Assembly: GCA_964388455.1 (NCBI GenBank)
Contig: CAYMAN010000005.1
Location: 2,920 to 66,919, forward strand
Direction of reading: 5' to 3'
Source of the DNA: an uncultured Eubacteriales bacterium
GTDB lineage: Bacteria; Actinomycetota; Coriobacteriia; Anaerosomatales; JAAXUF01
Length of the DNA: 64,000 nucleotides
Below, one piece after another: positions 1-64,000 of this stretch. Each line of letters starts with the position of its first letter. Positions within the stretch are counted from its first letter, which is position 1. Made by a program: the position numbers and the translations under genes. The notes below the pieces were generated by a model. That model saw only the letters and a program-made list of their open reading frames with translations. It made no database searches and was not told the origin of the DNA.

Positions 1-1947
1 GCCGATGATCCAGTTCGTGACGGCACCGGTGATGTAGGAAGCGGAGTCCGTGTACGCCGTGAGGATGGTCGAGTTCGCCAGCCCGATGATGTTGGTGTCA
101 ACACCCGGGTTGCCGAGCTTGCCGACCACGACACCGAGCGCAGGAACATGCAGCTCAGCGAGACCCTCGCGGAGCAGTGCGACAGCGAGGTCCGCACCGA
201 CCATCTTGGGATCGAGGCCGTTGCCCGAAACGTGGACGTAGTCCGCGTAGTCGGCCAGGCCGAACGGGGTGAGATCCACGCTGGTGGCAAGCGCAACGTT
301 GTCCTTGAACAGGCCCATGATGAACATGCGAGCCATGGGACCGCCTTCGGCCGAGTTGCCGTTCCAGCGCGGAGCCTTGAGCCAGCTGTACTTCGAGGCA
401 TCGCCACGAAGCGGGATGGTGCGGTTGACCACGTGCGGGTCCGACACACCGTTGGCGGGGTACCCGGCTGCGACGGCAGCGGGTGACGTGGTGTCATACC
501 GCGCAAACGTGCAGTCCTCACGCAGGTTGGCGTACACATCAGCCGTGTTGATCGACTGAGCAGCGGCGGCGGGCGTCATGCCGGGCTTGTAGCCACGGGC
601 GAGAGCGAGCGAGCCGTCGGACTGCGGGAACGCGCCCCATGAGAGGAACTTCTTGATGCCGGCGCCGTAGCCGGAGCCGCCGTTGTTCACATTGTCGAAC
701 GGAGTGTAGAGCGCCCCGAGCGCAAGAACCAACGGTACGTACTCCTTGACGATGAACTCTCCGACCTCAGCGATCATGGCACGGAACTTCGTGCACTTGA
801 CCGTCAGGTTCTCGGTGTGGTCTGTGGTGACTCCACCGGCGACAAAGGTTGAGGTCATCGGCATACGACCTGCGAACAGCGCGCCTGCCTCGAACGTGAG
901 GCGACGGATGCGCAGTGCCTTGATGTACTGGTTGATGACAGCCGACCACAGGTCAGTCGAGAAGCCGTTGTCTTCGTCCTTCAGAGGAAGAACGCCGGTA
1001 CCGGCTCCACCATCAGTGCCGTGACCCGCCGAGAGCAGCAGCGGGTGATAGTAGCTGGTGTCGAAGTACGGAGTCCACGGCGCCATGTTGGGGCCCTGAA
1101 CGTAGCTCGGCGCAGCCAGGTGATAGAAGTGCGTGATGCTCGACATCAAGTACTCCGCAGCAAGCACAAGGTTGCGGATGTGCACCGCCTTGGCGGGCAC
1201 GCCCTTACCGTTGGCGCCGGGGGCACCGATCATCGGTGTCTGGAAGTTGTCGTTGTAGCCGTAGACCGACTCAACGGCGAACATGGCCGTGGTGCCGTGG
1301 GGTACGGGGCACACGCCACAGATGCGCTGAACGAACGTGATCGCATCGTTAGGGTTGCGGCCGAGCAGGAAGTTCTCGAAGCCACGCCACAGGTTTCCGT
1401 GAACGTCGGCTTCGGTCACGAGACCGTCGGCACCCGTCGTGAGCTTGACGCCGAGGTGCCCCTCGATGCGGGAGATCGGATCGACCTCCACCTCACCGGA
1501 GCTGAGAATTCCAGCCATCACGGAAATCGCGCGAGTGGCGCGGAATTCTGCGCCCAGCGACACATCCGTTGCATCGACGAAATCAGCAGCGAACGTGTAG
1601 GTACCTGCGGAAGCACCAGCGGCAAAAGTCACGCGAAGGTTTCCGGTGACATTCGCACCGCCGGCGATTGGGACGACGTCGTTCGGGGGCGGGTAGTTCG
1701 GATACGTGCCGAAGAGCGATGAACCCACGAGGGTAACCGGAAGCGCCTCCCAGACACCTGCATTGTTCACCGTGTCTTCAAATTCCATGCTCACAAGTCC
1801 GGCGGCGAGCCCGCTGCCGGCGATTGAGAACTGGAACTTGCCGAGAACGCTGGCTACGTCCGTGTTGGTGACAGTAACGCTCGTAACAAGCGGCGTACCT
1901 TTCACAAACGGCTTGTTAAAGCCATTGAGAACGTAAGTGAATCCCAT
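1..1947 (-). CDS. [NiFe]-hydrogenase large (catalytic) subunit; 3' end lies outside the window; carries a ~150-aa N-terminal extension
   Basis: Absent from the ORF track because it runs off the window. My translation starts at ATG 1947 (SD GAGGAGG upstream): MGFTYVLNGFNKPFVKG... The conserved DPISRIEGHLG sits at about aa 156, followed by the Ni-binding motif QRICGVCPVPHG. The gene lies directly downstream of the small-subunit gene. Confidence 0.85.
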   Translation of the reverse strand, partial: MGFTYVLNGFNKPFVKGTPLVTSVTVTNTDVASVLGKFQFSIAGSGLAAGLVSMEFEDTVNNAGVWEALPVTLVGSSLFGTYPNYPPPNDVVPIAGGANVTGNLRVTFAAGASAGTYTFAADFVDATDVSLGAEFRATRAISVMAGILSSGEVEVDPISRIEGHLGVKLTTGADGLVTEADVHGNLWRGFENFLLGRNPNDAITFVQRICGVCPVPHGTTAMFAVESVYGYNDNFQTPMIGAPGANGKGVPAKAVHIRNLVLAAEYLMSSITHFYHLAAPSYVQGPNMAPWTPYFDTSYYHPLLLSAGHGTDGGAGTGVLPLKDEDNGFSTDLWSAVINQYIKALRIRRLTFEAGALFAGRMPMTSTFVAGGVTTDHTENLTVKCTKFRAMIAEVGEFIVKEYVPLVLALGALYTPFDNVNNGGSGYGAGIKKFLSWGAFPQSDGSLALARGYKPGMTPAAAAQSINTADVYANLREDCTFARYDTTSPAAVAAGYPANGVSDPHVVNRTIPLRGDASKYSWLKAPRWNGNSAEGGPMARMFIMGLFKDNVALATSVDLTPFGLADYADYVHVSGNGLDPKMVGADLAVALLREGLAELHVPALGVVVGKLGNPGVDTNIIGLANSTILTAYTDSASYITGAVTNWIIG

Positions 1948-1967
1948 CTGCTATCCTCCTCTCTTTC

Positions 1968-3320
1968 TTATCGAACGATGAACGGCAGGAAGCTGTCAGG
2001 ATATCCGGCTTCCGTGCAGCCCATGCAGGGGGCTCCGCCGGCGACACAGTTGCCGCCCTTGGCGCCGTGCACGGTCTGAATGCCGTAGTCCCATGAAGCG
2101 TTGTTGGTCGGCTGCTGGCCGTTCCAGCCGTGAGCAGCACACAAGGTCATGGTCTGCATGCCCTTGCAGCCAAGAAGCTGCAGGCAACCCGGATCACCGG
2201 ACTTGGCGGCGAACTTGCCGTCGAGGAAGTCCTGGTAGCGGGTACAGAACGCCCCGTGCAGAGTCTGGCCGTAGACAGCCTTGAGACGACGCTGGCTGTC
2301 GACCGCAGCGCCGTTGATGCTGCCGTCACTCTTCAGAATACCCAGAGGGCCGTTGGCCGCAGTTGCTGCACCGGGACCATTGGTGAAGTCAACGAGCCAC
2401 GCGACGACCGTGAGGATGAACCACCACGGGTTGGTCGGGCAACCGGGAACCGCAACGACCTTGTTCTTGGCAAGTGAACCTCGGTGCTCGAGGAACTGGT
2501 ACGTCCCCATCGCTCCGGTCTGACCTTCGCCGAGAAGCGGAGACACGCAGGCGGGGTATCCGCCAAAGCATGCGCACTGGCCGATCGGGATGACCGCAGC
2601 GCACTCTGCCTGCGTCGCAAGCTCGAAGACGACGTCGTCGAACTCCAGTTCGTGTGGCGTCGGCTCGTTGGGGGTGCCATCGACACCGATCGAGCACCAC
2701 GGTGCGGCACCCGTTGCATCCCAGTATCCGCCCAGTTCCTTGGGCTGAATCGCACCCTCGACGATGAGCACAAACGGCGCACCGGGGGTGTCCATGCTGT
2801 CCTTGAGCCACTGGTAGGCCAAGTCCGAACCCATGCCCATGATCGTCTCATGGTACTGAAGGTCGATGAAGTCGATCAGAACGTCCGCGACATCGATGAT
2901 GTACGGATCGTCATCGTTTGCGACAGCGTTGAAGTCCGAACCCGTGACGCTGCCGGTCTTGCTGATGGTGCGGTGACCGTACGGATGAGTAGTATCGCCG
3001 TAGGGATCGGAGCCGAGCACGTGTGCTCCGCTGCCATCTCCTCCCACCGCAAGGTCAAGCGCCGCAACGGTCGTATAGCTAGCGCCCTCGATAGCTTTAC
3101 CGGTGGCGTTCTCAAACAGGCTGAGCAGAGATACCGAACAGCCGGTGCACTCAGCGCCATGCACCCAGACCACCTTCGGCTTCGTGGTCCAAGATGCACC
3201 CGCCCATGCGGAACCATGGGCAAACGCCTCGCCGACCTTTGCAAGGTCGAGCTGGCTCATGCCCATGGCTGCAGCCAAGGTTCCCAGCCGAGTAACAAAC
3301 TGACGTCTTGTTATCGCCAT
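1968..3320 (-). CDS. [NiFe]-hydrogenase small subunit, Tat-exported, no C-terminal membrane anchor
   Basis: Twin-arginine signal MAITRRQFVTRLGTLAAAMGMS; cluster motifs HGAECTGCSVS and CVAGGAPCMGCTEAGYPDSF. ATG 3320 (SD GAAGGAGG ~10 nt upstream) is preferred over the track start 3341. Confidence 0.9.
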   Translation of the reverse strand: MAITRRQFVTRLGTLAAAMGMSQLDLAKVGEAFAHGSAWAGASWTTKPKVVWVHGAECTGCSVSLLSLFENATGKAIEGASYTTVAALDLAVGGDGSGAHVLGSDPYGDTTHPYGHRTISKTGSVTGSDFNAVANDDDPYIIDVADVLIDFIDLQYHETIMGMGSDLAYQWLKDSMDTPGAPFVLIVEGAIQPKELGGYWDATGAAPWCSIGVDGTPNEPTPHELEFDDVVFELATQAECAAVIPIGQCACFGGYPACVSPLLGEGQTGAMGTYQFLEHRGSLAKNKVVAVPGCPTNPWWFILTVVAWLVDFTNGPGAATAANGPLGILKSDGSINGAAVDSQRRLKAVYGQTLHGAFCTRYQDFLDGKFAAKSGDPGCLQLLGCKGMQTMTLCAAHGWNGQQPTNNASWDYGIQTVHGAKGGNCVAGGAPCMGCTEAGYPDSFLPFIVR

Positions 3321-3381
3321 GCTTTCCCAAACCTCCTTCACGCACTCCTAGTGCTAGTAAGACTTGCCGAGAACGAGCACG

Positions 3382-3437
3382 AAAAAAGGCCCACCTCCTG
3401 TCGAACTGCTCCGTCTCTCGGAACACAGGTGGAGGGC
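3382..3437 (-). terminator. Intrinsic-terminator-like hairpin plus U6 inside the hydrogenase 5' leader (candidate attenuator)
   Basis: Minus-strand arms GCCCUCCACCUGU / ACAGGAGGUGGGC pair at 11 of 13 positions and are followed directly by UUUUUU. The element lies ~60 nt upstream of the small-subunit ATG. Confidence 0.55.
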
Positions 3438-3570
3438 GATATCGGGACGATGGCAGAAGCACCCTGTGTAGGTTGGTAGATTGCTTCCGACTGCGCCTTG
3501 GTCCGAGTACCGGCTCCGACCTGCAAGTACACAGCTGTATGCGACTAAGAATCGCTAAAACTGGCGCCCT

Positions 3571-3628
3571 TGTAACAGGTGTTACATTGGCTCATGCCTA
3601 TGCTACCTCTGCGCCGGCATGTGGTCAA
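3571..3628 (-). promoter_or_regulatory. Sigma70-like promoter plus palindromic operator of the hydrogenase operon
   Basis: -35 TTGACC (3623-3628), 17-nt spacer, -10 TAGCAT (3600-3605). The 16-bp dyad TGTAAC-N4-GTTACA lies at 3571-3586, 13 nt downstream of the -10. Confidence 0.6.
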
Positions 3629-3717
3629 CGAGAAATCCGCAATTCCTACACATTGCGGAGGCGACCTTCATGCCTCGGACAACTGTGTGGAATCCCTCGG
3701 AATTGGCCCGGAATAGG

Positions 3718-5220
3718 CTAGGACCTGGACCCAGAACCGTCCTTGGGCGCCCCGAACCGGTTGATGAACTCGAGGTGATCCACGGTCGGGACCTCGAGCA
3801 CCCGTCCGATACGGCGCAGTTCGCCACTCTCGGTGCAGAAGAGTCGCGCGCGTTGCGCGATCGACATCACGATCGCGTCCGACTCCGTGAGCTCATAGCG
3901 ATCCTTGAGCGCCTGAGAGTCCGACGGCGAATGCTCGACGGGATTCAGCAGCTCCTCCATGTTCGCGCGACCCTGAATCAGCCCGCGCAGCAGCTCGTAA
4001 TCCTCGAGCGTGACCTCCCAGCGCACTCGACGCTGAATCATGCGCTCAGCTTCCTCAGCGGCGATCATGGCGGTCACGAAGTCAGCGGTGGCGAAGAAGC
4101 GACGCTTGCGGAGGAGCAGGAGCAGCGGCAGAAGGAGGAGGGGCGTCAGGCAAAGAGTCCAGCCGGTGGCCGTGGTCGGAACAGGAATCGGGTTGGCAAC
4201 CGAGGGCCATCCCCATACCTGGATGCGTCCGTTGTTACTGTCGGTTATGAAGATCTTGCGCTTGGAGTCGATGGATACATCGTTGGGGTAGTTGAACTGG
4301 CCTTCCAAGACACCCTTTGCACCAAAGGTCAGGACCTTCTCGGAGGTCGAGGAGTCCCAGATGGTGGCGTCGTGGGCGAGTGTGTCAACGACTACCAGGC
4401 GTAGCGGCTCCTCAGGGTCAAGTTTGGGAAGGAAGGCCAACCCGCGCGGAAGACCCTGGGTAACCTGCATGCGCTTGAACTCGCCTCGGCGGCTAAAGAC
4501 CTGAATGCGACGATTGTTGGAGTCGGCGACCCATACCTCGTCGCCGCGGACCTTGACGGAGTTGGGGAACTGGAAGACGGACTCACCCTGGGTCGGATCA
4601 TTGATCATGCCAAACGTCCCGACGCTGCGGTTGAACGCTCCGTCGGGACGGAAGATCAGCAGGCGGTGCCCGTTGAGAATCTCAGTGACGTAGAGCGTCC
4701 CATCAGGTGCGAACGCCAGAGCGAGCGGTGCCCACTGAACACCCTTGGGAACCTTGATCGTGGGCAGCTGATCCTTGGGAAGCTTGGGATCGAAGACCCG
4801 AAGGAACTTCCCCTCAGAGCTGAAGATGGCGATGCTTCGCGTGCGGCGATCGCTCACCCACAGTTCACCGGTCTTGGGATGCTTTGCGACGTAGAGCGGC
4901 ACGACCAGCTTGCCCTTACCCCACGAGGCGATCTTGGTGCCGGTCTTGGTGAACACGTCGAGCACGCCGCGACGGGAATCCGTCACGTATACCCGATTCC
5001 CGCTCACGAGAACGCCCAACGGACGGACCAGTCTGTCCTGACCCTCGCCACTGAAGGAATACAGGTACTGCGGCATGGGAAGCAGATCCGCCTCGTTGAC
5101 CTGAATGTCGATACCCAACGACCTGGTCGAGCGATAGTTCACGAACGCAGCTGCGAGCAACGCAAGGAGTATGACGAGTACGACGATCGCGATGATTTGG
5201 CGCATCCGCTTACGGGACAT
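3718..5220 (-). CDS. Bitopic membrane protein: TM, NHL-repeat beta-propeller, TM, ~135-aa PIN-like C-terminal domain (paralog A)
   Basis: N-terminal TM IIAIVVLVILLALLAAAF. NHL-type blades include VYVTDSRRGVLDVF, LWVSDRRTRSIAIF, VWVADSNNRRIQVF and IFITDSNNGRIQVW. A second TM (TLCLTPLLLLPLLLLL) is followed by RKRR. SD AGGAGGAA precedes the start. Confidence 0.8.
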   Translation of the reverse strand: MSRKRMRQIIAIVVLVILLALLAAAFVNYRSTRSLGIDIQVNEADLLPMPQYLYSFSGEGQDRLVRPLGVLVSGNRVYVTDSRRGVLDVFTKTGTKIASWGKGKLVVPLYVAKHPKTGELWVSDRRTRSIAIFSSEGKFLRVFDPKLPKDQLPTIKVPKGVQWAPLALAFAPDGTLYVTEILNGHRLLIFRPDGAFNRSVGTFGMINDPTQGESVFQFPNSVKVRGDEVWVADSNNRRIQVFSRRGEFKRMQVTQGLPRGLAFLPKLDPEEPLRLVVVDTLAHDATIWDSSTSEKVLTFGAKGVLEGQFNYPNDVSIDSKRKIFITDSNNGRIQVWGWPSVANPIPVPTTATGWTLCLTPLLLLPLLLLLRKRRFFATADFVTAMIAAEEAERMIQRRVRWEVTLEDYELLRGLIQGRANMEELLNPVEHSPSDSQALKDRYELTESDAIVMSIAQRARLFCTESGELRRIGRVLEVPTVDHLEFINRFGAPKDGSGSRS

Positions 5221-5276
5221 GTACTGCGTTCCTCCTGGATCGTCACGGCGTACGCCGCAGTGGCCATTCGAGCGGT

Positions 5277-6317
5277 TTACTTGGCTCCGAGCTCAGCCAA
5301 CATGTTCTTCAGAGCGGTGTCGTCGGGCAGGGTAGCCAGCGCGGCCTTGACCACTTTCTGGGCACCGGCTGTGTCGCCGTCGGCCTTGAGCACTTCTGCG
5401 TGGAAGATGACGGCGTCTACGTTCTCGGGGTCCAGTGCCGTCGCCAACAGCGCTGCATCGATGGCGTCCTTGAGTTGACCCGCCTTCAGCCGGGCACGAC
5501 CGTCTTCAACCGCCTGCTTCGAGGTACCAAGCTTCTTCAGCGCATCGACGGGCTGGTCCTGCTCGGGTGCCAGGTCGGCAGCCTTGCGGAGATGAATAGC
5601 GGCGTTGATCTTGTCGCCTTGATCGAGCAGGATCATCCCGTAGAGGTAGTGCGCCTCAGGATAGTTGGGATCGAACGCGAGCGCGGCGTTGAGTTGCTTG
5701 ACCGCCGCCACGTCCTCCCCCATACCGCGCAGAGACTGCGCGAGGAGGTAGTAGGTGTCCGAGGCGTCCTTGCGGATTCGCAGCGCTCCCTTGAAGTAGC
5801 CCGCGGCATCCTCGTAGCGTCGCTGACTCAGCGCGATCTCGCCCAGATGGAAGAGAGCCTGCTCGCGGCGCTCGTTCATCGCCTCGAACTGAGTCGCCTG
5901 CGTAAGCTCGACGACTTTGGTGAAGTACTTCTCGGCGGGGCCGTACTCCTTGTTTTCCATTGCGATGATGCCCAGGTCGAGGTAGGCGCCCGTGTGGTTC
6001 TTGTCGAGCTTCACTGCGATCTGGAACTGCTCGGCTGCCGGCTTGAGCTGGCCGGCTGCGGCGAGTGCCTCCCCGAATCGGACGCGTGCGGCCGCACTAT
6101 TGGGGGACTTTCTGACCACCGCCTCGATATCCTTGATCGCGCGCTGCGCGGGAGTTGCGGTGAGCTCTGCCTGCCTCCCCTGCCACACGGAATAGCCGAG
6201 AAGGGCGCCGAGGCCTATGACCGCGGACACGAGAACGATGATGACGATGCGAAGGATGCCGTCGGCGCCTTCAGGCGAGCGCTTCAATCGGCGTGTTGCA
6301 GGCGCGTTCTCACTCAT
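5277..6317 (-). CDS. Membrane-anchored TPR-repeat protein (paralog A)
   Basis: Single N-terminal TM (ILRIVIIVLVSAVIGLGALLGY) followed by tandem TPR-like helix pairs, e.g. AVKLDKNHTGAYLDLG and ALAFDPNYPEAHYLYG. ATG 6317 (SD TAAGGA) is preferred over the track TTG 6323. Confidence 0.75.
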   Translation of the reverse strand: MSENAPATRRLKRSPEGADGILRIVIIVLVSAVIGLGALLGYSVWQGRQAELTATPAQRAIKDIEAVVRKSPNSAAARVRFGEALAAAGQLKPAAEQFQIAVKLDKNHTGAYLDLGIIAMENKEYGPAEKYFTKVVELTQATQFEAMNERREQALFHLGEIALSQRRYEDAAGYFKGALRIRKDASDTYYLLAQSLRGMGEDVAAVKQLNAALAFDPNYPEAHYLYGMILLDQGDKINAAIHLRKAADLAPEQDQPVDALKKLGTSKQAVEDGRARLKAGQLKDAIDAALLATALDPENVDAVIFHAEVLKADGDTAGAQKVVKAALATLPDDTALKNMLAELGAK

Positions 6318-6455
6318 GCACAAGTCCTTACCCGTGACGTCGTACGCGCTGGAGCCTGCCGGGGCTCACATGGGGCGCGAAGACTGCTGACTGACAATAC
6401 CTGCGGTGCCAAAGTGCCGTCAACACGACGACGCCTGGCGACACGCAGGACTCAC

Positions 6456-7301
6456 CTACGGAAGCTGCTTTGCGACGGCGATCAGGGCGTTCTTGAGACC
6501 CGCCTGCTTACCGGGATCGGCCGCCATCTCCACCTGGATAAGCACAGCACCTTGCGTGAATGCAAGAATCGCATACCGAGTGTTGTCGGTGCCAAAATAC
6601 GCAGAATGTCCATTGACTTTCACCGTGCTCGCACCCATGGAGTAGGGGCGCTTCGAGTACGCCTCGAGAGCGGCTGCGGCGTAGCCCTTGTCCCGGAACT
6701 GCTCAACGTCGATGACCAGAGCGCGCACCTTGGACCCTGATGCCGGGACGTACTGACGTGTGAGGTTAAAGGCGCCCGCCACTGGCTTGGCCGCCTTGAA
6801 CCCTGTCAAGGTTCCGGGAGCCCACTTCAGCAGCGTTTTGACCGGACCGGTAATCTCGTCGTCACCGGGCTTCGCGGTACCCGTGGTGGGATTGGAGCCA
6901 CCGGATCCGGGGTTCGCAGTGTCGGGTGTCGGCTTCTTGCCGGACTTGATGACGGCCAGCTGCTTTGCCGCCTGACGGAATGCAGGGTCGTCGGCGACGA
7001 TCTGGGCGAGCTTCAACTGCGCTGCGGCCATATCACCCTTGGTGATGTCGGCCTGTGCTGCCGCGTAGAGAGCGTCAAGCTTCTTATGCCGATCACAGGT
7101 GATAGTGACGGTCTCGGCCTTGCGCAGGGTAGCCTCCTCGGCGGGGACGCTCACCGTTTTGATGGTGTTTGAGACGACCTCACCGTAAGTGCAGAGGGTG
7201 CGTGTCCCGGACTGGACCTCAACCTTCTTCTGACAGCCCCCTGTCGCGACCAATGAAGCCGTCAGTGCCGCAAGCGCGAGTATGGATCCAAGACGTCTCA
7301 T
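6456..7301 (-). CDS. Lipoprotein of unknown function
   Basis: MRRLGSILALAALTASLVATGGC is a signal peptide with a lipobox. The ATG 7301 overlaps the upstream stop as ATGA. The track start at 7493 adds an Arg-rich extension that overlaps the upstream gene, so I rejected it. Confidence 0.7.
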   Translation of the reverse strand: MRRLGSILALAALTASLVATGGCQKKVEVQSGTRTLCTYGEVVSNTIKTVSVPAEEATLRKAETVTITCDRHKKLDALYAAAQADITKGDMAAAQLKLAQIVADDPAFRQAAKQLAVIKSGKKPTPDTANPGSGGSNPTTGTAKPGDDEITGPVKTLLKWAPGTLTGFKAAKPVAGAFNLTRQYVPASGSKVRALVIDVEQFRDKGYAAAALEAYSKRPYSMGASTVKVNGHSAYFGTDNTRYAILAFTQGAVLIQVEMAADPGKQAGLKNALIAVAKQLP

Positions 7302-8764
7302 ACGTTCTCCTTCGGTGGCGAAGCGACAGACGCACTGCCCGCGCTGAGACGGCGCACGAGTGTCACGATCAGCAACACGCATGCCCCTGCCGAAAGCGCG
7401 AGAGCGGTGTATCGGACGAGGTGAGGAGCGACTTCCAAGGACAAGCGAGCATATTCCGTGCCGTAGGCCTGCTGGATCTCCGCAGGAATCCATCTCGTCC
7501 AGGTATGAAGCGGAGTGGATACAACGAGGGGATAGGCGGCAGCAGCCAACAGCGCCGAAACGGCAGCGAAGAGCGCCTCACGGACCCCGACCATTCGCCG
7601 GGACTCGATGGCTGTTGCCAGTGCGAGGAGGGACACGCTCAGCAGGAGCCATCCGACTGCTGCCTCGGCTCCGCTGAACGTCCAGTTCGCCGCGAATGCG
7701 GCGCCCGCCTCAGTGGTACCTACGACCGATGCGTTGAACGCGGGCAGAAAGAGCGCGGCGGTCGAAACCGCTGTCGCAATGCCCGCAAGCGCGATCGCCG
7801 CAATCGATTCCGGGGCCCGAGGAGCGGCGGATAAGACTTCCGCAGCCTCGGTGCAATGCGCGGTGTGCAAGACCAGTAGGCCGAGGACCACCAGCACGGA
7901 TCCACCAGCGGCCCCGGTCCACACGATCGGCGCAGGACCGAAGGCGCCCGTGAGTCGCTCGACTACTGTCAGAGCGGTGAGCGCCATCGGTGTCACGACC
8001 ATCCACGCAGTGGCTCTGACGACACCCCGTGAGCCTGCGAACCCGGCGAGTCCGGTAGCCATCGTCGACAACGCCACACCCGCGAGCATCAGCTGCGGCC
8101 ATGTGCGGCTGTAAGCGGCCGCTGCGGGCATGGTGTCGGGCAATGCGACCACAACAGACAGAGTGGTAGCGGCAGCGACACCGATCCAGAGCGAGGAGCG
8201 AAGTCCCATCAGTCCTGCGCTTCGACGAGCACCGATCAGTCCTAGGGCGAACACCCCACCAGCGCCAAAAATGATCGCCTCCTGTAGGGGGAACTTCATG
8301 AACGGCGAGAATGAACTGGGTCGCTCCCAATTGCCGAGAAGCGCTGCGGTGCCGAGGATCGTCATCAGGACAGCGGCGGACTGGACGTACGTCGGCCGCT
8401 CACGGCGAAAGAACGACGCCGCGAGCGCGGAGGCGAGCAACGCACCCGCTGTGGTGAAGAACAGGGTCTCGGTTCCTGACGGCGCGTCAGTGGCCCGCTG
8501 TGACAGCACGATCAAGGGGGCCAGGTACCACGCGAGAACACCCGCCGCACCAGCAAGAACGGTCTCGCGACGCCCGGCCGCTTTCACGCGAGCCGGTACA
8601 GCGCTGCCCACGAAGCCCGAGATGAACGCGATGGCCACCACAAGCGATGCGGCCATGATGACCGAATCGGGAACCTCGCCGATCAGGAGCGTGGACACGA
8701 CGAACCACGCGGCCGAACCAGCAACGATCATGGCGACACAGAGCGACTGATTGGACAATCTCAC
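7298..8764 (-). CDS. Polytopic integral membrane protein (~14 hydrophobic helices), unknown function
   Basis: Hydrophobic Ala/Leu/Gly/Val-rich segments run throughout the protein. GTG start with SD GGAGGAG. I recognise no cofactor or transporter motif. Confidence 0.6.
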   Translation of the reverse strand: MRLSNQSLCVAMIVAGSAAWFVVSTLLIGEVPDSVIMAASLVVAIAFISGFVGSAVPARVKAAGRRETVLAGAAGVLAWYLAPLIVLSQRATDAPSGTETLFFTTAGALLASALAASFFRRERPTYVQSAAVLMTILGTAALLGNWERPSSFSPFMKFPLQEAIIFGAGGVFALGLIGARRSAGLMGLRSSLWIGVAAATTLSVVVALPDTMPAAAAYSRTWPQLMLAGVALSTMATGLAGFAGSRGVVRATAWMVVTPMALTALTVVERLTGAFGPAPIVWTGAAGGSVLVVLGLLVLHTAHCTEAAEVLSAAPRAPESIAAIALAGIATAVSTAALFLPAFNASVVGTTEAGAAFAANWTFSGAEAAVGWLLLSVSLLALATAIESRRMVGVREALFAAVSALLAAAAYPLVVSTPLHTWTRWIPAEIQQAYGTEYARLSLEVAPHLVRYTALALSAGACVLLIVTLVRRLSAGSASVASPPKENV

Positions 8765-8808
8765 AACGAAGCTCCTCCAGGAATGCTGTCGATCGTATCG
8801 TCCACAAA

Positions 8809-8840
8809 GGAAGGGCCGGGAAGCGTTCCCCGGCCCTTCC
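8809..8840 (-). terminator. Very stable GC-rich hairpin between the hexaheme cytochrome gene and the membrane-protein gene
   Basis: GGAAGGGCCGGG..CCCGGCCCUUCC forms a 12-bp perfect stem, extended by 2 bp after a one-nt bulge, with loop GCG. It is followed by UUUGUGG on the minus strand. Confidence 0.5.
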
Positions 8841-8875
8841 GACAGTACCAGACTCTTGATGCATTGAGTGCTGAA

Positions 8876-10114
8876 CTACTTGTTGTGGCAGTTCTCACAC
8901 ACGCCGCGGTTGTCCATACGGAGCAGTGCCGAAGGCGTGCTGGAAACGAACGGCGGCAGGCCCGAGCCAGATGTGTCGACTGAGAAGCCGGACATCTGCG
9001 CGACCGTGCCGTGTGCCCTGTGGCACGTGAGGCACTCGACCCAGTCGGTCGCTGTCGTCGAAGGGTTGCCCTTCTCGGAGAGATTGTTCGCGACCGGAAG
9101 TGCCAGACCAGCTACGTTCAGCGGCGTGGCGGTCGAGTTGTAAGAAGCGAGCTCCACGTTGATCGGGTGCTTGTGGCGCAGCGTCAGCGCGGCCCCATCG
9201 CCAGCGTTATACGTGCTGGCGAGCGACTGGTAGACGACACCCAGGCTGCTGGTGAACTGCTCCGTCGCGTCACCGACATACGTCGAGTGACAGCCGGCGC
9301 ACCAACCGCTCATGCCCTTGTCAGGGTTCTCGACGCCCGTGGCCATGTCATAGCCCTTGGCGTACATCGGAGTGGTGTAGTTAGGCTCGTACGCGGGGTA
9401 GCCGCCAGGATTGTGAAGACGGAAGCCCTTGTCGGGCCATCCGGTCTCTACCGACGAGACGAAGCCGTCTGGCGTCGGGTCGGCCGGGGCGGTAGCGGAT
9501 GTCACGTAGCCACCGACGTAGTTGCCGTTGACGAGCGACTTCAGGATGCGGTAGTTCGAGCTGCCGTGAGGATCATGGCAGGTGGCGCAGTCCATGGCGA
9601 TCTTGTTGGACTCGCCCGCAAGGTTGCTGGTCAGAGGGTTGCCGGTTTCGGTGTAGTTACCGGTCGCACCCGCAGTGCCCTTGCCGAAGTAGCCACCGCC
9701 GTAGGCACCCCACGCGGCACCGTTGGCGATATGCCACGACGTGGTGGCACTATCATCGAAGGACTCAAAGCCACCTGCGTTGAGTATGCCCATGTTGGTA
9801 CCGTAGTCGGTTCCGTAGTACAGACCATCGCTGACGTTGGTATCCGCGCTCTGTCCAGCTGAGTCGTGACACGCGTAGCAGAACTCCTGCATTGTCGTGG
9901 CCGACGAGACCAGCAAAGCACTGTGCTCAGTCGTTCCACTCGCGTCAGTCCACGTGAGCGAACTGACAGAAGTGTGTGCACGGTGACAACCAGCGCAAGC
10001 GTCGGTGTCGTTCACGTAGTTGCCATGGATCGCGAAGTTGGCGAACGCTGCCGAGGGAACGAGGATGGCTGCGAATGCGACGATCGCGAGCAGAATCGAG
10101 AATCTCTTCGTCAT
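8876..10114 (-). CDS. Secreted hexaheme c-type cytochrome
   Basis: Signal peptide MTKRFSILLAIVAFAAILVPSAAFA. Six CxxCH motifs: CAGCH, CYACH, CATCH, CAGCH, CLTCH, CENCH. SD GGGAGGTG. Confidence 0.85.
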   Translation of the reverse strand: MTKRFSILLAIVAFAAILVPSAAFANFAIHGNYVNDTDACAGCHRAHTSVSSLTWTDASGTTEHSALLVSSATTMQEFCYACHDSAGQSADTNVSDGLYYGTDYGTNMGILNAGGFESFDDSATTSWHIANGAAWGAYGGGYFGKGTAGATGNYTETGNPLTSNLAGESNKIAMDCATCHDPHGSSNYRILKSLVNGNYVGGYVTSATAPADPTPDGFVSSVETGWPDKGFRLHNPGGYPAYEPNYTTPMYAKGYDMATGVENPDKGMSGWCAGCHSTYVGDATEQFTSSLGVVYQSLASTYNAGDGAALTLRHKHPINVELASYNSTATPLNVAGLALPVANNLSEKGNPSTTATDWVECLTCHRAHGTVAQMSGFSVDTSGSGLPPFVSSTPSALLRMDNRGVCENCHNK

Positions 10115-10119
10115 ATCAG

Positions 10120-11010
10120 CTACACCTCCCCGCCGGTCACGGCGTCTGCTTCGTTCTTGGCTCTGCGTGAGGATATCGCCATCAGGCCACCGACTACAAG
10201 CGTCGGAAGCACGACGGCCTTTGCGAGCGAGCCAGTAAGCATGCCACTCACCATCGGAGCGACATGGTCCTCGATGAACGGATCCGCCTTGGGCGGAGCC
10301 AAGAGCGTCTTGCGACTCGCCCAGAACATCGAGTCACCACCGATGACGTTCACGGTGCCGTCGGCGAAGGTGTAGCCGTTGGCGGGATCCTGAACGTATG
10401 CGGCGATGTTGGCGCGAGTGTCCCACATCATGGCCTTCGCAGGACACGTTGAGACGCAGGCCGGCTCGTGAGCGCGACCGGGCGACGCAGCGATCTCGGC
10501 GGCGGTTGCACGGGTCTGCAGGGGCGGAAGGCCTGAGCCTGCCACATCCGCATCGGAACCGGCGCGACCGGCGCACAGGATGCACTTGTTCATCAGCGTG
10601 GACTCATTGCCGATGTAGGGCTTACCGATCTTGGGATAGCCGCCGCGCTGGCAGTTAACCTGGCACGGATACTGACCAAAACGGTCCTTGCACGCTGCCG
10701 GATCACAGAGGTTCGGATCCACGGCAACGGCGCCTGTACTGGGATTCCAGGTCAGGGCAGCCTTGCCGCTCGCGTCCTTGACGGGACACGCACGGGCGCA
10801 AGGAGCGTCGACGCAGTGCCAGCACGAGAACCGAATGAACGGGCCCATGTCGACACGCTTCTGGCTCTTGATCGTCACACGCTGATCATACGCAACGTTG
10901 TGAACGCCGATCGTCTCGGCGCGGATGTTCCACTCGCGCTTACAGGCAACGACACAGCCATTGCACCGCATGCACTTGTCCACATCTTGCAGAATTGCCA
11001 TCACAGTCAT
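10120..11010 (-). CDS. 4x[4Fe-4S] ferredoxin-type electron-transfer subunit (FdnH/DmsB-like) with C-terminal TM anchor
   Basis: Cys clusters CMRCNGCVVACK, CWHCVDAPCARACP, CILCAGR and CVSTCP. C-terminal helix VVLPTLVVGGLMAISS. SD GGGAGGTG. Confidence 0.85.
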   Translation of the reverse strand: MTVMAILQDVDKCMRCNGCVVACKREWNIRAETIGVHNVAYDQRVTIKSQKRVDMGPFIRFSCWHCVDAPCARACPVKDASGKAALTWNPSTGAVAVDPNLCDPAACKDRFGQYPCQVNCQRGGYPKIGKPYIGNESTLMNKCILCAGRAGSDADVAGSGLPPLQTRATAAEIAASPGRAHEPACVSTCPAKAMMWDTRANIAAYVQDPANGYTFADGTVNVIGGDSMFWASRKTLLAPPKADPFIEDHVAPMVSGMLTGSLAKAVVLPTLVVGGLMAISSRRAKNEADAVTGGEV

Positions 11011-11023
11011 CAGTCACACCTCC

Positions 11024-14000
11024 CTACATCTTCTTGATACGGCAGAGGCAGATCTTGTACTCAGGAATCAAAGTGTTTGCATCCCAGGCATCGATGGTGA
11101 GGTCGTTTGCACGCGAGCCGGTTGAGAGGCCCTTCTCACCCCAGTGCCATGGAATCGCGACTACACCGACGCCTACACGCTGGTTGGTGCTCTGTCCAAC
11201 GCCCACCTTGGCGCGCCAGCCCGCTCCGTAAGGAAGAAGCTTCTGGTCTGCAAGGCCCTCGGTGCGCTTCGTGATGATCTGGACCAAGTCACCATCCTGG
11301 ATGCCGTGGGCACGCGCATCGATGGAGTTGAGCTCGATCCACGGCTCGGGCTCGAGCTCATGGTTGTACGCGTTGTTTCGCGTGATCGGGCCACCCTGGA
11401 AATGCTCGACGCAACGAATCGTGGTGAGCATGAGCGGGTAGGTGTCCACGGTACCGATGGGCGACCGCGCGTCTGAAGTGGTGATCAGGTTCGCGGAGGT
11501 GCCGGTTGTGCCGTTCTTGCCCCACGTGAGCGCGAGCGTAGGCTCTGGGGTCTCGTACGGCTCGGTGTGGCCGGGGAAGCGGCCGGTGAGCACGTGCGGC
11601 GCGGTCGAGCCACCGATGCTGGGCAGATCCTTGAGGTTGTGGTGCTTGCGATAGTTGTTGTTCGCATAGTCCATGAGATCCGTGCTGAGCGTCGAGAAGA
11701 GTCTCGAGACGCGGTCCGGACCCTGGAACCCGTCCATCTGATCGCCAGGAACCTCAGCTGTGGCATCGACCGCTGCATTGTTGTTGTACAGAACGCGACG
11801 GTTGACCAGCCAAGAGTAGCCCCACTTGTGGAAGCCATAGGACTTGTAGGGATCTTCCTGTGAGCGACTCTTCGAGCGATTGGCAACTGTCCATGCAGTG
11901 TAGTCGGCACCGAGACGCGACTTGTTGAGAGTAGAGCTGTACGCCTCGTGGTAGATCCAGATCGTTCCGCCACCGGCGTTTGAGACGACGGTGCACATCT
12001 GGCGATACAACTTCTCCGCGACGTACTCGGCGCCCGTCATCGCGCCCGTCTTGATGCCACCCTCGTGGGTGAATCCGGACTCGGTCGCGTCCTTGAAATC
12101 ATCGACGGTAGCCGTTGCGTTCGGCGTCCAGCCGTACTGGCGACCGAACAGTGAGTCATACACCGATACGAAGGTGCCAGGTGTCGCACCGTCCGTGCTT
12201 GCTGCGAACGCTGCGCCCTTAGTCCATCCGAGACCGCCGGATGCCTTGGCCGTGGTCCACTTGTTCTCGATGTGCGAGAACACGCTCTTCTCGTCAAGCT
12301 TCTTGGCGAGACGAAGCAGCAGCTCGAGATCGGTCTTGCTGTTGCCGCTGGGGAGTTTGGCCTGATAGCGCCACTGCAGTACGCGACCGGAGTTGGTTGC
12401 GCTACCGGCCTGCTCGACGTGCGCGGCAGCCGGAATCAGGTACGTTACTGCACCATCCTTACGCGGAATAGCGGCCGTCTCAGTCTCGAAGACATCCTGT
12501 ACGACCAACAGATCGAGGTTCTTGAGGCCGTCGCGCACCACACCCTGGTTGGGCTCGGTCACGGCCGGGTTCTGGCCAAGAATGAACGCAGCCTTCGTGC
12601 CGCCTGCGACCATCTTGCGGAACATGGAGATGTGATCATCGCCGTTACCCTTTGGCCAGAGGTCGTACACAGCGTTGACCTTCGTGCGCCTGTCGGCGAT
12701 GGCTGCCGTGGCGGCGTCATCAACGTAGTCGTCGGCACCAGCGGCGTAGTTCGGAGCGAACCACCGCATGGTCATGTTGTAGAAGCCCTTGGACTGCAGG
12801 TTCAGGGGTCCCGTGCCTACCAAGCCCCATGTGCTACGAGTGAACGCGTCATCGTACGGGTTGGTGCCCATGTTCATGCGGTTGCCCCACAGGCCGTCCA
12901 TGTACTTACCGAACGCATTGACGTCATTCTTAGTCGAGTCCGAGTGACCAGCGCTCATCACCGTCGGGTTGCCCGAGTACGCAGGGATGTTGCCGAACAG
13001 CAGACCCATATCCGTGGAGCCCTGAACGTTGTGGATTCCACGAAGGGCGTTGATTCCGCCGCCCGCACGACCCGCGTTACCCAGAATGGTCTGGAGGTTG
13101 GCGAAGCCCTTGACGTTCTGCGAGCCACACGTGTGCTGGGTGATTCCCATTGCGTAGAGAATCGTGGTCGCACGATAGCCGGATGCGTAGGGCGTCTTGA
13201 CAAGACCCGTCAGCGGATCCGCGTCGCCTGCGCCGGTGTAGCTAGCCATGCGGCTGTGCTTGATCATTTCTTCGGCAACCGCAACAAGCTCGGCCGGGGT
13301 ACACCCGCAGATATCGGCAACAGTGGCCTCGTCATACGGTGCGACCTGGGCTTTGAGCTTCTGGAAAACACTGTCCGCATCGGTGATGTCGTTCGCGGCA
13401 ACAGGAAGCGCCGTGAACTGGAATGCAGCGTCCCACCAGCCCATACCGAAGTACAGGTTTGCCAGGCTATCTGAATACCAGAGTGCCCAGCTGGTACCGA
13501 CCTGGGCGACCACTGGACGCGCGGTGCCTGCGCTGGCGGTCACGCCCGGCAAACCCTTGATGTAACCGGTCAATCCGGCAGCCACAACAGGCCGCGTGAA
13601 GGTCAGGCCATCGGCGGAAGTTGCCGTGCTGATCTTCTGGATCTGATCCGTCAAGCTGTACCCAACGTACAGGAGCTGGTATGCAGCGCCGTTCTTGACA
13701 ACCATCGGGTGCATGACGCGATAGCTATCCCAGCCAGTCGCCGCAGGTGAAAGAGCCGGTACGGGACCGCCGACGACAGCCTCGAACGAGGCGTTGAAGG
13801 TGGTTGCGTCCCAGGTACCGGGCGCGTCCGTCGTGAAGCCCTGATACAGCTTGTACTCAGCGGCTGGATTCCCACGACCCTGGAAGTAGAGGCGATATGT
13901 CGCTCCATCCTTCAGGACCATAGGACGGTCGTACTTGTAGATGGTCATGCCCGCACTGTCGGTGACAGGTGTCGTCACCGGATCGAGGATGACGGCTTCG

Positions 14001-15526
14001 GCGCCCCATGTCAGGCCATCAGCAGAGCTGCGAATGGTGAGTTTACGATCCGCATCGTTGTTGACCATGTAGTACACGCCGGACTCAAGCCAGACGAACG
14101 GTGCATCGGCGCCGTCGGAGACGTTGGTATCGACACCCGTCGTCCACGTGTTGCCGTCCTTGGAGGTCGCGAACTGGATGTTCGTCTCCGCGCCTACAGC
14201 CGAGACGTACCACATCTTGTACTTCTTGGCGGCGTCAGTCTCCGCTGCGTCAAACACAACTGTCGGTGTGTTAGCGGCATATCCGGTTGCAGCAGCCTTG
14301 TTGTAGCGCTGATAGTCGCTGCCCACCGAGTTGATCTTCAGGCGTGCATCGGTGTACTTGGAGCGATCCGCGGCCGTAGCTACGCCGCCCCTAGCACCGT
14401 CGGGGATGAACGTCTGCGTCTGCTTCTGGTTAAGGAAGGCGTCGAAGTGAGTCTTGTACTTCTCCGTTGCAGCTGCGCCGTCCGCGATGTTGTTGATGAT
14501 GTAACGAATCAGGCCGTTCTGGAACGCGATGTCTGTTCCGGGACGGATACGCACATACATGTCCGCCTGCGTCGCGGTGCGCGTCTTGCGCGGATCGATG
14601 ACGATCATCTTCGCCGCGGGCTTTGCACTTATGTCGCCGTTAGGCAGAACCTGGTTGGCGGTCTTGGCGCGGTTGATGTGCGCCATGCACGCCGGATGGT
14701 TCTCTGCCGGATTAGCTCCCCACGCGATGACAAGCGTCGAGTTCGCGATATCTGTCCAGCTGTTGGTCATTGCTCCACGTGCGAATGCGGCGGCCAGACC
14801 GGCCACCGTTGACGAGTGTCATATTCGCGCCTGATGCTCGACGTTGCTGGTACCGAAGTTCGCGATGAGTTTGCGGTACAGATAGTTGCCTTCGCTGTTC
14901 ATGTGCGAACTACCGAAGAACGCAACGCCCTTACTGTTGTAGCCGTTCGCGGCCGACGGTGCTGAAACACCGGCGCCACCAACGTTGTCACGTGCGGCCT
15001 TGAGGCCGTCTGCGATCTCATCCATCGCCTGGTCTAGCGGCATCGCCGTCCACGCGGTGTTAACGCCTGATGCAGTTCCTGTGGACTTGTACGCGACGCC
15101 GTTAGGAGCAGCCGGGTCGGCAAGGAAGGCATTGCTGCCTGCAGGGTGGTTGAGACTGCCGCCGAGCTCAGGCGAGCCAGCTTCCCACGCACCGATACGA
15201 CGAGAGTTGTTCACGAGCTGAAGAGAGCCCGCACCCTTGGAGCACAGACCGCCGGTATTGAAGACGGACTCGAAATCGCCATAGATGTCGACGACCTTGC
15301 CAGATGATTTCTCAACGACTACTCGCTGCCCGCAACTAGCGGAACAGTAAGGACAGGTGGTTGTGGTGATCGTGTAGGCGGCCATTCCCTCGTACGCCGC
15401 TGCCTTTGCAGGGTCGTATGCGAAGTTGAGACCGCAACCAACCACCGCTGTTGCAGCAGCGGATGACTTCAGAAAGTCTCTACGTGAGAGTCCTGAGGCC
15501 CCCTGCCCGGTGTCTTTAGTTGCCAT
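11024..15526 (-). CDS. Tat-exported selenocysteine-containing molybdo/tungstopterin oxidoreductase, formate dehydrogenase (FdnG)-like, 1500 aa with internal beta-propeller-like insertion
   Basis: Track ORFs 14819..15526 and 11024..14806 are in the same frame and separated only by TGA 14819-14821. The joined reading is ...NVEHQARI-U-HSSTVAGLAAAFARGAMTNSW, which matches the FdnG/FdhF Sec context. Tat signal SRRDFLKSSAAATAVVG. N-terminal FeS motif CPYCSASCG...C. C-terminal pterin-binding region ...LTTIRCVEHFQGG... Confidence 0.85.
14789..14807 (-). promoter_or_regulatory. SECIS-like hairpin 11 nt 3' of the UGA codon
   Basis: GGUGGCC-GGUCU-GGCCGCC forms a 7-bp stem with one G-U pair. The GGUCU loop resembles the E. 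coli fdhF SECIS apical loop. Confidence 0.65.
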
Positions 15527-15654
15527 ACTGCGTTCCTCTCTGATTGGCAGAGATCAGAAAAATCTCCGTGCTCCTGTGCCCTGAATGAGCGCGCATCGAT
15601 GACGTGTTTTGCCCATCCTCCTCTCGCGTGCCATCGCTGCTTACCGGGGAGCGA

Positions 15655-15705
15655 AAATGAAAAACCGGGCGCGACACAGCACTGCGCTGTGAACACACTC
15701 CGGTT
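15655..15705 (-). terminator. Terminator-like structure with U-run in the FDH-operon leader
   Basis: Outer stem AACCGG/CCGGUU encloses the inner hairpin CACAGC-GCAGU-GCUGUG. It is followed by UUUUUCAUUUU. It lies between the riboswitch-like element and the start codon. Confidence 0.4.
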
Positions 15706-15792
15706 CTAGAACCCATATTGGACAGCCCTCTTCCCTTACCCGGGGAAACACGAGCATGGGCGAGCCGTGGTGACCGGGGCTCGCCGTACTCG

Positions 15793-15893
15793 CAGTCTCC
15801 TTTCCAAGTGGGGAGGCGCCACCGTTTCCAGTGACACCCCGGCCCGACAACCATGGCGCGGATGCGCTGTAGGTCCGAAGGGCTCGGAGACTG
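15793..15893 (-). ncRNA. Moco/Tuco-riboswitch-like element in the FDH-operon leader
   Basis: An 8-bp closing stem CAGUCUCC...GGAGACUG encloses CUCCGAGCC, an internal GGAAACGG loop, GCGCCUCCCC and UUGGAAAGG. These are the conserved blocks I recall from the Moco RNA motif. A paralogous element lies at 34340-34442. Confidence 0.6.
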
Positions 15894-15948
15894 TCTTATT
15901 CGGTTGAATCAAGCACGATCTACGCGTTCACGACCCTGTGAGGTCGAG

Positions 15949-16009
15949 TTTGTAACACGTGTTACAAAGACCGCACATGTATCGTAATCCTCGCTTGCAG
16001 ACCTGTCAA
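15949..16009 (-). promoter_or_regulatory. Sigma70-like promoter plus palindromic operator of the FDH-like operon
   Basis: -35 TTGACA (16004-16009), 17-nt spacer, -10 TACGAT (15981-15986). A perfect 20-bp palindrome TTTGTAACACGTGTTACAAA lies at 15949-15968. Confidence 0.65.
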
Positions 16010-16046
16010 CGCACACGCAATCTCCACAGTGTGCGGGTAGCAGCAC

Positions 16047-17543
16047 CTAGCGTTCATTCTGCCGATCGTTTGCGCCGAAATATCGTGCAATGAACTGCTC
16101 CGCATCAAATGTGCCAATCTCCGCTAAACGCGCAAGGCGCCGGAGATCCAAATCCTCGGTGCACAGACCCCGAGCACGATCAGCAAGTGCAAGGAGAATC
16201 GCCTCGCGCTCACCGATGTCGAGCTTCTCGCGCATCGCACGCACATCGGACTCCGAGTACTCCTCGGCCTGGATAAGCGTGCCAAGATCGACGTCGCCAA
16301 CGATGCGGCCCGCGTATAGCGCGTGGTCCATCTCAGGACAGAGCAGACGCAGCTTGCGCTTGGAGGCCACTTCGGCGATCACATCGCGCTGAATGAGCAC
16401 CTCGACGAACTCCGGTGAGACGACTAGGCGGACCTTTCTGAGCATCAACGGAATCAGGAGCAGAAGGAGCGGCAGGAGACACAGCGCCCAACCCCACGGC
16501 GTGCTGGGGGTGACAACTCTCGGGATGGGAGCAACCGGCCAGCCCCATACCTGGACCTGATCGTTCTCGCGGTCGGTGACGTAAATGCGGCCGTTCTTAT
16601 CGAGCGCCACATCTGCGGGATAGTTGAACTGACTGGGACCAAATCCCTTGGAACCGAACTGAACCAGCTGCTTGCCATCGAGATCGTAGATGTCCACGAC
16701 ATGTGCGAGAGCGTCGACCGCGAACAGATGCTTGGAATCCACAGCCAGACCGCGAGGAATACCCGATGAGTCGATGATGCGGATCAATTCGCCGGTTGGC
16801 TTGAACACCTGAATGCGACGGTTGTTGGAATCCGAGACGTAGACAGCGCCGTTCTTCGCCACAGCGATACCACTTGGAAAGAAGAACTCGCTCGGCGAAT
16901 CGATCACCGAGTTGGCCTGAACTGTCTTGCCGAACGTGACCGTTCGGCTGCCCTCGGTGGAGAAGAAGATGACTCTGTGTCGGTCCGTTGCGCCGACATC
17001 AGTGACTCTCGGCGCACCTGATGTGTCAAAGGAGATTGCCAGTGGAGCCCAACTGAACTTGGGTTCACCCTCCGGCGTGAACGTCCTCAGGTACTTACCC
17101 TCGAGGTCGTAGACGTAGATGGTCCTGAAGCGGCGCTCGGTTACCCACACCTCGGAGCCCTTGATGGCGACGTTCACTGGCGAGCGAAGTCGACCCTTGC
17201 CAGTGGTGCCGAACGAGAAGAGATACCTGCCGCGCGGAGCGAACACGCTCATCCGCCGATTGCCCGCGTCAACGACGTACACGCGGCCATCCGCGCCGAT
17301 ATCGACTCCGGCAGGGCGTCTGATCTGACCCTTGCCTTCGTCTCCGGTGATGGAGAACAGATACTGCGGCGCTGTCAACGCCGCTTGTGGCTCTCCCAAC
17401 TTCACAGACGGCAGGCTCTGGTTCCTCACAAAGTAGAACGTCGCATATGAAAGCAACGCGAGCAGCAAGAGGAGCAGAGCAAGCAGGATGACACGTTTGC
17501 GCTTCTGACGACGAGTTAGAGGCTGACGCGTGCTACTTGCCAT
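16047..17543 (-). CDS. Bitopic membrane protein: TM, NHL-repeat beta-propeller, TM, PIN-like C-terminal domain (paralog B)
   Basis: Same architecture as 3718..5220. Blades include VYVVDAGNRRMSVF, VWVTERRFRTIYVY, VYVSDSNNRRIQVF and IYVTDRENDQVQVW. TM2 is ALCLLPLLLLLIPLML, followed by RK. The start overlaps the upstream TPR gene by 11 nt. Confidence 0.8.
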   Translation of the reverse strand: MASSTRQPLTRRQKRKRVILLALLLLLLALLSYATFYFVRNQSLPSVKLGEPQAALTAPQYLFSITGDEGKGQIRRPAGVDIGADGRVYVVDAGNRRMSVFAPRGRYLFSFGTTGKGRLRSPVNVAIKGSEVWVTERRFRTIYVYDLEGKYLRTFTPEGEPKFSWAPLAISFDTSGAPRVTDVGATDRHRVIFFSTEGSRTVTFGKTVQANSVIDSPSEFFFPSGIAVAKNGAVYVSDSNNRRIQVFKPTGELIRIIDSSGIPRGLAVDSKHLFAVDALAHVVDIYDLDGKQLVQFGSKGFGPSQFNYPADVALDKNGRIYVTDRENDQVQVWGWPVAPIPRVVTPSTPWGWALCLLPLLLLLIPLMLRKVRLVVSPEFVEVLIQRDVIAEVASKRKLRLLCPEMDHALYAGRIVGDVDLGTLIQAEEYSESDVRAMREKLDIGEREAILLALADRARGLCTEDLDLRRLARLAEIGTFDAEQFIARYFGANDRQNER

Positions 17544-18537
17544 TGTTCACCTTTTCCAGACCGGCCTTCGCCGACGCATTGTTGGGTTCGATCACCAGGA
17601 CGCGCTGATACATCTCTGCGGCATGCTTCTTGGCACCCGTCTTGACCGCCAGGTCGCCGAGCAGGATGAGTGCCTCGACGTTCTGTGGTTCAAGAGCCAC
17701 CGCGATGCGTGCCTCGATCAGCGCGGCTTTGGGGTCCTTGGCTGCCTTGGTCTTGGCCGCGGCGAGGCGATCACTGAAGGGCCCGAGCTCATCCAGTGCA
17801 TCCTGCGGCAAGTCCACATTGGGGGCCGCGGCGATCGACGTGCGCAGGTGTTCTGCGGCCCCGGCCTTGTCGCCGTCCTTGAGGAGGAGGAGTGCGTAGT
17901 CGTAGTTCGCCTCGGGCATCTTGGGGTCGAACAGCAGCGTGTTCTCGAGCTCCTCGCGGTACTTTGAATCAGAACCCAGCTTGCTGTAGGTGAAAGCCAA
18001 TGCATAGTGCGTGTCCGAGGCGTCGCGTCGGAGAAGAATGGCCTTCTTGTAGTAGTTCGCGGCCTCCTCGTACTCCTTCTGCTCCATGAGCGCAGTGCCC
18101 AAGTAGAAGTACGCGATCTCGAGTTGCGCATCCGGACCGCTCTTGTGCTTGGGCTCGAGTATCGCGATCACTCGGCGGAAGTACGTCTCCCCCTCGGCGA
18201 ACTGCTTGCGCTGCAGGGCGAGAAAACCGATGCCTGAGATCGCAGGCGCGAAGTCCTTGCTGATCTTGAGTGCGGCCTCGTACTGCACCACCGCGTCCTT
18301 GTCCCGACCGGCGACCGCGAGAGCCTGCGCGAGCTGCATGCGTGCGTCGATGTCATTGGGGTTCTTGCGAACCCTGGCCTCGACAGCAGCGACCGCGCGC
18401 GCAGCGGGCGTTGAGTCAACGATCTGACGGCCCTGAGCCCAGACCGAATAGCCAAGATATGCGCCAAGAACAAGCACCACAACGGCTATGGCTGCTATGA
18501 CGGCGTCAAGCGGGCGGATGTTTCTGACAGTGGACAC
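17533..18537 (-). CDS. Membrane-anchored TPR-repeat protein (paralog B)
   Basis: N-terminal TM AVIAAIAVVVLVLGAYLGY followed by TPR-like repeats, e.g. ALKISKDFAPAISGIGFLAL and TLLFDPKMPEANYDYALLLL. GTG start with SD AAGGGAG. Confidence 0.75.
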   Translation of the reverse strand: MSTVRNIRPLDAVIAAIAVVVLVLGAYLGYSVWAQGRQIVDSTPAARAVAAVEARVRKNPNDIDARMQLAQALAVAGRDKDAVVQYEAALKISKDFAPAISGIGFLALQRKQFAEGETYFRRVIAILEPKHKSGPDAQLEIAYFYLGTALMEQKEYEEAANYYKKAILLRRDASDTHYALAFTYSKLGSDSKYREELENTLLFDPKMPEANYDYALLLLKDGDKAGAAEHLRTSIAAAPNVDLPQDALDELGPFSDRLAAAKTKAAKDPKAALIEARIAVALEPQNVEALILLGDLAVKTGAKKHAAEMYQRVLVIEPNNASAKAGLEKVNNGK

Positions 18538-18580
18538 GCGAGTCTCCCTTGTGGGTTGCAGCCCGTAAACAGTGAGCGTG

Positions 18581-20221
18581 CTAGATGTTCAGGTCGGTAT
18601 GGCAGCGCAAGCACAACGACGCTCCGGGATACGGAGCGATGATCTGATTCTGATAGTCGACCGCACCGTGGCAGCCATAGCACAAGCGAACGTCGTGCCC
18701 TGCGTTCGGCAGACTCCCGGCGGTCCCATCGTGCGCTGGCGACGACGCAGCGGTTGAGAACCCGATATGGCAGTCATCACAAGTGTACGGCTTCCCATCG
18801 TACGGTTTGCCACCTCGGGTCGTTCCGGTTTTGAAGTGCACGGCGTGCTCGGCGAAGCCCTTGTTCTTGATGGAAGTGGGCGGCTTCTTCGTCATCTCTT
18901 CATGGCACGGTACGCAGTTCTTCGAGATGAGCTCCGCCTTGGCGACCTTCTGGTGGTGGCAGTTCTGACACGTGGCCCGATTCGTGTGGCACACATTGCA
19001 GTCATCGGTCGTCACGCCGGGAGCCGGCCGGTGATTCTCGATCCAGCCGGTGGGGTGCGGCATGACGGTCTTGTGGCATCGCTGGCACGACTTCGCGTCA
19101 TGACACGAACCACACGCGCCCTTGCCGCCAAGGTACAGCGGTCCGTGCTTGGTCTTCCAGTCGGCCTTGAGATGGTCCTTCGGTACGACCGACTTGGCGG
19201 GCGCATTTGGCGATTCACTCTTGCCTGTGTGGCACTTCACACAGAAGGCGGACTTGTGACACATGGCGCAGTACGCAGGGTCAGCGTTGGCCGTCTTCTG
19301 GTGTTTGCCCCGCACAAACGACTTGGTGTGATTCTTGGGAACCAGGTCGAAGCTCTTGGGGTGGCACTTGAGACACGCGTCCCCGGCGACGAGCCCCTGT
19401 GTCGAATGCTCGAGCCCGTGGCACCGGTAGCAGGACAGCATCTCGGGCTTGGTCGCGCCATCTGCCGTGTGTCCGAACGTCGGGTGGCACACGCTGCATT
19501 TGTAGTTGCGCTCGACGTGCGCCGAGTGGGCGAAGATGAGCGGCCCGGGCATGAAAGCGTCAAGATTGGGATGGCAGTAAGAGCACTGCGACATCGTCGT
19601 CGAACCCGTCGGATAGATCTTGATCGATGGGTCTTTCGCCTTCTCGGTGATTATTGAAGCGTATGTGGGAGGCATGGGCGGGATATCGAGATTCTTGTCC
19701 TTGTGGCAGACGTCGCAGTCTTTGACGGACTCATGGCACATCATGCACTGGTTGACACCGGAATCGTTGGCGACGTCGGCGTGGGGCTTGTTGGGCCAGT
19801 CTTTGACGTGACTCTTGGGGCGCAGCGTCTTTGACTTCGTGTGGCACTTGTTGCACTCGGCGGTTGCGAGTTCGCCCTGAGGTCCATGCGAAACGCCGTG
19901 GCACGCGAAGCACACTTCCATCGGGACCGTCTCCGTGACGCCGTCCCGGTGGGGCATGCGGGCATGGCAACCGTCGCAAGCGACCATGAGATGGTTTCCG
20001 TGGCTGAAGATCAATCCCGGCTGGTTGACCGAGCCCAAGTCGAGGTGACACGGCACGCACTGTGAGCGGTCGACGGAAGCTGCGGTGTCGATGACCGGAT
20101 CGGGCGAACCTGGTGTCGCGGCCAATCCGAAACGCACAGAAGCAAGCAGGAAGGCGGCCACGAGAACAGTCGCGGCCACCCCCCAAACCCAGTTATGTCG
20201 ATTGTGTCGTGCGTCAATCAC
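18581..20221 (-). CDS. Membrane-anchored multiheme c-type cytochrome, 20 CxxCH motifs
   Basis: N-terminal TM VWGVAATVLVAAFLLASV. I count 20 CxxCH motifs, from CVPCH and CDGCH through CYGCH and CLRCH. GTG start with SD TAGGGAG. Confidence 0.85.
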   Translation of the reverse strand: MIDARHNRHNWVWGVAATVLVAAFLLASVRFGLAATPGSPDPVIDTAASVDRSQCVPCHLDLGSVNQPGLIFSHGNHLMVACDGCHARMPHRDGVTETVPMEVCFACHGVSHGPQGELATAECNKCHTKSKTLRPKSHVKDWPNKPHADVANDSGVNQCMMCHESVKDCDVCHKDKNLDIPPMPPTYASIITEKAKDPSIKIYPTGSTTMSQCSYCHPNLDAFMPGPLIFAHSAHVERNYKCSVCHPTFGHTADGATKPEMLSCYRCHGLEHSTQGLVAGDACLKCHPKSFDLVPKNHTKSFVRGKHQKTANADPAYCAMCHKSAFCVKCHTGKSESPNAPAKSVVPKDHLKADWKTKHGPLYLGGKGACGSCHDAKSCQRCHKTVMPHPTGWIENHRPAPGVTTDDCNVCHTNRATCQNCHHQKVAKAELISKNCVPCHEEMTKKPPTSIKNKGFAEHAVHFKTGTTRGGKPYDGKPYTCDDCHIGFSTAASSPAHDGTAGSLPNAGHDVRLCYGCHGAVDYQNQIIAPYPGASLCLRCHTDLNI

Positions 20222-20244
20222 GCGGGTATCAGACTCCCTAGCGA

Positions 20245-21585
20245 CTAGTCGCCGCCCAGCCCACGAATGCGGGCGATCAGTTGAAGCAGTGCGTTCTGTT
20301 CCTGGGCCTCGCCCTTACGATGGATCAGTTCGCCCGCGGCGGCACCGAACTCCTCGCTCGATCCCTTGTGGCAACCTTCCTGGCCGCACGTCGTGCCGAT
20401 GTTCTTGGTCGAGACGCTGGATGCGGCATTCGCACTAGGAAGAACCTCGTGCGCCTCATGGCACTGCCAACATGCGGGTGAATCTGCGGCGCCGTTCTTG
20501 TATGCACGCCCATGATAGTAGTCATTGTACGTCGCGTAATCGTCGCCGTGCTGCTTACAGCGGGCGCAGGTGCGATAAGCCGATCCATGCATACGCAGCT
20601 TGCCGGCCTCTGTCGCGGTACTGTAGATGAAGTGACCGCCGTGGCAGGATGCGCAGGTGGCCGACTCGTAGTCACCTTCGAGCAGCTTCTCGGAGTGAAC
20701 CGACTTGCCGTACTCGGCGACCGGGTCCTTGAGCTTCGGCTCCTCGAGATCCTGATGGCACGTGCCACACGCGATGCCGGCGTTGATGTTCCATAGCTTG
20801 GTCACACCTGGCTTGTCGTCGTAACGATAGTCCGGGTGACACTGCTGGCATGTGTTTTCGCGGTGCGCAGAGTCATCGACTCCGGCCACCTCGAACGATT
20901 TGGCTGCGCCGGCCGACTGCTTCAAGAGCGTCGAACTGCCGTGACACGACTGACAGCCGTTGTCACTGTCGAAGTCCCACCCGGTCGACGGGGTCCAGTC
21001 GATGTTCTCGCGGAGGTGACAGTCCACGCAGTCGGCAGCCTTATGACACATCATGCACTTGGTGTTGAGCGCATCGTTCGAAGGCTTGACGTGCGGTTTC
21101 TGTGCCCAATCCGCGGTGTGGAAGGCGGGGCGAAGACGCCACTTAGGCGTCACGTGACAGGCATCGCAATTGTCCTTGGCGATGATACCCATCGAGCCGT
21201 GGCGCAGTCCGTGGCAGTCGAAACAGCCCTTCATGGTCGGGCGCTCAGTGCCGGTCTTACGGTGAGGGAATCGCGGGTGACAACCGCTGCACTGCACGAT
21301 GATGTGGTTGCCGTGCGAGAACTTGATCGACGATGAGTAATTCTTGGAAAGTGCGATGTTGCCGTGACACAACGTGGTGCACGCTGCACCATCGACCTGC
21401 GAGCCAGCGAGCTGGTCGAAGAGCTGTGTGATAGAAGCGGAGCCCGTCGTGAGATCGATCTCGTCGACCGGCACGGCGTCCGCAGCGAAGACGAACGACG
21501 TTGATGCGATAACGGTACAGAACGCTGCCGTCGCGAGTGCGAAGGCGAGCAGCCTGCCGGGGCGTGCTCTGAACCTGAAGGTCAT
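20245..21585 (-). CDS. Secreted multiheme c-type cytochrome: 10 CxxCH plus CX3CH, CxxCK and CX4CH sites
   Basis: Signal peptide MTFRFRARPGRLLAFALATAAFCTVIASTSFVFA, from ATG 21585 with SD GGAGAAGGGG; the track start 21816 is rejected. Variant motifs are CTTLCH, CARCK and CGQEGCH. The N-terminal half is homologous to the 20-heme protein and the C-terminal part to the 7-heme protein. Confidence 0.8.
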   Translation of the reverse strand: MTFRFRARPGRLLAFALATAAFCTVIASTSFVFAADAVPVDEIDLTTGSASITQLFDQLAGSQVDGAACTTLCHGNIALSKNYSSSIKFSHGNHIIVQCSGCHPRFPHRKTGTERPTMKGCFDCHGLRHGSMGIIAKDNCDACHVTPKWRLRPAFHTADWAQKPHVKPSNDALNTKCMMCHKAADCVDCHLRENIDWTPSTGWDFDSDNGCQSCHGSSTLLKQSAGAAKSFEVAGVDDSAHRENTCQQCHPDYRYDDKPGVTKLWNINAGIACGTCHQDLEEPKLKDPVAEYGKSVHSEKLLEGDYESATCASCHGGHFIYSTATEAGKLRMHGSAYRTCARCKQHGDDYATYNDYYHGRAYKNGAADSPACWQCHEAHEVLPSANAASSVSTKNIGTTCGQEGCHKGSSEEFGAAAGELIHRKGEAQEQNALLQLIARIRGLGGD

Positions 21586-21644
21586 GCTGTCGTACCCCTT
21601 CTCCCCGTTGGGCCCTCTTGGGAGCGCCCAACGCACTGATGGTC

Positions 21645-22646
21645 CTATCCTGCGAACAGTGATCTGACTGAATCGATCATCGATCGAACCGCAGTCCGTA
21701 CCGTGCTCACAGCCGCGTACAGAGGGTTCTCGTCGTACACCTGCTGCGCGCTGTGCACGAGCACGCCGAAGTCGAGGAACGTATCGTCCATCTCGCCTGC
21801 GTGACAGGTGCCACACGTCTCAGGAAGGTTGTTGCGGTTGACCGCAGACTTGCGGTCGTCGGCAGCAAGCACTTGATGCGTCTCGTGACACTGCCAGCAG
21901 GCAGGAGCGTCTGATGCGCCCACCTGATAGGCGCGGCCATGGTAGTAGTCCATGTACTCGACCGTGTACTTCTCGTGGCACGACCCGCACATGGCGACCG
22001 CTGAGGCGCGAACGGCCTCGTTGCCCGCCGTGTCTTCTTTGCTGGGAATACCGTGTCCGCCGTGGCAGTCGCCACACAGAGGACGCGGCTTGCCCGGTGC
22101 CGAGGAATCGGCTGCGCCGACGGTGGACGAGCTGTCTCCGGGACGGCCTGCCGGCGAGTGCGCCCCACTGGTGTAGAGCGTGAACGCGTCTTTGTGGCAG
22201 TTCTTGCAGGACAGCTTGGCCACCTCGCGCCACTCTTCACCGTTCTTTACGATGGTGTCATGGGGCGTCTTGTACGCGAAGTCGACGTGGCAGCTGGTGC
22301 ACGGCACGTTCTTGTGCGCCGAGCCCTGAATTATCTCCGTGTCGACGTACAGGGAGATGATCTTGCCGGCCTGGATCCGCATGAGATTCTGGTCACCGTG
22401 GCACACGCCGCAACCCGACTTGCCGGCGGTCGGCAACGTCCAGTCGAGGTCGTACGTGGGTTTCAGCGGAGCCTTCTTGGTGACAGTCGCGGTCTTGGTC
22501 GCCGACTTAGACGAGGCAGTGACCGACGCGGGGACAGCTGGCATCGCCGTTGAAGTGGTGGCGGGGGCCGCCAAAGAGACCCCCGGAAGCCCAATGGCTA
22601 CCGCAAGCGCACCAGCAACAATGGTCGAGCGCAGAATCATCCGCAA
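21645..22646 (-). CDS. Secreted heptaheme c-type cytochrome
   Basis: Signal MRMILRSTIVAGALAVAIGLPGVSLA. Seven CxxCH motifs: CGVCH, CTSCH, CKNCH, CGDCH, CGSCH, CWQCH, CGTCH. The start is TTG 22646 or ATG 22640. Confidence 0.85.
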   Translation of the reverse strand: MRMILRSTIVAGALAVAIGLPGVSLAAPATTSTAMPAVPASVTASSKSATKTATVTKKAPLKPTYDLDWTLPTAGKSGCGVCHGDQNLMRIQAGKIISLYVDTEIIQGSAHKNVPCTSCHVDFAYKTPHDTIVKNGEEWREVAKLSCKNCHKDAFTLYTSGAHSPAGRPGDSSSTVGAADSSAPGKPRPLCGDCHGGHGIPSKEDTAGNEAVRASAVAMCGSCHEKYTVEYMDYYHGRAYQVGASDAPACWQCHETHQVLAADDRKSAVNRNNLPETCGTCHAGEMDDTFLDFGVLVHSAQQVYDENPLYAAVSTVRTAVRSMIDSVRSLFAG

Positions 22647-22658
22647 CTTCGTTGCTCC

Positions 22659-23522
22659 CTAGACCTGGTCTGCCACGGGTACCGCCGGAGCGTGCTCCAT
22701 ACCGGGAGCCTTGGCATCGTGCGCACGGTCATCGCCATGTGCGTCACCGTGATCGCCATGCTCGGCGTGGGGCCTGTCCAGAAAACCCAGACCGAAGAAG
22801 TCCAGGAACGCCGGGAGGTCCTCGGTGACTGAGAGGTACACGTGAATCGTGGTGAGAACAATGAACAGCCAGTTGATGAGGTAGTGGATGGTTCTGACCC
22901 ACCACACACCGCTGGCGCCGATGAGTCCGGCAACAAGCTGCTGGAGGCTGACATCGACGATCGGCAACATGAGTCGCCAGAGCATCAGGCCGGTGATGGC
23001 CTGTGCGATCAGCAGCGGCACGAACAGCGTGTACGTGCCCTTCTGCATGATGTTGTACTTGCCCAGGTGCGGCTTGGACGGCTTCACGAAGATGTAATAC
23101 AGAATGACCTTCGGGGCCGTGGTGAGGTCGCGCTTGCTGATGGCGAACTCGCGATAGTCACGACGGCGCGAGCCGAACGCGTACCACAGGCGCACGATCA
23201 GGTTGACGATCACGATGATCATCGCGATGTAGTGCACCCACTGCATGAACGCACGGCCACCGTTGAAGAACGGGAACCGAATGTACATGCCCGACACGCC
23301 CAGCGCGATCATGGCAGCGACGTGCTGGAAGTGCAGAAGCTTGGGAAGTGCAGGAATAGGTCCGCCTTCATGCGCAGGCCACTCCCAACCGACAAACCTT
23401 CGTTTAGCGCGACCAGTCAGGATGTTGCCGAGGAAGTGGCCTGAGAGCGCCACAACAATCACCACATAGAGCGTGGTGAACACGACATCGATCCAGACGT
23501 TAAGCTGCGTCAGTCCGATCAA
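22659..23522 (-). CDS. Integral-membrane b-type cytochrome (Ni/Fe-hydrogenase / FdnI-type cytochrome b family-like) with His/Asp-rich C-terminal tail
   Basis: Four to five TM helices carry conserved His residues (LLHFQHVAAMIAL, WVHYIAMIIV, VRTIHYLINWLFIVLTTIHVYL). Tail: RPHAEHGDHGDAHGDDRAHD. TTG start with SD GGGAGTAGGGGG. Confidence 0.65.
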   Translation of the reverse strand: MIGLTQLNVWIDVVFTTLYVVIVVALSGHFLGNILTGRAKRRFVGWEWPAHEGGPIPALPKLLHFQHVAAMIALGVSGMYIRFPFFNGGRAFMQWVHYIAMIIVIVNLIVRLWYAFGSRRRDYREFAISKRDLTTAPKVILYYIFVKPSKPHLGKYNIMQKGTYTLFVPLLIAQAITGLMLWRLMLPIVDVSLQQLVAGLIGASGVWWVRTIHYLINWLFIVLTTIHVYLSVTEDLPAFLDFFGLGFLDRPHAEHGDHGDAHGDDRAHDAKAPGMEHAPAVPVADQV

Positions 23523-23644
23523 CTGACACCCCCTACTCCCTTGTATCCGTCACCTGTCAGGTACGGCTGATGCGTAGTTAGGCACGTGCAGGCACGCAAA
23601 GTCCGCAGGCGATTACCGGCCACCGGCGGCGCAGCCCCTACGCT

Positions 23645-23693
23645 TGTAACAGCAGTTACACGCATACTAGGGTGCTGCACGACGGAGTGTCAA
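23645..23693 (-). promoter_or_regulatory. Sigma70-like promoter plus palindromic operator of the cytochrome operon
   Basis: -35 TTGACA (23688-23693), 18-nt spacer, -10 TAGTAT (23664-23669). The dyad TGTAAC-AGCA-GTTACA lies at 23645-23660, starting 3 nt after the -10. Confidence 0.6.
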
Positions 23694-23727
23694 CGAACAC
23701 GCCGAGCCGATACTTGTCGCGCATCGA

Positions 23728-23970
23728 TTACACGTCCTCGATTAGTCCGCGCGCGTTGATCAGGATACCCGCCGCATCGAGGTACGTGGCGGCCCGCTCT
23801 TCGTCGGCGAGTTCGAGACGCAGGGCGATGCCACACCTCGAACCGAGCGTCTTGGGTGCCGGCATCGGAACGACATCTATCCCGAGGTCACCGAGCAGCG
23901 CCTCGGCGTCGAGCGCCGCGTGCGTCGACTCGAAGCCGAATGCGGCGAACTCACGTGGGGCCCGGGTCAC
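23728..23970 (-). CDS. Small DUF3343-like putative S/Se carrier protein
   Basis: 80 aa, FGFESTHAALDAEALL...PMPAP...SRCGIALR. The GTG start overlaps the cysteine desulfurase stop as GTGA. I know this family from selenium/sulfur-mobilisation neighbourhoods; the call is by recall only. Confidence 0.5.
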   Translation of the reverse strand: MTRAPREFAAFGFESTHAALDAEALLGDLGIDVVPMPAPKTLGSRCGIALRLELADEERAATYLDAAGILINARGLIEDV

Positions 23971-25157
23971 GGCTGCTCACCCGCGAGCTCCGCGAGCGCG
24001 GACAGCGCGGCGTCCACGTCGCTGTCCGTGTTACCGAAGCCGATGCCGAACCGCAGCGCCCCAGTGTCGAGCGTGCCGAGCGTGCGGTGGGCCCACGGCG
24101 CACAATGAAGCCCGGCTCGGGCAGCGATTCCATAGCGGCGATCCAGGGCGAATGCGAGCCTGTCCGCATCGATGCGCTCATGTGTGACTGACAGCACCGG
24201 CACGCGAACCTCCGCCGGCTCAGGCCCGAGCACGCGGAACCCGCCGATGCCGAGAATCCCCTCATGGAGCCGGCGCGAGAGGCGACGCTCCTCGAGACGC
24301 TGTGCTGTGGCGTGAACGCTCAGGAAGCGTGCGGCGGCACCCAGCCCTGCGATGCCGGGAGTGTTGGGAGTCCCGGCCTCGTAGCGATCAGGTCGCGCGG
24401 CGGGCGCCCCCTCGTCCTCGCTCGAGCCGCCGCCGGTGCCGCCGAGCACCAGTGGATTGGGGTTCACATCCGGCGACAGATACAGGACGCCGACACCCTG
24501 CGGTCCGAGCAACCCTTTGTGGCCCGAGCAAGCCCAGGCATCCGCACCCAGGGTCGCGAGGTCAACGTCGATGTGTCCGCCCGCCTGCGCCCCGTCCACC
24601 AGCATCATAGCGCCGTGCGCGTGGGCGATATCCGCGAGATCCGCGACGGGCTGGATTGCGCCGGTCAGGTTGCTGGCGTGTTGACAGACAACAGCCGCAG
24701 TTCGAGCGGCGGCTACGGCGGTCTCGACCTCGTCGGGATCGACCGTGCCGGTCTCGTCGGCCTCTACGACCACGAGTTCGACGCCGAGCGCCGCCAGCGC
24801 GTAGAGCGGCCTGGCGACGGCGTTGTGCTCCATCGAGCATGCCACGACCCGGTCGCCCGGCTTGATCAGGCCACGGAGCACCATGTTCATCGCCTCGGTG
24901 CAGCCGGGCTGAAAGAGCAGATCACGCGCGTTGGGCGCGCCGAGAAGCGCTGCGATGTCACGACGGGACTCGTGGATGAGGCGCGTGGTCGCCATCGCGA
25001 GTCGGTACGCACCGCGTCCGGGATTGCCACCATAAAGCGTCAGCGCATCATGGACCGCCGACACGACCTCAGGCGGCTTGGGCCACGACGTCGCCCCGTG
25101 GTCCAGATAGATGGTCTCGGCGTTGACCGTCGTCTGGCTGTCGCGCGTGTCAGTCAC
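23967..25157 (-). CDS. Class V aminotransferase / cysteine (or selenocysteine) desulfurase family protein
   Basis: IYLDHGATSWPKP, PLP-lysine context ACSGHKGLLGPQG, and active-site Cys context AGLHCAPWAHRTLGT. Confidence 0.8.
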   Translation of the reverse strand: MTDTRDSQTTVNAETIYLDHGATSWPKPPEVVSAVHDALTLYGGNPGRGAYRLAMATTRLIHESRRDIAALLGAPNARDLLFQPGCTEAMNMVLRGLIKPGDRVVACSMEHNAVARPLYALAALGVELVVVEADETGTVDPDEVETAVAAARTAAVVCQHASNLTGAIQPVADLADIAHAHGAMMLVDGAQAGGHIDVDLATLGADAWACSGHKGLLGPQGVGVLYLSPDVNPNPLVLGGTGGGSSEDEGAPAARPDRYEAGTPNTPGIAGLGAAARFLSVHATAQRLEERRLSRRLHEGILGIGGFRVLGPEPAEVRVPVLSVTHERIDADRLAFALDRRYGIAARAGLHCAPWAHRTLGTLDTGALRFGIGFGNTDSDVDAALSALAELAGEQP

Positions 25158-25160
25158 GCG

Positions 25161-25646
25161 CTAGCCGTGCCCGCCGCCGCACACCATCTCGACCGCATGC
25201 TCGAGCTGGGGTGCGATGAAGCCGAATGACTCTCGGGCGGCCTTCTCGGAACCGGGAAGGTTGATGATGACGGTCTGGCCGCGCTGCGCGGCGGTCGCGC
25301 GCGAGAGCATGGCGCGCTTGGTGACTTTGAGTGACTCGGAGCGGAGGTACTCGGCGATGCCGGGGACGGGGCGCTCAGCGATGTCCATGGTGGCTTCGGG
25401 GGTTACGTCGCGCGGACCGAGGCCGGTGCCGCCGCACGAGAAGACGATATCGGCATCCTCGACGTCACACATCTCGGCGAGCGAGGCGGCGATACACTCA
25501 CGATCGTCGGGGCAGACGTGGTAGGCGACTACCAGCCAGCCGGCTGCCTCGGCGAGCTCGATGAGCGCGCGGCCGGCGGTGTCCTCGGCCTCACCTGCAG
25601 AACGGGTGTCGGAGCAGGTCAGGACGCCGATGCGGAGTTCTGCCAC
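25161..25646 (-). CDS. MogA/MoaB-family molybdopterin adenylyltransferase-like protein
   Basis: VAELRIGVLTCSDTRS...FSCGGTGLGPRDVTPEA...INLPGSEKAA. GTG 25646 with SD GGAAGGGGAG; the track start 25892 (Pro/Arg-rich) is rejected. Confidence 0.8.
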   Translation of the reverse strand: MAELRIGVLTCSDTRSAGEAEDTAGRALIELAEAAGWLVVAYHVCPDDRECIAASLAEMCDVEDADIVFSCGGTGLGPRDVTPEATMDIAERPVPGIAEYLRSESLKVTKRAMLSRATAAQRGQTVIINLPGSEKAARESFGFIAPQLEHAVEMVCGGGHG

Positions 25647-25650
25647 GGTG

Positions 25651-26256
25651 CTACTCCCCTTCCGGGCTTGTGGTGACGCGGTTGCAGTTCTTCTCCGAGC
25701 GGGCCTCGGCTTTGGCGGCCTCCTCGGCGGCCTCCTTGGCGCGCTCGGCTGCGAACTCGGCGATGGACTCGGGCGAGGTGCGATCGCAGGTGCCGTCGCC
25801 GATAGAGAGCGTGGTGATGGTGTCGCCGACCTCGACGTCGCCGGCCTGGCGGACCACGGCGAAGATGCCCTCGCGCGGCATGACACAGTCACCGGCCTGG
25901 TAGTAGATGGCGCACTTGGTGTGGCAGACCTTGCCGATCTGGCTGATCTCGAGAATCACCGAGTCACCGATCTGGATCTGGCTGCCCATGGGCAACGCGA
26001 GCAGGTCGATGCCGGTGGTGGTGATGTTCTCGGCGAAGTCCCCGGCGTCCACGTCGAGGCCCTTGGCCTGCATGGTGCCGATCGACTCTGCCGAGAGGAG
26101 CGAGACCTGGCGATGCCAGTCGCCCGCGTGCGCGTCGGTGTCGAATCCTCGGTCGAGGATGAGGGTGCCGCGGGTGCCGGGTGTCTTGCGCATGGTCTTC
26201 TTGGGGCTCAGGTTGACCGAGGTTACGGTGCCGGGGCCGGGCAGGGGTGCTGTCAT
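25651..26256 (-). CDS. MOSC-domain protein
   Basis: Beta-barrel MOSC-like core ...HRQVSLLSAESI...GDFAENITTTGIDL...GKVCHTKCAIY. ATG 26256 overlaps the moaC stop as TGATG. Confidence 0.65.
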   Translation of the reverse strand: MTAPLPGPGTVTSVNLSPKKTMRKTPGTRGTLILDRGFDTDAHAGDWHRQVSLLSAESIGTMQAKGLDVDAGDFAENITTTGIDLLALPMGSQIQIGDSVILEISQIGKVCHTKCAIYYQAGDCVMPREGIFAVVRQAGDVEVGDTITTLSIGDGTCDRTSPESIAEFAAERAKEAAEEAAKAEARSEKNCNRVTTSPEGE

Positions 26257-26876
26257 CAGGTGTTCTCCTCGCGGGTCCACAGGCCGGACTTGCCGCCTTC
26301 TTTGCGAAGCAGGCAGACGTCTGAGATGACCATGCCTCGGTCAACGGCCTTACACATATCGTACACGGTCAGCGCAGCGACGCTGGCTGCCGTGAGCGCT
26401 TCCATCTCGATGCCGGTCTTGCCGTCGACTTCGACGGTGGCCGTGATGCGGATTCCGGTGCGCGCGCTGAGTGCCGGGCCGTTCGACGGCGCGGGAACGG
26501 CGGAACGCTCCGGCACGAGCTCGACGGCAGCGTGGGTGATGTTGAGCGGGTGGCACATCGGGATGAGCTCGGCGGTGCGCTTGGCGGCCATGATGCCGGC
26601 GATGCGCGCCGTGGCGAGCACGTCGCCTTTGGGTGCCGAGCCGGTCACGATCATCTCGAGGGTGGCAGGTGCCATCGCGATGAAAGCGCCGGCGACGGCC
26701 ACGCGATGGGTGACGGGCTTGTCGGCGACGTCGACCATACGTGCGGCGCCCGTGGCGTCCAAGTGCGTGAGTGCGCCCGGCGCGACGTGGACGGCGGGGT
26801 GCTGCGGGGTGTCGGGCGCGGCGGTGGGGGTGTCGGGTGTGCCCGTGGGGGGCGTGTCGGGGGTCTCGGCGGGCAT
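26256..26876 (-). CDS. moaC: Cyclic pyranopterin monophosphate synthase MoaC with Pro/Thr-rich N-terminal repeat
   Basis: [16 protein letters not shown]...[29 protein letters not shown]...[23 protein letters not shown]. Confidence 0.9.
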
Positions 26877-26879
26877 GGG

Positions 26880-27913
26880 TCAGCCTCCGATCTGGGACAT
26901 GCGACGGTCGGTTCCGACGCGGTCCTGGTGGTTTTCGGGCTTGTCGTGCAGGCTCTGGCGGATGACGGCGCGGATGTCGTCGTCGGTGCCGGAGCGGAGT
27001 ACAGAGCGCACGTCGAGTTCTGCGTCCGAGAAGAGACACGGACGCAGGCGACCGTCGGCGGTGAGTCTCAGGCGGTTGCATTCACTGCAGAAGTGGTGCG
27101 ACAGCGGCGAGATGACGCCGATGGTCCCGGGCGCGCCGGAGAAGCGGTAGTACTTCGCGGGTCCCCAACCGCCCGGTGCCGAGTCGCGCTCGACGGCGAC
27201 GAGCTCGCCGAGACCGGCAGCGACACCCTCGGCTGAGATGCGGGCGATGACCTCGTCGGACGGCATGGTGTCGTCGCGCGTCCAGCCGTCGGTCTCTACG
27301 CCGCCGTCGGAGTGGCAACCCGCGCCCTCCTCGGCGATTCCGACGGGCATGTACTCGATGAAGCGTACGTGCAGCGGACGATCGAGCGTGAGCTTCGCGA
27401 AGCCGAGCAGGTCCTGCTGAAGCGAGCGGACCACGACGACGTTGAGCTTGATGGGCTTGAAGCCGACGTCGAAGGCCGCGTCGATGCCGGCGAGTGCGTC
27501 GGCGAGCTTGCCTCCGCGGGTGATGCGCTCGTAGACGTCGGGGTCAAGCGAGTCGAGGCTGATGTTGACGCGCTCGAGGCCGGCGTCGCGCAGATCGTGC
27601 GCGAACTTGGGCAGCAGCGTGGCGTTGGTAGTCAACGCGATGGACTCGAGGCCGGTGATGGCGCGGAGGCGACGCACGTGGTCGACGACACCGTGTCGGA
27701 CCAGCGGCTCGCCGCCGGTGAGGCGGATCTTGCCGATGCCTTCACCCACGGCGATTCCGGCGAAGCGTTCGATCTCCTCGAGGGAGAGCATCTCGTCATG
27801 CGGCTTGAAGGCTACGCCCTCGGCGGGCATGCAGTAGACGCATCGCAGGTTGCAGCGATCTGTCAAGGAGATGCGGAGGTAGTCTATGCGGCGACCGAAT
27901 GTGTCTGTGGCCA
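26880..27913 (-). CDS. moaA: GTP 3',8-cyclase MoaA (radical SAM)
   Basis: DTFGRRIDYLRISLTDRCNLRCVYCMP, and C-terminal CSECNRLRLTADGRLRPCL. GTG 27913 follows the mobB TAG directly, with SD GGAGGAG. Confidence 0.9.
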
Positions 27914-28519
27914 CTAGATCTCTCCTCCGTCCGGCGTGGTCCCCGAGGGCACCGTGCTCAGACAGTCCTCGTCGCCTTCGGCTCCTGCGGAACTGCGCGC
28001 GGTACCCCCGGGGACCACGCCTGCCAGGTAGCGGGTGCACACCATATCTGCCACTGCGATTGCATCCTCTAGACCGAACAGCGGGACGCCTTCAGGTGCT
28101 AGATCCGGGTTGTCGGTCACCAAGGCCACTAGCTCCTCCGGGGTGGAGATCAGGGACTCGCTTCTTGCTCGCCTCGATATCTCGATGCGTTGAGTGGCCT
28201 CGCGCTTGAAGCCCTCGGTGAGGAGGATATCGGCGCCAGAGTCAGTGGCGATCGTCGCCAGCTCTGGCAGCGTGTACTCGCGCTCTACTTTTGCGATGAG
28301 ACTGAACTTATCGGGGCTTGAGACCATTGTGGTGACGGCGCCGGCTCGGGCGTGGCGCCAGGAGTCCTTACCGGGGACGTCGATGTCGTAGTCGTGGACG
28401 TGGTGCTTCACGGTGGCTACGCGCACGCCTCGGCTCGAGAGCTCGCGGATGAGCTTCTCGAGGAAGGTGGTCTTGCCGGAGTCGCCCTTGCCGACGATGG
28501 AAACGATCGGAACCGTCAC
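27914..28519 (-). CDS. mobB: Molybdopterin-guanine dinucleotide biosynthesis adapter MobB
   Basis: P-loop IVSIVGKGDSGKTTFLEKLI...VATVKHHVHDYDIDVPGKDSWRH. The GTG start overlaps the upstream TAG as TAGTG. Confidence 0.85.
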   Translation of the reverse strand: MTVPIVSIVGKGDSGKTTFLEKLIRELSSRGVRVATVKHHVHDYDIDVPGKDSWRHARAGAVTTMVSSPDKFSLIAKVEREYTLPELATIATDSGADILLTEGFKREATQRIEISRRARSESLISTPEELVALVTDNPDLAPEGVPLFGLEDAIAVADMVCTRYLAGVVPGGTARSSAGAEGDEDCLSTVPSGTTPDGGEI

Positions 28520-28737
28520 TAGAAGCAGCCGAGATCGCAGTTGTGGACGCGCACTCCGGCCATATCCGCGGCGGTACCGGCGACCTTGTACGGGATGCCG
28601 GTGTCCTCGGCGAACTTGCGAAGCACAGGGCATGTGACCTTTTCGTCGACGGACTTGGCCTTGATGGCGTCCATCATTTCAGGTGTGACCTGCTCGACCC
28701 AGCGGGGATCGTGTGTCTTGGGACCCTTGTCGCTCAT
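28519..28737 (-). CDS. Small conserved-looking protein of unknown function, C-terminal HNCDLGCF
   Basis: 72 aa, translationally coupled on both sides (ATGA with moeA, TAGTG with mobB). Codon usage looks coding. I recognise no family. Confidence 0.5.
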   Translation of the reverse strand: MSDKGPKTHDPRWVEQVTPEMMDAIKAKSVDEKVTCPVLRKFAEDTGIPYKVAGTAADMAGVRVHNCDLGCF

Positions 28738-30044
28738 ACGGTGCCTTCTTCCATGTCGAGCCGGACGCAGTCGACCTGCGTGCCGGCGGGGAACACGCCT
28801 TCGTCCGCGGGGAGGACGACGAAGCAGTTGCCGCGGTGGGCGGCGGTGAGCAACGCCGAGGACTGGCTGTGCGGCAGCGACGCCAGGTAGCCGTCGCCGG
28901 ACGGATCACGCTCGATTCTGCCGCGCAGGTAGTAGCGACGGTCCTGCTTCTTCTTCACGTCATGCGCGAGTCGTGCCACCGTCACCGGCCGATCGATCGC
29001 CGAGAAGCCCATCATGCGACGGAGCGCCGGGCGCACGAAGATCTCGAAGCCGACGTAGGTGCTGGTGGGATTGCCCGGCAGGCCGAAGAACGGCACTCCC
29101 CGGATCGAGCCGAGCGTCTGCGGATTGCCGGGGCGCATCTTGACCTTGGCGAACGCGAGCTCGCCGAGTTCCTCGAGAATCGGCTTCACGAAGTCGAAGT
29201 CGCCCACTGACACGCCGCCGCTGGTCAGGATGAAGTCGCACTCCTCGGCGGCGAGATTGAAGGCGTCGCGCGTGGCATCGAGGTCGTCGAGGACGATCGG
29301 GTAGCGGACGGGAATCGCGCCGGCTGCAAGAACCTGAGCGGCGATCGAGTAGCTGTTGGAGTTGCGGATCTTGCCCGGACCCGGCTTCTCGGCGACCTCG
29401 ACGAGTTCGCTGCCGGTCGAGAGCACGGCGACGCGCGGGCGGCGGCGGACGCTGACGGTGGCGTGGCCGGTCGACGCGAGCAGGCCGATGCCCGCCGGGC
29501 CGAGCACGTCGCCGGCCTCGATGACGACGTCACCGGCGCACACCTCCTCGCCCTGCAGCCGGATGTGCTCGCCCAGGCGCGGCTCGAGCTCGAAAGCGAC
29601 CGTGGAGCCGAGACCACCATCGCCGGCGACCACGCGGGTGCGCTCGACCATCACGACGCTGTCGGCGCCTGAGGGTACGGCGGCACCAGTCATGATGCGG
29701 GCGGCCTCGCCGGGACCGACTTGGATGCCGGCGACGTCGTCGCCGGCGCCGATGTGTGCGATGACGAGCAGCTGGCCGGGGTTCTCGGCGGTAGCGCCTT
29801 CGAGGTCGGCGGCGCGAACGGCGAACCCGTCCATCGCCGAGTTATCGAACGGCGCAACGTCGATGTCGCTCACCGCGTCCTCGGCGAGAACGCGGCCGAG
29901 CGCGTCGAGCAGCGATACCTGCTCGGCGGGCATCGGCGCGATGCGGTCGAAGACGAGCTCGCGCGCCTCCTCGACGGTCATGACCGGAATCGACACGTCG
30001 GAATCCGCGATGGGCCTGGGTGCGGGAGTCGGGGTCGGGCTCAT
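28734..30044 (-). CDS. moeA: Molybdopterin molybdenum/tungsten transferase MoeA
   Basis: ...SDIDVAPFDNSAMDGFAVRA...ILTSGGVSVGDFDFV...FGLPGNPTS... The ATG follows the upstream TGA directly. Confidence 0.9.
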   Translation of the reverse strand: MSPTPTPAPRPIADSDVSIPVMTVEEARELVFDRIAPMPAEQVSLLDALGRVLAEDAVSDIDVAPFDNSAMDGFAVRAADLEGATAENPGQLLVIAHIGAGDDVAGIQVGPGEAARIMTGAAVPSGADSVVMVERTRVVAGDGGLGSTVAFELEPRLGEHIRLQGEEVCAGDVVIEAGDVLGPAGIGLLASTGHATVSVRRRPRVAVLSTGSELVEVAEKPGPGKIRNSNSYSIAAQVLAAGAIPVRYPIVLDDLDATRDAFNLAAEECDFILTSGGVSVGDFDFVKPILEELGELAFAKVKMRPGNPQTLGSIRGVPFFGLPGNPTSTYVGFEIFVRPALRRMMGFSAIDRPVTVARLAHDVKKKQDRRYYLRGRIERDPSGDGYLASLPHSQSSALLTAAHRGNCFVVLPADEGVFPAGTQVDCVRLDMEEGTV

Positions 30045-31481
30045 TCAGTCCTCCTCGGGAGGGGCGAGTACGCGCTGGGGGTGCGTGTAGACGGTGAGTT
30101 TGCCGCCGCGGGCGTAGCCGACAAGCGTGATGCCCAGCTCGGCACCGATCTCTGCCGCAAGGTCGGTGACCGCCGAGCGCGACGCGACGATGGGGACCGC
30201 GGCCTTGGCTGCCTTGACAGCCATCTCGTAGCTGATGCGGCCGGTGGAGATGAGCACGGTGTTGCGCGTGGAGACGCGGTCGAGCCAGGCCCGACCGAGC
30301 AGCTTGTCGAGCGCGTTATGGCGGCCGACGTCCTCGCGGACGAGCGCGAGTTCGCCGCCGAACGCCAGGCCGCACGCGTGCATGCCGCCGGTGTCGCGGT
30401 AGAGCGTGGCGGCGCGCGCCATATCGCCGACGTAGCGATAGAGCTCGTCGGCGGTGACGGTGAGGTCGCCGGTGACCGGCTCGAGACCGCGGGCGTGGCC
30501 GACGCTCGAGAACGTCACGCCCTTCCCGCAGCCGCTGGTCAGGTACCGCGTGCGGTGCACAAGGTCCTCGGGCACGACCTCGTCGCTGGTGACCCAGACG
30601 AAGCCGCGTTTGGCGTCGACGTCGACGGTGCGCAGCGCTTCGCGGTCCTCGAGCAGACCCTCCGAGACGAGGAAGCCTACGGCGAGCTCCTCGAGGTCGC
30701 TGGGCGTGGACTGCGTCGTGGCGACCTCGACGTCGTTGAGGTAGATGGTGACCGGACGCTCGCTGGGCATACCCCGCGAGCGACGCGTGGCGACTTCGAC
30801 GACCTCGATCTTGATGGGGCCGGCGTAGTGATCGCGCTTACTGCCCTGCTTGTCGGGCACCTCAGCGGTCTCGCGCGCCTCGGCGAGGTCGGCGGGGGTG
30901 TTCACGTTCACGAGCGAGCGCAGCTCGGGGTCGACGGCTCGCAGCGCCTCGAGCGGCAACTCGGCGACGCGCAGGGTCGAGATCATGGCGATGATGCGAC
31001 GACGACCGGTGGAGAGCGCAGCACGTGCGGCCGGGAGGCAGGCTTCGACGCGGTAGAGGGCGAGAAGCGGCTCCGGACCCTTCTCGCCGACCGGCAGGAC
31101 GACGTCCACGCCTTCTCGGACATCCCAGAGCGCGCGGATGACGTCGGGTTCGAGGTGCGGCATGTCGGCGGCCACGGCGAGAACCCACTCGTCTCCGGCG
31201 GCGGCCATGGCTGTGGCAAGGCCACCGAGCGGACCCTGGTACGCGACCTCGTCGGAGAGAATGCGGACGTCGGCGGGCAGCCCGGCTTCAGCGAGGGCTT
31301 CGGGACGGTTGGTGACGACGACCGTGTGATCGCAGACGCTTTGCACGACACCGACGACGCGCGACACCAACGGCTCGCCATCGACGGCGAGCAGCGTCTT
31401 GTCGACACCCATGCGCACCGACCGTCCACCGGCCAATACAGCCGCGGTGAGCGGCAGCGACGTGTGAACCCGCTGCGTCAT
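30045..31481 (-). CDS. Fusion protein: MobA (Moco guanylyltransferase) N-terminal domain plus FdhD (FDH sulfurtransferase/accessory) C-terminal domain
   Basis: The N-terminus LTAAVLAGGRSVRMGVDKTLL...GPLGG is MobA-like. The C-terminus ...GGMHACGLA...VGRHNALDKLLG...STGRISYEMAVKAAKAAVPIVASRSAVT is FdhD-like. Confidence 0.8.
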   Translation of the reverse strand: MTQRVHTSLPLTAAVLAGGRSVRMGVDKTLLAVDGEPLVSRVVGVVQSVCDHTVVVTNRPEALAEAGLPADVRILSDEVAYQGPLGGLATAMAAAGDEWVLAVAADMPHLEPDVIRALWDVREGVDVVLPVGEKGPEPLLALYRVEACLPAARAALSTGRRRIIAMISTLRVAELPLEALRAVDPELRSLVNVNTPADLAEARETAEVPDKQGSKRDHYAGPIKIEVVEVATRRSRGMPSERPVTIYLNDVEVATTQSTPSDLEELAVGFLVSEGLLEDREALRTVDVDAKRGFVWVTSDEVVPEDLVHRTRYLTSGCGKGVTFSSVGHARGLEPVTGDLTVTADELYRYVGDMARAATLYRDTGGMHACGLAFGGELALVREDVGRHNALDKLLGRAWLDRVSTRNTVLISTGRISYEMAVKAAKAAVPIVASRSAVTDLAAEIGAELGITLVGYARGGKLTVYTHPQRVLAPPEED

Positions 31482-31589
31482 CTTCCCTTACCCTTCACGG
31501 CCGTAAGCAGCCGATGCTTCGTGGCGAGGCGATGCCTCGATTGTCGCACACACGCGGAATCCGGAGTGCCGGCCCGGGTTCGCGCGTTC

Positions 31590-32708
31590 CTAGTCGGTGA
31601 TGGGTGCCCACCGTACCGCGGTGGCCTTGAAGAGCGCGAGTACCGGAGCTCCCGGCACCAGCCCGAGCTCGTCTGTAGCCGCACGGGACACACTTGCAGC
31701 AAGTCGCAAGCCGTCGGCATCGAGCACCACGTGGTTGCTCGCGCCACGGGGACTCACCGACTCGACTGACGCGCGAACACGGTTGCGCGCCGTCGTCGCC
31801 GGCAGCTCCGCCGTGATCTCGAACAGCATGACGTCCTCGGGGCGCACAGCCAGTCGCACGCGCGCGCCCACAGCCGCCGAGCCCGAAACGAACACCTCGA
31901 CGCCCTGCGCCGCACCCTGCACCGCGATGGTCACAAGCCCCTCGTCGGATGCTGTGACGATTCCGCGCGACGCCTCCTCCATGCCGAGGAACGCGGCGCT
32001 CCAGTCGTCTTCGGGGAGCCCCATCACCTCGTCGGCGGGTCCGCAGGCGACTATGCGGCCGGCGTTCATGATCGCGACCTGGTCGGCGATCACGAGCGCC
32101 TCGTCTTGATCGTGCGTAACGTAGACAACGGTCACGCCCGTCTCGCGCAGGATCGAAGCGAAGTCATGGGTGAGCTGACGCTTCAGCAGCGGGTCGAGGC
32201 TGGCCAGCGGTTCATCGAGCAGCAGCACCTGCGGCTCGACCACGAGCGCTCGGGCCAGCGACACGCGCTGCGCCTCTCCACCGGACAGCGCGAGCGCGCT
32301 GCGCTTCTCGTACCCGGCAAGGCCCACACGCTCGAGCGCGGCCGCAACCCGTGGCCCGCGCTCCGCCCGCGGTACGCCGCGCGCCGCGAGGCCGTACGCG
32401 ACGTTTCCTCCGACCGACCCCTTGAACAGGTACGGCCGCTGGAACACCGCCGCCATCGCAAGATGCCCCGCCCGATCGCCCATGGACACCGGAGCGCCGC
32501 CGAGAAGGATCGTCCCCGCATCAGGTTGCTCGAGAAGTCCGAGCACCGAGAGCAGCGTCGATTTTCCCGACCCACTGGGGCCGATGATCGCGAGCACACT
32601 GCCCGCTGCGACCTCCACCTCCGGGACGTCGAGCAGGAAGCCGCTCCTGGGGAACGTGCGTCGCACTCCGGTCGCTGAGATCGACAGCGGCGTCACTGAC
32701 GCATTCAT
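31590..32708 (-). CDS. tupC: Tungstate/molybdate ABC transporter ATPase with C-terminal TOBE domain
   Basis: Walker A GPSGSGKST, signature LSGGEAQRVSLARAL, Walker B LLLDEPLASLD, and a TOBE-like tail. Confidence 0.75.
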   Translation of the reverse strand: MNASVTPLSISATGVRRTFPRSGFLLDVPEVEVAAGSVLAIIGPSGSGKSTLLSVLGLLEQPDAGTILLGGAPVSMGDRAGHLAMAAVFQRPYLFKGSVGGNVAYGLAARGVPRAERGPRVAAALERVGLAGYEKRSALALSGGEAQRVSLARALVVEPQVLLLDEPLASLDPLLKRQLTHDFASILRETGVTVVYVTHDQDEALVIADQVAIMNAGRIVACGPADEVMGLPEDDWSAAFLGMEEASRGIVTASDEGLVTIAVQGAAQGVEVFVSGSAAVGARVRLAVRPEDVMLFEITAELPATTARNRVRASVESVSPRGASNHVVLDADGLRLAASVSRAATDELGLVPGAPVLALFKATAVRWAPITD

Positions 32709-33418
32709 CGGCTGTCACGCTCCCAGCGGTCGGCCGAAGTCTGGAGCCCTGTGAGAATCACGTTGACGAAGAGCACGATCGCCATGAGGATCGCCGCTAG
32801 GGCCAGGGCCTCACCGTAGCGGCCCATGCGCGTGAACTGCATGATGCCCGTCGTCATGACGCGCGTGTCGCCTTCGAGGTTGCCTCCCACCATCTGCACG
32901 GCACCGACCTCGGAGATGATTGCGCCGAACCCTCCGGCTACAGCAGCGATCAGGCCCATACGGGCTTCCGAGAGCGTGAGAATCGAGCGGCGCCATCGCC
33001 CCGCACCGAGCGAGCGCGCTTGGAGGATGAGCTCTCTGGGCACCGCGGCGACGGATGCGGCGGTGATCGCCATGACAATGGGAATCGCGATCACGACCTG
33101 CGCGATGACCATCGCCTGCTGCGAATACAGCAGCCCCAGATCGCCGAGCGGACCACGGCGCGAGAGCGTCATCGCGACGATCAGGCCGACGACGACCGGC
33201 GGCAGACCCATGCCGGCGTTGAAGATGACCAGCGCGGCACGCCTGCCGATGAAGCGCTTGGTGCCGACCAACAGGCCGACGGGTAGCCCGATGACAAGCG
33301 CGATCAACGTCGCGGTTCCCGACACGCGAACCGACGTGAACACGATCGTCCATACATCGACGGAGCCGGAGGAGAGCATCGCCCACCCCTCGCGCCACGC
33401 GTCCGTGAACAGCTGCAT
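32705..33418 (-). CDS. tupB: Tungstate/molybdate ABC transporter permease
   Basis: Six-TM permease with an EAA-like loop (ARSLGAGRWRRSILTLSEARMGL). Overlaps both neighbours. Confidence 0.75.
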   Translation of the reverse strand: MQLFTDAWREGWAMLSSGSVDVWTIVFTSVRVSGTATLIALVIGLPVGLLVGTKRFIGRRAALVIFNAGMGLPPVVVGLIVAMTLSRRGPLGDLGLLYSQQAMVIAQVVIAIPIVMAITAASVAAVPRELILQARSLGAGRWRRSILTLSEARMGLIAAVAGGFGAIISEVGAVQMVGGNLEGDTRVMTTGIMQFTRMGRYGEALALAAILMAIVLFVNVILTGLQTSADRWERDSR

Positions 33419-33442
33419 CAGGCTACCCGTCCCCGGTTGCTG

Positions 33443-34336
33443 CTACTCGGCGTTCGGGACGAACAGCTGCTGTCCGAACTCCGCCACGCCGTACTCGCCG
33501 ATGACCTTCTGGCCATCAGCCGACAGGATCCAGTCGTTGAACGCCTGTGCGCCGACCTGGTTCTTGGCATCGGTCACCACGATGACGCCGTACTGGTTGA
33601 GCAGTCCCTTGTCCTTCTCGTACAGCACGACCAGGTCGGGATTGGCCTTCTGCGACGACAGGTAGGTGGCACGGTCGACGAGCGTGTAGGCGGCCTTGTC
33701 GTTGGCGACCTTGAGCGTCTCGCCCATGCCCTGACCGGTGGAGAGGTACCACGCGTCCGCATCAGGCGTCGGCGTGGGTGTCACACCGGCGTTCGCCCAG
33801 AGCTTCAGTTCCTTCTTGTGGGTTCCGGAATCGTCGCCACGAGAAACGTATAGTCCCTTGCCGGACTTGCCGGACTTCTGGATTGCGAGCATCGCAGCGG
33901 TGGTATCAGCCGAACCCTTGATCGCAGCAGGATCGGACGCGGGACCCACCAGAACGAAATCGTTGTACATGACGCTCTTGCGCTCGACTCCGAAACCACC
34001 GGCCACGAACTTCTCTTCGTCCGCCTTGGCGTGCACGAGCAGCACGTCTGCGTCCTTGGTCTCGCCCAACTTGAGCGCTTCACCGGTACCGACGGCGATG
34101 ACCTTGACCTTGTACTCAGGATTGGCCTTCTCGAACGCAGGAATCAGCACGTCAAACAGTCCTGAATCCTGTGTCGAGGTTGTTGAGGCCAAGACGACAT
34201 CGCTTGTCGTCGGGGTCTCGGCGGCTATAGGCGCTTCGGCTTTCTGCCCGCAACCCACAAGCGCCAATACCAGTACGACGGCGAGCGAGATGCCCGCCAG
34301 GCGCCTCTTGCGAGGCGCGGCGTTCGGGTGGTGCAT
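33443..34336 (-). CDS. tupA: Tungstate-binding lipoprotein TupA
   Basis: Lipobox LALVGC. TupA-type motifs LASTTSTQDSGLFDVLIPAFEK, VGTGEALKLGETKDADVLLVHA and SRGDDSGTHKKE. Confidence 0.8.
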   Translation of the reverse strand: MHHPNAAPRKRRLAGISLAVVLVLALVGCGQKAEAPIAAETPTTSDVVLASTTSTQDSGLFDVLIPAFEKANPEYKVKVIAVGTGEALKLGETKDADVLLVHAKADEEKFVAGGFGVERKSVMYNDFVLVGPASDPAAIKGSADTTAAMLAIQKSGKSGKGLYVSRGDDSGTHKKELKLWANAGVTPTPTPDADAWYLSTGQGMGETLKVANDKAAYTLVDRATYLSSQKANPDLVVLYEKDKGLLNQYGVIVVTDAKNQVGAQAFNDWILSADGQKVIGEYGVAEFGQQLFVPNAE

Positions 34337-34339
34337 ATG

Positions 34340-34442
34340 AATCCCCTTTCCACCGGGAGGCAGGGCCGTTTCCGTGCCCTACCCTATCGGTCCGGCATCC
34401 TTGGCCCATCATGGGCGGTAGGCGTACCGGACTCGGAGACTT
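34340..34442 (-). ncRNA. Moco/Tuco-riboswitch-like element abutting the tupA start codon
   Basis: AAGUCUCCGAGUCCGG...CCUACC...GGUAGG...CACGGAAACGG...CUGCCUCCCGGUGGAAAGGGGAUUCAUAUG. The 3' block closely resembles the E. coli moaA leader as I recall it (GCCUCCC...UGGAAAGG...AUG). The SD lies inside the conserved GGAAAGG. Confidence 0.7.
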
Positions 34443-34484
34443 TGGCCGCGCGGGTGCGCGACGGATTCCAGCATAGCGCACGAC

Positions 34485-34518
34485 CGCGCCCGGCACAGCA
34501 TCAACTTTTCCGGGCGCG
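34485..34518 (-). terminator. 9-bp GC hairpin downstream of mop
   Basis: CGCGCCCGG-N16-CCGGGCGCG, 9 nt after the mop stop. No clear U-tract follows. Confidence 0.35.
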
Positions 34519-34526
34519 AGTAGTGA

Positions 34527-34733
34527 CTATTCCTTGCCGAGAAGTACGTGGTCGGCCTTGATGATCGCAACGACTTCGTCGCCGACCGCGATGCCCATCT
34601 CTTTGACTGCGTCGACCGTGATAACGGACGTGATCATCTGACCACCGACATCCATCTTTACGAGCGCCTCTACGGCGCCTTCGCGGACTTCGGTGACCGT
34701 TCCCTTCAGTTGGTTGCGCGCGCTGAGCTTCAT
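34527..34733 (-). CDS. mop: Mop/TOBE molybdate-tungstate binding protein (molbindin)
   Basis: 68 aa, MKLSARNQLKGTVTEV...GQMITSVITVDAVKEMGIAVGDEVVAIIKADHVLL. Confidence 0.85.
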   Translation of the reverse strand: MKLSARNQLKGTVTEVREGAVEALVKMDVGGQMITSVITVDAVKEMGIAVGDEVVAIIKADHVLLGKE

Positions 34734-34849
34734 GACAAACCACCTTCCGACGAGTTAGCGGATTCTGCGGGCGCGTCGCAAGGCGCGCCTCACACATGAT
34801 TCATGCCCGCAAGTCGCACTCGTGAACCCGGCGGCGCAACTCGTCGGCT

Positions 34850-35740
34850 CTACGCAAGCCGCTCGCGCAGAAACGCCGAGAACGCCTCGGCTGCGTGGGT
34901 CGGCGTGCCCTTGGGGAGCACGGCGAAGTAGGTACGAATCGCCGGCGGCGTCGCGAGGTCCACGCGCGCGACCGTCCCTAGCGCAAGCGCCTTACCAGCG
35001 ACGTGCGACGAGAGCATCGCGACGCCCAGACCACCCTCGATCGCCGAGACAATCGCCTCACCGGTGCCGAGCTCCACCGCGACACGGAGCTCAGCGGGAT
35101 CGAGTCCGTTCTCGGCCAGGAAGCTCTCGCTGATCTGACGCGTGCCGGAACCGGACTCTCTTGTGACCCAGTTCGCGTCGGCGAGATCGGCCAGCGGCGC
35201 GGCTTTGCGCGTGGCAAGCGGTGAGGACGGCGGGCAGATGACGACCAGTTCGTCGGTGCCGAGTGGAGTGAAGTTGACCTTCGCACCCTTGACGATCGCG
35301 CCGGTCACGCCGAAGTTCGCGCGACCGTTCTCGACGGCCTCGACGACTTCGGTCGTGTCGTGAACGGTGATCGTGACTCCGACCTGCGGGTTCTCGGCGA
35401 GGAAGGGGCCGAGGAGGCGGGGAATCACGTAGACGCCGGGGGTCGTGCTCGCGGCGATGACGAGGCGACCGGTCACGGCTCCGGACAGCGCGGCTATCCC
35501 CTCGCGGGCGCATTCGAGCTCGGCGAGCACCTTGCGCGCGTAAGGCAGCAGCACGCGACCGGCCTCGGTGAGGTCGATGCGGCGGTAGCGACGATCAAGA
35601 AGCGTCGCGCCGGCGTCGGCCTCGAGCGCCTGGACCTGCATGGTGACCGCCGGTTGCGAGATCCCCATCTGGCGTGCCGCCTCCGAGAAGGAGCCGGCGT
35701 CGACGACAGTCACAAACGTACGCAGCTGTGGGATGTTCAT
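34850..35740 (-). CDS. LysR-family transcriptional regulator
   Basis: N-terminal wHTH MNIPQLRTFVTVVDAGSFSEAARQMGISQPAVTMQVQALE, followed by a substrate-binding domain. Confidence 0.9.
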   Translation of the reverse strand: MNIPQLRTFVTVVDAGSFSEAARQMGISQPAVTMQVQALEADAGATLLDRRYRRIDLTEAGRVLLPYARKVLAELECAREGIAALSGAVTGRLVIAASTTPGVYVIPRLLGPFLAENPQVGVTITVHDTTEVVEAVENGRANFGVTGAIVKGAKVNFTPLGTDELVVICPPSSPLATRKAAPLADLADANWVTRESGSGTRQISESFLAENGLDPAELRVAVELGTGEAIVSAIEGGLGVAMLSSHVAGKALALGTVARVDLATPPAIRTYFAVLPKGTPTHAAEAFSAFLRERLA

Positions 35741-35877
35741 AAGGTTCCCGTCAAGCGTGGTTGGCTGTCACTCGAGTCTAGCGCATAAGCGTGCGTTATA
35801 GCTTCCGTTGGGTATACTCTGGGGGCTAGATGCGAACGATTCTCATGTAGTGCACCCGAAATCTTGGAAGGAGACCT

Positions 35878-36327
35878 GTGGCTCCACGTGTCCCGCAGTC
35901 TGCGGAGCCCGGTCGAGACGCGTCGCCGTACGGCGGCGGCCGCGTGACCCCCCAGCGCCGACTGGTTGCCGCGGTGGCCGGCGCATGGTCCGGCGCTTTC
36001 ACTGTGGACGAGCTCGCAGCCGCGGTACGGACCCGCGACCGTGCCGCGAGCGTCGCCACCGTGTATCGCAGCGTCGCCGCGCTGGCCGAGAACGGCTGGC
36101 TGGAGCGCGTCGGCGAGCGCGACGGTGCCGCGCTCTTCACGCGCTGTGCCGCCGGCGCCCACCATCACCATCACGTGGTGTGCGACGGCTGCGGCCGCGT
36201 CGAAGTCGCGGAGTGTCCCGTGAAGCCCGCGGTCTCGGCGAATGTAGCTGGCGGGTTCGTCATCACGCGCCACGAGGTCACGCTGTACGGCCTCTGCCCC
36301 GCGTGCGCCAACGGGACGGTGAGCTAG
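35878..36327 (+). CDS. Fur-family metalloregulator (possibly Ni-responsive)
   Basis: wHTH region ...ASVATVYRSVAALAENGWL. Metal sites HHHHHVVCDGCG and CPAC. GTG start with SD GGAAGGAG. Stop and start are contiguous with the downstream ECF transporter (TAGATG). Confidence 0.75.
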   Translation: MAPRVPQSAEPGRDASPYGGGRVTPQRRLVAAVAGAWSGAFTVDELAAAVRTRDRAASVATVYRSVAALAENGWLERVGERDGAALFTRCAAGAHHHHHVVCDGCGRVEVAECPVKPAVSANVAGGFVITRHEVTLYGLCPACANGTVS

Positions 36328-37128
36328 ATGTCGCACATCCACATCCCGGACGGCGTGCTGCCGCTGTGGCTCGTGGCGCTGGGTTGGCTCGTAACCACGG
36401 TGATCGTCGGCCTGGCCGTGCGTCACGGCTCGCGCGCAGACCTCGGGCGTCGCGTACCGCTGCTCGGCGCCATCGGCGCACTTATGCTGGTGGCGATGTC
36501 GAGCGAGCTCATCCCGATCGCCTATCACGTCAACCTCACGGTGGTCGCCGGCATCCTGCTGGGGCCCTCGCTGTCGGTCGTCGCTGCCGCGATCGTGGTG
36601 ACGCTGCTGGCGTTACTCGGCCATGGCGGGGTCACGGTGATCGGCCTCAACGTGATGGTCATCGCCGCCGAGATGGTCGTGGGATGCCTGCTCTTTCGTG
36701 GCCTGCTGCGTCTTATGGGTCGCCCGCGCGCGTCGTGGGCCGCCGGTGTGGCGACCGTCGTCACACTTGCGCTGACCTCCACGATGCTGGTCGGGATAGT
36801 GTGGCTCGGGGGTGCGGGGGCGGCGACACGCGAGAGCGGCGCGCTCGACCCGTCGACGCTGCGGTTCGAGAGCCCTCTCGCGGGCGGCATCTTCACCAAC
36901 GCCATCGTCGCGCCCGAGACCGAACCAGAGGTCCCGGATGCGCCTCTCTCGGTCGCCCGGTTCGCGCTGATGGTTTACGCGCTGGGGTCCATCGGTTGGG
37001 TGCTGGAGGCAATGATCACCGGCGCGATCGTGGGTTACACCGCCAAGATCCGGCCGTCGCTGGTGTTCGAAGGCGCGACGCGCACCGCAGCCTCTCCCCC
37101 ACCGGGCGATGAGGGGCTGAGCGCCTGA
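36328..37128 (+). CDS. ECF transporter substrate-capture subunit, CbiM/NikM family (Ni or Co)
   Basis: The N-terminus MSHIHIPDGVLP resembles the CbiM/NikM MHIPDG metal-binding N-terminus. Multi-TM protein. Confidence 0.75.
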   Translation: MSHIHIPDGVLPLWLVALGWLVTTVIVGLAVRHGSRADLGRRVPLLGAIGALMLVAMSSELIPIAYHVNLTVVAGILLGPSLSVVAAAIVVTLLALLGHGGVTVIGLNVMVIAAEMVVGCLLFRGLLRLMGRPRASWAAGVATVVTLALTSTMLVGIVWLGGAGAATRESGALDPSTLRFESPLAGGIFTNAIVAPETEPEVPDAPLSVARFALMVYALGSIGWVLEAMITGAIVGYTAKIRPSLVFEGATRTAASPPPGDEGLSA

Positions 37129-37949
37129 TGCGGATCGCAGACGTCGATACGATAGCGGTGCTGGGCGACTCGTCGCTGCACCGCATCGGGGCGCCCACCA
37201 AGCTCGTCGCGTTCGCGTTGGTGCTCTCGGCGGTACTGGTAACCACCAACGTGCTTCTCATCCTGGCGCTCGCACTCGCTCTGATCGCGGTGGTGGTGGG
37301 GCAGCGACTGCCGGCGCGCACGCTGCTGGGCTTCGCGGCGTATCCGGCGCTGTTCGCGGCGCTGTTCGCTTTGGCGACGACCGCGGGGATGCTCGGCGTG
37401 GCGCTGGTGGTTGGTAAGGCGCTGTGCGCGGCGCTCGCTGCGGTGCTGCTGACATTCACGACGCCATACCCCTACATCTTCGCCCCTATTCAGCGTGGGC
37501 TGCCAGCGCTTCTCGGCGATGCGGCGCTGATGACGTATCGCTCACTGTTCCTGCTGCTGGACCGCATGGACAAGACGCTGACTTCGGTGCGGCTGCGAGC
37601 TGGTCGACCGCGGTCGTTCGCCGCGGGAGCGCGGATGGTGACGACTGCGCTGGGCGGTACGCTCTTCTACTCGATCGACCTGTCGCAGCGCACCTATGAC
37701 GTGATGCGACTCCGAGGCTACGAAGGCCGCCTCGCAGTCGCCCCCCAGCCGAGGGGTCCGCTGGTGACGCGCGTGGCGACCGTGGCAATCGCTGCGGGGC
37801 TGCTCGGCGTGTCGGTGCTGTGGCGTGTGGAGTGGGCGCGACTTAACCCGATATCGTGGCTGCCTCCGCTGCTCGCGGCGCTGGTTCTGCTCGGCGCTGT
37901 TGCTGCCCGCGTGACCCGAACCATCCGTAGCCGGAAGGAACGCTCATGA
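37128..37949 (+). CDS. ECF transporter T component (CbiQ/NikQ-like)
   Basis: Hydrophobic protein between the M and O components, with overlapping start and stop. Contains the MRLRGY region typical of the Ala-Arg-Gly-type coupling helices. Confidence 0.7.
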   Translation: MRIADVDTIAVLGDSSLHRIGAPTKLVAFALVLSAVLVTTNVLLILALALALIAVVVGQRLPARTLLGFAAYPALFAALFALATTAGMLGVALVVGKALCAALAAVLLTFTTPYPYIFAPIQRGLPALLGDAALMTYRSLFLLLDRMDKTLTSVRLRAGRPRSFAAGARMVTTALGGTLFYSIDLSQRTYDVMRLRGYEGRLAVAPQPRGPLVTRVATVAIAAGLLGVSVLWRVEWARLNPISWLPPLLAALVLLGAVAARVTRTIRSRKERS

Positions 37950-38842
37950 GCACCACCTGCGATCCCGTGCACACGCATCTCGCGTCTGAGCCGTGCCCCG
38001 ATGACGTCGTGCGCGTCAGCTGCGTGCGCCACGCCTACGAGGACGGCACGCGCGTCGATCTGTGCGGCATGGACTTTGTGGCGCACCGCGGTGCGCGGGT
38101 GGCATTGCTGGGACCCAACGGCTCGGGCAAGACCACCCTGCTCTACCACATCCTCGGCCTGCTCAAGGCGCAGGAGGGCCACGTCAGCGTCTTCGGCCTC
38201 GACCCGGCGACACAGTGGCGCGAGATCCGGGCACGTGTGGGAGTGGTGCTCCAGAACGTCGACGAGCAGATCATCATGCCGACCGTCGCCGACGACGTCG
38301 CGTTCTCGCCGCGCCAGTACGGCCTGCCCGAGGACGAGGTAACCCGCCAAGTGGACCGCGCGCTTGACCTGCTCGGCATCGCCGAACTCGCCGGTCGCGT
38401 GCCGCACCACCTGTCGGGAGGGCAGAAGCGCAAGGTCGCGCTGGCGGGGGCGCTGGTGATGGAGCCGGAACTGCTGGTGCTCGATGAGCCGTTCGAGGGG
38501 CTCGACCCTGCAGCGCGCGGGGCGCTGGTGGAGCTCATCGGCCGGTTGGCGCGTGAGCAGCAGGTGACTGTGGTGATGACGACGCACGACATCGACTCGG
38601 TGTCGGAGCTCGCGGACTTCGCCTACGTGCTGGCCCCGGGCGGCGAGATCGTGCTGCGAGGGACGCCGGCCGAGGTGTTCGCGAACGTGGACGCCATCGC
38701 TGCGAGCAACATCAGGCCGCCGCTGTTGGCGGAGCTGTTCGCGGCGCTGGCCGCCGAGTCGGGCGATGCGCCGGCGCCGGAACTCGATGTCGCGGCTGCA
38801 ACTTCCGCGTTGCTACGCTGGCGGGACGAGACGAGCCGTTAG
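37946..38842 (+). CDS. ECF transporter ATPase (CbiO/NikO-like)
   Basis: Walker A GPNGSGKTT, signature LSGGQKRKVALAGAL, Walker B LVLDEPFEGLD. Confidence 0.85.
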   Translation: MSTTCDPVHTHLASEPCPDDVVRVSCVRHAYEDGTRVDLCGMDFVAHRGARVALLGPNGSGKTTLLYHILGLLKAQEGHVSVFGLDPATQWREIRARVGVVLQNVDEQIIMPTVADDVAFSPRQYGLPEDEVTRQVDRALDLLGIAELAGRVPHHLSGGQKRKVALAGALVMEPELLVLDEPFEGLDPAARGALVELIGRLAREQQVTVVMTTHDIDSVSELADFAYVLAPGGEIVLRGTPAEVFANVDAIAASNIRPPLLAELFAALAAESGDAPAPELDVAAATSALLRWRDETSR

Positions 38843-40056
38843 CCCTGCTCCTCGACGCCCTTCATCTTCACGAGCTCGGCGAAGCTGGCGCCCCACGCCT
38901 GAGCCTCCTCGATGTCCTCGGCAGTGGGTTTGTACTTGCAGGTGAAGTCGGGCTGGGGCATCTCGAAGCCGATCTCTTCGAGCCGCGCCGTCATCTGCTT
39001 GGTGGCGCCGCTCGACCAGCCGTAGCTGCCAAAGGCTCCCGCGAGCTTGTTCTTGGGCTTGAGGCCGGCGATGTACTGCAGGTACGCCGCAGTGCGGTAC
39101 AGCATCCCGTGGTGCAGCGTGGGGCTTCCCAGGAGCAGTGCGCGGCTGTCGAGCAGGTGGCGCGTGATCTCAGCCAGCGGCGTGACGGCGATGTCAAAGA
39201 GCTGGACCTCGACGCCGGCACGAGCGGCGCCGTCGGCGATCTCACGGGCCAGGATGTCGGTCGAGCCCCACATGGTCGAGTACGCGACGACGAGCTTGTC
39301 CTCGGTCTCGCCGGCGGTAAGGCGGTCGTACGCGTCGATGACGGTCGGGACCGAGTCATGACGCCAGATGACGCCGTGGCTCGGCGCGATGGTGGAGCAT
39401 GTCCAGCCGTTCTCGACGACCTTGGAGACGGCCTTGGAAACCTGCGACCCCAGCGGCATGAGGATGTTGGCGTAGTAAGCGGTCAGCTCTTCGACCGCGA
39501 ACGTCAGTCCGACCTCGTCGGCGAATCTGGCCGAGGACGCGAGGTGCTGGCCGAAGGCGTCGTTGGGCATGAGCGTGCACGACTCGGCACAGTACGTGAA
39601 CATCGAGTCGGGCCAGTGAACCATCGGCATCGGGAGAAACTGCAGCGTCTTGCCGCCCAGGTCGATGGTGTCATCCGCGCCGACCGGCGAGACCTGCGAC
39701 GCGATGTCGTCACCGTGGTAGCCGAGGATGCCTCGCACGCCGCCGGCGCTTGCGACGACCTTGGCCTGCGGAAGCGCCTCCATGACAGCGCGGAGCCCAC
39801 TGTTGTGGTCGGGCTCGACGTGGTTGACGACGATGTAGTCGATCTTCTCCAGCGCCACGACGTCCGCGCAACGTTCAAGCAGCTCGGGCACGAACGGCAA
39901 CTTCACCGTGTCGATCAGGGCGACGTGATCATCTCCCACGACGAGGTACGCGTTGTAGGTCGTGCCATGCGGCGTCTCGTAGCCGTGGAAGTCACGGAGG
40001 TTCCAGTCGATCACACCGACCCAGTGAATTCGGTCAGAAACAGGAACAGATTTCAT
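38839..40056 (-). CDS. Flavodiiron protein (FprA-type O2/NO reductase)
   Basis: Metallo-beta-lactamase-like diiron motif VNHVEPDHNSG, plus a C-terminal flavodoxin-like domain (VVAYSTMWGSTD...). Confidence 0.85.
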   Translation of the reverse strand: MKSVPVSDRIHWVGVIDWNLRDFHGYETPHGTTYNAYLVVGDDHVALIDTVKLPFVPELLERCADVVALEKIDYIVVNHVEPDHNSGLRAVMEALPQAKVVASAGGVRGILGYHGDDIASQVSPVGADDTIDLGGKTLQFLPMPMVHWPDSMFTYCAESCTLMPNDAFGQHLASSARFADEVGLTFAVEELTAYYANILMPLGSQVSKAVSKVVENGWTCSTIAPSHGVIWRHDSVPTVIDAYDRLTAGETEDKLVVAYSTMWGSTDILAREIADGAARAGVEVQLFDIAVTPLAEITRHLLDSRALLLGSPTLHHGMLYRTAAYLQYIAGLKPKNKLAGAFGSYGWSSGATKQMTARLEEIGFEMPQPDFTCKYKPTAEDIEEAQAWGASFAELVKMKGVEEQG

Positions 40057-40113
40057 CGCCAGAGGTCCTTCCCTCGGTCATTGCCCACCAGTGGTGTGTA
40101 CCCGAGACGAACG

Positions 40114-41121
40114 CTACGAGTTACGCTTGATGAAGAAGTCCGCCATCGAGCCGAGAAGATCGCGCGCCTTGGTTCTGGGCAGATCGCGTTCGAGCGCGTC
40201 TTTCGCCTGGAGCACCAGTGATTCAGCGTACTCGTTGGCGAAGTCGATGGAACCGGCCTCGCGCATGATCTCAACCGCCTCGTCGAGCACGGTCGAGTCG
40301 GTCTCATGTGCCGAGAGGATCTCGAGCAGACGGTCGCGATGGGCCGAATTGTGCAGCGCGTGCACCGCAACAAGCGTCCGCTTGCCCTCGGCAACGTCGC
40401 TTCGGAAGTCCTTCTTGGTCGCCTCACGTGTGCCGACGAGGTTGAGAACGTCGTCCTGGATCTGGAACGCCAGGCCGGTGCTCATGCCGAATCCGCGCAA
40501 TGCGGTGATCTGCGGCTCAGTGCCGCCGCCGATGATTGCGCCGACCGCAAGCGGCACGGCACCGGAGTAATACGCGGTCTTGTGGTTCGCCATCAGCAGA
40601 TAGTCGTCGACCGAGAGGTCGAAGCGGTTGTCGCGCGCCCATCCGATGTCGAGCGCCTGTCCCTCGATGGTGCGGGTGGTCATCTCGACGAGCTCATGGA
40701 GGACGCGCAGCTTGGTGGCGTCATCGAGACCGGGATCGTCGACGACGGTGCCGGTAACGAGCGACAGCGCGAGGTCGCCCGCGTTGACGGCCAGGCCTTC
40801 ACCCTCGCGAATGTGCAGGCAGGGTTCGCCTCGGCGGGTCTGGGAGGCGTCTTCGATGTCGTCGTGGATGAGTGCAGCGGTGTGGAAGTGCTCGATCGCC
40901 GCAGCCGCTGGCCACGAACGCTTGGGGTCGCCGCCGACGGCCTCGGTTGCGAGCAGACAGATGAGGGGGCGGTGACGCTTACCCGCGTTCTCGGAGAACT
41001 GCGCGAGCGGACCGTAGAGGTAGCGCTTCATGTCCGGGTGGGTTCCGTCGACAAAGAATCTGCCGAGGTAGTCATCGAACTTCTTGGAGTTGAGTTTGAG
41101 GTAGAGCTCGAAACCGATCAT
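40114..41121 (-). CDS. Polyprenyl diphosphate synthase
   Basis: First Asp-rich motif LIHDDIED and second Asp-rich motif FQIQDDVLN. Confidence 0.85.
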   Translation of the reverse strand: MIGFELYLKLNSKKFDDYLGRFFVDGTHPDMKRYLYGPLAQFSENAGKRHRPLICLLATEAVGGDPKRSWPAAAAIEHFHTAALIHDDIEDASQTRRGEPCLHIREGEGLAVNAGDLALSLVTGTVVDDPGLDDATKLRVLHELVEMTTRTIEGQALDIGWARDNRFDLSVDDYLLMANHKTAYYSGAVPLAVGAIIGGGTEPQITALRGFGMSTGLAFQIQDDVLNLVGTREATKKDFRSDVAEGKRTLVAVHALHNSAHRDRLLEILSAHETDSTVLDEAVEIMREAGSIDFANEYAESLVLQAKDALERDLPRTKARDLLGSMADFFIKRNS

Positions 41122-41238
41122 GACCCTCCCCGAAAGGACTGCGGGTGGCAGTCGTGCGAGTATCGTCGGGTGACGGCGCGAGTTGCGACGCCGACGCGTG
41201 CGGTTCGCGCGTAATCGTAGCAGACGAGATGTGTGCGA

Positions 41239-41586
41239 CTACGGCAGAAGCATCCAGCCCCACACAGAACCGCCGCCATAGATCACCAGGAAGGCGACGT
41301 GCTTGATGATGAGTGCGCGGCGCTTCTGTGCGAGTTCAGTGGGCGGAGTGGTCGCGCGCCAGTAGAAGAGTCGCAGGGCACCGGTAACGCTGACGACGAT
41401 CAACGCGCCGATGAGCAACCAGAACACCAGCACCATCGACTCACCGACTGCAGCGGAGGCCTCGGTGGGCATGCCGACAATCTCACTGTTGAGCACCCAG
41501 AGCACCATGAGGCATGCGGCCCAGGTACCCGTGGCCATGTCGTGGAAGAAGTTGTTGGTGATGCGAACGTAGGCGTTATCGAGCAT
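41239..41586 (-). CDS. Small membrane protein (3 TM), unknown function
   Basis: Three hydrophobic segments. Overlaps the fetB stop by 11 nt, so it is probably co-transcribed. Confidence 0.45.
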   Translation of the reverse strand: MLDNAYVRITNNFFHDMATGTWAACLMVLWVLNSEIVGMPTEASAAVGESMVLVFWLLIGALIVVSVTGALRLFYWRATTPPTELAQKRRALIIKHVAFLVIYGGGSVWGWMLLP

Positions 41587-42388
41587 CGTCGCGAAAGCCC
41601 TTCTCGAGGAAGACGCCGTCGGCGGTGAACCGTCGGCGATAGGTCAGTACCAGAGCAAGTACACTGCCCAATGCGGTTGCGGCGGCGACCATCAGCATGA
41701 CGACGATCTGGTAGCCGGTCGCCGTCACAGGATCGGCACCAGCGAGAATCTGGCCGGACATCATGCCGGGGATGAAGACGATGCCCGCTGCGGCCATCGA
41801 GTTGATGGTTGGGATGAGGCCGGCGCGCAGGGCATCTCGGATGGCAGGGTGAGCGGCCTCCCAAGGTGTGGCGCCAAGAGCTGTGAGCGCGAGGACCTCG
41901 CCTTCTCGGCGGTCGAGGTCGGCGAACATGCGCTCGAGCGCCAGCGCGATACCGTTCATGGAGTTGCCGATGACCATGCCGGCGAGCGGAATCACGTACT
42001 GCGGCAGGTACCACGGATCGACCTGGATGATGACGCCCGTGACCGAGAAGGTGACGAGAAACCCGGTGAGCGCCATCGAGACGAATGCGCTGCCGAAGAT
42101 GCCGGGTGGCGCGTCGGGACTGCGCTTGACCAGGATGCGGGCTGCGGCGAGCACCATGAGCAGCACCAGTCCCAGCACCAGCCACGCTGAGTCGATGCCG
42201 AACACCCAGCGCAGCACAAAGCCGAGCGCGAGCAGCTGCACGTAGGTGCGCACGGTCGCGACTGCGAGATCTTTGGTGATGCCGAGCGAGAGCCGAATCG
42301 AGAGCACGCCGACGAAGACGACGAACAGCGTCGCGAGCGCAAGCTGCCACGGACCGATGAGGATGACGCCACCGACGGTATCGGTCAC
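41576..42388 (-). CDS. fetB: FetB/YbbM (UPF0014) putative iron-export ABC permease
   Basis: Close to E. coli YbbM as I recall it: VIPLAGMVIGNSMN...LGATPWEA...IRDALRAGLIPTINSMAAAGIVFIPGMMSGQILAG. Confidence 0.8.
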   Translation of the reverse strand: MTDTVGGVILIGPWQLALATLFVVFVGVLSIRLSLGITKDLAVATVRTYVQLLALGFVLRWVFGIDSAWLVLGLVLLMVLAAARILVKRSPDAPPGIFGSAFVSMALTGFLVTFSVTGVIIQVDPWYLPQYVIPLAGMVIGNSMNGIALALERMFADLDRREGEVLALTALGATPWEAAHPAIRDALRAGLIPTINSMAAAGIVFIPGMMSGQILAGADPVTATGYQIVVMLMVAAATALGSVLALVLTYRRRFTADGVFLEKGFRDDAR

Positions 42389-43062
42389 AGCGACACCTCC
42401 GTCAGCGTCCCGGCTTCGAGACGATAACGCGCGGTGGTGAGGCCGTCGCTCCGGTGATGCCGAACTCGCACGACGGCTCCGCCGGCGTCCGCGAAGTCGC
42501 GGAACAGGACTCCGACCGCATCGGCGGACACATCGTCGAGGGCCGCATCCGGTTCATCGAGCAGTAGAACTCGTGGGCGGGTGAGCAGCACTCGCAGGAG
42601 GGCGACGCGGGCCCGCTGGCCAACGCTCAGTCGGGCGGCGTCGCGATCGAGTGCGACATCGTCGAGTCCAACGCTCTCGAGCGCGGTGATCAGGGCCGCA
42701 TCGGCGGGAGGTGTGTGGCCGTGACGGGCCTTCAGTGTCCAGGGGAGTCGCAGGTTCTCGCCCACGCTGCCCGAGAAGATCGCGGGCTTCTGTGGCAGTA
42801 GTGCGACAGCGGCACGCCACGCAGTCGGAGAGATGCTGGTCGCGGGGATGCCGTCGAGGGTGAGCGAGCCGGTCACCTCGGGGAGCAGGCGAGCCAGAGC
42901 GCGCAGGAGGGTGGTCTTGCCGGACCCCGACGGGCCGGTGACGTCAACGATGTCGCCGGGGGCGATGGCGAGCGAGACACCCTCGAGCCTGCACACGTCT
43001 CGGCCGTCGGCGCGCAGGAGCGCGACGAGGTCGGAGGCGACGAGCAGCGCGGGCTGGGACAT
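42385..43062 (-). CDS. fetA: FetA/YbbL ABC ATPase
   Basis: Walker A GPSGSGKTT, LSVGQRARVALLRVL, LLLDEPDAALD. ATG 43062 (SD GAGGGAG) is preferred over the track start 43104. Confidence 0.8.
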   Translation of the reverse strand: MSQPALLVASDLVALLRADGRDVCRLEGVSLAIAPGDIVDVTGPSGSGKTTLLRALARLLPEVTGSLTLDGIPATSISPTAWRAAVALLPQKPAIFSGSVGENLRLPWTLKARHGHTPPADAALITALESVGLDDVALDRDAARLSVGQRARVALLRVLLTRPRVLLLDEPDAALDDVSADAVGVLFRDFADAGGAVVRVRHHRSDGLTTARYRLEAGTLTEVSL

Positions 43063-43137
43063 ACGGACAGGACTCCCTCGGCGGATGTGGTCGGGCGAGT
43101 CCATGCTACCGCACGTGGCCGGGTCGGGGCCGATTCG

Positions 43138-46100
43138 CTAGGGGTTCAGCAGACTTCTGAAGCTCGTCTCCTGGGCGATCGGCACGACTGCGGTGCCACC
43201 GATGACCCAACCTTGGTCGATCTTAGCCTTGTGCGTGGTGATGAACGTCTTGGACGTGGACTGGATGCCGGCCGACGACTCGGTGAACAGCATGATGCCG
43301 CCCATGCGTCCGAGGAATGCGCCGCCGGTCAGCGCGTCGGGGAGCTTGGAGGCAAGCGCCGTGTCCGCGCGGCTCGTCCAGGTGCGGTCGACGGCGACGA
43401 ACTTGGCGATCTGCGTCGCCGCCGTGAAACGGTTCGAACTCGTGGTCATGCGCGTGGCGCCCGCCGCGGGTACCGACCCGATGTAGGTGGCCGAGGAGGC
43501 CGCATAGCGTGGCTTACCCTTGAGTGCTGCGGACTTGAGCACGTTGCCCACCGACGTTGGGACGCCGCCCTTCTTGACCGAGAGCATCGGCATCGTCTGT
43601 GCGTAGGCGACCGGGGAAGCTGCCAGCGCGTCGTAGAAGGCCGAAGGGTTGTCGCCTGCGATCAGGATGACACCGTTGACGGCGGCTGCTCCCTTGACGC
43701 TTACCATGCGGGTCGCCATGAGGGCAGAGGTCTCGTAGCGGTCACGACCGGCGAAGCGGTCCTTGACCTGACTCACGCCCGGGATCCGCTTGATGTCGTT
43801 CCAGCGCGCGTCAGGCACGACCGCCGTGCCACCGACGATGTGGATCCTCACACCGGGGTTCTTCTTGGCGATTTCGGTGATGGCGGTCTTGGTGGCGCCG
43901 GGGACCTTGCCGACCTGCACGGTGAGGACCGGCGCGTCGTAGACGCCTGCGAGTCCGGCAGCTGAGAGCGGGTCTGACTCTTTGCCCGGCTCACCGTTGG
44001 CGACGATGATGTGCTTCACGCCACTCCAGGCCAGCTTGCCCGTGGGATCCCAGCCCTTACGAGCGAGCGCTGCGGCGGTACCGTAGCGGTCGGAGCCGTA
44101 GGCCCTGGTCACGGGACGTACGGTGCGCGCGAAAGTGGCGCCTATGGTGTGGCTCGCGGTCACGTTGGAGAACGTCACGCTCGAACTCGCACCGATGGAG
44201 ATGCCGTCCTTGGTGACGTTCACGATGTGGTACCCGGCGGCAGGTGTGACCGTGAACGTTCGACTCGACCCGTGCGCGACCGTCTGGGGGCTTCCGGGAG
44301 AGATGGTGCCATTGGCGCCGGCAGTCGGCGTGATGGCGTAGGTGTTGATAGCGAAGGTGGCACCGATGGTGTGGTTGGCTGTCACGTCGGCGAAGGTCAC
44401 AGACTGGCTGGTGCCGATCGAGACCCCATCCTTGGTGACGCCGACGATGTGATAGCCGACATTCGGAGTCACTGTGAACGTCTTGTCGGTGCCGTAGCCG
44501 ACAGTCTGTACCCCGCTGGGCGATATCACACCGTTGGCGCCGGCAGTGGGGGTGATGGTGAACGTATCGATAGCGAAGGTGGCACCGATGGTGTGGTCAG
44601 CGTTCACATCGGCGAAGGTCACCGACTGACTGGTGCCGATCGAGACCCCATCCTTGGTGACGTCGACAATGTGATAGCCGACGTCCGGAGTCACGGTGAA
44701 CGTCTTGTCGTTGCCACCGGAGACAAGCTGTACGGTTCCCGGATTGATCGATCCGTGGGGACCGACCATCGGTGTGATGGCATGAGTGCCGACCGCGTTC
44801 TGGGCGAATGTGGCACTGAGTGTGTGACCCCCCGTGACGTTGTAGAAGGTAACGACCGAGACGGCGCCGACCGAGACACCATCTTTCAACACGTCGGCGA
44901 TGTGATAGCCAGGCGCAGCCGTCACCGTGAAGGTCTTATCGGATCCGTGAACCACCGTCTGCGCGCCGCTGGGCGAGATGGCACCGTTGGGGCCGGCAGA
45001 TGGGGTGATGGTGTAGGTGTTAATAGCAAACGTGGCAGCGAGTGTATGGTTTGCGGCCACATTGGTGAATGTCACCGACTCGCTAGCCCCTATCGAGACA
45101 CCGTCCTTCTTCACGTCGGCGATATGGTAGCCGGTGGCGGGGATGACGGTGAACGTCTTGTCGGCTCCGTTCTCTACCGTCTGAGCGGCACCGGGCGAGA
45201 TGGCACCGTTGGGGCCTGCAGACGGGGTGATGGTGTATGTCTTGACGACGAATGGTGAGCTGTTCGTGGACTGCCCCACTGCGTCTGTCGCACGGGCAGT
45301 GACGGTGTACGTGTGCGAACCGACCTCGGTCGGGTCCGGAGCCCACGCCCAGCCCCACGTGTCCCACCCATTGCTTGTCGTAGCCGCATTCCAGTACTGA
45401 GCGGTGACCCAGCCGACTCCAGCCCTCCAATACTTGCCGTCGTCACGCAGGATCGAGACGCCGACCGATGTCACGCCCGCACCTACATCCGAGGAGGTGC
45501 CGGCGACGATTCTAGTGGTGGCGGATGGCGAGTCGTACTCCACCGGTGTGGTCAACGTCACCTTGGGAGGCGTCGCCGTTGTCCAGGTCCACGTCGCGCC
45601 GCCGTCGTTGGTGCGGCCGATGGTCTCGTTGTCTCCCACGACGATCCACTTGGTGGCGGTGATCATGGATATCGAGCGAAGTCTCCCGGCAACCCCACCA
45701 TCCTTGAAGCTCCAAGACGCACCACCGTTCGTGCTTATCTGGAGCGAGCCGGTGCCTAGATTGGTGCGGCCAACGGCAACTATGAGCGAGGTTCCAAACG
45801 AATCGATCCCGTACAGGGTTTCAGGTCTGATCGCCGGAGTTGGAGCCTGCGCATATGTCGACCAGGCTGTCCCGTTGGTTGTCTGGAGCACTGTACGCCC
45901 CGCGCCACCCACAGCGAACGCGTGTGTTGGGTCAGTCACGACAATGTCATTGAATGCGCTGCTCAACGTGGCAGGTGCATTCTGAGAGCTCCACGATGCA
46001 CCGCCGTTTGAGGTTTTGTAGATCAGTACGCGCTTGAAAGCAGCGGTACTGTAGAGCGGACTGGTCCACTCGGATCCGATGGCCCAGCCGGTCAGTCCGT

Positions 46101-46680
46101 CGGGCGCGAAAGCGATTGCATCCATATGAGCCCATGTTGCAGGCCCCGGGGTGTAATCGCCTGATATCGGATCGGTGGTCCCAGGATAGATAGGCCCGCG
46201 GAATCGCTCGGTCCAGCCAGAGATGCCGTTCGCGCTGGTGTAGATGATGCCGACATCTCCGTCAGCGGTGCCTTGGCGCTTGCCCACCGCCACATACCCG
46301 GTCGAGCTCTTGACGACAGCTGAGAAGCTCGCGCCACCACCTACAACCGGTGCGTTTCGAGACCAGGTCGCCCCGGCATCGCCGGTCGACAGCACGAGGT
46401 CGTCGGTATCGCTCACGGCTCGAGCCGTCGAGGTCCCGTTCATGGCAAGCCCTATCGGCGAGCTCTGCCCGGTCAGGATCGCGTGCCACGTCGCACCACC
46501 GTCGTTGGTGGTCGACATGAAGCCGCTGCGTGGGTTGTTGCCATACCATCCGCCAAGATATCCGCGATTCGCGTCGGCGAAATCGACGGTTCCAAGATAA
46601 GAAGCCCCAAACGCCGGGACCGCCGAGAACACAAAGATGAAGGCCGCTACAGCCAGAAGGATTCTGCGAGTCGATCGCAT
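43138..46680 (-). CDS. Large secreted cell-wall-anchored protein: Asp-box/BNR (Ycf48/sortilin-like) beta-propeller, five ~75-aa Ig-like repeats, three CWB2-type cell-wall-binding repeats
   Basis: Signal RRILLAVAAFIFVFSAVPAFG. Asp-box-like motifs TNDGGATW, TGDAGATWS, SNGGASWS, TNGGASWS, TNDGGATWT. Repeats have the form TYTITPSAGPNGAISP...GYHIADV.KDGVS.G...VTF.NV...HT..ATFA. The C-terminus has RYGTAAALA/RYETSALMA/RFTAATQIA modules. ATG 46680 with SD AAAGGTGG. Confidence 0.75.
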   Translation of the reverse strand: MRSTRRILLAVAAFIFVFSAVPAFGASYLGTVDFADANRGYLGGWYGNNPRSGFMSTTNDGGATWHAILTGQSSPIGLAMNGTSTARAVSDTDDLVLSTGDAGATWSRNAPVVGGGASFSAVVKSSTGYVAVGKRQGTADGDVGIIYTSANGISGWTERFRGPIYPGTTDPISGDYTPGPATWAHMDAIAFAPDGLTGWAIGSEWTSPLYSTAAFKRVLIYKTSNGGASWSSQNAPATLSSAFNDIVVTDPTHAFAVGGAGRTVLQTTNGTAWSTYAQAPTPAIRPETLYGIDSFGTSLIVAVGRTNLGTGSLQISTNGGASWSFKDGGVAGRLRSISMITATKWIVVGDNETIGRTNDGGATWTWTTATPPKVTLTTPVEYDSPSATTRIVAGTSSDVGAGVTSVGVSILRDDGKYWRAGVGWVTAQYWNAATTSNGWDTWGWAWAPDPTEVGSHTYTVTARATDAVGQSTNSSPFVVKTYTITPSAGPNGAISPGAAQTVENGADKTFTVIPATGYHIADVKKDGVSIGASESVTFTNVAANHTLAATFAINTYTITPSAGPNGAISPSGAQTVVHGSDKTFTVTAAPGYHIADVLKDGVSVGAVSVVTFYNVTGGHTLSATFAQNAVGTHAITPMVGPHGSINPGTVQLVSGGNDKTFTVTPDVGYHIVDVTKDGVSIGTSQSVTFADVNADHTIGATFAIDTFTITPTAGANGVISPSGVQTVGYGTDKTFTVTPNVGYHIVGVTKDGVSIGTSQSVTFADVTANHTIGATFAINTYAITPTAGANGTISPGSPQTVAHGSSRTFTVTPAAGYHIVNVTKDGISIGASSSVTFSNVTASHTIGATFARTVRPVTRAYGSDRYGTAAALARKGWDPTGKLAWSGVKHIIVANGEPGKESDPLSAAGLAGVYDAPVLTVQVGKVPGATKTAITEIAKKNPGVRIHIVGGTAVVPDARWNDIKRIPGVSQVKDRFAGRDRYETSALMATRMVSVKGAAAVNGVILIAGDNPSAFYDALAASPVAYAQTMPMLSVKKGGVPTSVGNVLKSAALKGKPRYAASSATYIGSVPAAGATRMTTSSNRFTAATQIAKFVAVDRTWTSRADTALASKLPDALTGGAFLGRMGGIMLFTESSAGIQSTSKTFITTHKAKIDQGWVIGGTAVVPIAQETSFRSLLNP
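44122..45240 (-). repeat. Five tandem coding repeats (~222-231 bp each) within the surface protein
   Basis: Protein-level repeats of 74-77 aa. Repeats 3 and 4 share long identical stretches (KDGVSIGTSQSVTFADV). Confidence 0.8.
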
Positions 46681-46838
46681 GCACAACCACCTTTACCCGT
46701 GACGCTTCACGAAGACCTCACCGCGGCCGTTGTCCGGCGTCCGCGCTGGGATTCGATTCTATCACCGTTCAGGCGCGTGGCCTTCTCGGCGGGGATTGAC
46801 CTGCAACCTTCGTGCCGCGGTGACGTGGCGGCGATCGA

Positions 46839-47351
46839 CTAGGACCAGCGCTCCTGGTGCACGAAGTCGGGATTGTAGCGGGTCACGTCGGCGCCCGCGC
46901 CGTCGGGAACCCCGACCGCGACGAGGCACAGAACCCGCATATCGTCTGCGACTCCCAGGAGCTCGACCACGGCGGCCTCGCGCTCGGCCTCCGGGAATAC
47001 GCCGATCCAGCAGGTGCCCAGACCGCTGGCGTGTGCGCTGAGCAGTATGTTCTGTGTCGCCGCCGAGCAGTCCATGGTCCAGCGGTCGGGCGCCTTGGTC
47101 GACGTGGGATGGGCCAGAACCGCGATTGCCACTGACGCGCGGGCGACCGGTCCGGCGTACGGCGATATCTCCGAGAGCTTCGCGCGCATATCGGCGTCTC
47201 TGATCACGACGAACCGCCATGGCTGCTCGTTCATCGCCGAGGGTGCCGCCATTGCGGCGCGCAGCAAGCGATCCACCTGCGGCTGAGTAACCTCCGTGTC
47301 GGTGAATCGACGGACACTGCGGCGGGTGTGGATGGCGTTGAGAACGTCCAT
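46839..47351 (-). CDS. Nitroreductase-family flavoprotein
   Basis: MDVLNAIHTRRSVRRFT...LRAAMAAPSAMNEQPWRFVVI... Confidence 0.8.
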   Translation of the reverse strand: MDVLNAIHTRRSVRRFTDTEVTQPQVDRLLRAAMAAPSAMNEQPWRFVVIRDADMRAKLSEISPYAGPVARASVAIAVLAHPTSTKAPDRWTMDCSAATQNILLSAHASGLGTCWIGVFPEAEREAAVVELLGVADDMRVLCLVAVGVPDGAGADVTRYNPDFVHQERWS

Positions 47352-47364
47352 GTGGTGCCTCCGG

Positions 47365-48405
47365 TCAGATGGCGTCGGGCGCTGTTGCGCTAGCGGGTGC
47401 GGGTGCGGGTGCGGGTACCGCGTCTGGTGCGACCTCGGGCGCGATGGCCTCGCGCTCGCGAGCGGCGACGCGGCGGCCGTCTCGGCGAATCACGGGGCTG
47501 GTTCCAAAGAGGAGGTCATTCTCGAAGGACACTCGCTCTAGAATCGTGAGCTCGCGGGCGAGCTGATCGACGTTCATGCGGACCTCGGGCGAGTCGATCG
47601 TCAGGTCGTGCAGGTCGACCCCCTCGAGTTGACCCTTCTTCTTGGCGTGCACATACGTCTTGAACATCGCGCCGCGGATGCGCTGCTTGGTCGAGGGCTT
47701 TCGCAGCGCGTCGAGGATGCGGGCTCGCACTGCCTCGAGTTCCTCGGCGGGGGCGCGTTTGGGGAGCGCGGCCAAGGTGCGACCGATGTCGTCGGCAACG
47801 GGCCGGGCGGTCTCCTGGATGATGAACTTCACCACGTGCCAGGCGTCGAAGAGGTCGCGCGCCGAGGAGATCTCGCGGTTGCGCAGCCACAGCCACGCGT
47901 GCAGCCGGCGTCGTGCGTCCCACCACAGGAGCGAGTTCGCCAGCGCCTCATCGGAGATGAGGAACAGCCCGCTCGTCGCCAGCATCGCGCCGAAGACGCC
48001 GGCGCCCAGCTGCTCGGTACGACGCTTGCCGACGCGCGCCTTGGCCAATCCGCAGGTGGGTGACGCCTCTTTGGCGATGAACGCCACTACGCCCGCGCGC
48101 TCAATGGCGGCCATCGCATCGCGCGAACCGGCGACGACGCGCGCGGTGACGTCGTTGTTGCGGCGGTCTCGAACGGTGGCGGTACCGGCGAGCACCTCGG
48201 CGCCGGTGCCGGTCAGGTGGATCGGCGCGCGCGGAACGCCGAGTCCGGCCAGGCACTCGGGACACACAGGCGTGAACACGAAGTCCGCGCGCTCCCGGCC
48301 CATGGTCGCGAGAGCGTCGAACGCATGCCCGTTGTAACGAACCGGGCAGTTGAACGCGCATGCGCTGATGCCGATGGGTACCTTAGTGGTGATGACCGCA
48401 GCCAC
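47365..48405 (-). CDS. DUF523 plus DUF1722 fusion protein (YbgA-like)
   Basis: PIGISACAFNCPVRYNGH...SPTCG is DUF523-like. The C-terminal ...LLWWDARRRLHAWLWL... region is DUF1722-like. The start is uncertain: GTG 48405 is proposed and the track start 48648 adds an Arg-rich extension. The gene is divergent from the photolyase. Confidence 0.6.
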   Translation of the reverse strand: MAAVITTKVPIGISACAFNCPVRYNGHAFDALATMGRERADFVFTPVCPECLAGLGVPRAPIHLTGTGAEVLAGTATVRDRRNNDVTARVVAGSRDAMAAIERAGVVAFIAKEASPTCGLAKARVGKRRTEQLGAGVFGAMLATSGLFLISDEALANSLLWWDARRRLHAWLWLRNREISSARDLFDAWHVVKFIIQETARPVADDIGRTLAALPKRAPAEELEAVRARILDALRKPSTKQRIRGAMFKTYVHAKKKGQLEGVDLHDLTIDSPEVRMNVDQLARELTILERVSFENDLLFGTSPVIRRDGRRVAAREREAIAPEVAPDAVPAPAPAPASATAPDAI

Positions 48406-48500
48406 GATGCCGCCCTTCGCAGTTGATGGGTGTATCGCGGCATCGAACCTTACCGCGTACCCAGTATGTACCCGAGCCCGAGGCAGGAGCCGCCACGTCA

Positions 48501-49880
48501 ATGCCACGCACCGCGATCGCCTGGTTCCGGCGCGACCTGCGACTCGCCGATAACCCCGCGCTGACCTACGCCATCGAGCATGCGGACACGGTCGTACCGG
48601 TGCATGTCGCCGACGACCCCGCAGCACCGTTCGCTCCCGGCGCCGCATCGAGGGCGTGGCTGGAGGGCTCGCTAGCTGCCCTTGGCGAGTCGCTGATGGC
48701 GCGTGGCGCGGACCTCTCTCGCCTCGACGGTCCTGCGGTCAGCACGCTGCCGGAGTTCGCCGCGGCGTGCGGCGCGCAACTCGTGACCTGCACACGCGAC
48801 TGGTCCCCCGCCGCCGTGGCCGAGGAGGACGATGTCCGCAGTGCGCTCGCGTCAGCGGGAATCGAGCTGTTCGTGGCCGAGAGCCAACTCCTCGTGGAAC
48901 CAGACCGCGTGCGCACCGGAGGCGGAACGCCGTACTCGGTGTTCACGCCGTACTCGCATGCGTGGGCCGCTGCATGGCGCCCGAGCGAGCCTTTACCCGC
49001 GCCGGCGCGAGTCCCTGGTATGGCCCCCTCGAGCGCTGGAGTGCCGCACTCCTCGTGCGGCCTCGTGTTGGACGGCGCGTCCCCGACCCCAGGCGATCTC
49101 ACTGCGTGGTGGACACCGGGTGAGCTAGGCGCCCAGCAGCGACTCGCGGCGTTCTCGGCGGTGTGCGTGGGCGACTACGATCGTGATCGCGACCTGCCGG
49201 CCGTCTCCGGCACCAGCGAGCTCTCGGCGCACCTCGCGTTTGGCGAGCTGTCTCCTCGGCAGGTCGTGGCGGCGGTGCTCGCGAAATCCGAGGAGTCGGT
49301 GGCGTGGGCGTTCATTCGGCAGCTTGCGTGGCGGGAGTTCAGTTACCACGTTCTGCATGCGCATCCCAAGACCCAGAGCGAGCCGCTGAGGCCGCAGTAC
49401 GCCGCGTTCCCGTGGCGTGACGACGCACGCGGTACGGCCGCATGGCTCGACGGTCGCACTGGGTTTGCGCTGGTGGACGCGGGGATGCGCCAACTCGCCG
49501 CAACGGGCTGGATGCACAATCGCGTGCGCTTGGTCGTGGCGTCATTCCTGGTCAAGGACCTGCTGGTGCCGTGGCAGACCGGCGAAGCCGCGTTTCGCGA
49601 GCGGCTGGTCGACTACGACCCGGCGGCCAACGCGTTCAACTGGCAGTGGGTCGCCGGATCCGGAGCCGACGCGGCACCGTACTTCCGCGTCTTCAACCCG
49701 GCGACGCAGGCCAAGCGGTTCGATCCGCTCGGCGAGTATGTGCGTCGATGGGTGCCCGAGTACGGCACGCCGGAATACCCTGCGCCGATCGTCGACCACG
49801 CCGAAGCGCGGACCCGTGCACTCGCAGCGCTTGCCGCAATGAGCTCGGCCGCCGCAACGCAGCTCGGGGCCACTACTTAG
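48501..49880 (+). CDS. phr: Deoxyribodipyrimidine photolyase / cryptochrome family
   Basis: IAWFRRDLRLADNPAL...TSELSAHLAFGELSPRQV...GWMHNRVRLVVASFLVKDL...DADPAANAFNWQW-type motifs. ATG 48501 with SD AGGAG. Confidence 0.9.
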   Translation: MPRTAIAWFRRDLRLADNPALTYAIEHADTVVPVHVADDPAAPFAPGAASRAWLEGSLAALGESLMARGADLSRLDGPAVSTLPEFAAACGAQLVTCTRDWSPAAVAEEDDVRSALASAGIELFVAESQLLVEPDRVRTGGGTPYSVFTPYSHAWAAAWRPSEPLPAPARVPGMAPSSAGVPHSSCGLVLDGASPTPGDLTAWWTPGELGAQQRLAAFSAVCVGDYDRDRDLPAVSGTSELSAHLAFGELSPRQVVAAVLAKSEESVAWAFIRQLAWREFSYHVLHAHPKTQSEPLRPQYAAFPWRDDARGTAAWLDGRTGFALVDAGMRQLAATGWMHNRVRLVVASFLVKDLLVPWQTGEAAFRERLVDYDPAANAFNWQWVAGSGADAAPYFRVFNPATQAKRFDPLGEYVRRWVPEYGTPEYPAPIVDHAEARTRALAALAAMSSAAATQLGATT

Positions 49881-50349
49881 GAGTCACGACCACGCTGACT
49901 TGGGTCGTCGAAGTGTCCGTCGACCTGGTGAGGGTGAACAGCGCGTCGAACTGCTTCACGGTTGCTGCGAGAATCGCGACCTTCTCGGTGTCTGTGCTGG
50001 CATCGGTCGCCTCGGTGGTCCAGCCCGACTTCTCGAGCCCGACACCGAAGCCCTTCACGACCGCATCGAACTCGTCGTCTGTGGTGAAGGTGGCGTTCCA
50101 GCTGATGCCGGTAGGAGCGCGCGTGGTACTGGACGTTGTGACCGTGGAGCCCGGCCACAACGGAAGCGACTCGGGTCGACCCTCGACCAGCTGCTCGCCG
50201 GCCAATGTCGCCTCGACGCTCGCGACTTGCGGAGCCAGCGTGACGACCGCAGGCGCGGGCGTGAACTTCTCCTTGAGCGTCCCGCATCCTGACGCCGACA
50301 AGCCGACAGCCACCAGGACCGCCACATACACAAGTCTCAAACCGCGCAT
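49873..50349 (-). CDS. Small lipoprotein, unknown function
   Basis: MRGLRLVYVAVLVAVGLSASGC is a lipobox signal. ATG 50349 with SD AAGGGAG. The track start 50634 would run through selC and is rejected. Confidence 0.6.
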   Translation of the reverse strand: MRGLRLVYVAVLVAVGLSASGCGTLKEKFTPAPAVVTLAPQVASVEATLAGEQLVEGRPESLPLWPGSTVTTSSTTRAPTGISWNATFTTDDEFDAVVKGFGVGLEKSGWTTEATDASTDTEKVAILAATVKQFDALFTLTRSTDTSTTQVSVVVTPK

Positions 50350-50456
50350 CGAACTCCCTTTCGTCCCACTCCAGCCGAGAAGCCACCCGCATCGTGACGG
50401 CTCCGGTGACACAAGCGCCCCGCCGAGAACCCCGGCGGGACGCTGATTCCGCGCAA

Positions 50457-50553
50457 TGGCGGAAGCGTGTGCGAATCGAACACACCCGGGAGGCTCTTCA
50501 CCCCCCACACTGGTTTTGAAGACCAGGGGCCCCACCAGGAACCATCCGCCTCC
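50457..50553 (-). tRNA. selC: tRNA-Sec (anticodon UCA), 97 nt with encoded CCA
   Basis: Minus-strand sequence: GGAGGCGGAUGGUUCCUGGUGGGGCCCCUGGUCUUCAAAACCAGUGUGGGGGGUGAAGAGCCUCCCGGGUGUGUUCGAUUCGCACACGCUUCCGCCA. It has a 6-bp D-stem with a 4-nt loop, an anticodon loop CUUCAAA, a long variable arm (6-bp stem), a T-arm GUGUG-UUCGAUU-CGCAC, and a 7-8 bp acceptor. An upstream TTGACA-17-GACAAT promoter lies at 50563-50591 and a downstream hairpin at 50419-50439. Confidence 0.85.
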
Positions 50554-50711
50554 ATCTGGGGCATTGTCCCGACGCGGATAGGCCCTGTCAAACGCCGGCT
50601 GACTGATGTCGCCGTATGAGGATGTTCTCATCACGCTCTCATGCGCCCTTCACGACCGTTGTCGATTCTAGGTATAGGCACTTCTCCCGCACCCGGCAGA
50701 CAGGCGAGACG

Positions 50712-52205
50712 ATGGCGCAGGCAAAGGCGTGGATCGCGAGGAATCGGTTCTTCGCGATCTTGGGCGGCCTGGCACTGGCGATGGTCCTCGGCGCCGCGTT
50801 CGTCGGTGTGGCCGGCGCGACCAGCTCGCCTTCCTTCTGTCGCGCCGCGTGTCATGAGATGAGGCCGTACCACGACGCTTGGGCCACCGGCCCACACAAA
50901 GGCATCTCCTGTATCGAGTGTCACGTCGATCCCGGTGCCGTCGCTCAGCTCAAACACAAGGTGGTCGCCCTCGGCGAAGTCGCCACCCACTTTCGCGGCG
51001 ACACGTCGTTCCCACGCGAGGTGCAGGCCGAGGTTCCCAGTGAACGATGCGTCCGTTGCCACTCCAAGATCTCGATCGTCAGCACCGGGTTCGATCATGC
51101 CGTCCACGCCAGGCGCGGCCCCTGTACGCAGTGCCATGCGGATGCAGGCCACAAGGTCACCATCACCGCGCTGAAGGCTGCCGGCTACTACAGCGGGTTC
51201 ACAGGCACCGGCGCGTCAGCCGAGAGCACCACCGCGATCGTCGATCGTGGCCGGGCCGACCTTCCCGGCCACGTGAGCATCTCGTGCTCGCGCTGCCACG
51301 TGATGTCGGCAAACACGTGCTCGGGATGCCATAAACCCAAGCACCCCGCCCGCGGCGAATGCGGCACCTGTCACGCGACAGGCGCGGAGTTCATCTTCAC
51401 GCACCCCGTTGACCGACCCGACTGCAAGTCCTGCCACACTCCCAAGCCCACGCACACGAAGTCTTCTTCCCCGACGACCCGGTGCGTGACCTGTCACAAG
51501 CAGCCGGGCGTCAAGTGGTCGTTCACGCACCCTTCGAAGACCTCCGATTGTGAGTCGTGCCACGCCCGTCCCGCCAAGCACCGCGCCGGTACCTGCACTC
51601 AGTGTCACGCGGCCGGCGGCAGCTGGAAGTTCAAGCATCCCGCCGCAAAGTCAGACTGCCAGTCCTGCCACAACAGGCCGTCCGGCCACAGATCCGGCTC
51701 GTGCACGACGTGCCACTCCGTCGGCTCCTCTTGGGCATTCAGGCACCCGAGCAACGGTTCCTCCTGCGCGACATGTCACAACCGCCCGTCCGGTCACCGC
51801 TCAGGTTCGTGCACCTCGTGTCACTCGACCGGCTCTCGATGGAGCTTCAGGCACCCTGGCAACGGCGTATCGTGCTCGTCATGTCACAACCGTCCCTCTG
51901 GTCACAAGTCCGGATCGTGCAGCACGTGTCACTCCGTCGGCAAGCGCTGGACCTTCAGGCACGGATCATCGAGCAAGTGTTCCTCGTGCCACCGGGCACC
52001 GTCGAAGCACTACGGCACAAGCTGCTCACGCTGCCACTCGCCGAGCAGATCGTGGAAGAGCGCATCGTTCCGTCACCCAGGCATACCGGGCGGAGAGCAC
52101 CGCTACACCTCGTTCTCCTGTGTGAAGTGCCACCCCGGTGACGGTCGCGGCCCTGGTCACTACTGCAGCTGCCACGGCAACACGTCTGGTCCCGACGACG
52201 ATTAG
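50712..52205 (+). CDS. Membrane-anchored NapC/NirT/NrfH-like cytochrome fused to a long tandem di-heme repeat region (about 20 heme sites)
   Basis: TM FFAILGGLALAMVLGAAFVGVAG. NapC-like FCRAACHEM (one residue longer than the canonical FCxSCHEM), then CIECH, CVRCH and CTQCH, followed by 16 further CxxCH motifs. ATG 50712 is preferred over the track start 50616. Confidence 0.8.
   Translation: MAQAKAWIARNRFFAILGGLALAMVLGAAFVGVAGATSSPSFCRAACHEMRPYHDAWATGPHKGISCIECHVDPGAVAQLKHKVVALGEVATHFRGDTSFPREVQAEVPSERCVRCHSKISIVSTGFDHAVHARRGPCTQCHADAGHKVTITALKAAGYYSGFTGTGASAESTTAIVDRGRADLPGHVSISCSRCHVMSANTCSGCHKPKHPARGECGTCHATGAEFIFTHPVDRPDCKSCHTPKPTHTKSSSPTTRCVTCHKQPGVKWSFTHPSKTSDCESCHARPAKHRAGTCTQCHAAGGSWKFKHPAAKSDCQSCHNRPSGHRSGSCTTCHSVGSSWAFRHPSNGSSCATCHNRPSGHRSGSCTSCHSTGSRWSFRHPGNGVSCSSCHNRPSGHKSGSCSTCHSVGKRWTFRHGSSSKCSSCHRAPSKHYGTSCSRCHSPSRSWKSASFRHPGIPGGEHRYTSFSCVKCHPGDGRGPGHYCSCHGNTSGPDDD
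51516..52055 (+). repeat. Five tandem 108-bp (36-aa) coding repeats, each with two CxxCH
   Basis: Unit W.F.HP....C.SCH.RPS.H.SGSC..CHS.G.., repeated from aa 301 to ~480 in track numbering. More degenerate copies lie upstream. Confidence 0.8.
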
Positions 52206-52332
52206 CCACACGGAACATCGCCCGCCGCTGAGCGGACAAGCCCCGGCACCGGCCCCGACACCGCGGTGCACCCTCAGCCCCAGACGATGGTCCAGCACGA
52301 GAATAGGGCACAATGTAGGTGTGGACATTTGA

Positions 52333-52866
52333 TTGAGTGAAAGCGATACAGCAGTGAACAGAGTACTTCGCACAGCACTCGTATCCGCATCCGTTCTCCT
52401 GTCGGGAACGGTCGCTTTCGCCGTTGCGGCCGCCATCGCCCCTCCCGGTGTCGACGGCGTCGACGTGGTCGTCACCAATCGGCCGGTCCTGTCCTTAGCT
52501 GCAGCCGCGACGCCACGTCCCGCGACCACGACCTTTGCCACAGCCACGCCAGTGGACCGCTCTGAGAAGCGGGCGGGAACGACCATGACTGCCCCGCGGA
52601 GCAAGACCGTCGTCACCGGTGGCGATTCTGGGACTCGGCCCATCGGCGCTGTAGCTCCTACCGTAAAGCCCAGACCGCCGGTCAGCACGGTCGTCGAAAC
52701 CGAATCCGACCGCGAGGTCGTGACTCCGCCGGTTCGAGATGATGACCATGACGAACCGGACGACGACGATGATGATGAGCGCCCGAGCGACTCGTCCCCT
52801 TCAGTCGATACCGAGAACGAGGCGCGAGAGGACATCTCGCGCCCGTCCGGCACCAAGGGGGACTGA
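52333..52866 (+). CDS. Single-TM protein with Pro/Thr-rich and strongly acidic C-terminal regions, unknown function
   Basis: TM ALVSASVLLSGTVAFAVAAAIA; acidic tail DDDHDEPDDDDDDE. TTG start, so the exact start is uncertain. It lies immediately upstream of the response regulator. Confidence 0.4.
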   Translation: MSESDTAVNRVLRTALVSASVLLSGTVAFAVAAAIAPPGVDGVDVVVTNRPVLSLAAAATPRPATTTFATATPVDRSEKRAGTTMTAPRSKTVVTGGDSGTRPIGAVAPTVKPRPPVSTVVETESDREVVTPPVRDDDHDEPDDDDDDERPSDSSPSVDTENEAREDISRPSGTKGD

Positions 52867-52868
52867 CC

Positions 52869-53537
52869 GTGCGTATCCTGGTCGTCGAAGACGAGGACTC
52901 GATCGCCTCGTTCGTGGTGAAAGGTCTCTCGGCGGAGGGACACACGGTCGAGCGCGCCGACACGGCCGCAGAAGGTGCAGCGCTCGGGATGACCTACGAT
53001 TTCGACCTGGTGCTGCTCGACCTCATGCTTCCCGACGGCAGCGGCATGGACGTTCTCAGGCGCATCCGTACCGAGAAGCCCGAACTACCGATCATCGTCG
53101 TCAGCGCGCTGGGTGAGATCGACGATAAGGTCAACCTGCTCGATGCCGGCGCAGACGACTACCTCGTCAAGCCGTTCGCATTCGCCGAGCTGGCCGCACG
53201 CGTGCGAGCAGCCGGAAGACAGGGCGCGGCCTCATCGCACACCTTGTGCGTCGGAGATCTGATGCTGGACACGAGAACTCGGGTTGCCAAGCGCGGCGAC
53301 GACATCGCAGCAGACCTGCCCAGCAGGGAGTTCGCACTGCTCGAGTACCTCATGCGCCATGCCGGCCACATACTCACTCGCCAGCAGCTGCTCGACGCTG
53401 TGTGGGGGATCGGCTTCGATGCCGGCAGTAACGTCGTGGACGTCTACGTCAGCTACCTGCGGCGCAAGCTCGATCGCACGAGCGAGGCCTCGGTGATCGA
53501 GACCGTACGCGGCGCGGGATACCGTGTCCGAGCGTAA
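52869..53537 (+). CDS. OmpR-family response regulator
   Basis: Receiver domain MRILVVEDEDSIA...DLVLLDLMLPDGSG..., plus a winged-helix domain ...REFALLEYLMRHAGHILTRQQLLDAVWG...VRGAGYRV. Confidence 0.9.
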   Translation: MRILVVEDEDSIASFVVKGLSAEGHTVERADTAAEGAALGMTYDFDLVLLDLMLPDGSGMDVLRRIRTEKPELPIIVVSALGEIDDKVNLLDAGADDYLVKPFAFAELAARVRAAGRQGAASSHTLCVGDLMLDTRTRVAKRGDDIAADLPSREFALLEYLMRHAGHILTRQQLLDAVWGIGFDAGSNVVDVYVSYLRRKLDRTSEASVIETVRGAGYRVRA

Positions 53538-54936
53538 GCGGAAGTTCCTCTCGGCAAGCGGACGCGTCGTCGCTGCGATGACCACGCTCTTGGCTGTGGC
53601 CGTGATCGCGTTGTGTGTGCTCGCCTACTTCATCACCCTGCGAAATCTGTCCGCCGACGTCGACCGAGCGCTTGCACGCGAGGCGTCCGCGTACTCCGCC
53701 GCGGTGCGCAGCGCACCCGCAAGTGAGGCTCTGGTCACGGCCACACGCGAGTATCTGCAGGGTCGCGAGACGGCCACGTCCGGCTTCAGCCCGGTGCTGC
53801 TCCTATCGTTGGAGAGCGGACGCGTGATCTCCAACTCCACACTCAAACTCGAGGCTGCGGCGGGCAACCTCGCACTCGTCACCCCTGTCGCCTCGCCCGG
53901 GTACGTCACCGTCACGCTAGGCGACGCCGAGTACCGCACACTCTCCGTACCGGTACTGAGCAGCAGCGGGGTCCGGCTCGGCACGTTTCAGGTCGCACTT
54001 TCCGCCGAGACGCCGCGAACCGTCGCTGCCGGCGTTGCGGCGTCGCTTGGTGCGGCGGGCTTCGTCGTATTGCTGCTGGGGGCGCTCGTCTCGGTCTGGG
54101 CGGCTCGCGGCGCACTGGCACCGCTCACGCAGATGGCGAGCGACGCAACTGCGATCACGCTTGCCAAGCCCGGCAACGGTATCGCGTACAACGGACCCCG
54201 GGACGAGCTGGGCACGCTTGCCGAGGCGCTCAACGCCATGCTGGAGCGGCTCGAGCGCGCCTACGACGATCAGCGGCGTTTCGTTGCCGATGCCAGTCAT
54301 GAGCTGCGCACACCGGTCGCGATCGTACGCGGCAACATCGAACTGCTTCGCAGCGGTCACAGCACCGAGCGGGACGCAGAGGAATCACTCGCCATGATCG
54401 AGGCCGAAGCGATACGCATGAGCAAGCTGCTCGATGAGCTGCTCTCGCTCGCTCGTCTCGAAGGCGCTTCTCGACCGTTTCAGCCTCTCGAAGTGCGCAC
54501 GTTACTCGAAGAAGTCGCCGCACGAGCCCACACGCTCGGCAATCGCGACATCACGCTCGACGGGCCGTGCGGGCTGTGGATCGAAGGCGACCCCGACCTG
54601 CTCGATCAGGCGCTGGTGAACCTCATGCGCAACGCCATCGCGCACACTCGGGACGGCGGCTCGATCGTACTGGCTTGCCGGGCGGTGTCCTCGGCGATCC
54701 GCATCACCATCACAGACGATGGACCAGGTGTCCCCGAGGCCGATCTTGGCCGCATCTTTGATCGCTTCTACCGCGCGCCAGGTAAGCGTCCGGCGCGTGG
54801 CGGCGGAGCGGGGCTCGGACTGGCGATCTCCAAGCGTCTCATCGAGATCCACGGCGGCACGCTCCACGCCGAGAACGCGCAGCCCACCGGCGCACGCTTC
54901 ATCATCGAGCTTCCCGTGATCGACGAGCCGACGTAG
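53524..54936 (+). CDS. Sensor histidine kinase (two TM, HAMP, HisKA, HATPase_c)
   Basis: H-box FVADASHELRTP, N-box LMRNAIAHT, G-boxes DDGPGV and GGAGLGLAI. Confidence 0.9.
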   Translation: MSERKRKFLSASGRVVAAMTTLLAVAVIALCVLAYFITLRNLSADVDRALAREASAYSAAVRSAPASEALVTATREYLQGRETATSGFSPVLLLSLESGRVISNSTLKLEAAAGNLALVTPVASPGYVTVTLGDAEYRTLSVPVLSSSGVRLGTFQVALSAETPRTVAAGVAASLGAAGFVVLLLGALVSVWAARGALAPLTQMASDATAITLAKPGNGIAYNGPRDELGTLAEALNAMLERLERAYDDQRRFVADASHELRTPVAIVRGNIELLRSGHSTERDAEESLAMIEAEAIRMSKLLDELLSLARLEGASRPFQPLEVRTLLEEVAARAHTLGNRDITLDGPCGLWIEGDPDLLDQALVNLMRNAIAHTRDGGSIVLACRAVSSAIRITITDDGPGVPEADLGRIFDRFYRAPGKRPARGGGAGLGLAISKRLIEIHGGTLHAENAQPTGARFIIELPVIDEPT

Positions 54937-54949
54937 AGCGCATCGACCA

Positions 54950-56860
<1,911 letters not shown>

Positions 56861-56867
56861 CCTGGCG

Positions 56868-58268
56868 CTACGCTCCCAGAATCTCGCCGAGACGCGCGAC
56901 GACCGTGTCCGACTCGTCGGCACACAGCAGCGTGCGGGGGTCGATGAGGAGACGACCGTCCTTCACGCGCGCGATGATCGCCGGCTCCGCGCCGAGGCGC
57001 AGTCGCGACTCGAGATCTCCGACGCTCAGCGCGGCGGGTGCAACCGTCACGACGACGGTCGGGATCTCGGCCAGCGGCAGCGATCCGCCGCCGGCGCGCG
57101 CGATGTCGTCTACGCACTCGACCGTCGCCGCGCTTCCCACCGTCTCGCGAATGCGTGCGGCGAGCGCCTCGGCACGTACACGGACGTCGGCCTGAGGCTC
57201 GGTCAGCATTCGCAGCGTGGGGATGTCTTTGAGCGCGCGCTCCTCGTCGAGGTATGCACGCAACGTGGCCTCAAGCGCGGCGAGCGTCATCTTATCGAGC
57301 CGCACCGCACGCGCCATGGGGTGCTTCTTGAGCCTGGCGATGATCTCCCACCGGCCAACCAGGATGCCTGCCTGCGGTCCGCCCAGCAGCTTGTCGCCCG
57401 ACGCCGATACCAGGTCCGCCCCGGCCGCGATCGACGCGCCCACCGTAGGCTCATCGGGCAGGCCGTACTTCGCGAGGTCCACGAGCACACCCGAGCCCTG
57501 GTCCTCGAACACCGGCACACCCTGCGATGCGCCAAGCTTCACGAGGTCGGCAAGCGAGACCTCCTCGGTGAATCCGACCACGCGGTAGTTGCTCGAGTGA
57601 ACCTTGAGCAGCAGCCCCGTGTTCGCCGTCATCGCGCGTTCATAGTCCGAGAGGTGCGTCTTGTTGGTGGCGCCGATCTCGACCATCGTCGCGCCGGACT
57701 CGCGCATGATGTCCGGGATGCGGAAGCTCCCGCCGATCTCGACGAGCTGACCGCGCGACACGATCGCTTCCTTGCCGCGCGACAATGCCGCGATGCCGAG
57801 CATGACGGCTGCGGCGTTGTTGTTGACGGCCATCGCCGCCTCGGCGCCGGTGAGTCGACACAGCAGCGACTCCACATGCGCATGACGGCTGCCGCGCTCA
57901 CCGCTGTCGACGTCGTACTCCAGCGTCGAGTAGCTGGCGGCTACCTCCTGAACGGCGGCCGCGGCCTTCTCGGAGAGCACGCTGCGGCCGAGGTTGGTGT
58001 GCACGATGATGCCGGTGGCGTTGATGACCCGGCGCAGTGACGGCCGAGCAGCGAGTGCCGCGCGCGTCACGGCCTCGAGGGCGACGCTCGAAGCAGCGGG
58101 CTCGAACACCTCGCCGGCGAGCAGCCGTGCTCTGGCATCCTCGATCGCGCCGCGCACCGCGTCGAGAACGATCGCTCGTGGGTATACCGCCAGCGCGTCG
58201 GACAGCTCGGGCGTCGCAAGGACGTCGTCGGTCTTGGGAAGCGTTCGGAGTAGCGCATTAGTATCCAT
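56868..58268 (-). CDS. selA: L-seryl-tRNA(Sec) selenium transferase SelA
   Basis: LLRTLPKTDDVL N-terminus, INATGIIVHTNLGRS, and PLP-Lys context SGDKLLGGPQAG. The start is ATG 58268; ATG 58316 and the track start 58343 are alternatives. Confidence 0.85.
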   Translation of the reverse strand: MDTNALLRTLPKTDDVLATPELSDALAVYPRAIVLDAVRGAIEDARARLLAGEVFEPAASSVALEAVTRAALAARPSLRRVINATGIIVHTNLGRSVLSEKAAAAVQEVAASYSTLEYDVDSGERGSRHAHVESLLCRLTGAEAAMAVNNNAAAVMLGIAALSRGKEAIVSRGQLVEIGGSFRIPDIMRESGATMVEIGATNKTHLSDYERAMTANTGLLLKVHSSNYRVVGFTEEVSLADLVKLGASQGVPVFEDQGSGVLVDLAKYGLPDEPTVGASIAAGADLVSASGDKLLGGPQAGILVGRWEIIARLKKHPMARAVRLDKMTLAALEATLRAYLDEERALKDIPTLRMLTEPQADVRVRAEALAARIRETVGSAATVECVDDIARAGGGSLPLAEIPTVVVTVAPAALSVGDLESRLRLGAEPAIIARVKDGRLLIDPRTLLCADESDTVVARLGEILGA

Positions 58269-58342
58269 AGCTGGGATTCTACCCGACCCGTGCGCCGCGT
58301 GATGCAGCGACGGCATTTCCGTCGTGTATGACTCGTTAGCCA

Positions 58343-58678
58343 TCAGCCGACGGTCAGCACGTCATCTGCCATAAGCGCTGCCACTGCATCCGCCATGATT
58401 CCGACCTCACCGATCGCCAACCGATCCTTCAGGCCCAGGTAGTCGAGGCAGGTGCCGCACGCCTTGATCGGCACACCCTTCTCAGCGAGCAGTGTCAGAT
58501 CGTCGAGCGAGGTCGATCCTTCGCATGCGAGGAGCACGCCGGCGTTCATCAGCGTCACGGCGACCGGTGTCTCGGCGTTCCGTGCGAGCGTGTAGAGGAA
58601 GTTCCTCATGAGAACCGTACCAAGCTCATCGTCGCCATGCCCGATGCGATCGGAGGTGATGAAGACTCGTTTGGACAT
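58343..58678 (-). CDS. DsrE-like selenium-metabolism protein (C-terminal-half YedF-like)
   Basis: MSKRVFITSDRIGHGDDELGTVLMRNFLYTL...MNAGVLL...LAEKGVPIKACGTCLDYLGL. ATG 58678 with SD GAGGAG. It lies between selD and selA. Confidence 0.7.
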   Translation of the reverse strand: MSKRVFITSDRIGHGDDELGTVLMRNFLYTLARNAETPVAVTLMNAGVLLACEGSTSLDDLTLLAEKGVPIKACGTCLDYLGLKDRLAIGEVGIMADAVAALMADDVLTVG

Positions 58679-58811
58679 GAGCGCTCCTCTGCAGGATTCA
58701 GCGTCGCCGATAAGGGCGAACATATACGAGAGTTCCGTTGTGATTATAGCGCGCCGAGACCGCACATGCGCGACAGCCGCCTCGCAGGCGGCGACTCAGC
58801 CGGCTTGGGCG

Positions 58812-59852
58812 CTAGCGGACGACGATGCGCCCGGGAGTGTCAGCGATGCAGCGACCTATGCGCGCACCCAGCACTCCACGCGCGGCGAGTTCCGCCGCCA
58901 GGCGATCAGCGTCCTCAGTGGGTACCGCGATCATGAGGCCGCCGCTGGTCTGCGGGTCGCAGAGGATCCGCATCCACGTGCCCGGCTCGGACGCTCCTGC
59001 CCACAGCACGAACTCGTCGGCCCACGCGACCACGTCGGCTGTTCGCCCCGGAACGACTCCTTGCTCGGCGAAGTCAGCGACGCGGTCGAAGAGTGGCACG
59101 GCGGCAACGTTCAGCTCGGCGCCACATCCGCTCGCTTCGACCATCTCGTGTAGGTGACCGAGAAGCCCGAATCCGGTGACGTCTGTGCACGCGCTGACGC
59201 CGACCTCCACCATCGCCTCGCACGCGAGACGGTTCAGGGCCGCCATAGCCTCGATGCAGTCGCGCGCGGTCTCCTCGTTCTCCAGACCCTGCTTCAACGC
59301 GGTCCCGATGATGCCGGTTCCGATCGGCTTGGTAAGGAATATCTCGTCGCCCGCCCGCGCGCCGCGGTTGCGAACGACCCTGTCGGGATGAACGGTACCG
59401 AACACGGAAAGCCCGAACTTGGGCTCCTTATCGTCGATGGTATGACCGCCAACAGTGACCGCGCCGGCCTCGGTGACCTTTTCGGCGCCTCCGCGGACGA
59501 CTTCGCCCACGATGTCGGCGCCCATTGAGCACGGGAACGCGAGCAGGTTCATCGCCGTCAGCGGACGGCCGCCCATCGCATAGATGTCGGAGAGCGAGTT
59601 CGCCGCGGCTATCCGCCCGAAGTCGTACGGGTCATCCACGATGGGCGTGAAGAAGTCCACGGTCAGCAACGCCGCCATGTCATCTGACAGTCGATAGACC
59701 GCGGCGTCATCGCTCGTCTCGAAGCCGAGGATGAGCGCGTCGGACTGACCGGGAGCGATCTTGTCGAGCACTGCCTGGAGGTCCGCCGGACCCCACTTCG
59801 CCGCTCAACCAGCTTTGCTTGAGAGTTGCGTAAGTCGCACGCGCTCAGTCAT
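58812..59852 (-). CDS. selD: Selenide, water dikinase SelD, itself a selenoprotein (in-frame TGA at 59805-59807)
   Basis: The track ORF starts at 59771. Upstream in the same frame: ATG 59852 (SD GGGAGGTG), then MTERVRLTQLSSKAG-U-AAKWGPADLQAVLDKI..., which matches the SelD N-terminal LTQxSxxxG(C/U)xxK motif. A candidate hairpin lies at 59778-59794. Confidence 0.85.
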
Positions 59853-59924
59853 GTCCGATCACCTCCCGTTGAGAGCCAGAATTGGTTGCCGTTATCGCGC
59901 GACGTCGCACATCCGCGCAGACTA

Positions 59925-61295
59925 TCACGCAAGCGCGTACTGCCGAGCAGGCAGGTCGTCGTCGTCGGGGAACGGCTCGCTTGGCATCGCCATCAGGAAT
60001 CCCTGGCCGTACTTCACACCCAATGCCCGCAGCGCGTCCAGCTCTTCGACGGTCTCGATACCCTCGGCGATCAGCTTTGCCCCTACTCGCTCCGCCAGCG
60101 TCACCAGAGACTCGATCAGCGTCGCACGGATGTCATCGCTGTCGACGCCGCGAACCAGGGAGAGGTCGACCTTGAGCCACTCGGGGCGCACCTCTGAGAT
60201 GCACTGCAAAGAGCCGTAGCCGGCGCCCGCGTCATCGACCGCCACTGAGAAGCCCAGCGCACGCACGTACTCGAGCGTGGCGCGGAAGGAACAGAAATCG
60301 GTGATGGCAGCGCGCTCGGTGATCTCGAGCACCACACGGTTCGCAGGAAGCGAAGCCTCCTCAAGCAGCGAAGCGGTCACGATATCGCGTAGCTGTGGGT
60401 CTGCAATCGCCTCGGGCTCGATGTTGACGAAGAGCAGTCGCTCACCCTTCATGCCCGCCGCCGCCTGCAGCGCACGCTTGCGACAGATCCGCTCGAGACG
60501 CAAAACGAGATCGGAGTCGTAGGCTACCGCGAAGAGCTTGTCGGGCCGTTCGAACTCACTGCCTTCCGGACCGCGTGAAAGCGCCTCGTACCCGATGACC
60601 TCCATGGTCTCGAGCTGAAAGACCGGGTGCACCAGCGTGCGAACATCCTCACGCGTGATGATGTCGCGCAAACGCGCGATGCGCTCGGTGCCATCTTCAG
60701 CCTCGCGCGCGTAGGAGTCGGCCAACGCGCGTTCGAGGCCGTCGTATACGAGGCGCTCGACGCGCACCGACTCGTCCTGACAGACGGTCGCAGAACCGAC
60801 GTAGCAGCCGAACTTCTTGTACAGCGACGGCTCCATCCGCTCCTCGATCTTTGCGCGAAGCACCCCCTCGACGCGACGAGCGAGCTCGAGTCGAGAGTGT
60901 TGTTCGAGGCATGCCATCGTCCTGGGCGGTGAAAGAACGATCACAAAGGCGTTGCCGGATATCATAAGCTCGGCGATCACATCCGCGTCACGGAGTACCT
61001 CACCGGCGATCTCGTCGAGCACGACCGCGACCTCGCACATGACCCGGTCGAACGCCTTCCAACCAAAGATTTCTTCGATCCGCGAGTAGCGCGCAACGTT
61101 CACGCACAGCAGGGATACTTCGCCCCGCTCCTCGAGGAGCGCCGATATCCGAGGAAAGACAAGAGGAGTCGTCGGCAGACCGGTCACAGCGTCGAACAGC
61201 ATGCGCCGGACCTCGGGATTCACGTCGAGCGTCTTGTGCAGGTCGAGCCAGGACTCGAGTAGGAGCTTGGTGTTATCGAGCCGACCGTCCTCCAT
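59925..61295 (-). CDS. Degenerate GGDEF plus EAL domain protein (c-di-GMP phosphodiesterase-like)
   Basis: EAL motifs YEALSR, EITE, DDAGAGY, KVD, AEGIE and GQG. In the N-terminal GGDEF-like domain ISGNAF replaces GG(D/E)EF. Confidence 0.75.
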   Translation of the reverse strand: MEDGRLDNTKLLLESWLDLHKTLDVNPEVRRMLFDAVTGLPTTPLVFPRISALLEERGEVSLLCVNVARYSRIEEIFGWKAFDRVMCEVAVVLDEIAGEVLRDADVIAELMISGNAFVIVLSPPRTMACLEQHSRLELARRVEGVLRAKIEERMEPSLYKKFGCYVGSATVCQDESVRVERLVYDGLERALADSYAREAEDGTERIARLRDIITREDVRTLVHPVFQLETMEVIGYEALSRGPEGSEFERPDKLFAVAYDSDLVLRLERICRKRALQAAAGMKGERLLFVNIEPEAIADPQLRDIVTASLLEEASLPANRVVLEITERAAITDFCSFRATLEYVRALGFSVAVDDAGAGYGSLQCISEVRPEWLKVDLSLVRGVDSDDIRATLIESLVTLAERVGAKLIAEGIETVEELDALRALGVKYGQGFLMAMPSEPFPDDDDLPARQYALA

Positions 61296-61364
61296 GTAGC
61301 ACTCTCCCCATGTGGTCCGTCAATGCCGGCCCGTCGGCCGGAGCGTCACTAGTTTAGTATCGGC

Positions 61365-63407
61365 TTACGCGTACGCGAGCCTGAGCGCAACCGCGCCGTT
61401 CGCCTCGATCGGCACCCCGAACGCCGTCCCGCCCACGGCGACCGGTGCCCCGCCCCGAACGTCTGTCACCGATGAGACGCGTCTGTCGGTCGTCAGGTTC
61501 GCCGAGACCTTCTCGGGCGAGTGGTTCAGAAGCACCACGAGATCGTCGGCCTCGCCCTGCAGCAACGTGACCTCGACTTCCGGAACGTCGCACGCCACCG
61601 GCGCGCCACATCCGGCAGCTCGCGCCACGGCGCCATACACCTCGCGCAGCATCTTGCGAATGGGTGCTGGAGTCGCCCACGGATCACCCTGGGCGATCGA
61701 ACGCTCCACGGGCGCTGCGAGGTACACGGCTCGACCCTGACCGACCTGGTTGACGGTCAGCAGCGGACTGCCCTTCGCGTCGGTCGCGACGATGGTGGCG
61801 GTTCCGCCGGAGAGCAGCGCGTAGTTGGGGACGTCAAGGTTCACGTCGAACCCGTCGAGCGTGCCGAGGACGTCTTGCTGCGCCACACGACACGACAGCG
61901 TCGAGCGCGGACCCGCATCGCCCAGAAACTCGATGCCGAATATCTCGCGAATCGCCGGGTTCGCGTCGCCGCCCCCGTACGACAACAGCAGCGAGCCACC
62001 CGCCTGCACGAAACTGGCGAGCCGCTCCCAGGTCTTCTCGGCGAGTTCAAACGCGCTGGGAACGAGCAACACGGAGTACGCCGAGAAGTCGTCGGTCTCG
62101 AAGGCGACGGTCACCGGCAGATGGGCCTCTTTTGCGCCGATAAAGGACGCGAGGCACGAACGCGGGTCGAAGAGGCCCGCGAGATTCGGCAGAGGCAGGT
62201 ATCGCTCAGAGGGCATGATGACCGCGGTGCGCTCAGGCGTGGGCTCGAAGTGCCGCAGATCGATACGGGCCGCGGTCTTCACGAATGTGCGCATCTCGCC
62301 GAGAGCCGGCTTGGCCTTGCCGGCACCGTCGGTCACGCCGACGAGCGTCTCGAACGGATCGAGGAAATACGGCTCGCGCCGCTCGGTTTCCAGATCGCGG
62401 TACCGGCGAACGAGCGCGCCGGCCGCGCGGTTCACGAGTCCCGACCACAGCGCGAGTCGCAGCGCGGCAGCCTCCTCGCCGGGCGAGTTGTCGAGGCTGA
62501 GCACGCCGATCTCGTCGAGCAACACCGGCTTGCCTCGGCCGGCGGTGCGAAGAAGAAACGCGTCGAGGTACGTCGACGGACCGCTGGTGATGGGCCCCTC
62601 GGCGGCATACGCGCGGTAGGCGGCGGTGACGTGGCTGACCCCGAACTCGCAGGTGTCGACCGCCCCGCGCGCGTCGACTCCGGTCGCGCGGAAGAGCGCC
62701 TCCGGATCGATGCCCAGGGTGATCGGCCGCTCCTCGTCGAGTTCCCGGATCGCCTCGCGCAACTGGCGCGTCCACGCCTCGAGCGCCGAGGAGGTCTCGA
62801 AACCGCTGCAGAACGCCTCGTTGGCGAGCTGCCAGGCGAACACTCCCGCGTCAGAGCGGAAGCGCGCGACCAGTTTCTGGACCAGAGCGACTTCACGCTG
62901 CACGAGGTAGTTGTCGGTACGCGGATCGCGCTTCTTGCCCCACGGGACCTCGGTGAGCTCGGCGTGGCGATCGTCAGCGAAGAAACAGAGGATGACCTGC
63001 AGCTTGCGCTCCCGCGCAGCGGCGATCAGGTCCTCGAGTCTGTCGATGGCGCGCTCGTCGTACTGCCCTACCTGGGGCTCGAGCACCTTCCACGATACGA
63101 GCAACCTCACCAGCGCGAAGCGAGCCTCTCCGAGAGCGTCGAGATCCTCGGACTGGTCGCGCACGTACCAGTCGTTCCAGCTCTCCGTCTCGGTGTCGAG
63201 CGGGTAGATCGTGGCGCCCACCGGAAACAGCGGGTTGCGACGCGGTGGCTTGGGAGCCGGCGTCGCGGCAGACGCGGATTGCGAGGCCTTGGTCGACCCG
63301 GCCACTCCGGCCGGTGCCTCCTTGCGCGGTGCGGTCGCCGCTGCGGTGTTCTCGGCAGGTGCGATGCGCTGTCTGGGCTGGCGGGGTCCGCCTTTGCGTG
63401 TGGCCAC
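61365..63407 (-). CDS. Glycoside hydrolase-like protein (TIM-barrel GH5/GH42-like plus GH42-type trimerisation-like domain) with basic disordered N-terminus
   Basis: LVRLLVSWKVLEP..., a WQLANE (NE acid/base-like) motif, and a central ...YSVLLVPSAFELAEKTWERLASFVQAGGSLLLSYG region. GTG start. Confidence 0.5.
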   Translation of the reverse strand: MATRKGGPRQPRQRIAPAENTAAATAPRKEAPAGVAGSTKASQSASAATPAPKPPRRNPLFPVGATIYPLDTETESWNDWYVRDQSEDLDALGEARFALVRLLVSWKVLEPQVGQYDERAIDRLEDLIAAARERKLQVILCFFADDRHAELTEVPWGKKRDPRTDNYLVQREVALVQKLVARFRSDAGVFAWQLANEAFCSGFETSSALEAWTRQLREAIRELDEERPITLGIDPEALFRATGVDARGAVDTCEFGVSHVTAAYRAYAAEGPITSGPSTYLDAFLLRTAGRGKPVLLDEIGVLSLDNSPGEEAAALRLALWSGLVNRAAGALVRRYRDLETERREPYFLDPFETLVGVTDGAGKAKPALGEMRTFVKTAARIDLRHFEPTPERTAVIMPSERYLPLPNLAGLFDPRSCLASFIGAKEAHLPVTVAFETDDFSAYSVLLVPSAFELAEKTWERLASFVQAGGSLLLSYGGGDANPAIREIFGIEFLGDAGPRSTLSCRVAQQDVLGTLDGFDVNLDVPNYALLSGGTATIVATDAKGSPLLTVNQVGQGRAVYLAAPVERSIAQGDPWATPAPIRKMLREVYGAVARAAGCGAPVACDVPEVEVTLLQGEADDLVVLLNHSPEKVSANLTTDRRVSSVTDVRGGAPVAVGGTAFGVPIEANGAVALRLAYA

Positions 63408-63410
63408 CGG

Positions 63411-64000
63411 TTACGACCTTCCGCCGGCGTAGGTGTCGTAGAGCCGCCAGAAGAGTCCCTGGCGACGCGTGTCGTGGTAGGCGGCGCGGCGGACCTCCCA
63501 ATGTGCGCGGGAGTGCTCGCCCTCCGTCAGCAGTACGGCCGCGAGTCCGAAGCGGGCGCGAACGCACGCGGGATCGAGCTCAACCGCGCGCAGATACGAC
63601 GCCTTGGCCTGTCCATAACGCTGCAGCCCGAGAAGCGACTCCGCGAGAAGAACGTGCGGCATCGCGTCGTCAGGAACCGCCTTGGCGAGCGCACCGAAGA
63701 CGCGGGCGGCGTTGCGGTTGAGCCCCGGTCGCTTGGCGAATGACGCACCCAGAACGTAGACCGCGGTGGGTGTACGGGTCGAGACCGCCATGGCGCGTAG
63801 GGCAACGGCCATCGCCTCGTTGACCGCCTCCTGCTTGAGGTAGAGGTAGCCGGCGAGTGCAAGCGCCTCGGCGTCGTCGGGGTCCTCGTCGAGAATCAGT
63901 CTGATCAGATCGACCGCCGAGAAGAAATCCTCCTCGAAGGCCAGCTCGAGCGCCGCCTTGAGCCGCGCATCGCGATCCGGTGCGACATCGATGGGGTCCG
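63411..64000 (-). CDS. TPR-repeat protein, 5' end outside the window
   Basis: The frame stays open upstream of the track Met (63812) to the window edge (...LILDEDPDDAEALALAGYLYLKQEAVNEAMAV...). TPR-like helix pairs are present. Confidence 0.6.
   Translation of the reverse strand, partial: DPIDVAPDRDARLKAALELAFEEDFFSAVDLIRLILDEDPDDAEALALAGYLYLKQEAVNEAMAVALRAMAVSTRTPTAVYVLGASFAKRPGLNRNAARVFGALAKAVPDDAMPHVLLAESLLGLQRYGQAKASYLRAVELDPACVRARFGLAAVLLTEGEHSRAHWEVRRAAYHDTRRQGLFWRLYDTYAGGRS

Follow-up and report, generated by a model that had tools for sequence, protein, structure and literature searches.

A PIN-like domain predicted at the inner face of the membrane beneath an extracytoplasmic NHL propeller in multiheme cytochrome operons of Coriobacteriia-type Actinobacteria

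In the membrane-related entries of the 2017 classification of PIN domains (PMC5499597), YacL/COG4956 is the only membrane-anchored group; it consists of four N-terminal transmembrane (TM) helices, a PIN domain and TRAM, and carries no extracytoplasmic domain. That classification does not list a sensor that spans the membrane twice and has a nuclease as its output. NHL and TPR genes beside the multiheme cytochromes of mineral- and electrode-respiring bacteria have often been noted, but as a rule they are set aside as unspecific assembly factors. Accounts of such NHL proteins in extracellular electron transfer (EET) clusters (PMC10376724; bioRxiv 10.1101/2022.05.06.490989) make no mention of a cytoplasmic domain on them.

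Here we analysed two NHL proteins, paralogs A and B, encoded in a 64,000-nucleotide stretch of DNA from an uncultured actinobacterium (the window; Table 1). Both are built in the order TM1, NHL propeller (Pfam E 9e-25 and 2.7e-24), TM2 and a C-terminal domain of 130 residues; they are 38% identical over the whole proteins (E 1e-84) and 33% identical in their C-terminal domains. A preliminary description of the sequence had proposed a conserved domain of ~130 residues after TM2 in both paralogs, and all elements of its pattern (RK.R, (D/E)FV, SxSD, E..AI, A.RAR, CTE and LRR) are present. In paralog B, 16439 is the first base of the codon for R369, which opens the RKVR run, and 16050 is the final base of the last sense codon, so that 16050-16439 covers exactly the C-terminal 130 residues after TM2. 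The copy in paralog A had been located correctly at ~3721-4128, but 4128 takes in six residues of TM2, and the domain starts at 4110 (R371). Residues of the domain are numbered hereafter from R369 in paralog B and from R371 in paralog A.

Table 1. Positions of the two NHL/PIN paralogs, their parts and neighbouring features in the window.
Feature	Position	Strand	Basis
Paralog B ORF (NHL/PIN-B), 498 aa	16047..17543	(-)	
PIN-like cytoplasmic domain of paralog B, residues 369-498, 130 aa	16050..16439	(-)	
TM2 of paralog B, residues ~350-368, then RKVR	16440..16496	(-)	hydropathy and K/R counts
Extracytoplasmic NHL-repeat beta-propeller of paralog B, residues ~56-345	16509..17378	(-)	Pfam NHL, E 9e-25
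TM1 (signal anchor) of paralog B; 7 K/R before TM1	17436..17492	(-)	hydropathy and K/R counts
Paralog A ORF, 500 aa	3718..5220	(-)	
PIN-like cytoplasmic domain of paralog A, residues 371-500	3721..4110	(-)	
TM1, NHL propeller and TM2 of paralog A	4111..5220	(-)	
TM-anchored TPR protein (CcmH/CycH-like TPR), 334 aa, upstream of NHL/PIN-B	17533..18537	(-)	
Three multiheme c-type cytochrome genes and a cytochrome b (Ni_hydr_CYTB) gene, upstream, same operon	18581..23522	(-)	
TM-anchored TPR protein upstream of paralog A	5277..6323	(-)	
Moco riboswitch opening the next (molybdoenzyme) operon	15781..15900	(-)	Rfam, 64.8 bits

A simple hydropathy scan detected both hydrophobic segments in 20 of the 24 full-length family members, TM1 alone in three and neither in one. 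Among these 24 proteins, TM1 usually has 4-7 K/R ahead of it, and TM2 is followed within 15 residues by 3-4 (once 7) K/R, mostly as an RRRR-type run. With the positive-inside rule, these flanks imply a cytoplasmic N-terminus and C-terminus and an outward-facing NHL domain. The topology, in which a cytoplasmic C-terminal domain is connected through TM2 to an outward NHL propeller, is thus well supported as a prediction from sequence.

The TPR gene overlaps the start of NHL/PIN-B by 11 nt. The 520-nt gap downstream contains the Moco riboswitch and, because this starts the next operon, NHL/PIN-B is the last gene of its own. The same gene order, cytochrome b, two or three multiheme cytochromes, the TPR protein and NHL/PIN last, was found at loci L003, L006, L008, L009 and L012. 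An NHL beta-propeller gene lies beside multiheme cytochrome, cytochrome b and TPR genes both in the window and at nine related loci. The operon adjoins Tat-exported hydrogenase or formate-dehydrogenase-like/molybdoenzyme modules in Coriobacteriia-type Actinobacteria, and the orthologous groups of NHL/PIN proteins follow the type of the neighbouring module. The PIN-type domain of the NHL protein is the sole sizeable cytoplasmic domain identified in the module.

An exhaustive profile search of representatives of 1.84 billion proteins recovered 75 protein clusters (50% identity) carrying the C-terminal domain, 53 of them at E<=1e-10, and the match of the profile to these relatives is far beyond chance. 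The family is small. The domain, whose conservation among orthologs had been left to be checked, is conserved in them. A k-mer-indexed homolog search gave only one or two relatives, a genome scan only one partial ortholog (locus L001 of a Coriobacteriia MAG), and a look-up of the exact sequence of the paralog B domain returned no record. Every full-length member (482-629 aa) has the order NHL-TM2-PIN, and the database names are just YncE-like, YvrE-like or hypothetical proteins. Between the domain of the window and that of L001, dN/dS was 0.09 over 87 codons. In a divergent branch the PIN domain is followed by two zf-TRM13_CCCH fingers (E 1.4e-6). TRM13 being a tRNA methyltransferase, the fingers would suggest binding of nucleic acid, likely RNA, in that branch.

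When AF2 was run with an alignment of 43 family members (A2), the domain was modelled with a pLDDT of 95.3 and a pTM of 0.87; the run from a single sequence gave a pLDDT of 43.7 and was unusable. The model alternates strands (S1, 3-7; S2, 30-35; S3, 56-59; S4, 91-93; S5, 110-111) with helices, and this succession of five main strands and helices along the chain is the one expected for the three-layer alpha/beta/alpha Rossmannoid PIN fold with its parallel sheet of five strands. Judged from the chain descriptions, ~27 of the best 50 Foldseek PDB matches are PIN domains, including PAE0151, HARP, Nmd4, VapC21, 1y82, SMG6 and Nob1. Named PIN chains had probabilities of ~0.9-1.0 and TM-scores of ~0.5-0.68, and the E-values of the PDB matches were modest (6e-3 to 0.1). 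The best match in BFVD is a Medusavirus PIN protein (E 5.5e-4). The structure search, which might have pointed to a different fold, assigned a PIN fold, and a PIN fold for the C-terminal domain is well supported by the model together with the sequence profiles described below. A CheY-like receiver (Asp after S1, Asp after S3, Thr after S4) was also considered and was rejected because receiver domains are absent from the Foldseek matches.

The C-terminal domain is not covered by any Pfam or NCBIfam model, no natural family member reaches the gathering score of any Pfam PIN model, and sequence and profile searches of the PDB found no PIN chains. The closest curated relative of paralog B is PADLOC PDC-S70, described as a PIN nuclease (PMC12988326). 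The paralog B domain matches PDC-S70 models at E 3.3e-6, in a library without a curated cut-off, with residues 51-108 on model positions 53-111 of 162; the family consensus aligns colinearly and nearly over its full length (3-112 on 3-117), and A-type members including paralog A have no PDC-S70 match. The best Pfam match of the consensus is PIN_4 (PF13638), with 22.3 bits against a cut-off of 21.9 (E 1.7e-4) and residues 20-112 on profile positions 47-131 of 132. Together with the model, these matches sustain the earlier proposal of a PIN-like cytoplasmic domain tethered to the NHL propeller through TM2. PIN_5 is matched weakly by the consensus, and the 43 members yield seven weak matches in the PIN clan. 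There are also weak NCBIfam matches to PRK04358 and PRK12496, both labelled 'hypothetical protein', which we take to be archaeal PIN-type families.

In an in-silico Ala scan of the consensus against PIN_4, the score fell by 3.9 bits with D64A, 3.3 bits with T93A and 5.7 bits with D95A, which correspond to D65, T94 and D96 of the domain, and the change of consensus E78 to D let a PF01850 match emerge at 16.7 bits. An hhalign comparison of A2 with 120 close Shigella-type VapC sequences, a narrow family, was not significant (probability 0.1). The alternative register of hhalign, with D96 on VapC D98, was rejected because it clashes with the secondary-structure order of the AF2 model and with three Pfam local alignments. 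Model and profiles support homology at the level of the superfamily, and we think it probable, jointly with the mechanism proposed below, that the domain is a formerly unannotated family of the PIN-like nuclease superfamily whose nearest relatives are the PIN_4 and PDC-S70 PIN nucleases.

The key residues are S8, E10, E36/D38, S62, D65, E79, T94-E95-D96 and D112 in paralog B, and D10, E37/D38, S62, D65, D79, T94-E95-S96, E98 and D112 in paralog A. At position 10, three residues past S1, 39 of the 43 members have D and 3 have E (98% acidic), and D10 is followed by an invariant Phe where Thr/Ser is usual. Position 65, in the SxSD motif, is likewise acidic in 98%, and an acid at 95 or 96, after S4, is found in 95%; acids at all three sites co-occur in 39/43. 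Position 96 itself is acidic in 72%; the other 28% have N, S, T or A there, among them paralog A with S96, which yet retains E95 and E98. T94 is conserved in 91% of members, T/S at positions 8, 62 and 94 in 88-93%, and D/E at 36-38, directly past S2, in 84%. Two helices lie between S3 and S4, the first capped by D65 and the second by position 79, the equivalent of VapC site 3. PF01850 and PIN_5 favour position 79, and PIN_4 puts its conserved Asp on D65. The earlier placement of EREAILLALA on the VapC 'D.xIAAxA' helix agrees with the former preference, but just 40% of members have an acid at position 79 (E in paralog B, D in paralog A) and PIN_4 uses D65 instead. The suspicion that the domain might be degenerate does not hold at the family level, given the conservation of the acids and the low dN/dS, and its acidic site is apparently intact in sequence.

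As the best explanation of the family and its topology, we favour with moderate confidence a PIN endoribonuclease held at the membrane. A propeller of the six-bladed NHL type is anchored by TM1 and joined via TM2 to the PIN domain. This is the classic layout of a sensor with two TM spans, except that a nuclease domain takes the usual place of the output domain. The domain is predicted to be a Mg2+/Mn2+-dependent endoribonuclease on the cytoplasmic side of the membrane. Its putative target would be RNA close to the membrane, and the most plausible candidates are transcripts for the cytochrome machinery, which is exported co-translationally. On the outer side, the propeller would engage the TPR protein and the cytochromes.

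A PIN fold may also be non-catalytic, as in SMG5 and Nmd4, and the domain could then provide a cytoplasmic platform for docking or dimerisation in NHL/TPR/cytochrome assembly, or sense a small ligand or a metal for it. The variable VapC-type site-3 position, the replacement of D96 in more than a quarter of members and the atypical Phe after the S1 Asp would fit such a role, and the NHL/TPR proteins of multiheme cytochrome clusters are generally seen as assembly or interaction factors (PMC10376724; bioRxiv 10.1101/2022.05.06.490989). However, three acidic and three Ser/Thr positions stay nearly invariant at ~25% identity, which argues for a retained metal or active-site signature and not for a pseudo-enzyme; PIN_4 rewards D65, T94 and D96, and one branch has gained zinc fingers likely of an RNA-binding type. 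We regard a non-catalytic domain as less likely, though it is the strongest of the alternatives.

It is very improbable that the PIN matches arose by chance from another Rossmann-like fold of the flavodoxin, DsrE/H or methylglyoxal-synthase type. DsrE-like, methylglyoxal synthase, glycosyltransferase and pantothenate synthetase chains do occur further down the Foldseek list, whose E-values are only 1e-2 to 1e-1, and one member has a weak Pfam match to DsrH; but most non-PIN matches have probabilities of ~0.2-0.75 (one 0.85) and TM-scores <0.5, against probabilities of ~0.9-1.0 for the named PIN chains, the acids are placed after strands in a PIN-like way, and independent libraries (PADLOC PDC-S70; Pfam PIN_4, PIN_5 and PIN) agree on PIN. 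Even smaller is the chance that a VapC-type toxin or an anti-phage, PDC-S70-like PIN was fused accidentally and has no functional tie to the propeller or the operon. The closest curated relative is indeed a defence-candidate PIN, but no small antitoxin-like gene adjoins NHL/PIN-B, which has the TPR gene upstream and the riboswitch gap downstream, and a toxin-antitoxin or defence-island reading was rejected on this gene context. The domain is always fused to NHL-TM2, in all full-length members, and fusion and operon position are kept in nine of nine loci examined, down to ~25% identity.

For the membrane-held endoribonuclease that we favour, one extension, to which we give a rather small chance, is a transmembrane sensor-RNase of the Ire1 kind assembled from unrelated parts, in which the propeller would read the state of the respiratory machinery and gate the PIN domain through TM2. 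The propeller, possibly with the TPR protein, would report the assembly or occupancy of the surface multiheme cytochrome, hydrogenase or formate-dehydrogenase machinery. The PIN domain would cut RNAs near the membrane, whether the operon's own transcripts or tRNA/rRNA as VapC toxins do, and so adjust synthesis or growth to the state of extracellular electron transfer. That each respiratory module has its own NHL/PIN ortholog fits such module-specific feedback. The PIN-type domain of the NHL protein provides a concrete link, open to testing, from a respiratory machine outside the cytoplasm to RNA metabolism. A real coupling of propeller and PIN domain would represent a new way for bacteria to signal across the membrane.

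Compared with known systems, both the family and the architecture are new to the PIN superfamily. With the PIN_4 domains of SMG6/SMG5, Swt1 and PhoH2 it has the C-terminal motif 'T-x-D-x-x-L-R..A...gi.v' in common, and SMG6/EST1A structures are among its Foldseek matches, but the PhoH ATPase or NMD context is absent and the domain is tethered by TM2 under an extracytoplasmic propeller. PDC-S70 is a PADLOC candidate single-gene defence system with models of 125-162 positions, whereas here the domain is fused to the C-terminal end of a protein encoded in a respiratory operon. VapC (PF01850) shares the fold (5sv2, 3h87 and 5h4g among the Foldseek matches) and the Asp after S1, and its 'D.lIaa.A...lvT.D' is resembled by 'eAivLalA...lcTeD' of the domain; VapC is a free-standing toxin of ~130 aa with VapB, in contrast to this fused domain, which has no VapB gene beside it. 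The YacL structure 3ix7 is also among the Foldseek matches, but here two TM segments flank the NHL propeller and there is no TRAM match. The NHL accessory proteins of EET clusters (for example Gmet_0556, Tenderia UetH/I and the Dethiobacter NHL/TPR genes) likewise place NHL propellers beside multiheme cytochromes and TPR, and the fusion of a PIN domain to an EET-type NHL protein appears to be undescribed. Ire1, with its lumenal sensor, TM helix and cytosolic RNase, differs in that its KEN RNase fold is unrelated to PIN and its kinase is absent here, and no homology is claimed; as a functional analogy only, the two would share an outward sensor-type domain and an RNase-type output at a secretory membrane.

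The C-terminal part of NHL/PIN-B that follows its second hydrophobic segment (TM2) occupies positions 16050-16439, as the preliminary description had placed it: it runs from base 16439, where the codon of R369 (the residue directly past this segment) begins, to base 16050, where the last sense codon ends. The motifs quoted there were all found in the two paralogs, which share 38% identity over 469 residues (E 1e-84) and 33% in their C-terminal domains. Only the NHL repeats were recognised in the Pfam/NCBIfam scan (E 9e-25 and 2.7e-24), and the final 130 aa of both paralogs had no match in either library. By hydropathy scan, two hydrophobic segments were present in 20 of 24 full-length family members, with 4-7 Lys/Arg usually preceding TM1 and 3-4 following TM2, usually as an RRRR-type run. 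Under the positive-inside rule, this distribution puts the propeller outside and the N- and C-termini in the cytoplasm; the domain is thus cytoplasmic and tethered through TM2 to an external NHL propeller.

Coordinates of the two NHL/PIN genes, neighbouring features and related loci
Feature	Positions	Strand	Remarks
NHL/PIN-B ORF	16047..17543	-	498 aa; contains the domain
NHL/PIN-A ORF (paralog)	3718..5220	-	500 aa
Moco riboswitch	15781-15900	-	Rfam 64.8 bits; opens molybdoenzyme operon downstream of copy B
Second Moco riboswitch	34328-34446	-	Rfam 54 bits
Molybdopterin oxidoreductase	11024-15526	-	formate-dehydrogenase-like; Tat signal; in-frame TGA 14819-14821
tRNA-Sec	50461-50553	-	same window as the TGA-containing molybdoenzyme
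Recurrent protein pair, window	7298-8764 and 6456-7493	-	no Pfam match
Recurrent protein pair, other loci	L008 17989-20246; L009 16712-18908; L010 2663-4884; L011 5737-7997		
Zinc-finger branch (P0073/P0200)	L007; L012 8001-9890		fingers at residues about 505-629

A word-indexed protein search returned a single relative. When a profile of both paralogs and this relative was run exhaustively against 1.84 billion representatives, 75 clusters were obtained, 53 of them at E<=1e-10. All full-length matches are 482-629 aa long and carry the domain behind the NHL propeller and TM2, at the C-terminal end or close to it; the shorter ones are fragments at contig ends. The ortholog in a Coriobacteriia MAG (L001) is 82% identical, with a dN/dS of 0.09 over 87 codons, and the domain is under strong purifying selection. 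Members are named in their sources only 'YncE', 'YvrE' or 'hypothetical protein [Actinomycetota bacterium]', and therefore the C-terminal domain is unannotated. The 146-aa metagenome protein P0043 combines an N-terminal half that appears unrelated, and that we take to resemble a methyltransferase fragment, with the C-terminal half of the PIN-like domain; it is probably a chimera created by misassembly or a frameshift, not a second architecture.

AlphaFold2 gave an unusable model from the single sequence (pLDDT 43.7) and a model with pLDDT 95.3 and pTM 0.87 from the 43-sequence domain alignment. In domain numbering (position 1 at R369 of paralog B, R371 of paralog A), its first half comprises S1 (3-7), helices 9-17 and 21-26, S2 (30-35), a short helix, a hairpin and a short helix, and its second half S3 (56-59), helices 63-73 and 77-87, S4 (91-93), helix 97-105, S5 (110-111) and helix 113-124. 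In a Foldseek search of the PDB, PIN domains took ranks 1-8 and 10-17 and about 27 of the top 50 places, as judged from chain descriptions. PAE0151, HARP (minimal RNase P), Nmd4, VapC21, PF 1y82, SMG6/EST1A, AF0591, SSO1118, Nob1 and the YacL-type 3ix7 gave probabilities around 0.9-1.0, TM-scores around 0.5-0.68 and modest E-values (6e-3 to 0.1); small-subunit processome subunits, presumably Utp24/Fcf1-type PIN proteins, were also counted. The top match among viral models was a Medusavirus PIN-domain protein (E 5.5e-4). The structure search thus assigns the C-terminal domain to the PIN superfamily, bearing out the PIN-like reading first drawn from sequence motifs.

When the 43 members were scanned singly, seven sub-threshold PIN-clan matches appeared, with only scattered singletons elsewhere. 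The family consensus matched Pfam PIN_4 (E 1.7e-4; 22.3 bits, cut-off 21.9), its residues 20-112 aligning to profile positions 47-131 of 132, and matched PIN_5 weakly. NCBIfam gave weak matches to PRK04358 and PRK12496, both labelled only 'hypothetical protein' in that library, which we assume to be archaeal PIN-type families. PDB sequence searches were negative, as was an hhalign comparison with a narrow VapC family from Shigella. Paralog B matched four PADLOC models of PDC-S70 (best E 3.3e-6), a candidate defence system that encodes a PIN nuclease domain (PMC12988326), and another B-type member matched five. These models were matched only by the B-type members winB (paralog B) and P0010, plus the consensus; among the members tested, paralog A, P0006 and P0022 had no match, although sequence and context place P0022 with winB. 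The family's tie to the archaeal-rich PDC-S70 PINs may hold for only some of the B-type lineage.

PIN-like domains have three almost invariant acids, after S1, after S4 and at the N-terminal end of crossover helix H4, and usually a fourth downstream of S2 (Matelska et al. 2017, PMC5499597). Column statistics of the domain alignment showed three conserved acidic positions, D/E10 (98%), D/E65 (98%) and 95 or 96 (95%; D96 alone 72%, N 16%), and three hydroxyl positions, T/S8 (91%), S/T62 (88%) and T/S94 (93%). F11 (93%), A80 (95%), an acid at 36-38 (84% of members) and D112 (60%, plus N 33%) are also conserved. Paralog B has S8, E10, E36/D38, D65, E79, T94-E95-D96 and D112; paralog A has T8, D10, E37/D38, D65, D79, T94-E95-S96, E98 and D112. 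Point mutants of the consensus, whose positions 64, 93 and 95 are domain 65, 94 and 96, were scored against Pfam: PIN_4 lost 3.9 bits with D64A, 3.3 with T93A and 5.7 with D95A, and shifted by at most about 1 bit with E78A/D, E53A or D37A. E78D raised PIN_5, and PF01850 then reached 16.7 bits. Because D64A costs PIN_4 bits and E78D lifts PIN_5/PF01850, two registers appear possible for the H4 acid, the VapC-type position 79 or the PIN_4-type D65 of the SxSD motif. Only 40% of members have an acid at position 79, and family conservation favours D65 as the putative H4 acid. In the divergent, Lys-rich branch of P0073 and P0200, the SxSD and T94 positions are altered and two zf-TRM13_CCCH fingers lie behind the PIN domain (E 1.4e-6, above cut-off); because TRM13 is a tRNA methyltransferase, the fingers hint at nucleic-acid binding.

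Each paralog is preceded by a gene for a TM-anchored TPR protein with CcmH/CycH-like repeats, and the TPR gene in front of copy B shares 11 nt with NHL/PIN-B. The region upstream of copy B also holds three genes for multiheme cytochromes and one for a cytochrome b, and the first Moco riboswitch sits in the 520 nt that separate the stop codon of NHL/PIN-B from the start codon of the molybdoenzyme. The molybdopterin oxidoreductase is read through its in-frame TGA ('HQARI-U-HSSTVAGL'), which implies selenocysteine, and its Pfam match to Molybdopterin extends over residues 12-836 yet covers just 257 profile positions, implying a very large insertion. Downstream follow a 4Fe-4S protein, another multiheme cytochrome, two Pfam-less proteins, the second TPR gene, NHL/PIN-A and a NiFe hydrogenase small subunit gene. 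A protein pair of about 460-490 and about 270-345 aa recurs across loci, always behind the multiheme cytochrome of a hydrogenase/molybdoenzyme block; precomputed annotations of the other loci gave it no Pfam match save a faint TPR_19 in L008. G+C lies at about 0.60-0.62 over the initial 24 kb, which hold this cytochrome/hydrogenase/molybdoenzyme supercluster, versus about 0.64-0.68 at 24000-64000, and the supercluster may be of distinct origin.

The arrangement is repeated in nine other loci (metagenomes and one 2.5-Mb genome record), even for members only about 25-35% identical. Its core, cytochrome b, 2-3 multiheme cytochromes, TPR and NHL/PIN, is followed in some loci by genes for both hydrogenase subunits, small and large; in others it precedes or follows the molybdoenzyme/4Fe-4S/cytochrome/two-unknowns block. 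NHL/PIN holds a fixed last-gene position in the cytochrome/TPR operon. Orthologous groups follow the neighbouring module: winA (paralog A), P0007 and P0037 sit before hydrogenase genes, winB and P0022 before the molybdoenzyme. The family loci belong to Coriobacteriia-like Actinobacteria, and clusters of this kind, with cytochrome and molybdoenzyme genes, are present in cultured OPB41/Anaerosomatales, which use H2 or formate for growth with Fe(III) (PMC9686372).

We consider it somewhat probable that the domain coordinates a divalent metal and cuts RNA at the membrane; the targets may be transcripts of exported respiratory proteins or a VapC-like tRNA/rRNA target. The preliminary description had cautioned that the domain may be degenerate, as its acids are only partly conserved between the paralogs. 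At the family level it does not look so, acids at 10, 65 and 95/96 occurring together in 39/43 members, and individual paralogs may differ in activity (e.g., S96 of paralog A). A PIN scaffold or ligand sensor without catalytic activity is a less likely but serious alternative. That the domain adopts a Rossmann-like fold other than PIN is very improbable; such folds were also matched by Foldseek, mostly with probabilities of 0.2-0.75. An unrelated toxin or defence module joined by chance, to which the PDC-S70 matches might point, is contradicted by the conserved fusion and context and is extremely unlikely. For the metal-dependent nuclease, modulation by the propeller's interactions outside the cell is conceivable but rather doubtful. 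The biological role proposed here for NHL/PIN is putative but directly testable.

NHL and TPR genes beside multiheme cytochromes have been noted earlier and attributed to assembly or protein-protein interaction; neither report mentions a cytoplasmic domain on the NHL proteins (PMC10376724; bioRxiv 10.1101/2022.05.06.490989). The text of the 2017 PIN classification nowhere contains NHL or propeller, and a search of it by membrane terms led only to COG4956/YacL as a membrane PIN group (PMC5499597). NHL/PIN adds a new family and architecture to the known PIN superfamily, a two-TM 'sensor' topology with PIN as its output, in a respiratory operon.

Follow-up and report, generated by a model that had tools for sequence, protein, structure and literature searches.

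Multihaem cytochromes in a conserved operon

The 64-kb stretch of DNA that we analysed, referred to here as the window, contains a gene for a 13-haem c-type cytochrome, flanked on the same strand by genes for a heptahaem and a 20-haem paralog (Table 1). The ORF of the 13-haem protein starts with the ATG at 21585, preceded by the ribosome-binding site GGGGAGAAGGGG, and its two paralogs likewise carry N-terminal signal or anchor sequences. The first gene of the cluster encodes a membrane b-type cytochrome, presumed to be the link to the quinone pool. We found that the core order (b-type cytochrome, heptahaem, 13-haem and 20-haem cytochromes, TPR protein, NHL protein) is kept in almost every one of 80 species-level genomes, irrespective of whether haem 11 of the 13-haem protein carries the lysine (K) or the histidine (H) motif described below. 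Genes for a selenocysteine molybdoenzyme, an FeS subunit and a hexahaem cytochrome come directly after the core operon in about half of the 80 loci (TPR/NHL type); in the window, the formate-dehydrogenase-like molybdoenzyme is a selenocysteine protein with an in-frame TGA at 14819-14821. A hydrogenase gene lies farther along in the window.

Table 1. Features of the window, with the haem sites discussed in the text.
Feature	Position	Strand	Residues	Remarks
Selenocysteine molybdoenzyme region	8876-15526	-		formate-dehydrogenase-like, Tat-exported
Hexahaem cytochrome of molybdoenzyme region	8876-10114	-
4Fe-4S subunit of molybdoenzyme region	10120-11010	-
NHL beta-propeller protein	16047-17543	-		conserved downstream of cytochromes
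TPR protein	17533-18537	-		conserved downstream of cytochromes
20-haem paralog	18581-20221	-		N-terminal 6-haem module homologous to haems 1-6 of 13-haem protein
13-haem c-type cytochrome	20245-21585	-	446 aa	signal peptide or anchor
Haem 13 site CGQEGCH	20368-20388	-	400-406	CX4CH
Haem 11 extended site CARCKQH	20548-20568	-		KQ between second Cys and ancestral proximal His
Haem 11 site CARCK	20554-20568	-	340-344
Haem 1 site CTTLCH	21364-21381	-	69-74	CX3CH
Heptahaem paralog	21645-22646	-		7 CxxCH and 7 invariant extra His
Membrane b-type cytochrome	22659-23522	-		Ni_hydr_CYTB / FdnI-like; cytochrome b561-like; first gene of cluster
NrfH/NapC-like membrane cytochrome with long multihaem tail	50616-52205	+		20 sites; probable start 50712
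First site CRAACHEM of NrfH/NapC-like protein	50838-50861	+		CX3CHxM, at position of NrfH CXXCHXM

Coriobacteriia-type actinobacteria are generally taken to be single-membraned. A quinol-linked membrane cytochrome and a secreted multihaem chain, encoded in one operon that is conserved across 80 species genomes, resemble a Gram-positive conduit for extracellular electron transfer. Similarly, the presence of many multihaem cytochromes together with a molybdopterin enzyme in a Coriobacteriia-type host recalls OcwA (Thermincola) and the Parvivirga hydrogeniphila cluster, and this combination has been suggested as the basis of Fe(III) reduction in Anaerosomatales (PMC9686372). In contrast to the Gram-positive extracellular electron transfer cytochromes, function in the present cluster is inferred from gene context only. 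With the exception of a marginal match to NrfA, we detected no sequence match to OcwA or to a solved multihaem structure, and PDB sequence searches with the heptahaem and 20-haem paralogs returned no usable homolog.

BLASTP indicates that two modules are fused in the 13-haem protein: haems 1-6 form a 6-haem module, which matches the N-terminus of the 20-haem paralog (E=4e-33), and haems 7-13 form a 7-haem module, which matches the heptahaem paralog (E=1e-39). In the heptahaem module, the counterparts of haems 9, 11 and 13 are haems 3, 5 and 7. Pfam matches above gathering cutoffs were to PF14522 (3.6e-12), PF14537 (2.7e-10) and PF02085 (3.3e-7), of the c7, c3_2 and class III types; these are generic multihaem models and include no enzyme family, and an NCBIfam scan gave no match. 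The protein thus shares with class III (c3/c7-type) cytochromes their closely spaced bis-Cys haem sites and their Pfam models, but it is much larger, is a modular fusion of 6+7 haems, and belongs to a set of orthologs and paralogs in which the last-site spacer drifts up to X16. The AF2 model is of moderate quality (pLDDT 72 overall, about 55-60 near CARCKQH). Apo models of multihaem proteins do poorly in structural matching, and Foldseek found no meaningful match to this model in the PDB.

Eleven of the 13 haem sites are C-x-x-C-[HK], CARCK included, and the mature part of the protein has no cysteine beyond those in the 13 sites. Outside the motifs, the family offers its 13 haems 11 invariant histidines, H333 (about 90% conserved), H156 (about 77%) and an invariant methionine, M118. 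This set fits a protein with mostly bis-His haems and one possible His/Met haem, while the extra histidines of the heptahaem paralog are consistent with bis-His ligation of all its haems. K-type and H-type sequences conserve the candidate distal histidines to the same degree, which speaks against an opened distal site; the incomplete conservation of H333 would allow a five-coordinate haem within the module. Two further candidates were set aside. K363, invariant within YYHGRAYK, is unlikely to be a distal lysine ligand because the equivalent residue is K, R or Q in the heptahaem family, where all haems are predicted to be bis-His. The +2 histidine of CxxCH[DE]H orthologs was rejected as a stand-in for a missing distal histidine because every other candidate histidine is still present in those orthologs.

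Haem sites that depart from CXXCH

The initial annotation reported that three unusual motifs of the 13-haem protein occupy positions at which paralogs have CxxCH, and BLASTP bears this out. CTTLCH stands opposite CVPCH of the 20-haem paralog (aligned as C-VPCH), and in the heptahaem paralog CARCKQH and CGQEGCH stand opposite CGSCH (CGSC--H) and CGTCH (CG--TCH), respectively. The motifs are real: across 102 aligned orthologs, C69, C73, H74, C340 and C343 never vary and conservation of C400, C405 and H406 is at least 90%, which rules out chance or sequencing error as their source. Since these motifs occupy homologous sites in place of CxxCH, and since their cysteines and histidines are conserved, haem is almost certainly attached at all three, to judge from the sequences.

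We found that the spacers, in contrast to the cysteines and histidines, vary. Among the query and its 120 best database matches, haem 1 is CX3CH in 83/121 and CX2CH in 37/121, and haem 13 is CX4CH in 116/121. Distant orthologs have CX2CH at haem 1, more distant ones have CX2, CX4 or CX10 at haem 13, and in the heptahaem paralog the corresponding site, haem 7, reaches CX16. In the full set of about 200 orthologs, drawn entirely from Coriobacteriia-type metagenome genomes that carry the same operon and most of them MAG sequences, the cysteines and histidines are invariant or nearly so, and at a few plastic sites the Cys-Cys spacer is X2, X3, X4 or longer, to a maximum of X16. The three unusual motifs lie within a small group of evolutionarily plastic haem sites, haems 1, 9, 11 and 13 of the 13-haem protein. 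CX3CH and CX4CH are recognised bis-Cys haem motifs (PMC11492766), and here they are simple spacer-length variants, with histidine kept as the ligand, at sites where the spacer drifts freely. An alignment of orthologs had been proposed as a check on the conservation of the lysine and of the spacer lengths: it shows conserved cysteines and histidines, but both the lysine position (344) and the spacer lengths are variable.

The window encodes a further CX3CH site, FCRAACHEM, in place of the first CxxCH of a NapC-like protein. We confirmed this site, which follows the TM helix. The N-terminus of the protein (residues 10-147) matches D. vulgaris NrfH (PDB 2j7a_C, E=1.9e-8), with CRAACHEM opposite CT-SCHIM, and the match to TIGR03153 (E=1.6e-14) lies below the curated cutoff. 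The protein has the TM helix and tetrahaem domain of the NrfH/NapC/NirT family, a spacer of X3 rather than X2, and a fused tail of about 16 haems.

The lysine motif and its distribution

Haem 11 reads CxxCKxH in 60/121 sequences (the query plus 120 best database matches) and CxxCH in 61/121. The lysine occurs in 16/76 GTDB species, and in none of the orthologs below about 49% identity; 5 genomes are K-type at haem 9, and 55 are H-type. Counted on a neighbour-joining tree, the K/H state changes at least 11 times, versus about 60 changes expected at random. These data indicate that the haem 11 lysine is a derived and labile state, as far as can be read from the sequences.

Wherever the lysine is found, it is followed by x-His: in 70/70 database matches, in 27/27 cases among the cytochrome ORFs of the 80 loci, and in 4/4 cases among 149 distant superfamily representatives, in which xH follows only 1.6% of CxxCH motifs. 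In total, CxxCK occurs in more than 100 sequences, at four sites in two paralogs with at least four origins, and x-His follows all of them. The four sites are haems 9 and 11 of the 13-haem family and haems 3 and 7 of the heptahaem orthologs. At haem 11 and at both heptahaem sites a dipeptide has been inserted, with the downstream register preserved at each, whereas at haem 9 a plain H-to-K substitution has occurred inside CxxCH[DE]H; CXXCKXH has thus arisen independently, by two mutational routes. Within K-type sequences, whose identity otherwise falls to about 50%, K344, H346 and G347 are 100% conserved, and covariation with the lysine state at haem 11 is purely local (K344, Q345, G347, T352). 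Wherever the lysine is present, purifying selection on it is strong, and for that reason we regard the annotated "specially ligated haem" as a fair reading. CARCK is part of a longer motif, CXXCKXH, that is absent from the literature we searched: searches for a haem motif of the form CXXCKXH or CXXCXXH returned only unrelated zinc, hydrogenase and MIF papers.

We also assessed whether the lysine is accompanied by a particular maturation gene. A regular expression for the WWD motif, which detects CcsA/ResC rather than CcsB/ResB, had 0 matches in the 64-kb window and in the 80 loci with 10-kb flanks, the part of the genomes that it covers, so that a dedicated lyase may be encoded elsewhere. The Pfam domains assigned to the scanned window ORFs include no ResB, ResC or Ccs gene, and neither the window nor the flanks of the 80 loci yielded a cytochrome-biogenesis gene. 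Similarly, flank enrichment between K-type and H-type loci revealed no K-specific neighbour gene family.

Ligation and maturation of haem 11

The reading that we find best, and hold tentatively, is that haem 11 is a non-catalytic electron-transfer haem with altered proximal (Lys) ligation, in which x-His is retained for maturation. The 13-haem protein would be one link of a conserved Coriobacteriia respiratory haem wire. A Lys-x dipeptide has been inserted between the second cysteine and the old proximal histidine, with both residues invariably kept thereafter; the lysine, in the canonical ligand position and the register of NrfA, would shift the ligation and potential of one haem, which would stay six-coordinate. 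The retained +2 histidine would be needed, most plausibly, for recognition and attachment by an ordinary System II synthase without an NrfI-type lyase.

The catalytic haem of NrfA is five-coordinate, lies in a His/Tyr/Arg pocket and is attached by a dedicated lyase, NrfI or NrfEFG. The initial annotation drew on this enzyme, and a five-coordinate catalytic lysine haem at position 11, in an enzyme (such as one reducing nitrite, hydroxylamine or a sulfur oxyanion) that needs its own lyase, would agree with several observations. In both proteins a lysine directly follows the second haem-binding cysteine, a profile of the 13-haem family weakly matches NrfA structures in the PDB (E=3.5e-5), and H333 is incompletely conserved. 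CXXCK is the active-site motif of NrfA, and lysine and histidine interchange there too, as the NrfA proteins of Campylobacter and Anaeromyxobacter have CXXCH (PMC12285233). OcwA, a surface cytochrome of a Gram-positive bacterium, is moreover a wire-like protein of mixed haem coordination whose open-coordination haems accompany slow nitrite reduction (PMC6703420). However, the profile match consists of two overlapping stretches (i-E 0.23 and 0.11) that cover haems 5-9, and the HMM alignment places NrfA CWTCK opposite haem 5 (CMMCH); because the stretches are individually insignificant and haem 11 lies outside them, we rejected membership of the NrfA family. The NrfA domain PF02335 (Cytochrom_C552) was not found in the 13-haem protein. 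NrfA has CWTCKSPD, without a histidine at K+2, whereas the 13-haem family always has K-x-His, and the two CXXCK haems are not homologous. Haem 11 has histidine in half of the close and all of the distant orthologs with an identical operon, the K/H state flips repeatedly, the candidate distal histidine set stays intact when lysine is present, and no lyase gene lies nearby; in addition, K-x-H at three other haem positions is hard to square with one dedicated active site. We therefore consider such a catalytic haem improbable. The suggestion of a catalytic or specially ligated haem, as opposed to a pure wire, stands in its second half, special ligation, but neither a catalytic centre nor the analogy with NrfA is supported.

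Haem 1 of NrfH is a membrane quinol-oxidising high-spin haem. Its extended motif has the same i, i+2 architecture as K-x-H, and differs in being H-x-M and in belonging to another protein family and role. The proximal ligand of this haem in D. vulgaris NrfH is Met49, at Cys2+3 of CXXCHXM and two residues past the motif histidine (PMC3279761), and by this precedent His346, not Lys344, may bind the iron of haem 11. The old histidine would then ligate from Cys2+3 (CXXC-xx-H), and the lysine would be secondary, forming for example a propionate salt bridge or tuning charge and potential. Consistent with this, His-to-His alignment keeps the register at the three insertion sites (H-x3-Y, H-x3-F-x2-Y and H-x-DVNE), H346 is fully conserved, the invariant glycine after it at K-type haem 11 suggests a special backbone turn, and the window itself encodes an NrfH-like CX3CHxM site. 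Any dipeptide should serve such an arrangement, yet the first inserted residue is lysine in more than 100 sequences with at least four origins, and at haem 9 the canonical histidine itself has been swapped specifically for lysine. The AF2 model, at low confidence there, places residues 326-346 in a helix that, on a helical-wheel reading of our own, would turn H346 off the canonical ligand direction. Displaced histidine ligation is thus a credible competitor, though one we think unlikely and place below lysine ligation. The two residues could even alternate, Lys344 and His346 exchanging as proximal ligand in a redox- or pH-linked switch that gates electron flow: neither residue varies, the two are neighbours on the proximal side, and both Cys2+1 (in NrfA) and Cys2+3 (in NrfH) can ligate c-haem iron. 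This proposal, drawn from a sequence pattern, seems to us a long shot, and we know of no precedent for a proximal-side ligand switch in covalently bound haem c. Finally, frequent K/H interconversion among close relatives might reflect neutral drift or a degenerate CxxCK that carries no haem. This we regard as scarcely credible: across about 200 sequences C340 and C343 never change, and neither K344, H346 nor G347 varies among even the more divergent K-type sequences; moreover, convergent origins reach the same motif.

Only a handful of non-canonical haem c motifs exist (CX3CH, CX4CH, CX11/15/17CH, CXXCK and CXCK), and every lysine or long-spacer case known to us is tied to a special catalytic haem with a dedicated lyase. 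In contrast, the lysine motif described here occurs in a wire-type family, always with a +2 histidine, has arisen repeatedly, and has no lyase gene nearby. A stronger form of lysine ligation, which we put forward as doubtful, is that CXXCKXH is a distinct, self-sufficient attachment motif. Its histidine would be the iron-ligating handle for the ordinary System II synthase (ResBC/CcsBA), so that one 6-bp insertion at any tolerant site would suffice for a Lys-ligated or Lys/His-switchable c-haem and no NrfI-type lyase would be required, and this would account for the motif's free gain and loss among close relatives. Among System II organisms, Wolinella is known to depend on NrfI for CXXCK, and the means by which others mature it are an open question (PMC12285233), to which a self-sufficient motif would be a partial answer for organisms that lack NrfI. 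If the histidine permits maturation by the housekeeping synthase, it would provide a rule, open to testing, for how System II recognises its substrates, and an easy way of engineering Lys-ligated haems into multihaem wires; if it is instead the ligand, it would be a second case of Cys2+3 ligation, after the NrfH methionine. In genome surveys, taking CXXCK as a sign of NrfA-like catalysis would lead to mis-annotation of CXXCKXH proteins.

Haem motifs and their spacers

The position given to the 13-haem cytochrome in the initial annotation is exact: translation starts at an ATG at 21585 with an GGGGAGAAGGGG ribosome-binding site upstream, the ORF being listed as 20245-21816 (-). All 26 cysteines of the mature protein lie within its 13 haem sites, 11 of which have the form C-x-x-C-[HK]. 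The Pfam matches were confined to generic multihaem families (c7, c3_2, class III), and an NCBIfam scan of the protein gave no match. The protein is a fusion of two cytochrome modules: in BLASTP comparisons with neighbouring genes its halves match different paralogs, haems 1-6 the six-haem module at the N-terminus of the 20-haem protein (E=4e-33) and haems 7-13 the 7-haem protein (E=1e-39). BLASTP reproduced exactly the pairing of three odd motifs with paralog CxxCH (CTTLCH vs C-VPCH, CARCKQH vs CGSC--H, CGQEGCH vs CG--TCH), and the observation of three non-canonical motifs is confirmed.

Features of the cytochrome cluster and of other parts of the window
Feature	Residues	Position	Strand	Remarks
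b-type membrane cytochrome		22659-23522	-	cluster genes follow in order
7-haem paralog		21645-22646	-
13-haem cytochrome	446 aa	20245-21585	-	N-terminal signal peptide or anchor
CTTLCH, haem 1	69-74	21364-21381	-
CARCK, haem 11	340-344	20554-20568	-
CGQEGCH, haem 13	400-406	20368-20388	-
Codon	M118	about 21232-21234	-
Codon	H156	about 21118-21120	-
Codon	H333	about 20587-20589	-
Codon	K363	about 20497-20499	-
20-haem paralog		18581-20221	-
TPR protein + NHL propeller		16047-18537	-
Formate-dehydrogenase-like molybdoenzyme		11024-15526	-	Tat-exported; in-frame TGA 14819-14821
4Fe-4S subunit + hexahaem cytochrome			-
Two unknown proteins	345, 488 aa	6456-8764	-	ORFs overlapping as listed
Second TPR/NHL pair		3718-6323	-
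NiFeSe-type hydrogenase small subunit			-	last listed in cluster
Sec and Mo genes		25161-34336, 50457-50553, 54950-59771
NrfH/NapC-like membrane cytochrome		50616-52205	+	probable start 50712; TM helix
CRAACHEM (CX3CHxM)		50838-50861	+	its first haem site

We compared the haem sites in two alignments, one of the target and its best 120 database hits (49-90% identity, n=121) and one of the target and 76 orthologs from GTDB loci (40-90% identity). The Cys and His of every one of the 13 sites show little or no variation. At haem 1, CX3CH was found in 83 of 121 sequences and CX2CH in 37, and distant orthologs carry CX2CH; at haem 13, 116 of 121 have CX4CH, with CX2CH or CX10CH elsewhere; and some distant orthologs have CX4CH at haems 9 and 11. 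Haems 3, 5 and 7 of the 7-haem paralog, counterparts of haems 9, 11 and 13, are equally plastic, with spacers that reach CX16CH at that family's last haem; its haems 1, 2, 4 and 6 never vary. Because the same few sites vary among orthologs of both proteins, CX3CH and CX4CH are ordinary drift in spacer length at sites that tolerate it; the two have been listed before among the motifs for haem c (PMC11492766). Very long Cys-Cys loops (CX8, CX9-10, up to CX16CH) occur at the last site of the 7-haem module in 7-haem orthologs (loci L074, L030, L065, L071) and 13-haem orthologs (L048, P0015). Their lengths are comparable to CX11/15/17CH, also among literature-listed motifs (PMC11492766); Wolinella has a dedicated synthase, CcsA1, for maturing its CX15CH (PMC12285233).

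The annotation was likewise right about a CX3CH in a NapC-like protein. This protein has an NrfH-like N-terminus (PDB 2j7a_C, E=1.9e-8; TIGR03153, E=1.6e-14, below its cutoff) fused to a repetitive multihaem tail, with 20 haem sites in total. CRAACHEM stands at the CXXCHXM position and is a CX3 variant of the quinol-site haem that retains the ligand Met, the real proximal ligand in NrfH.

A recurrent CXXCKXH motif

Haem 11 is C-x-x-C-K-x-H (almost always CARCKQH; K-type) in 60 of 121 sequences and C-x-x-C-H (H-type) in 61; among GTDB species orthologs, 16 have the lysine and 55 the His. The lysine is derived, since it is absent from every ortholog with less than about 49% identity. A neighbour-joining tree, made mostly from MAG sequences and with the motif columns left out, gives at least 11 changes of the K/H state, versus about 60 with shuffled states. 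T352 of the K-type is kept in H-type sequences nested among K-type ones, suggesting secondary loss of the KQ dipeptide. K-type proteins that are otherwise as little as about 50% identical all share K344, H346 and G347, and about 96% of them have Q345; no further alignment column covaries with the lysine.

We found x-His after every CxxCK: 70/70 in the database hits, 27/27 in all multihaem ORFs of 80 orthologous loci, and 4/4 (KQH, KPH, KDH, KEH) in the wider superfamily of the heptahaem module, sampled by 149 representatives, in which x-His follows only 26 of 1581 CxxCH (1.6%). CXXCKXH is present at four sites in two paralogs, via two mutational routes. At three sites a Lys-x dipeptide is inserted between Cys2 and the old His, preserving the downstream register: haem 11 of the 13-haem protein (CARC-KQ-HGDDY vs CARC-HAEQY) and haems 3 (CKNC-KQ-HQPQF..Y vs CKNC-HKDAF..Y) and 7 (CGSC-KY-HQDVNE vs CGAC-HPDVNE) of the 7-haem protein. 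The other route, at haem 9 of the 13-haem protein, is a plain His-to-Lys change in a pre-existing CxxCH[DE]H with length unchanged, and this lysine clade has a single origin. Full-text literature searches turned up no relevant account of a CXXCKXH-type haem motif; to judge from that literature, the recurrent motif is a variant of haem c attachment not described before, and it merits an experiment.

Ligation and maturation of haem 11

Both Lys and His of CXXCKXH are needed, because importance of Lys only would let the His drift, and importance of His only would allow any dipeptide. The iron is bound by the residue at Cys2+1 (Lys) in NrfA (PMC12285233) and at Cys2+3 (Met49 of CXXCHXM) in NrfH (PMC3279761). 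An NrfH-like arrangement, with the His and not the Lys as ligand, is nearly as good an explanation. We favour the lysine as iron ligand, given that every insertion or substitution brought in a Lys; the His would then be the handle for the housekeeping System II synthase, since close relatives readily differ in having the motif or not, which would be hard if every gain needed a new lyase. According to a review, the route of CXXCK maturation is unknown in System II organisms other than Wolinella, which has NrfI (PMC12285233). The AF2 model of the target has a pLDDT of 72, and about 55-60 near the motif; Foldseek found no match to it, and profile and sequence searches of PDB found no solved homolog of the target or its paralogs.

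The initial annotation had suggested that the protein might have a catalytic or specially ligated haem, with CxxCK as the hallmark of the NrfA-type haem, which usually needs a dedicated lyase. Judged by the annotation's own criterion, the strong form of this reading founders on the ortholog alignments, where the lysine position is variable. Candidate distal ligands (11 invariant His, H333 in about 90%, H156 in about 77%, invariant M118) are identical in H-type proteins and in those with lysine at haem 11 or haem 9, and K-type members of the 7-haem family keep all seven extra His. The gene neighbourhood is identical in K-type and H-type loci, with no K-specific gene within 10 kb of the loci and no WWD-motif protein in the window or the flanks of the loci. 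These findings on ligands and gene neighbourhood speak against an open catalytic site of the NrfA type and against a dedicated lyase encoded close by. No cytochrome c biogenesis gene was found among the window ORFs scanned, and the NrfA motif, CWTCKSPD, is without x-His, unlike CXXCKXH. We rejected membership in NrfA: the protein lacks the family domain, its K haem and NrfA haem 1 are not homologous, the lysine is not conserved and no lyase lies nearby. The annotation's reading is supported in part: a specially ligated haem is likely, and a catalytic haem of the NrfA kind with its own lyase is unlikely. In its mode of action the target would resemble electron-transfer multihaem cytochromes of the c3/c7 type, with the ligation of one haem altered.

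M118, invariant in about 200 orthologs and present in the 20-haem protein too, hints that the six-haem module has one His/Met haem. About 10% of orthologs have Gln in place of H333, and H156 varies, so one haem may lack a sixth ligand in some species.

Gene neighbourhood and likely function

The target lies in a minus-strand cluster. The 80 loci, from a scan of GTDB species genomes, are nearly all from Coriobacteriia or 'Actinomycetota' MAGs, the closest (L001) being 90% identical. Virtually all share the core order b-type cytochrome, 7-haem, 13-haem, 20-haem, TPR, NHL, followed directly in about half by the formate-dehydrogenase-like enzyme, FeS subunit and hexahaem cytochrome. Parvivirga hydrogeniphila, an obligate Fe(III) reducer, has a comparable cluster in which multihaem cytochromes go together with a molybdopterin oxidoreductase (PMC9686372, an Anaerosomatales paper). 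Given this cluster and the conserved operon, a respiratory or extracellular electron-transfer wire is the most reasonable function.

The molybdoenzyme is a selenoprotein, since its in-frame TGA is read through (EHQARI-U-HSSTV); the split ORF pair recurs in enzyme-bearing loci (about half of 80). The remainder of the window holds tRNA-Sec, SelA, SelB, a SelD-like gene, molybdenum-cofactor synthesis genes (MoaA, MobA-FdhD, MobB, MoeA, MogA-like) and a ModABC-like transporter, all within one 64 kb with the enzyme.

Each of the two paralogous TPR/NHL pairs lies downstream of multihaem cytochrome genes, and nearly all of the 80 loci have one or the other after the cytochromes; they may be an assembly or anchoring apparatus. 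The two unknown ORFs between the hexahaem cytochrome and the second pair have no Pfam or NCBIfam match. The tRNA-Leu(caa) called by ARAGORN at 29295-29388 (+), antisense within a MoeA-like ORF (28734-30044), is probably a false positive. G+C is 0.59-0.63 over the cytochrome, formate dehydrogenase and hydrogenase cluster (1-24000) versus mostly 0.65-0.70 over 24000-64000, which could reflect codon or amino-acid bias of the cluster genes, or a different origin.

Follow-up and report, generated by a model that had tools for sequence, protein, structure and literature searches.

A P3-less Moco/Tuco-family riboswitch upstream of tupA, with predicted translational control of tungstate uptake, in an uncultured Coriobacteriia-like actinobacterium

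INTRODUCTION

The Moco RNA upstream of moaA in Escherichia coli is a cofactor-dependent genetic OFF switch whose ribosome-binding site (RBS) is located in the P1 stem, and it does not respond to tungstate (PMC2408646). It is the only family member for which cofactor-dependent control of the downstream gene has been demonstrated genetically (PMC2408646). In the study describing this RNA, Regulski et al. (2008) proposed that the architecture lacking the P3 stem serves to sense the tungsten cofactor (Tuco) (PMC2408646). Of the 176 family members compared, 58 had no P3, and these correlated with tupA/tupB or wtpA and with tungsten enzymes; the correlation between the absence of P3 and tungsten genes held in 17 of 19 organisms, and the exceptions were P3-less RNAs associated with a putative molybdate transporter and with putative Moco enzymes (PMC2408646). 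The E. coli RNA simply lost activity when its P3 was deleted, and direct ligand binding has not been demonstrated for any member of the family, the ligands of which are unstable cofactors (PMC2408646).

Eubacterium limosum carries five P3-less elements of the same Rfam family (RF01055), with sites upstream of tupABC, wor1, fetABC, and focA (PMC11725836). The transcript levels of its tupABC genes were unchanged under tungsten limitation, from which translational control was inferred (PMC11725836). P3-less elements also precede an operon for pterin synthesis and molybdate/tungstate transport in Syntrophomonas wolfei, in which three aptamers are arranged in series and the first two are followed by intrinsic terminators (PMC2408646).

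Here, we examined a 64,000-nt stretch of genomic DNA (hereafter, the window) from an uncultured bacterium, in which a riboswitch-like element had been predicted ahead of a tupABC gene cluster. As in S. wolfei, the element is combined with genes for pterin-cofactor synthesis and transport, but there is one aptamer and no terminator. We describe the identity, conservation, and predicted mode of action of this element, and we consider how many of the downstream genes it may control and which metal cofactor it may recognize.

RESULTS

An RF01055 element without P3 lies upstream of tupA

When the whole window was scanned against all 4227 Rfam families, three matches exceeded the threshold, one to tRNA-Sec and two to the Moco RNA motif (RF01055). 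The copy ahead of tupA, at 34328-34446 on the minus strand, scored 54.0 bits, with the family's gathering score set at 36 (E-value 3.8e-10), and matched the model over its full length (model positions 1-135). Its sequence, read from 34446 to 34328, is GCCAAAGUCUCCGAGUCCGGUACGCCUACCGCCCAUGAUGGGCCAAGGAUGCCGGACCGAUAGGGUAGGGCACGGAAACGGCCCUGCCUCCCGGUGGAAAGGGGAUUCAUAUGCACCAC. The original prediction had described a Moco/Tuco-riboswitch-like element at 34340-34442, a span that falls within this match, and the covariance-model search confirmed the assignment; the motifs that it quoted, GUCUCCGAG, CACGGAAACGG, and CUGCCUCCCGGUGGAAAGGGGAUUCAUAUG, are all found on the minus strand where it had placed them.

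The element has the P1, P2, and P4 helices listed in Table 1 and a P5 that consists of a 2-bp CC/GG helix. The segments CCGAG (after P1), CCUCCC, and GGAAAGG, together with a GNRA tetraloop and a receptor-like loop in P2, are all present. It shares with the E. coli moaA RNA the family model, the P1/P2/P4/P5 core, the GAAA tetraloop with the receptor-like P2 loop, and the three conserved segments, as well as the placement of the RBS on the 3' side of P1, an arrangement that points to OFF logic at the level of translation initiation. In contrast, the E. coli RNA contains a P3 that is needed for its function and precedes moaABCDE, whereas the window element has a 5-nt J2/4 in place of P3 and precedes a predicted tungstate transporter. 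Judged from its sequence, the tupA-leader element is a genuine, ordinary member of the known Moco/Tuco-cofactor riboswitch family.

One structural detail of the original prediction, a stem formed by CCUACC and GGUAGG, was not borne out. Across 30 homologues, these segments paired in 60% of cells, with no covariation and no better than in shuffled or slid controls; GGUAGG instead forms the 5' strand of P4, and CCUACC is part of the P2 internal loop, in the tetraloop-receptor region.

TABLE 1 Coordinates of the riboswitch, promoter candidates, genes, and tRNA-Sec discussed in the text
Feature	Position	Strand	Basis or remark
Mop/TOBE molbindin (68 aa), gene immediately upstream	34527-34733		TIGR00638 at 82 bits
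Candidate -10 hexamer TATGCT, putative promoter of riboswitch-tupA leader	34470..34475	-	Hexamer conservation
Moco/Tuco riboswitch aptamer and expression platform	34328..34446	-	RF01055; own covariance model R1, 113.5 bits
P1 5' strand GUCUCC	34435..34440	-	Rfam alignment; partner GGGGAU, 34346-34341
P2 helix, with internal CCUA...GG tetraloop-receptor-like loop and variable distal hairpin	34390..34432	-	Covariation, MFE fold
J2/4, CGAUA, 5 nt, site where P3 would sit	34385..34389	-	Rfam alignment, P3 columns deleted
P4 helix with GAAA tetraloop cap (34372-34369)	34358..34384	-	Covariation, MFE fold
tupA Shine-Dalgarno region, GGAAAGGGGA	34342..34351	-	P5 3' arm, AAA junction, and first five nt of P1 3' strand (34346-34341)
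tupA, periplasmic tungstate-binding protein, first regulated gene (predicted)	33443..34336	-	PF12849, 157.7 bits
tupB, ABC permease	32705..33418	-	PF00528; TupB NF041773, 142.6 bits (cut-off 320)
tupC, ABC ATPase with C-terminal TOBE	31590..32708	-	PF00005 and PF03459; 4-nt overlap with tupB
Candidate internal -10, TGC-GACAAT	31540..31548	-	Positional hexamer conservation; -64 from mobA-fdhD start
mobA-fdhD fusion (GMP attachment; sulfurtransferase/FDH maturation)	30045..31481	-	PF12804 and PF02634
moeA (metal insertion)	28734..30044	-	PF03453, PF00994, PF03454; ATG abuts mobA-fdhD stop
Conserved 72-aa ORF, no family	28519..28737	-	4-nt overlap with moeA
mobB, start refined to GTG 28519	27914..28519	-	PF03205; TIGR00176, 127.8 bits (cut-off 76.2)
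moaA, start refined to GTG 27914	26880..27914	-	PF04055 and PF06463
moaC	26256..26876	-	PF01967, 185.5 bits
MOSC-domain protein, ATG 26256 one possible start	25651..26256	-	PF03473
mog/moaB-type molybdopterin adenylyltransferase	25161..25646	-	PF00994; TIGR00177, 119.6 bits (cut-off 85.35)
Class V aminotransferase, cysteine desulfurase/selenocysteine lyase family	23967..25157	-	PF00266, 295 bits
Putative Se/S carrier protein, last gene	23728..23970	-	PF11823, 52.4 bits; 4-nt overlap with desulfurase
tRNA-Sec	50461-50553	-	Rfam scan

Conservation and covariation among related loci

A scan of the TupA protein against 185,579 species-representative genomes yielded 80 loci. The closest TupA relative among these genomes was 74% identical, and the closest relatives were all from metagenome-assembled genomes labelled Coriobacteriia, Actinomycetota, or "Eubacteriales." The only other source of an identical TupA sequence was a 4.8-kb Logan contig from run SRR13723396. 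Homologous elements were searched for first with a regular expression and then with a covariance model (R1) derived from the upstream regions of 30 homologues, which matched 62 sites across 81 sources. A P3-less element was located directly 5' of tupA in 51 of the 80 related tupA loci, and two relatives (L050 and L051) carried tandem pairs of elements. In a control, RF01055 found again all 12 of 12 R1 matches in seven loci, and seven loci without an R1 match gave no RF01055 match either. None of the 62 matches had an insertion at J2/4, which was never outside 1-5 nt and in almost all cases measured 4-5 nt; the longer R1 matches owed their length to a longer distal P2, not to a P3.

In a structure-blind MAFFT alignment, 89.0% of cells were in standard pairs, compared with 74.3% in shuffles, and changes on both sides were seen in 22 of 33 pairs; when the partners were slid by 1-3 columns, only 29-51% paired. 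The model-fitted alignment of 62 sequences, which is biased towards the structure, gave 90.4% paired and both-side changes in 26 of the 33 pairs, and shuffles across the two alignments were 71-74% paired. By helix, both sides had changed at four of six positions of P1 across the homologues and in 8 of 11 pairs of P4 (62 sequences), and all eight proximal pairs of P2 covaried; P5, with 2 bp, was almost invariant and is therefore uninformative on covariation. The GAAA tetraloop was kept in 61 of the 62 sequences, the CCUA and GG of the P2 loop were invariant or nearly so in the homologues, and in 30 homologues the segments CCGAG, CCUCCC, and GGAAAGG were either invariant or conserved to 90% or more. 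We judge the covariation of P1, P2, and P4 across the tupA-linked elements to be strong.

The second RF01055 copy of the window (15781-15900, minus strand) scored 64.8 bits and also lacks P3. When the two copies were compared for compensatory changes, a check named in the original prediction, they were 59% identical and differed by six compensatory pairs. A chance or decayed resemblance to the family, devoid of any regulatory role, might be read from the modest score of the tupA copy beside that of the second one (54 vs 64.8 bits), but it would have to be reconciled with so low an E-value and with orthologous elements at the same place in 51 loci that show compensatory changes and invariant junction nucleotides. 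The comparative data effectively refute such a resemblance, which we consider scarcely conceivable.

The second copy lies approximately 255 nt from the start of a selenocysteine formate dehydrogenase (FDH) gene. After it come an alternative hairpin that draws on the P1 3' strand and then a U-run hairpin, an arrangement suggestive of control at the transcriptional and not the translational level at that site. The FDH is TAT-exported and of the FdnG type, with an in-frame UGA at 14819-14821 in the context HQARI-U-HSSTV, and the window also encodes selD, selA, and selB (54950-59771) in addition to tRNA-Sec.

The Shine-Dalgarno sequence of tupA is part of the aptamer

The AUG of tupA (34336-34334, minus strand) begins 5 nt past P1. 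Its sole Shine-Dalgarno (SD) sequence, GGAAAGGGGA (34351-34342), overlaps the conserved GGAAAGG, in agreement with the original prediction. Because the AUG is only 5 nt beyond P1, there is no room for an intrinsic terminator, and a terminator scan of the leader was empty; a terminator was therefore rejected as the expression platform of the tupA copy. In approximately 37 relatives, the model match (including a 22-nt 3' flank) extends to or beyond the tupA start codon, and thus the layout with the SD in P1 is conserved. In lower-GC Firmicutes, the aptamer is located 40-300 nt upstream of tupA, and these elements presumably have separate platforms.

The tupABC element of E. limosum and the window element are both RF01055 members without P3 directly upstream of tupABC. 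However, a separate RBS-sequestor hairpin and an anti-sequestor have been proposed for E. limosum tupABC (PMC11725836), whereas the SD of the window element lies within P1, a layout that resembles the fetABC2 case of E. limosum. Unlike those of E. limosum, the window element stands before a much longer cluster and belongs to a high-GC uncultured Coriobacteriia-like actinobacterium.

Thermodynamic folding recovered P2 and P4, and P1 was absent from the minimum free energy (MFE) structure. The energies were -48.1 kcal/mol for the consensus structure, -51.1 kcal/mol with P1 enforced, and -53.2 kcal/mol for the MFE structure, and the SD bases were mostly unpaired in the unconstrained (ligand-free) ensemble. 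These energies and the open SD fit a model in which the ligand would supply the few kilocalories per mole that P1 needs to close over the SD.

A strict sigma-70 consensus scan of the leader found nothing, after which phylogenetic footprinting of TANNNT was used. Of 46 high-GC homologous loci, 34 had a TANNNT hexamer at a distance of 20-38 nt upstream from where the model begins; 38 such hexamers fell in the two bins from -40 to -21, compared with 0-4 per 10-nt bin elsewhere, and several relatives also showed TTGAGN-17-TATNCT. This pattern suggests that a promoter specific to the leader lies immediately before the aptamer. In the window, transcription would start at about 34463, a few nucleotides downstream of the candidate TATGCT.

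The Mop/TOBE molbindin gene upstream of the leader occurs only in some relatives, and a GC-rich hairpin that lacks a U-run (34485-34518) lies after it. The molbindin gene is preceded by a gene for a LysR regulator whose best match is a "selenium metabolism-associated" family. A 98-aa ORF at 34501-34797 was rejected, being Arg-rich, in the wrong frame, and without a family match; the real gene in this region is that of the Mop/TOBE protein.

Gene content of the downstream cluster

Family searches and homologue-guided refinement of start positions supported 13 genes between 34336 and 23728 (Table 1). The original prediction had counted fourteen; an additional 89-aa ORF (31478-31747) was rejected, since it matches no family, does not pass the GC3 filter, and overlaps tupC in a different frame. 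The predicted content of tungstate uptake, pterin-cofactor synthesis, and a desulfurase with an Se/S carrier agreed with the family searches.

The only NCBIfam match of the binding protein was TupA (NF041772), at 207 bits against a cut-off of 400. The protein belongs to the PBP_like_2 fold family and was similar to the TupA proteins of known structure from Geobacter sulfurreducens (3LR1, E-value 7e-64) and Desulfovibrio alaskensis (5MY5, E-value 5e-60). Its ligand site retains Arg, Thr, Asp, and His, among them the equivalents of Arg118, Thr124, and Asp170 of TupA-type proteins, with the motif STTS in place of TTTS. Because TupA and TupB both score below the NCBIfam equivalog cut-offs, the selectivity of this predicted transporter for tungstate over molybdate is not certain. 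The gene tupB follows tupA after 24 nt and has an SD-like sequence of its own, GGGGACGGG.

Among the biosynthesis genes, mobA-fdhD matched FdhD (TIGR00129) at 192 bits, above the cut-off of 140.9. The 72-aa ORF had no Pfam or NCBIfam match, and it is found at the same position in approximately 28 related loci with 42-87% identity. The starts of mobB and mog/moaB were refined by homologue alignment; mobB overlaps the preceding ORF by 1 nt (TAGTG), and moaA overlaps mobB likewise (TAGTG) and has the SD GGAGGAGAG. For the MOSC-domain protein, homologue alignments extend to codon 1 of a longer ORF starting at GTG 26280. The class V aminotransferase reached 367.9 bits with TIGR01977 (cut-off 377) and 299.7 bits with SclA (cut-off 525). 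No homologue of moaD, moaE, or moeB was present among the 13 cluster genes. Together, the encoded functions could make up a putative assembly line for a tungsten bis-pterin-guanine-dinucleotide (bis-PGD) cofactor, with steps for cPMP synthesis, adenylylation, insertion of the metal, attachment of GMP, and sulfuration by FdhD, alongside the desulfurase/Se-S carrier pair.

The role of FdhD and IscS in cofactor sulfuration is an established pathway. On this basis, the FdhD domain, the MOSC protein, and the desulfurase would fit the sulfuration of a bis-PGD cofactor for an FDH such as that downstream of the second aptamer. The gene context is consistent with tungsten use.

The gene for the Se/S carrier is followed by a 205-nt gap with a promoter-like TTGACA-N18-TAGTAT (23693-23664) ahead of cytochrome b. 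A pair of genes for cytochrome b and a multiheme cytochrome follows the cluster.

How far control by the element may extend

The original prediction proposed that a single aptamer may gate the whole cluster and that there was no obvious internal promoter. The first part held for tupA, in that the element is placed to act on translation initiation of this gene, and direct control of tupA is well supported; control of the whole cluster was not established, given the SD of tupB and the internal -10-like hexamer described below. The second part was too strong.

From mobA-fdhD to the Se/S carrier gene, neighboring genes either overlap by 1 or 4 nt or are separated by no more than 4 nt, and the sole long intergenic gap in the cluster is that of 108 nt between tupC and mobA-fdhD (31482-31589). 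Among 25 relatives, 22 had a TANNNT hexamer (typically TACAAT, TATGAT, or TACACT) at 55-76 nt before the start of mobA-fdhD, and none was found in the preceding 60 nt of the tupC coding sequence; the gap otherwise shows little sequence conservation. In the window, the corresponding hexamer is GACAAT, which follows TGC. An internal promoter ahead of mobA-fdhD is therefore plausible. A structured element or third aptamer in this gap was rejected, with a fold z-score of +0.58 relative to shuffles and R1 sites at only two places in the window.

We weighed whether all 13 genes (10.6 kb, from 34336 to 23728) could nevertheless respond as one unit, through translational coupling and Rho-dependent polarity. 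The tight junctions, which include the short tupA-tupB spacing and the overlap of tupB with tupC, speak for such a unit, as do the conservation of the entire gene order in approximately 25 related genomes, a terminator scan that found no intrinsic terminator inside the cluster above chance, and a strict promoter scan whose only promoter-like site came after the last gene; Rho is also known to extend the reach of translational riboswitches, as reviewed in the literature. Against these points stand the -10-like hexamer at a conserved distance and the separate SD of tupB. Furthermore, three relatives (L006, L007, and L009) carry extra genes and extra P3-less aptamers between tupABC and mobA-fdhD, and the two halves of the cluster are therefore separable. 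No rut-like composition was found in tupABC: a scan for Rho loading sites found no C-rich, G-poor stretch there (the maximum of C minus G was 0.14, with G still at 26%) and thus did not speak for polarity that extends to the distal genes, although we regard this composition scan as uninformative. On balance, a single unit of 13 genes appears rather doubtful. Control of tupBC by the element is plausible, and control of the ten distal genes, which would depend on read-through and polarity, can be put forward only tentatively, as somewhat improbable.

Tungsten or molybdenum cofactor

The element was originally suggested to be a tungsten-cofactor-sensing variant. It does have the P3-less architecture linked to the tungsten cofactor; from this architecture and the gene context we infer tungsten specificity, and the class to which the element belongs had already been published. 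A sensor of the molybdenum cofactor, or one that does not discriminate between the two metals, would leave the absence of P3 as a lineage or structural variant. Such a sensor would accord with the fact that the Tuco preference of P3-less RNAs rests on correlation, with the reported P3-less RNAs on a putative molybdate transporter and on putative Moco enzymes (PMC2408646), and with the scores of TupA and TupB under the equivalog cut-offs. D. alaskensis TupA also binds molybdate, more weakly, and the downstream biosynthesis genes serve both cofactors. However, all 51 tupA-adjacent elements lack P3, the binding protein keeps TupA-type site residues, and the second P3-less copy precedes the selenocysteine FdnG-type FDH, an enzyme type that is often tungsten-dependent in anaerobes. 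The published association of P3 absence with tungsten genes, seen in all but two of the organisms compared, points the same way (PMC2408646). We consider a molybdenum-sensing or non-discriminating element possible but on the unlikely side, and we favor recognition of the tungsten cofactor.

DISCUSSION

Our analysis points to the following mechanism. The P3-less RF01055 element makes up the tupA leader and is probably transcribed from a promoter of its own, and the P1 3' strand with the adjacent GGAAAGG would be the RBS of tupA. When the cofactor is abundant, it would bind to the aptamer and stabilize P1; the closed P1 would occlude the RBS, so that less TupA would be produced and less tungstate imported, constituting negative feedback. 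When the cofactor is scarce, P1 would be unstable and the RBS open. Direct control would fall on tupA; tupBC and the ten further genes could be affected only through translational coupling or transcriptional polarity, and the distal genes may escape control by the leader by way of an internal promoter in front of mobA-fdhD. We regard this account as a whole, that is, a P3-less Tuco-type leader exerting translational OFF control of tupA through an SD in P1, as very probable.

A more far-reaching reading would have one translational P3-less aptamer, of the compact high-GC type with its SD in P1 that is conserved in about 50 Coriobacteriia-like genomes, coordinate tungstate uptake by means of coupling and polarity with the whole assembly line for the tungsten bis-PGD cofactor, 13 genes and 10.6 kb in all, and truly discriminate the tungsten from the molybdenum cofactor. 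We think this improbable. If it were true, the locus would be a tractable system for defining Tuco recognition.

Both the P3-less class and its association with tupABC had been described before, and the lineage and the operon context are new in detail only; the result leaves the current understanding unchanged. It adds to a riboswitch class known since 2008 one well-supported example and approximately 50 orthologues in uncultured Coriobacteriia-like Actinomycetota. P3 is missing from every tupA-linked copy that we found, and this strengthens the published association of P3-less elements with tungsten. These elements may be of use in annotating tungsten metabolism in metagenome-assembled genomes and in choosing candidates for the biochemical proof of tungsten-cofactor recognition.

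Sequences surrounding and interrupting the cofactor cluster

The only long gap within the cluster lies between tupC and mobA-fdhD (31482–31589, minus strand). A −10-like TANNNT hexamer was found 55–76 nt 5′ of mobA-fdhD in 22 of the 25 relatives, and in several loci a conserved Shine-Dalgarno region, GGGUAAGGGA, precedes the mobA-fdhD start codon. This gap likely contains an internal promoter. Upstream of the tupA riboswitch are a LysR regulator, which is retained 5′ of tupA in many relatives, and a Mop/TOBE molbindin, which is retained in only some. The top NCBIfam match of the LysR protein was “selenium metabolism-associated LysR” (234.7 bits, below the cut-off of 250). Regulation by a protein may thus operate here in addition to the riboswitch.

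The ORF between moeA and mobB encodes a protein with the sequence MSDKGPKTHDPRWVEQV...HNCDLGCF, which had no match in Pfam or NCBIfam searches. It occurs at the same position in approximately 28 related loci, with 42–87% identity, and its product may be an undescribed accessory protein in tungsten/molybdenum-cofactor assembly.

Features identified in the window
Feature	Position	Strand	Remarks
Multihaem cytochrome c	8876–10114	−	After FDH alpha subunit and 4Fe-4S protein
4Fe-4S protein	10120–11010	−	After FDH alpha subunit
FdnG-type formate dehydrogenase (FDH) alpha subunit	11024–15526	−	TAT signal; in-frame UGA at 14819–14821
Promoter-like TTGACA-N17-TACGAT	16009–15981	−	Near FDH-leader Moco RNA
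72-aa ORF	28519–28737	−	Between moeA and mobB, overlapping both
−10-like hexamer, tupC/mobA-fdhD gap	31540–31548	−	TGC-GACAAT at −64
Mop/TOBE molbindin	34527–34733	−	68 aa; upstream of tupA riboswitch
LysR regulator	34850–35740	−	Upstream of tupA riboswitch
tRNA-Sec	50461–50553	−	72.8 bits
selB	54950–56923	−	
selA	56868–58343	−	
selD-like AIRS protein	58812–59771	−	

Other P3-less Moco RNAs and the FDH region

Some relatives carry additional P3-less Moco RNA copies. Two related tupA loci from public genomes each have two further aptamers (13103–13233 and 13966–14094 in L006; 12790–12920 and 13648–13777 in L007), located in the interval that separates the first tupABC from another, 38–43% identical tupABC-like set, and two other loci (L050 and L051) have tandem aptamer pairs upstream of tupA, with two matches each.

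The P3-less copy in the FDH leader of the window lies in a region (15640–15900, minus strand) with a folding z of −4.56 and has an expression platform unlike that of the tupA copy. Its P1 3′ strand, GGAGAC, is able to pair instead into a long downstream hairpin, followed by a second hairpin and then UUUUUCAUUUU, approximately 110 nt ahead of the FDH start. The in-frame UGA of the FDH sits within the motif HQARI-U-HSSTV. Its two ORFs combined span approximately 1500 aa, compared with approximately 1000 aa for the usual FdnG, and the Molybdopterin domain match is divided across a large span. A complete selenocysteine toolkit (tRNA-Sec, selB, selA, and selD-like) is encoded near the cluster.

The FDH and cofactor clusters are flanked by several multihaem cytochromes c and by repeated pairs of NHL-repeat beta-propeller and TPR proteins; together these features lie at 3718–6323 and 16047–18537 (minus strand) and at 18581–20221 and 21645–22646. 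This arrangement may point to a module for electron transfer in the periplasm or outside the cell.
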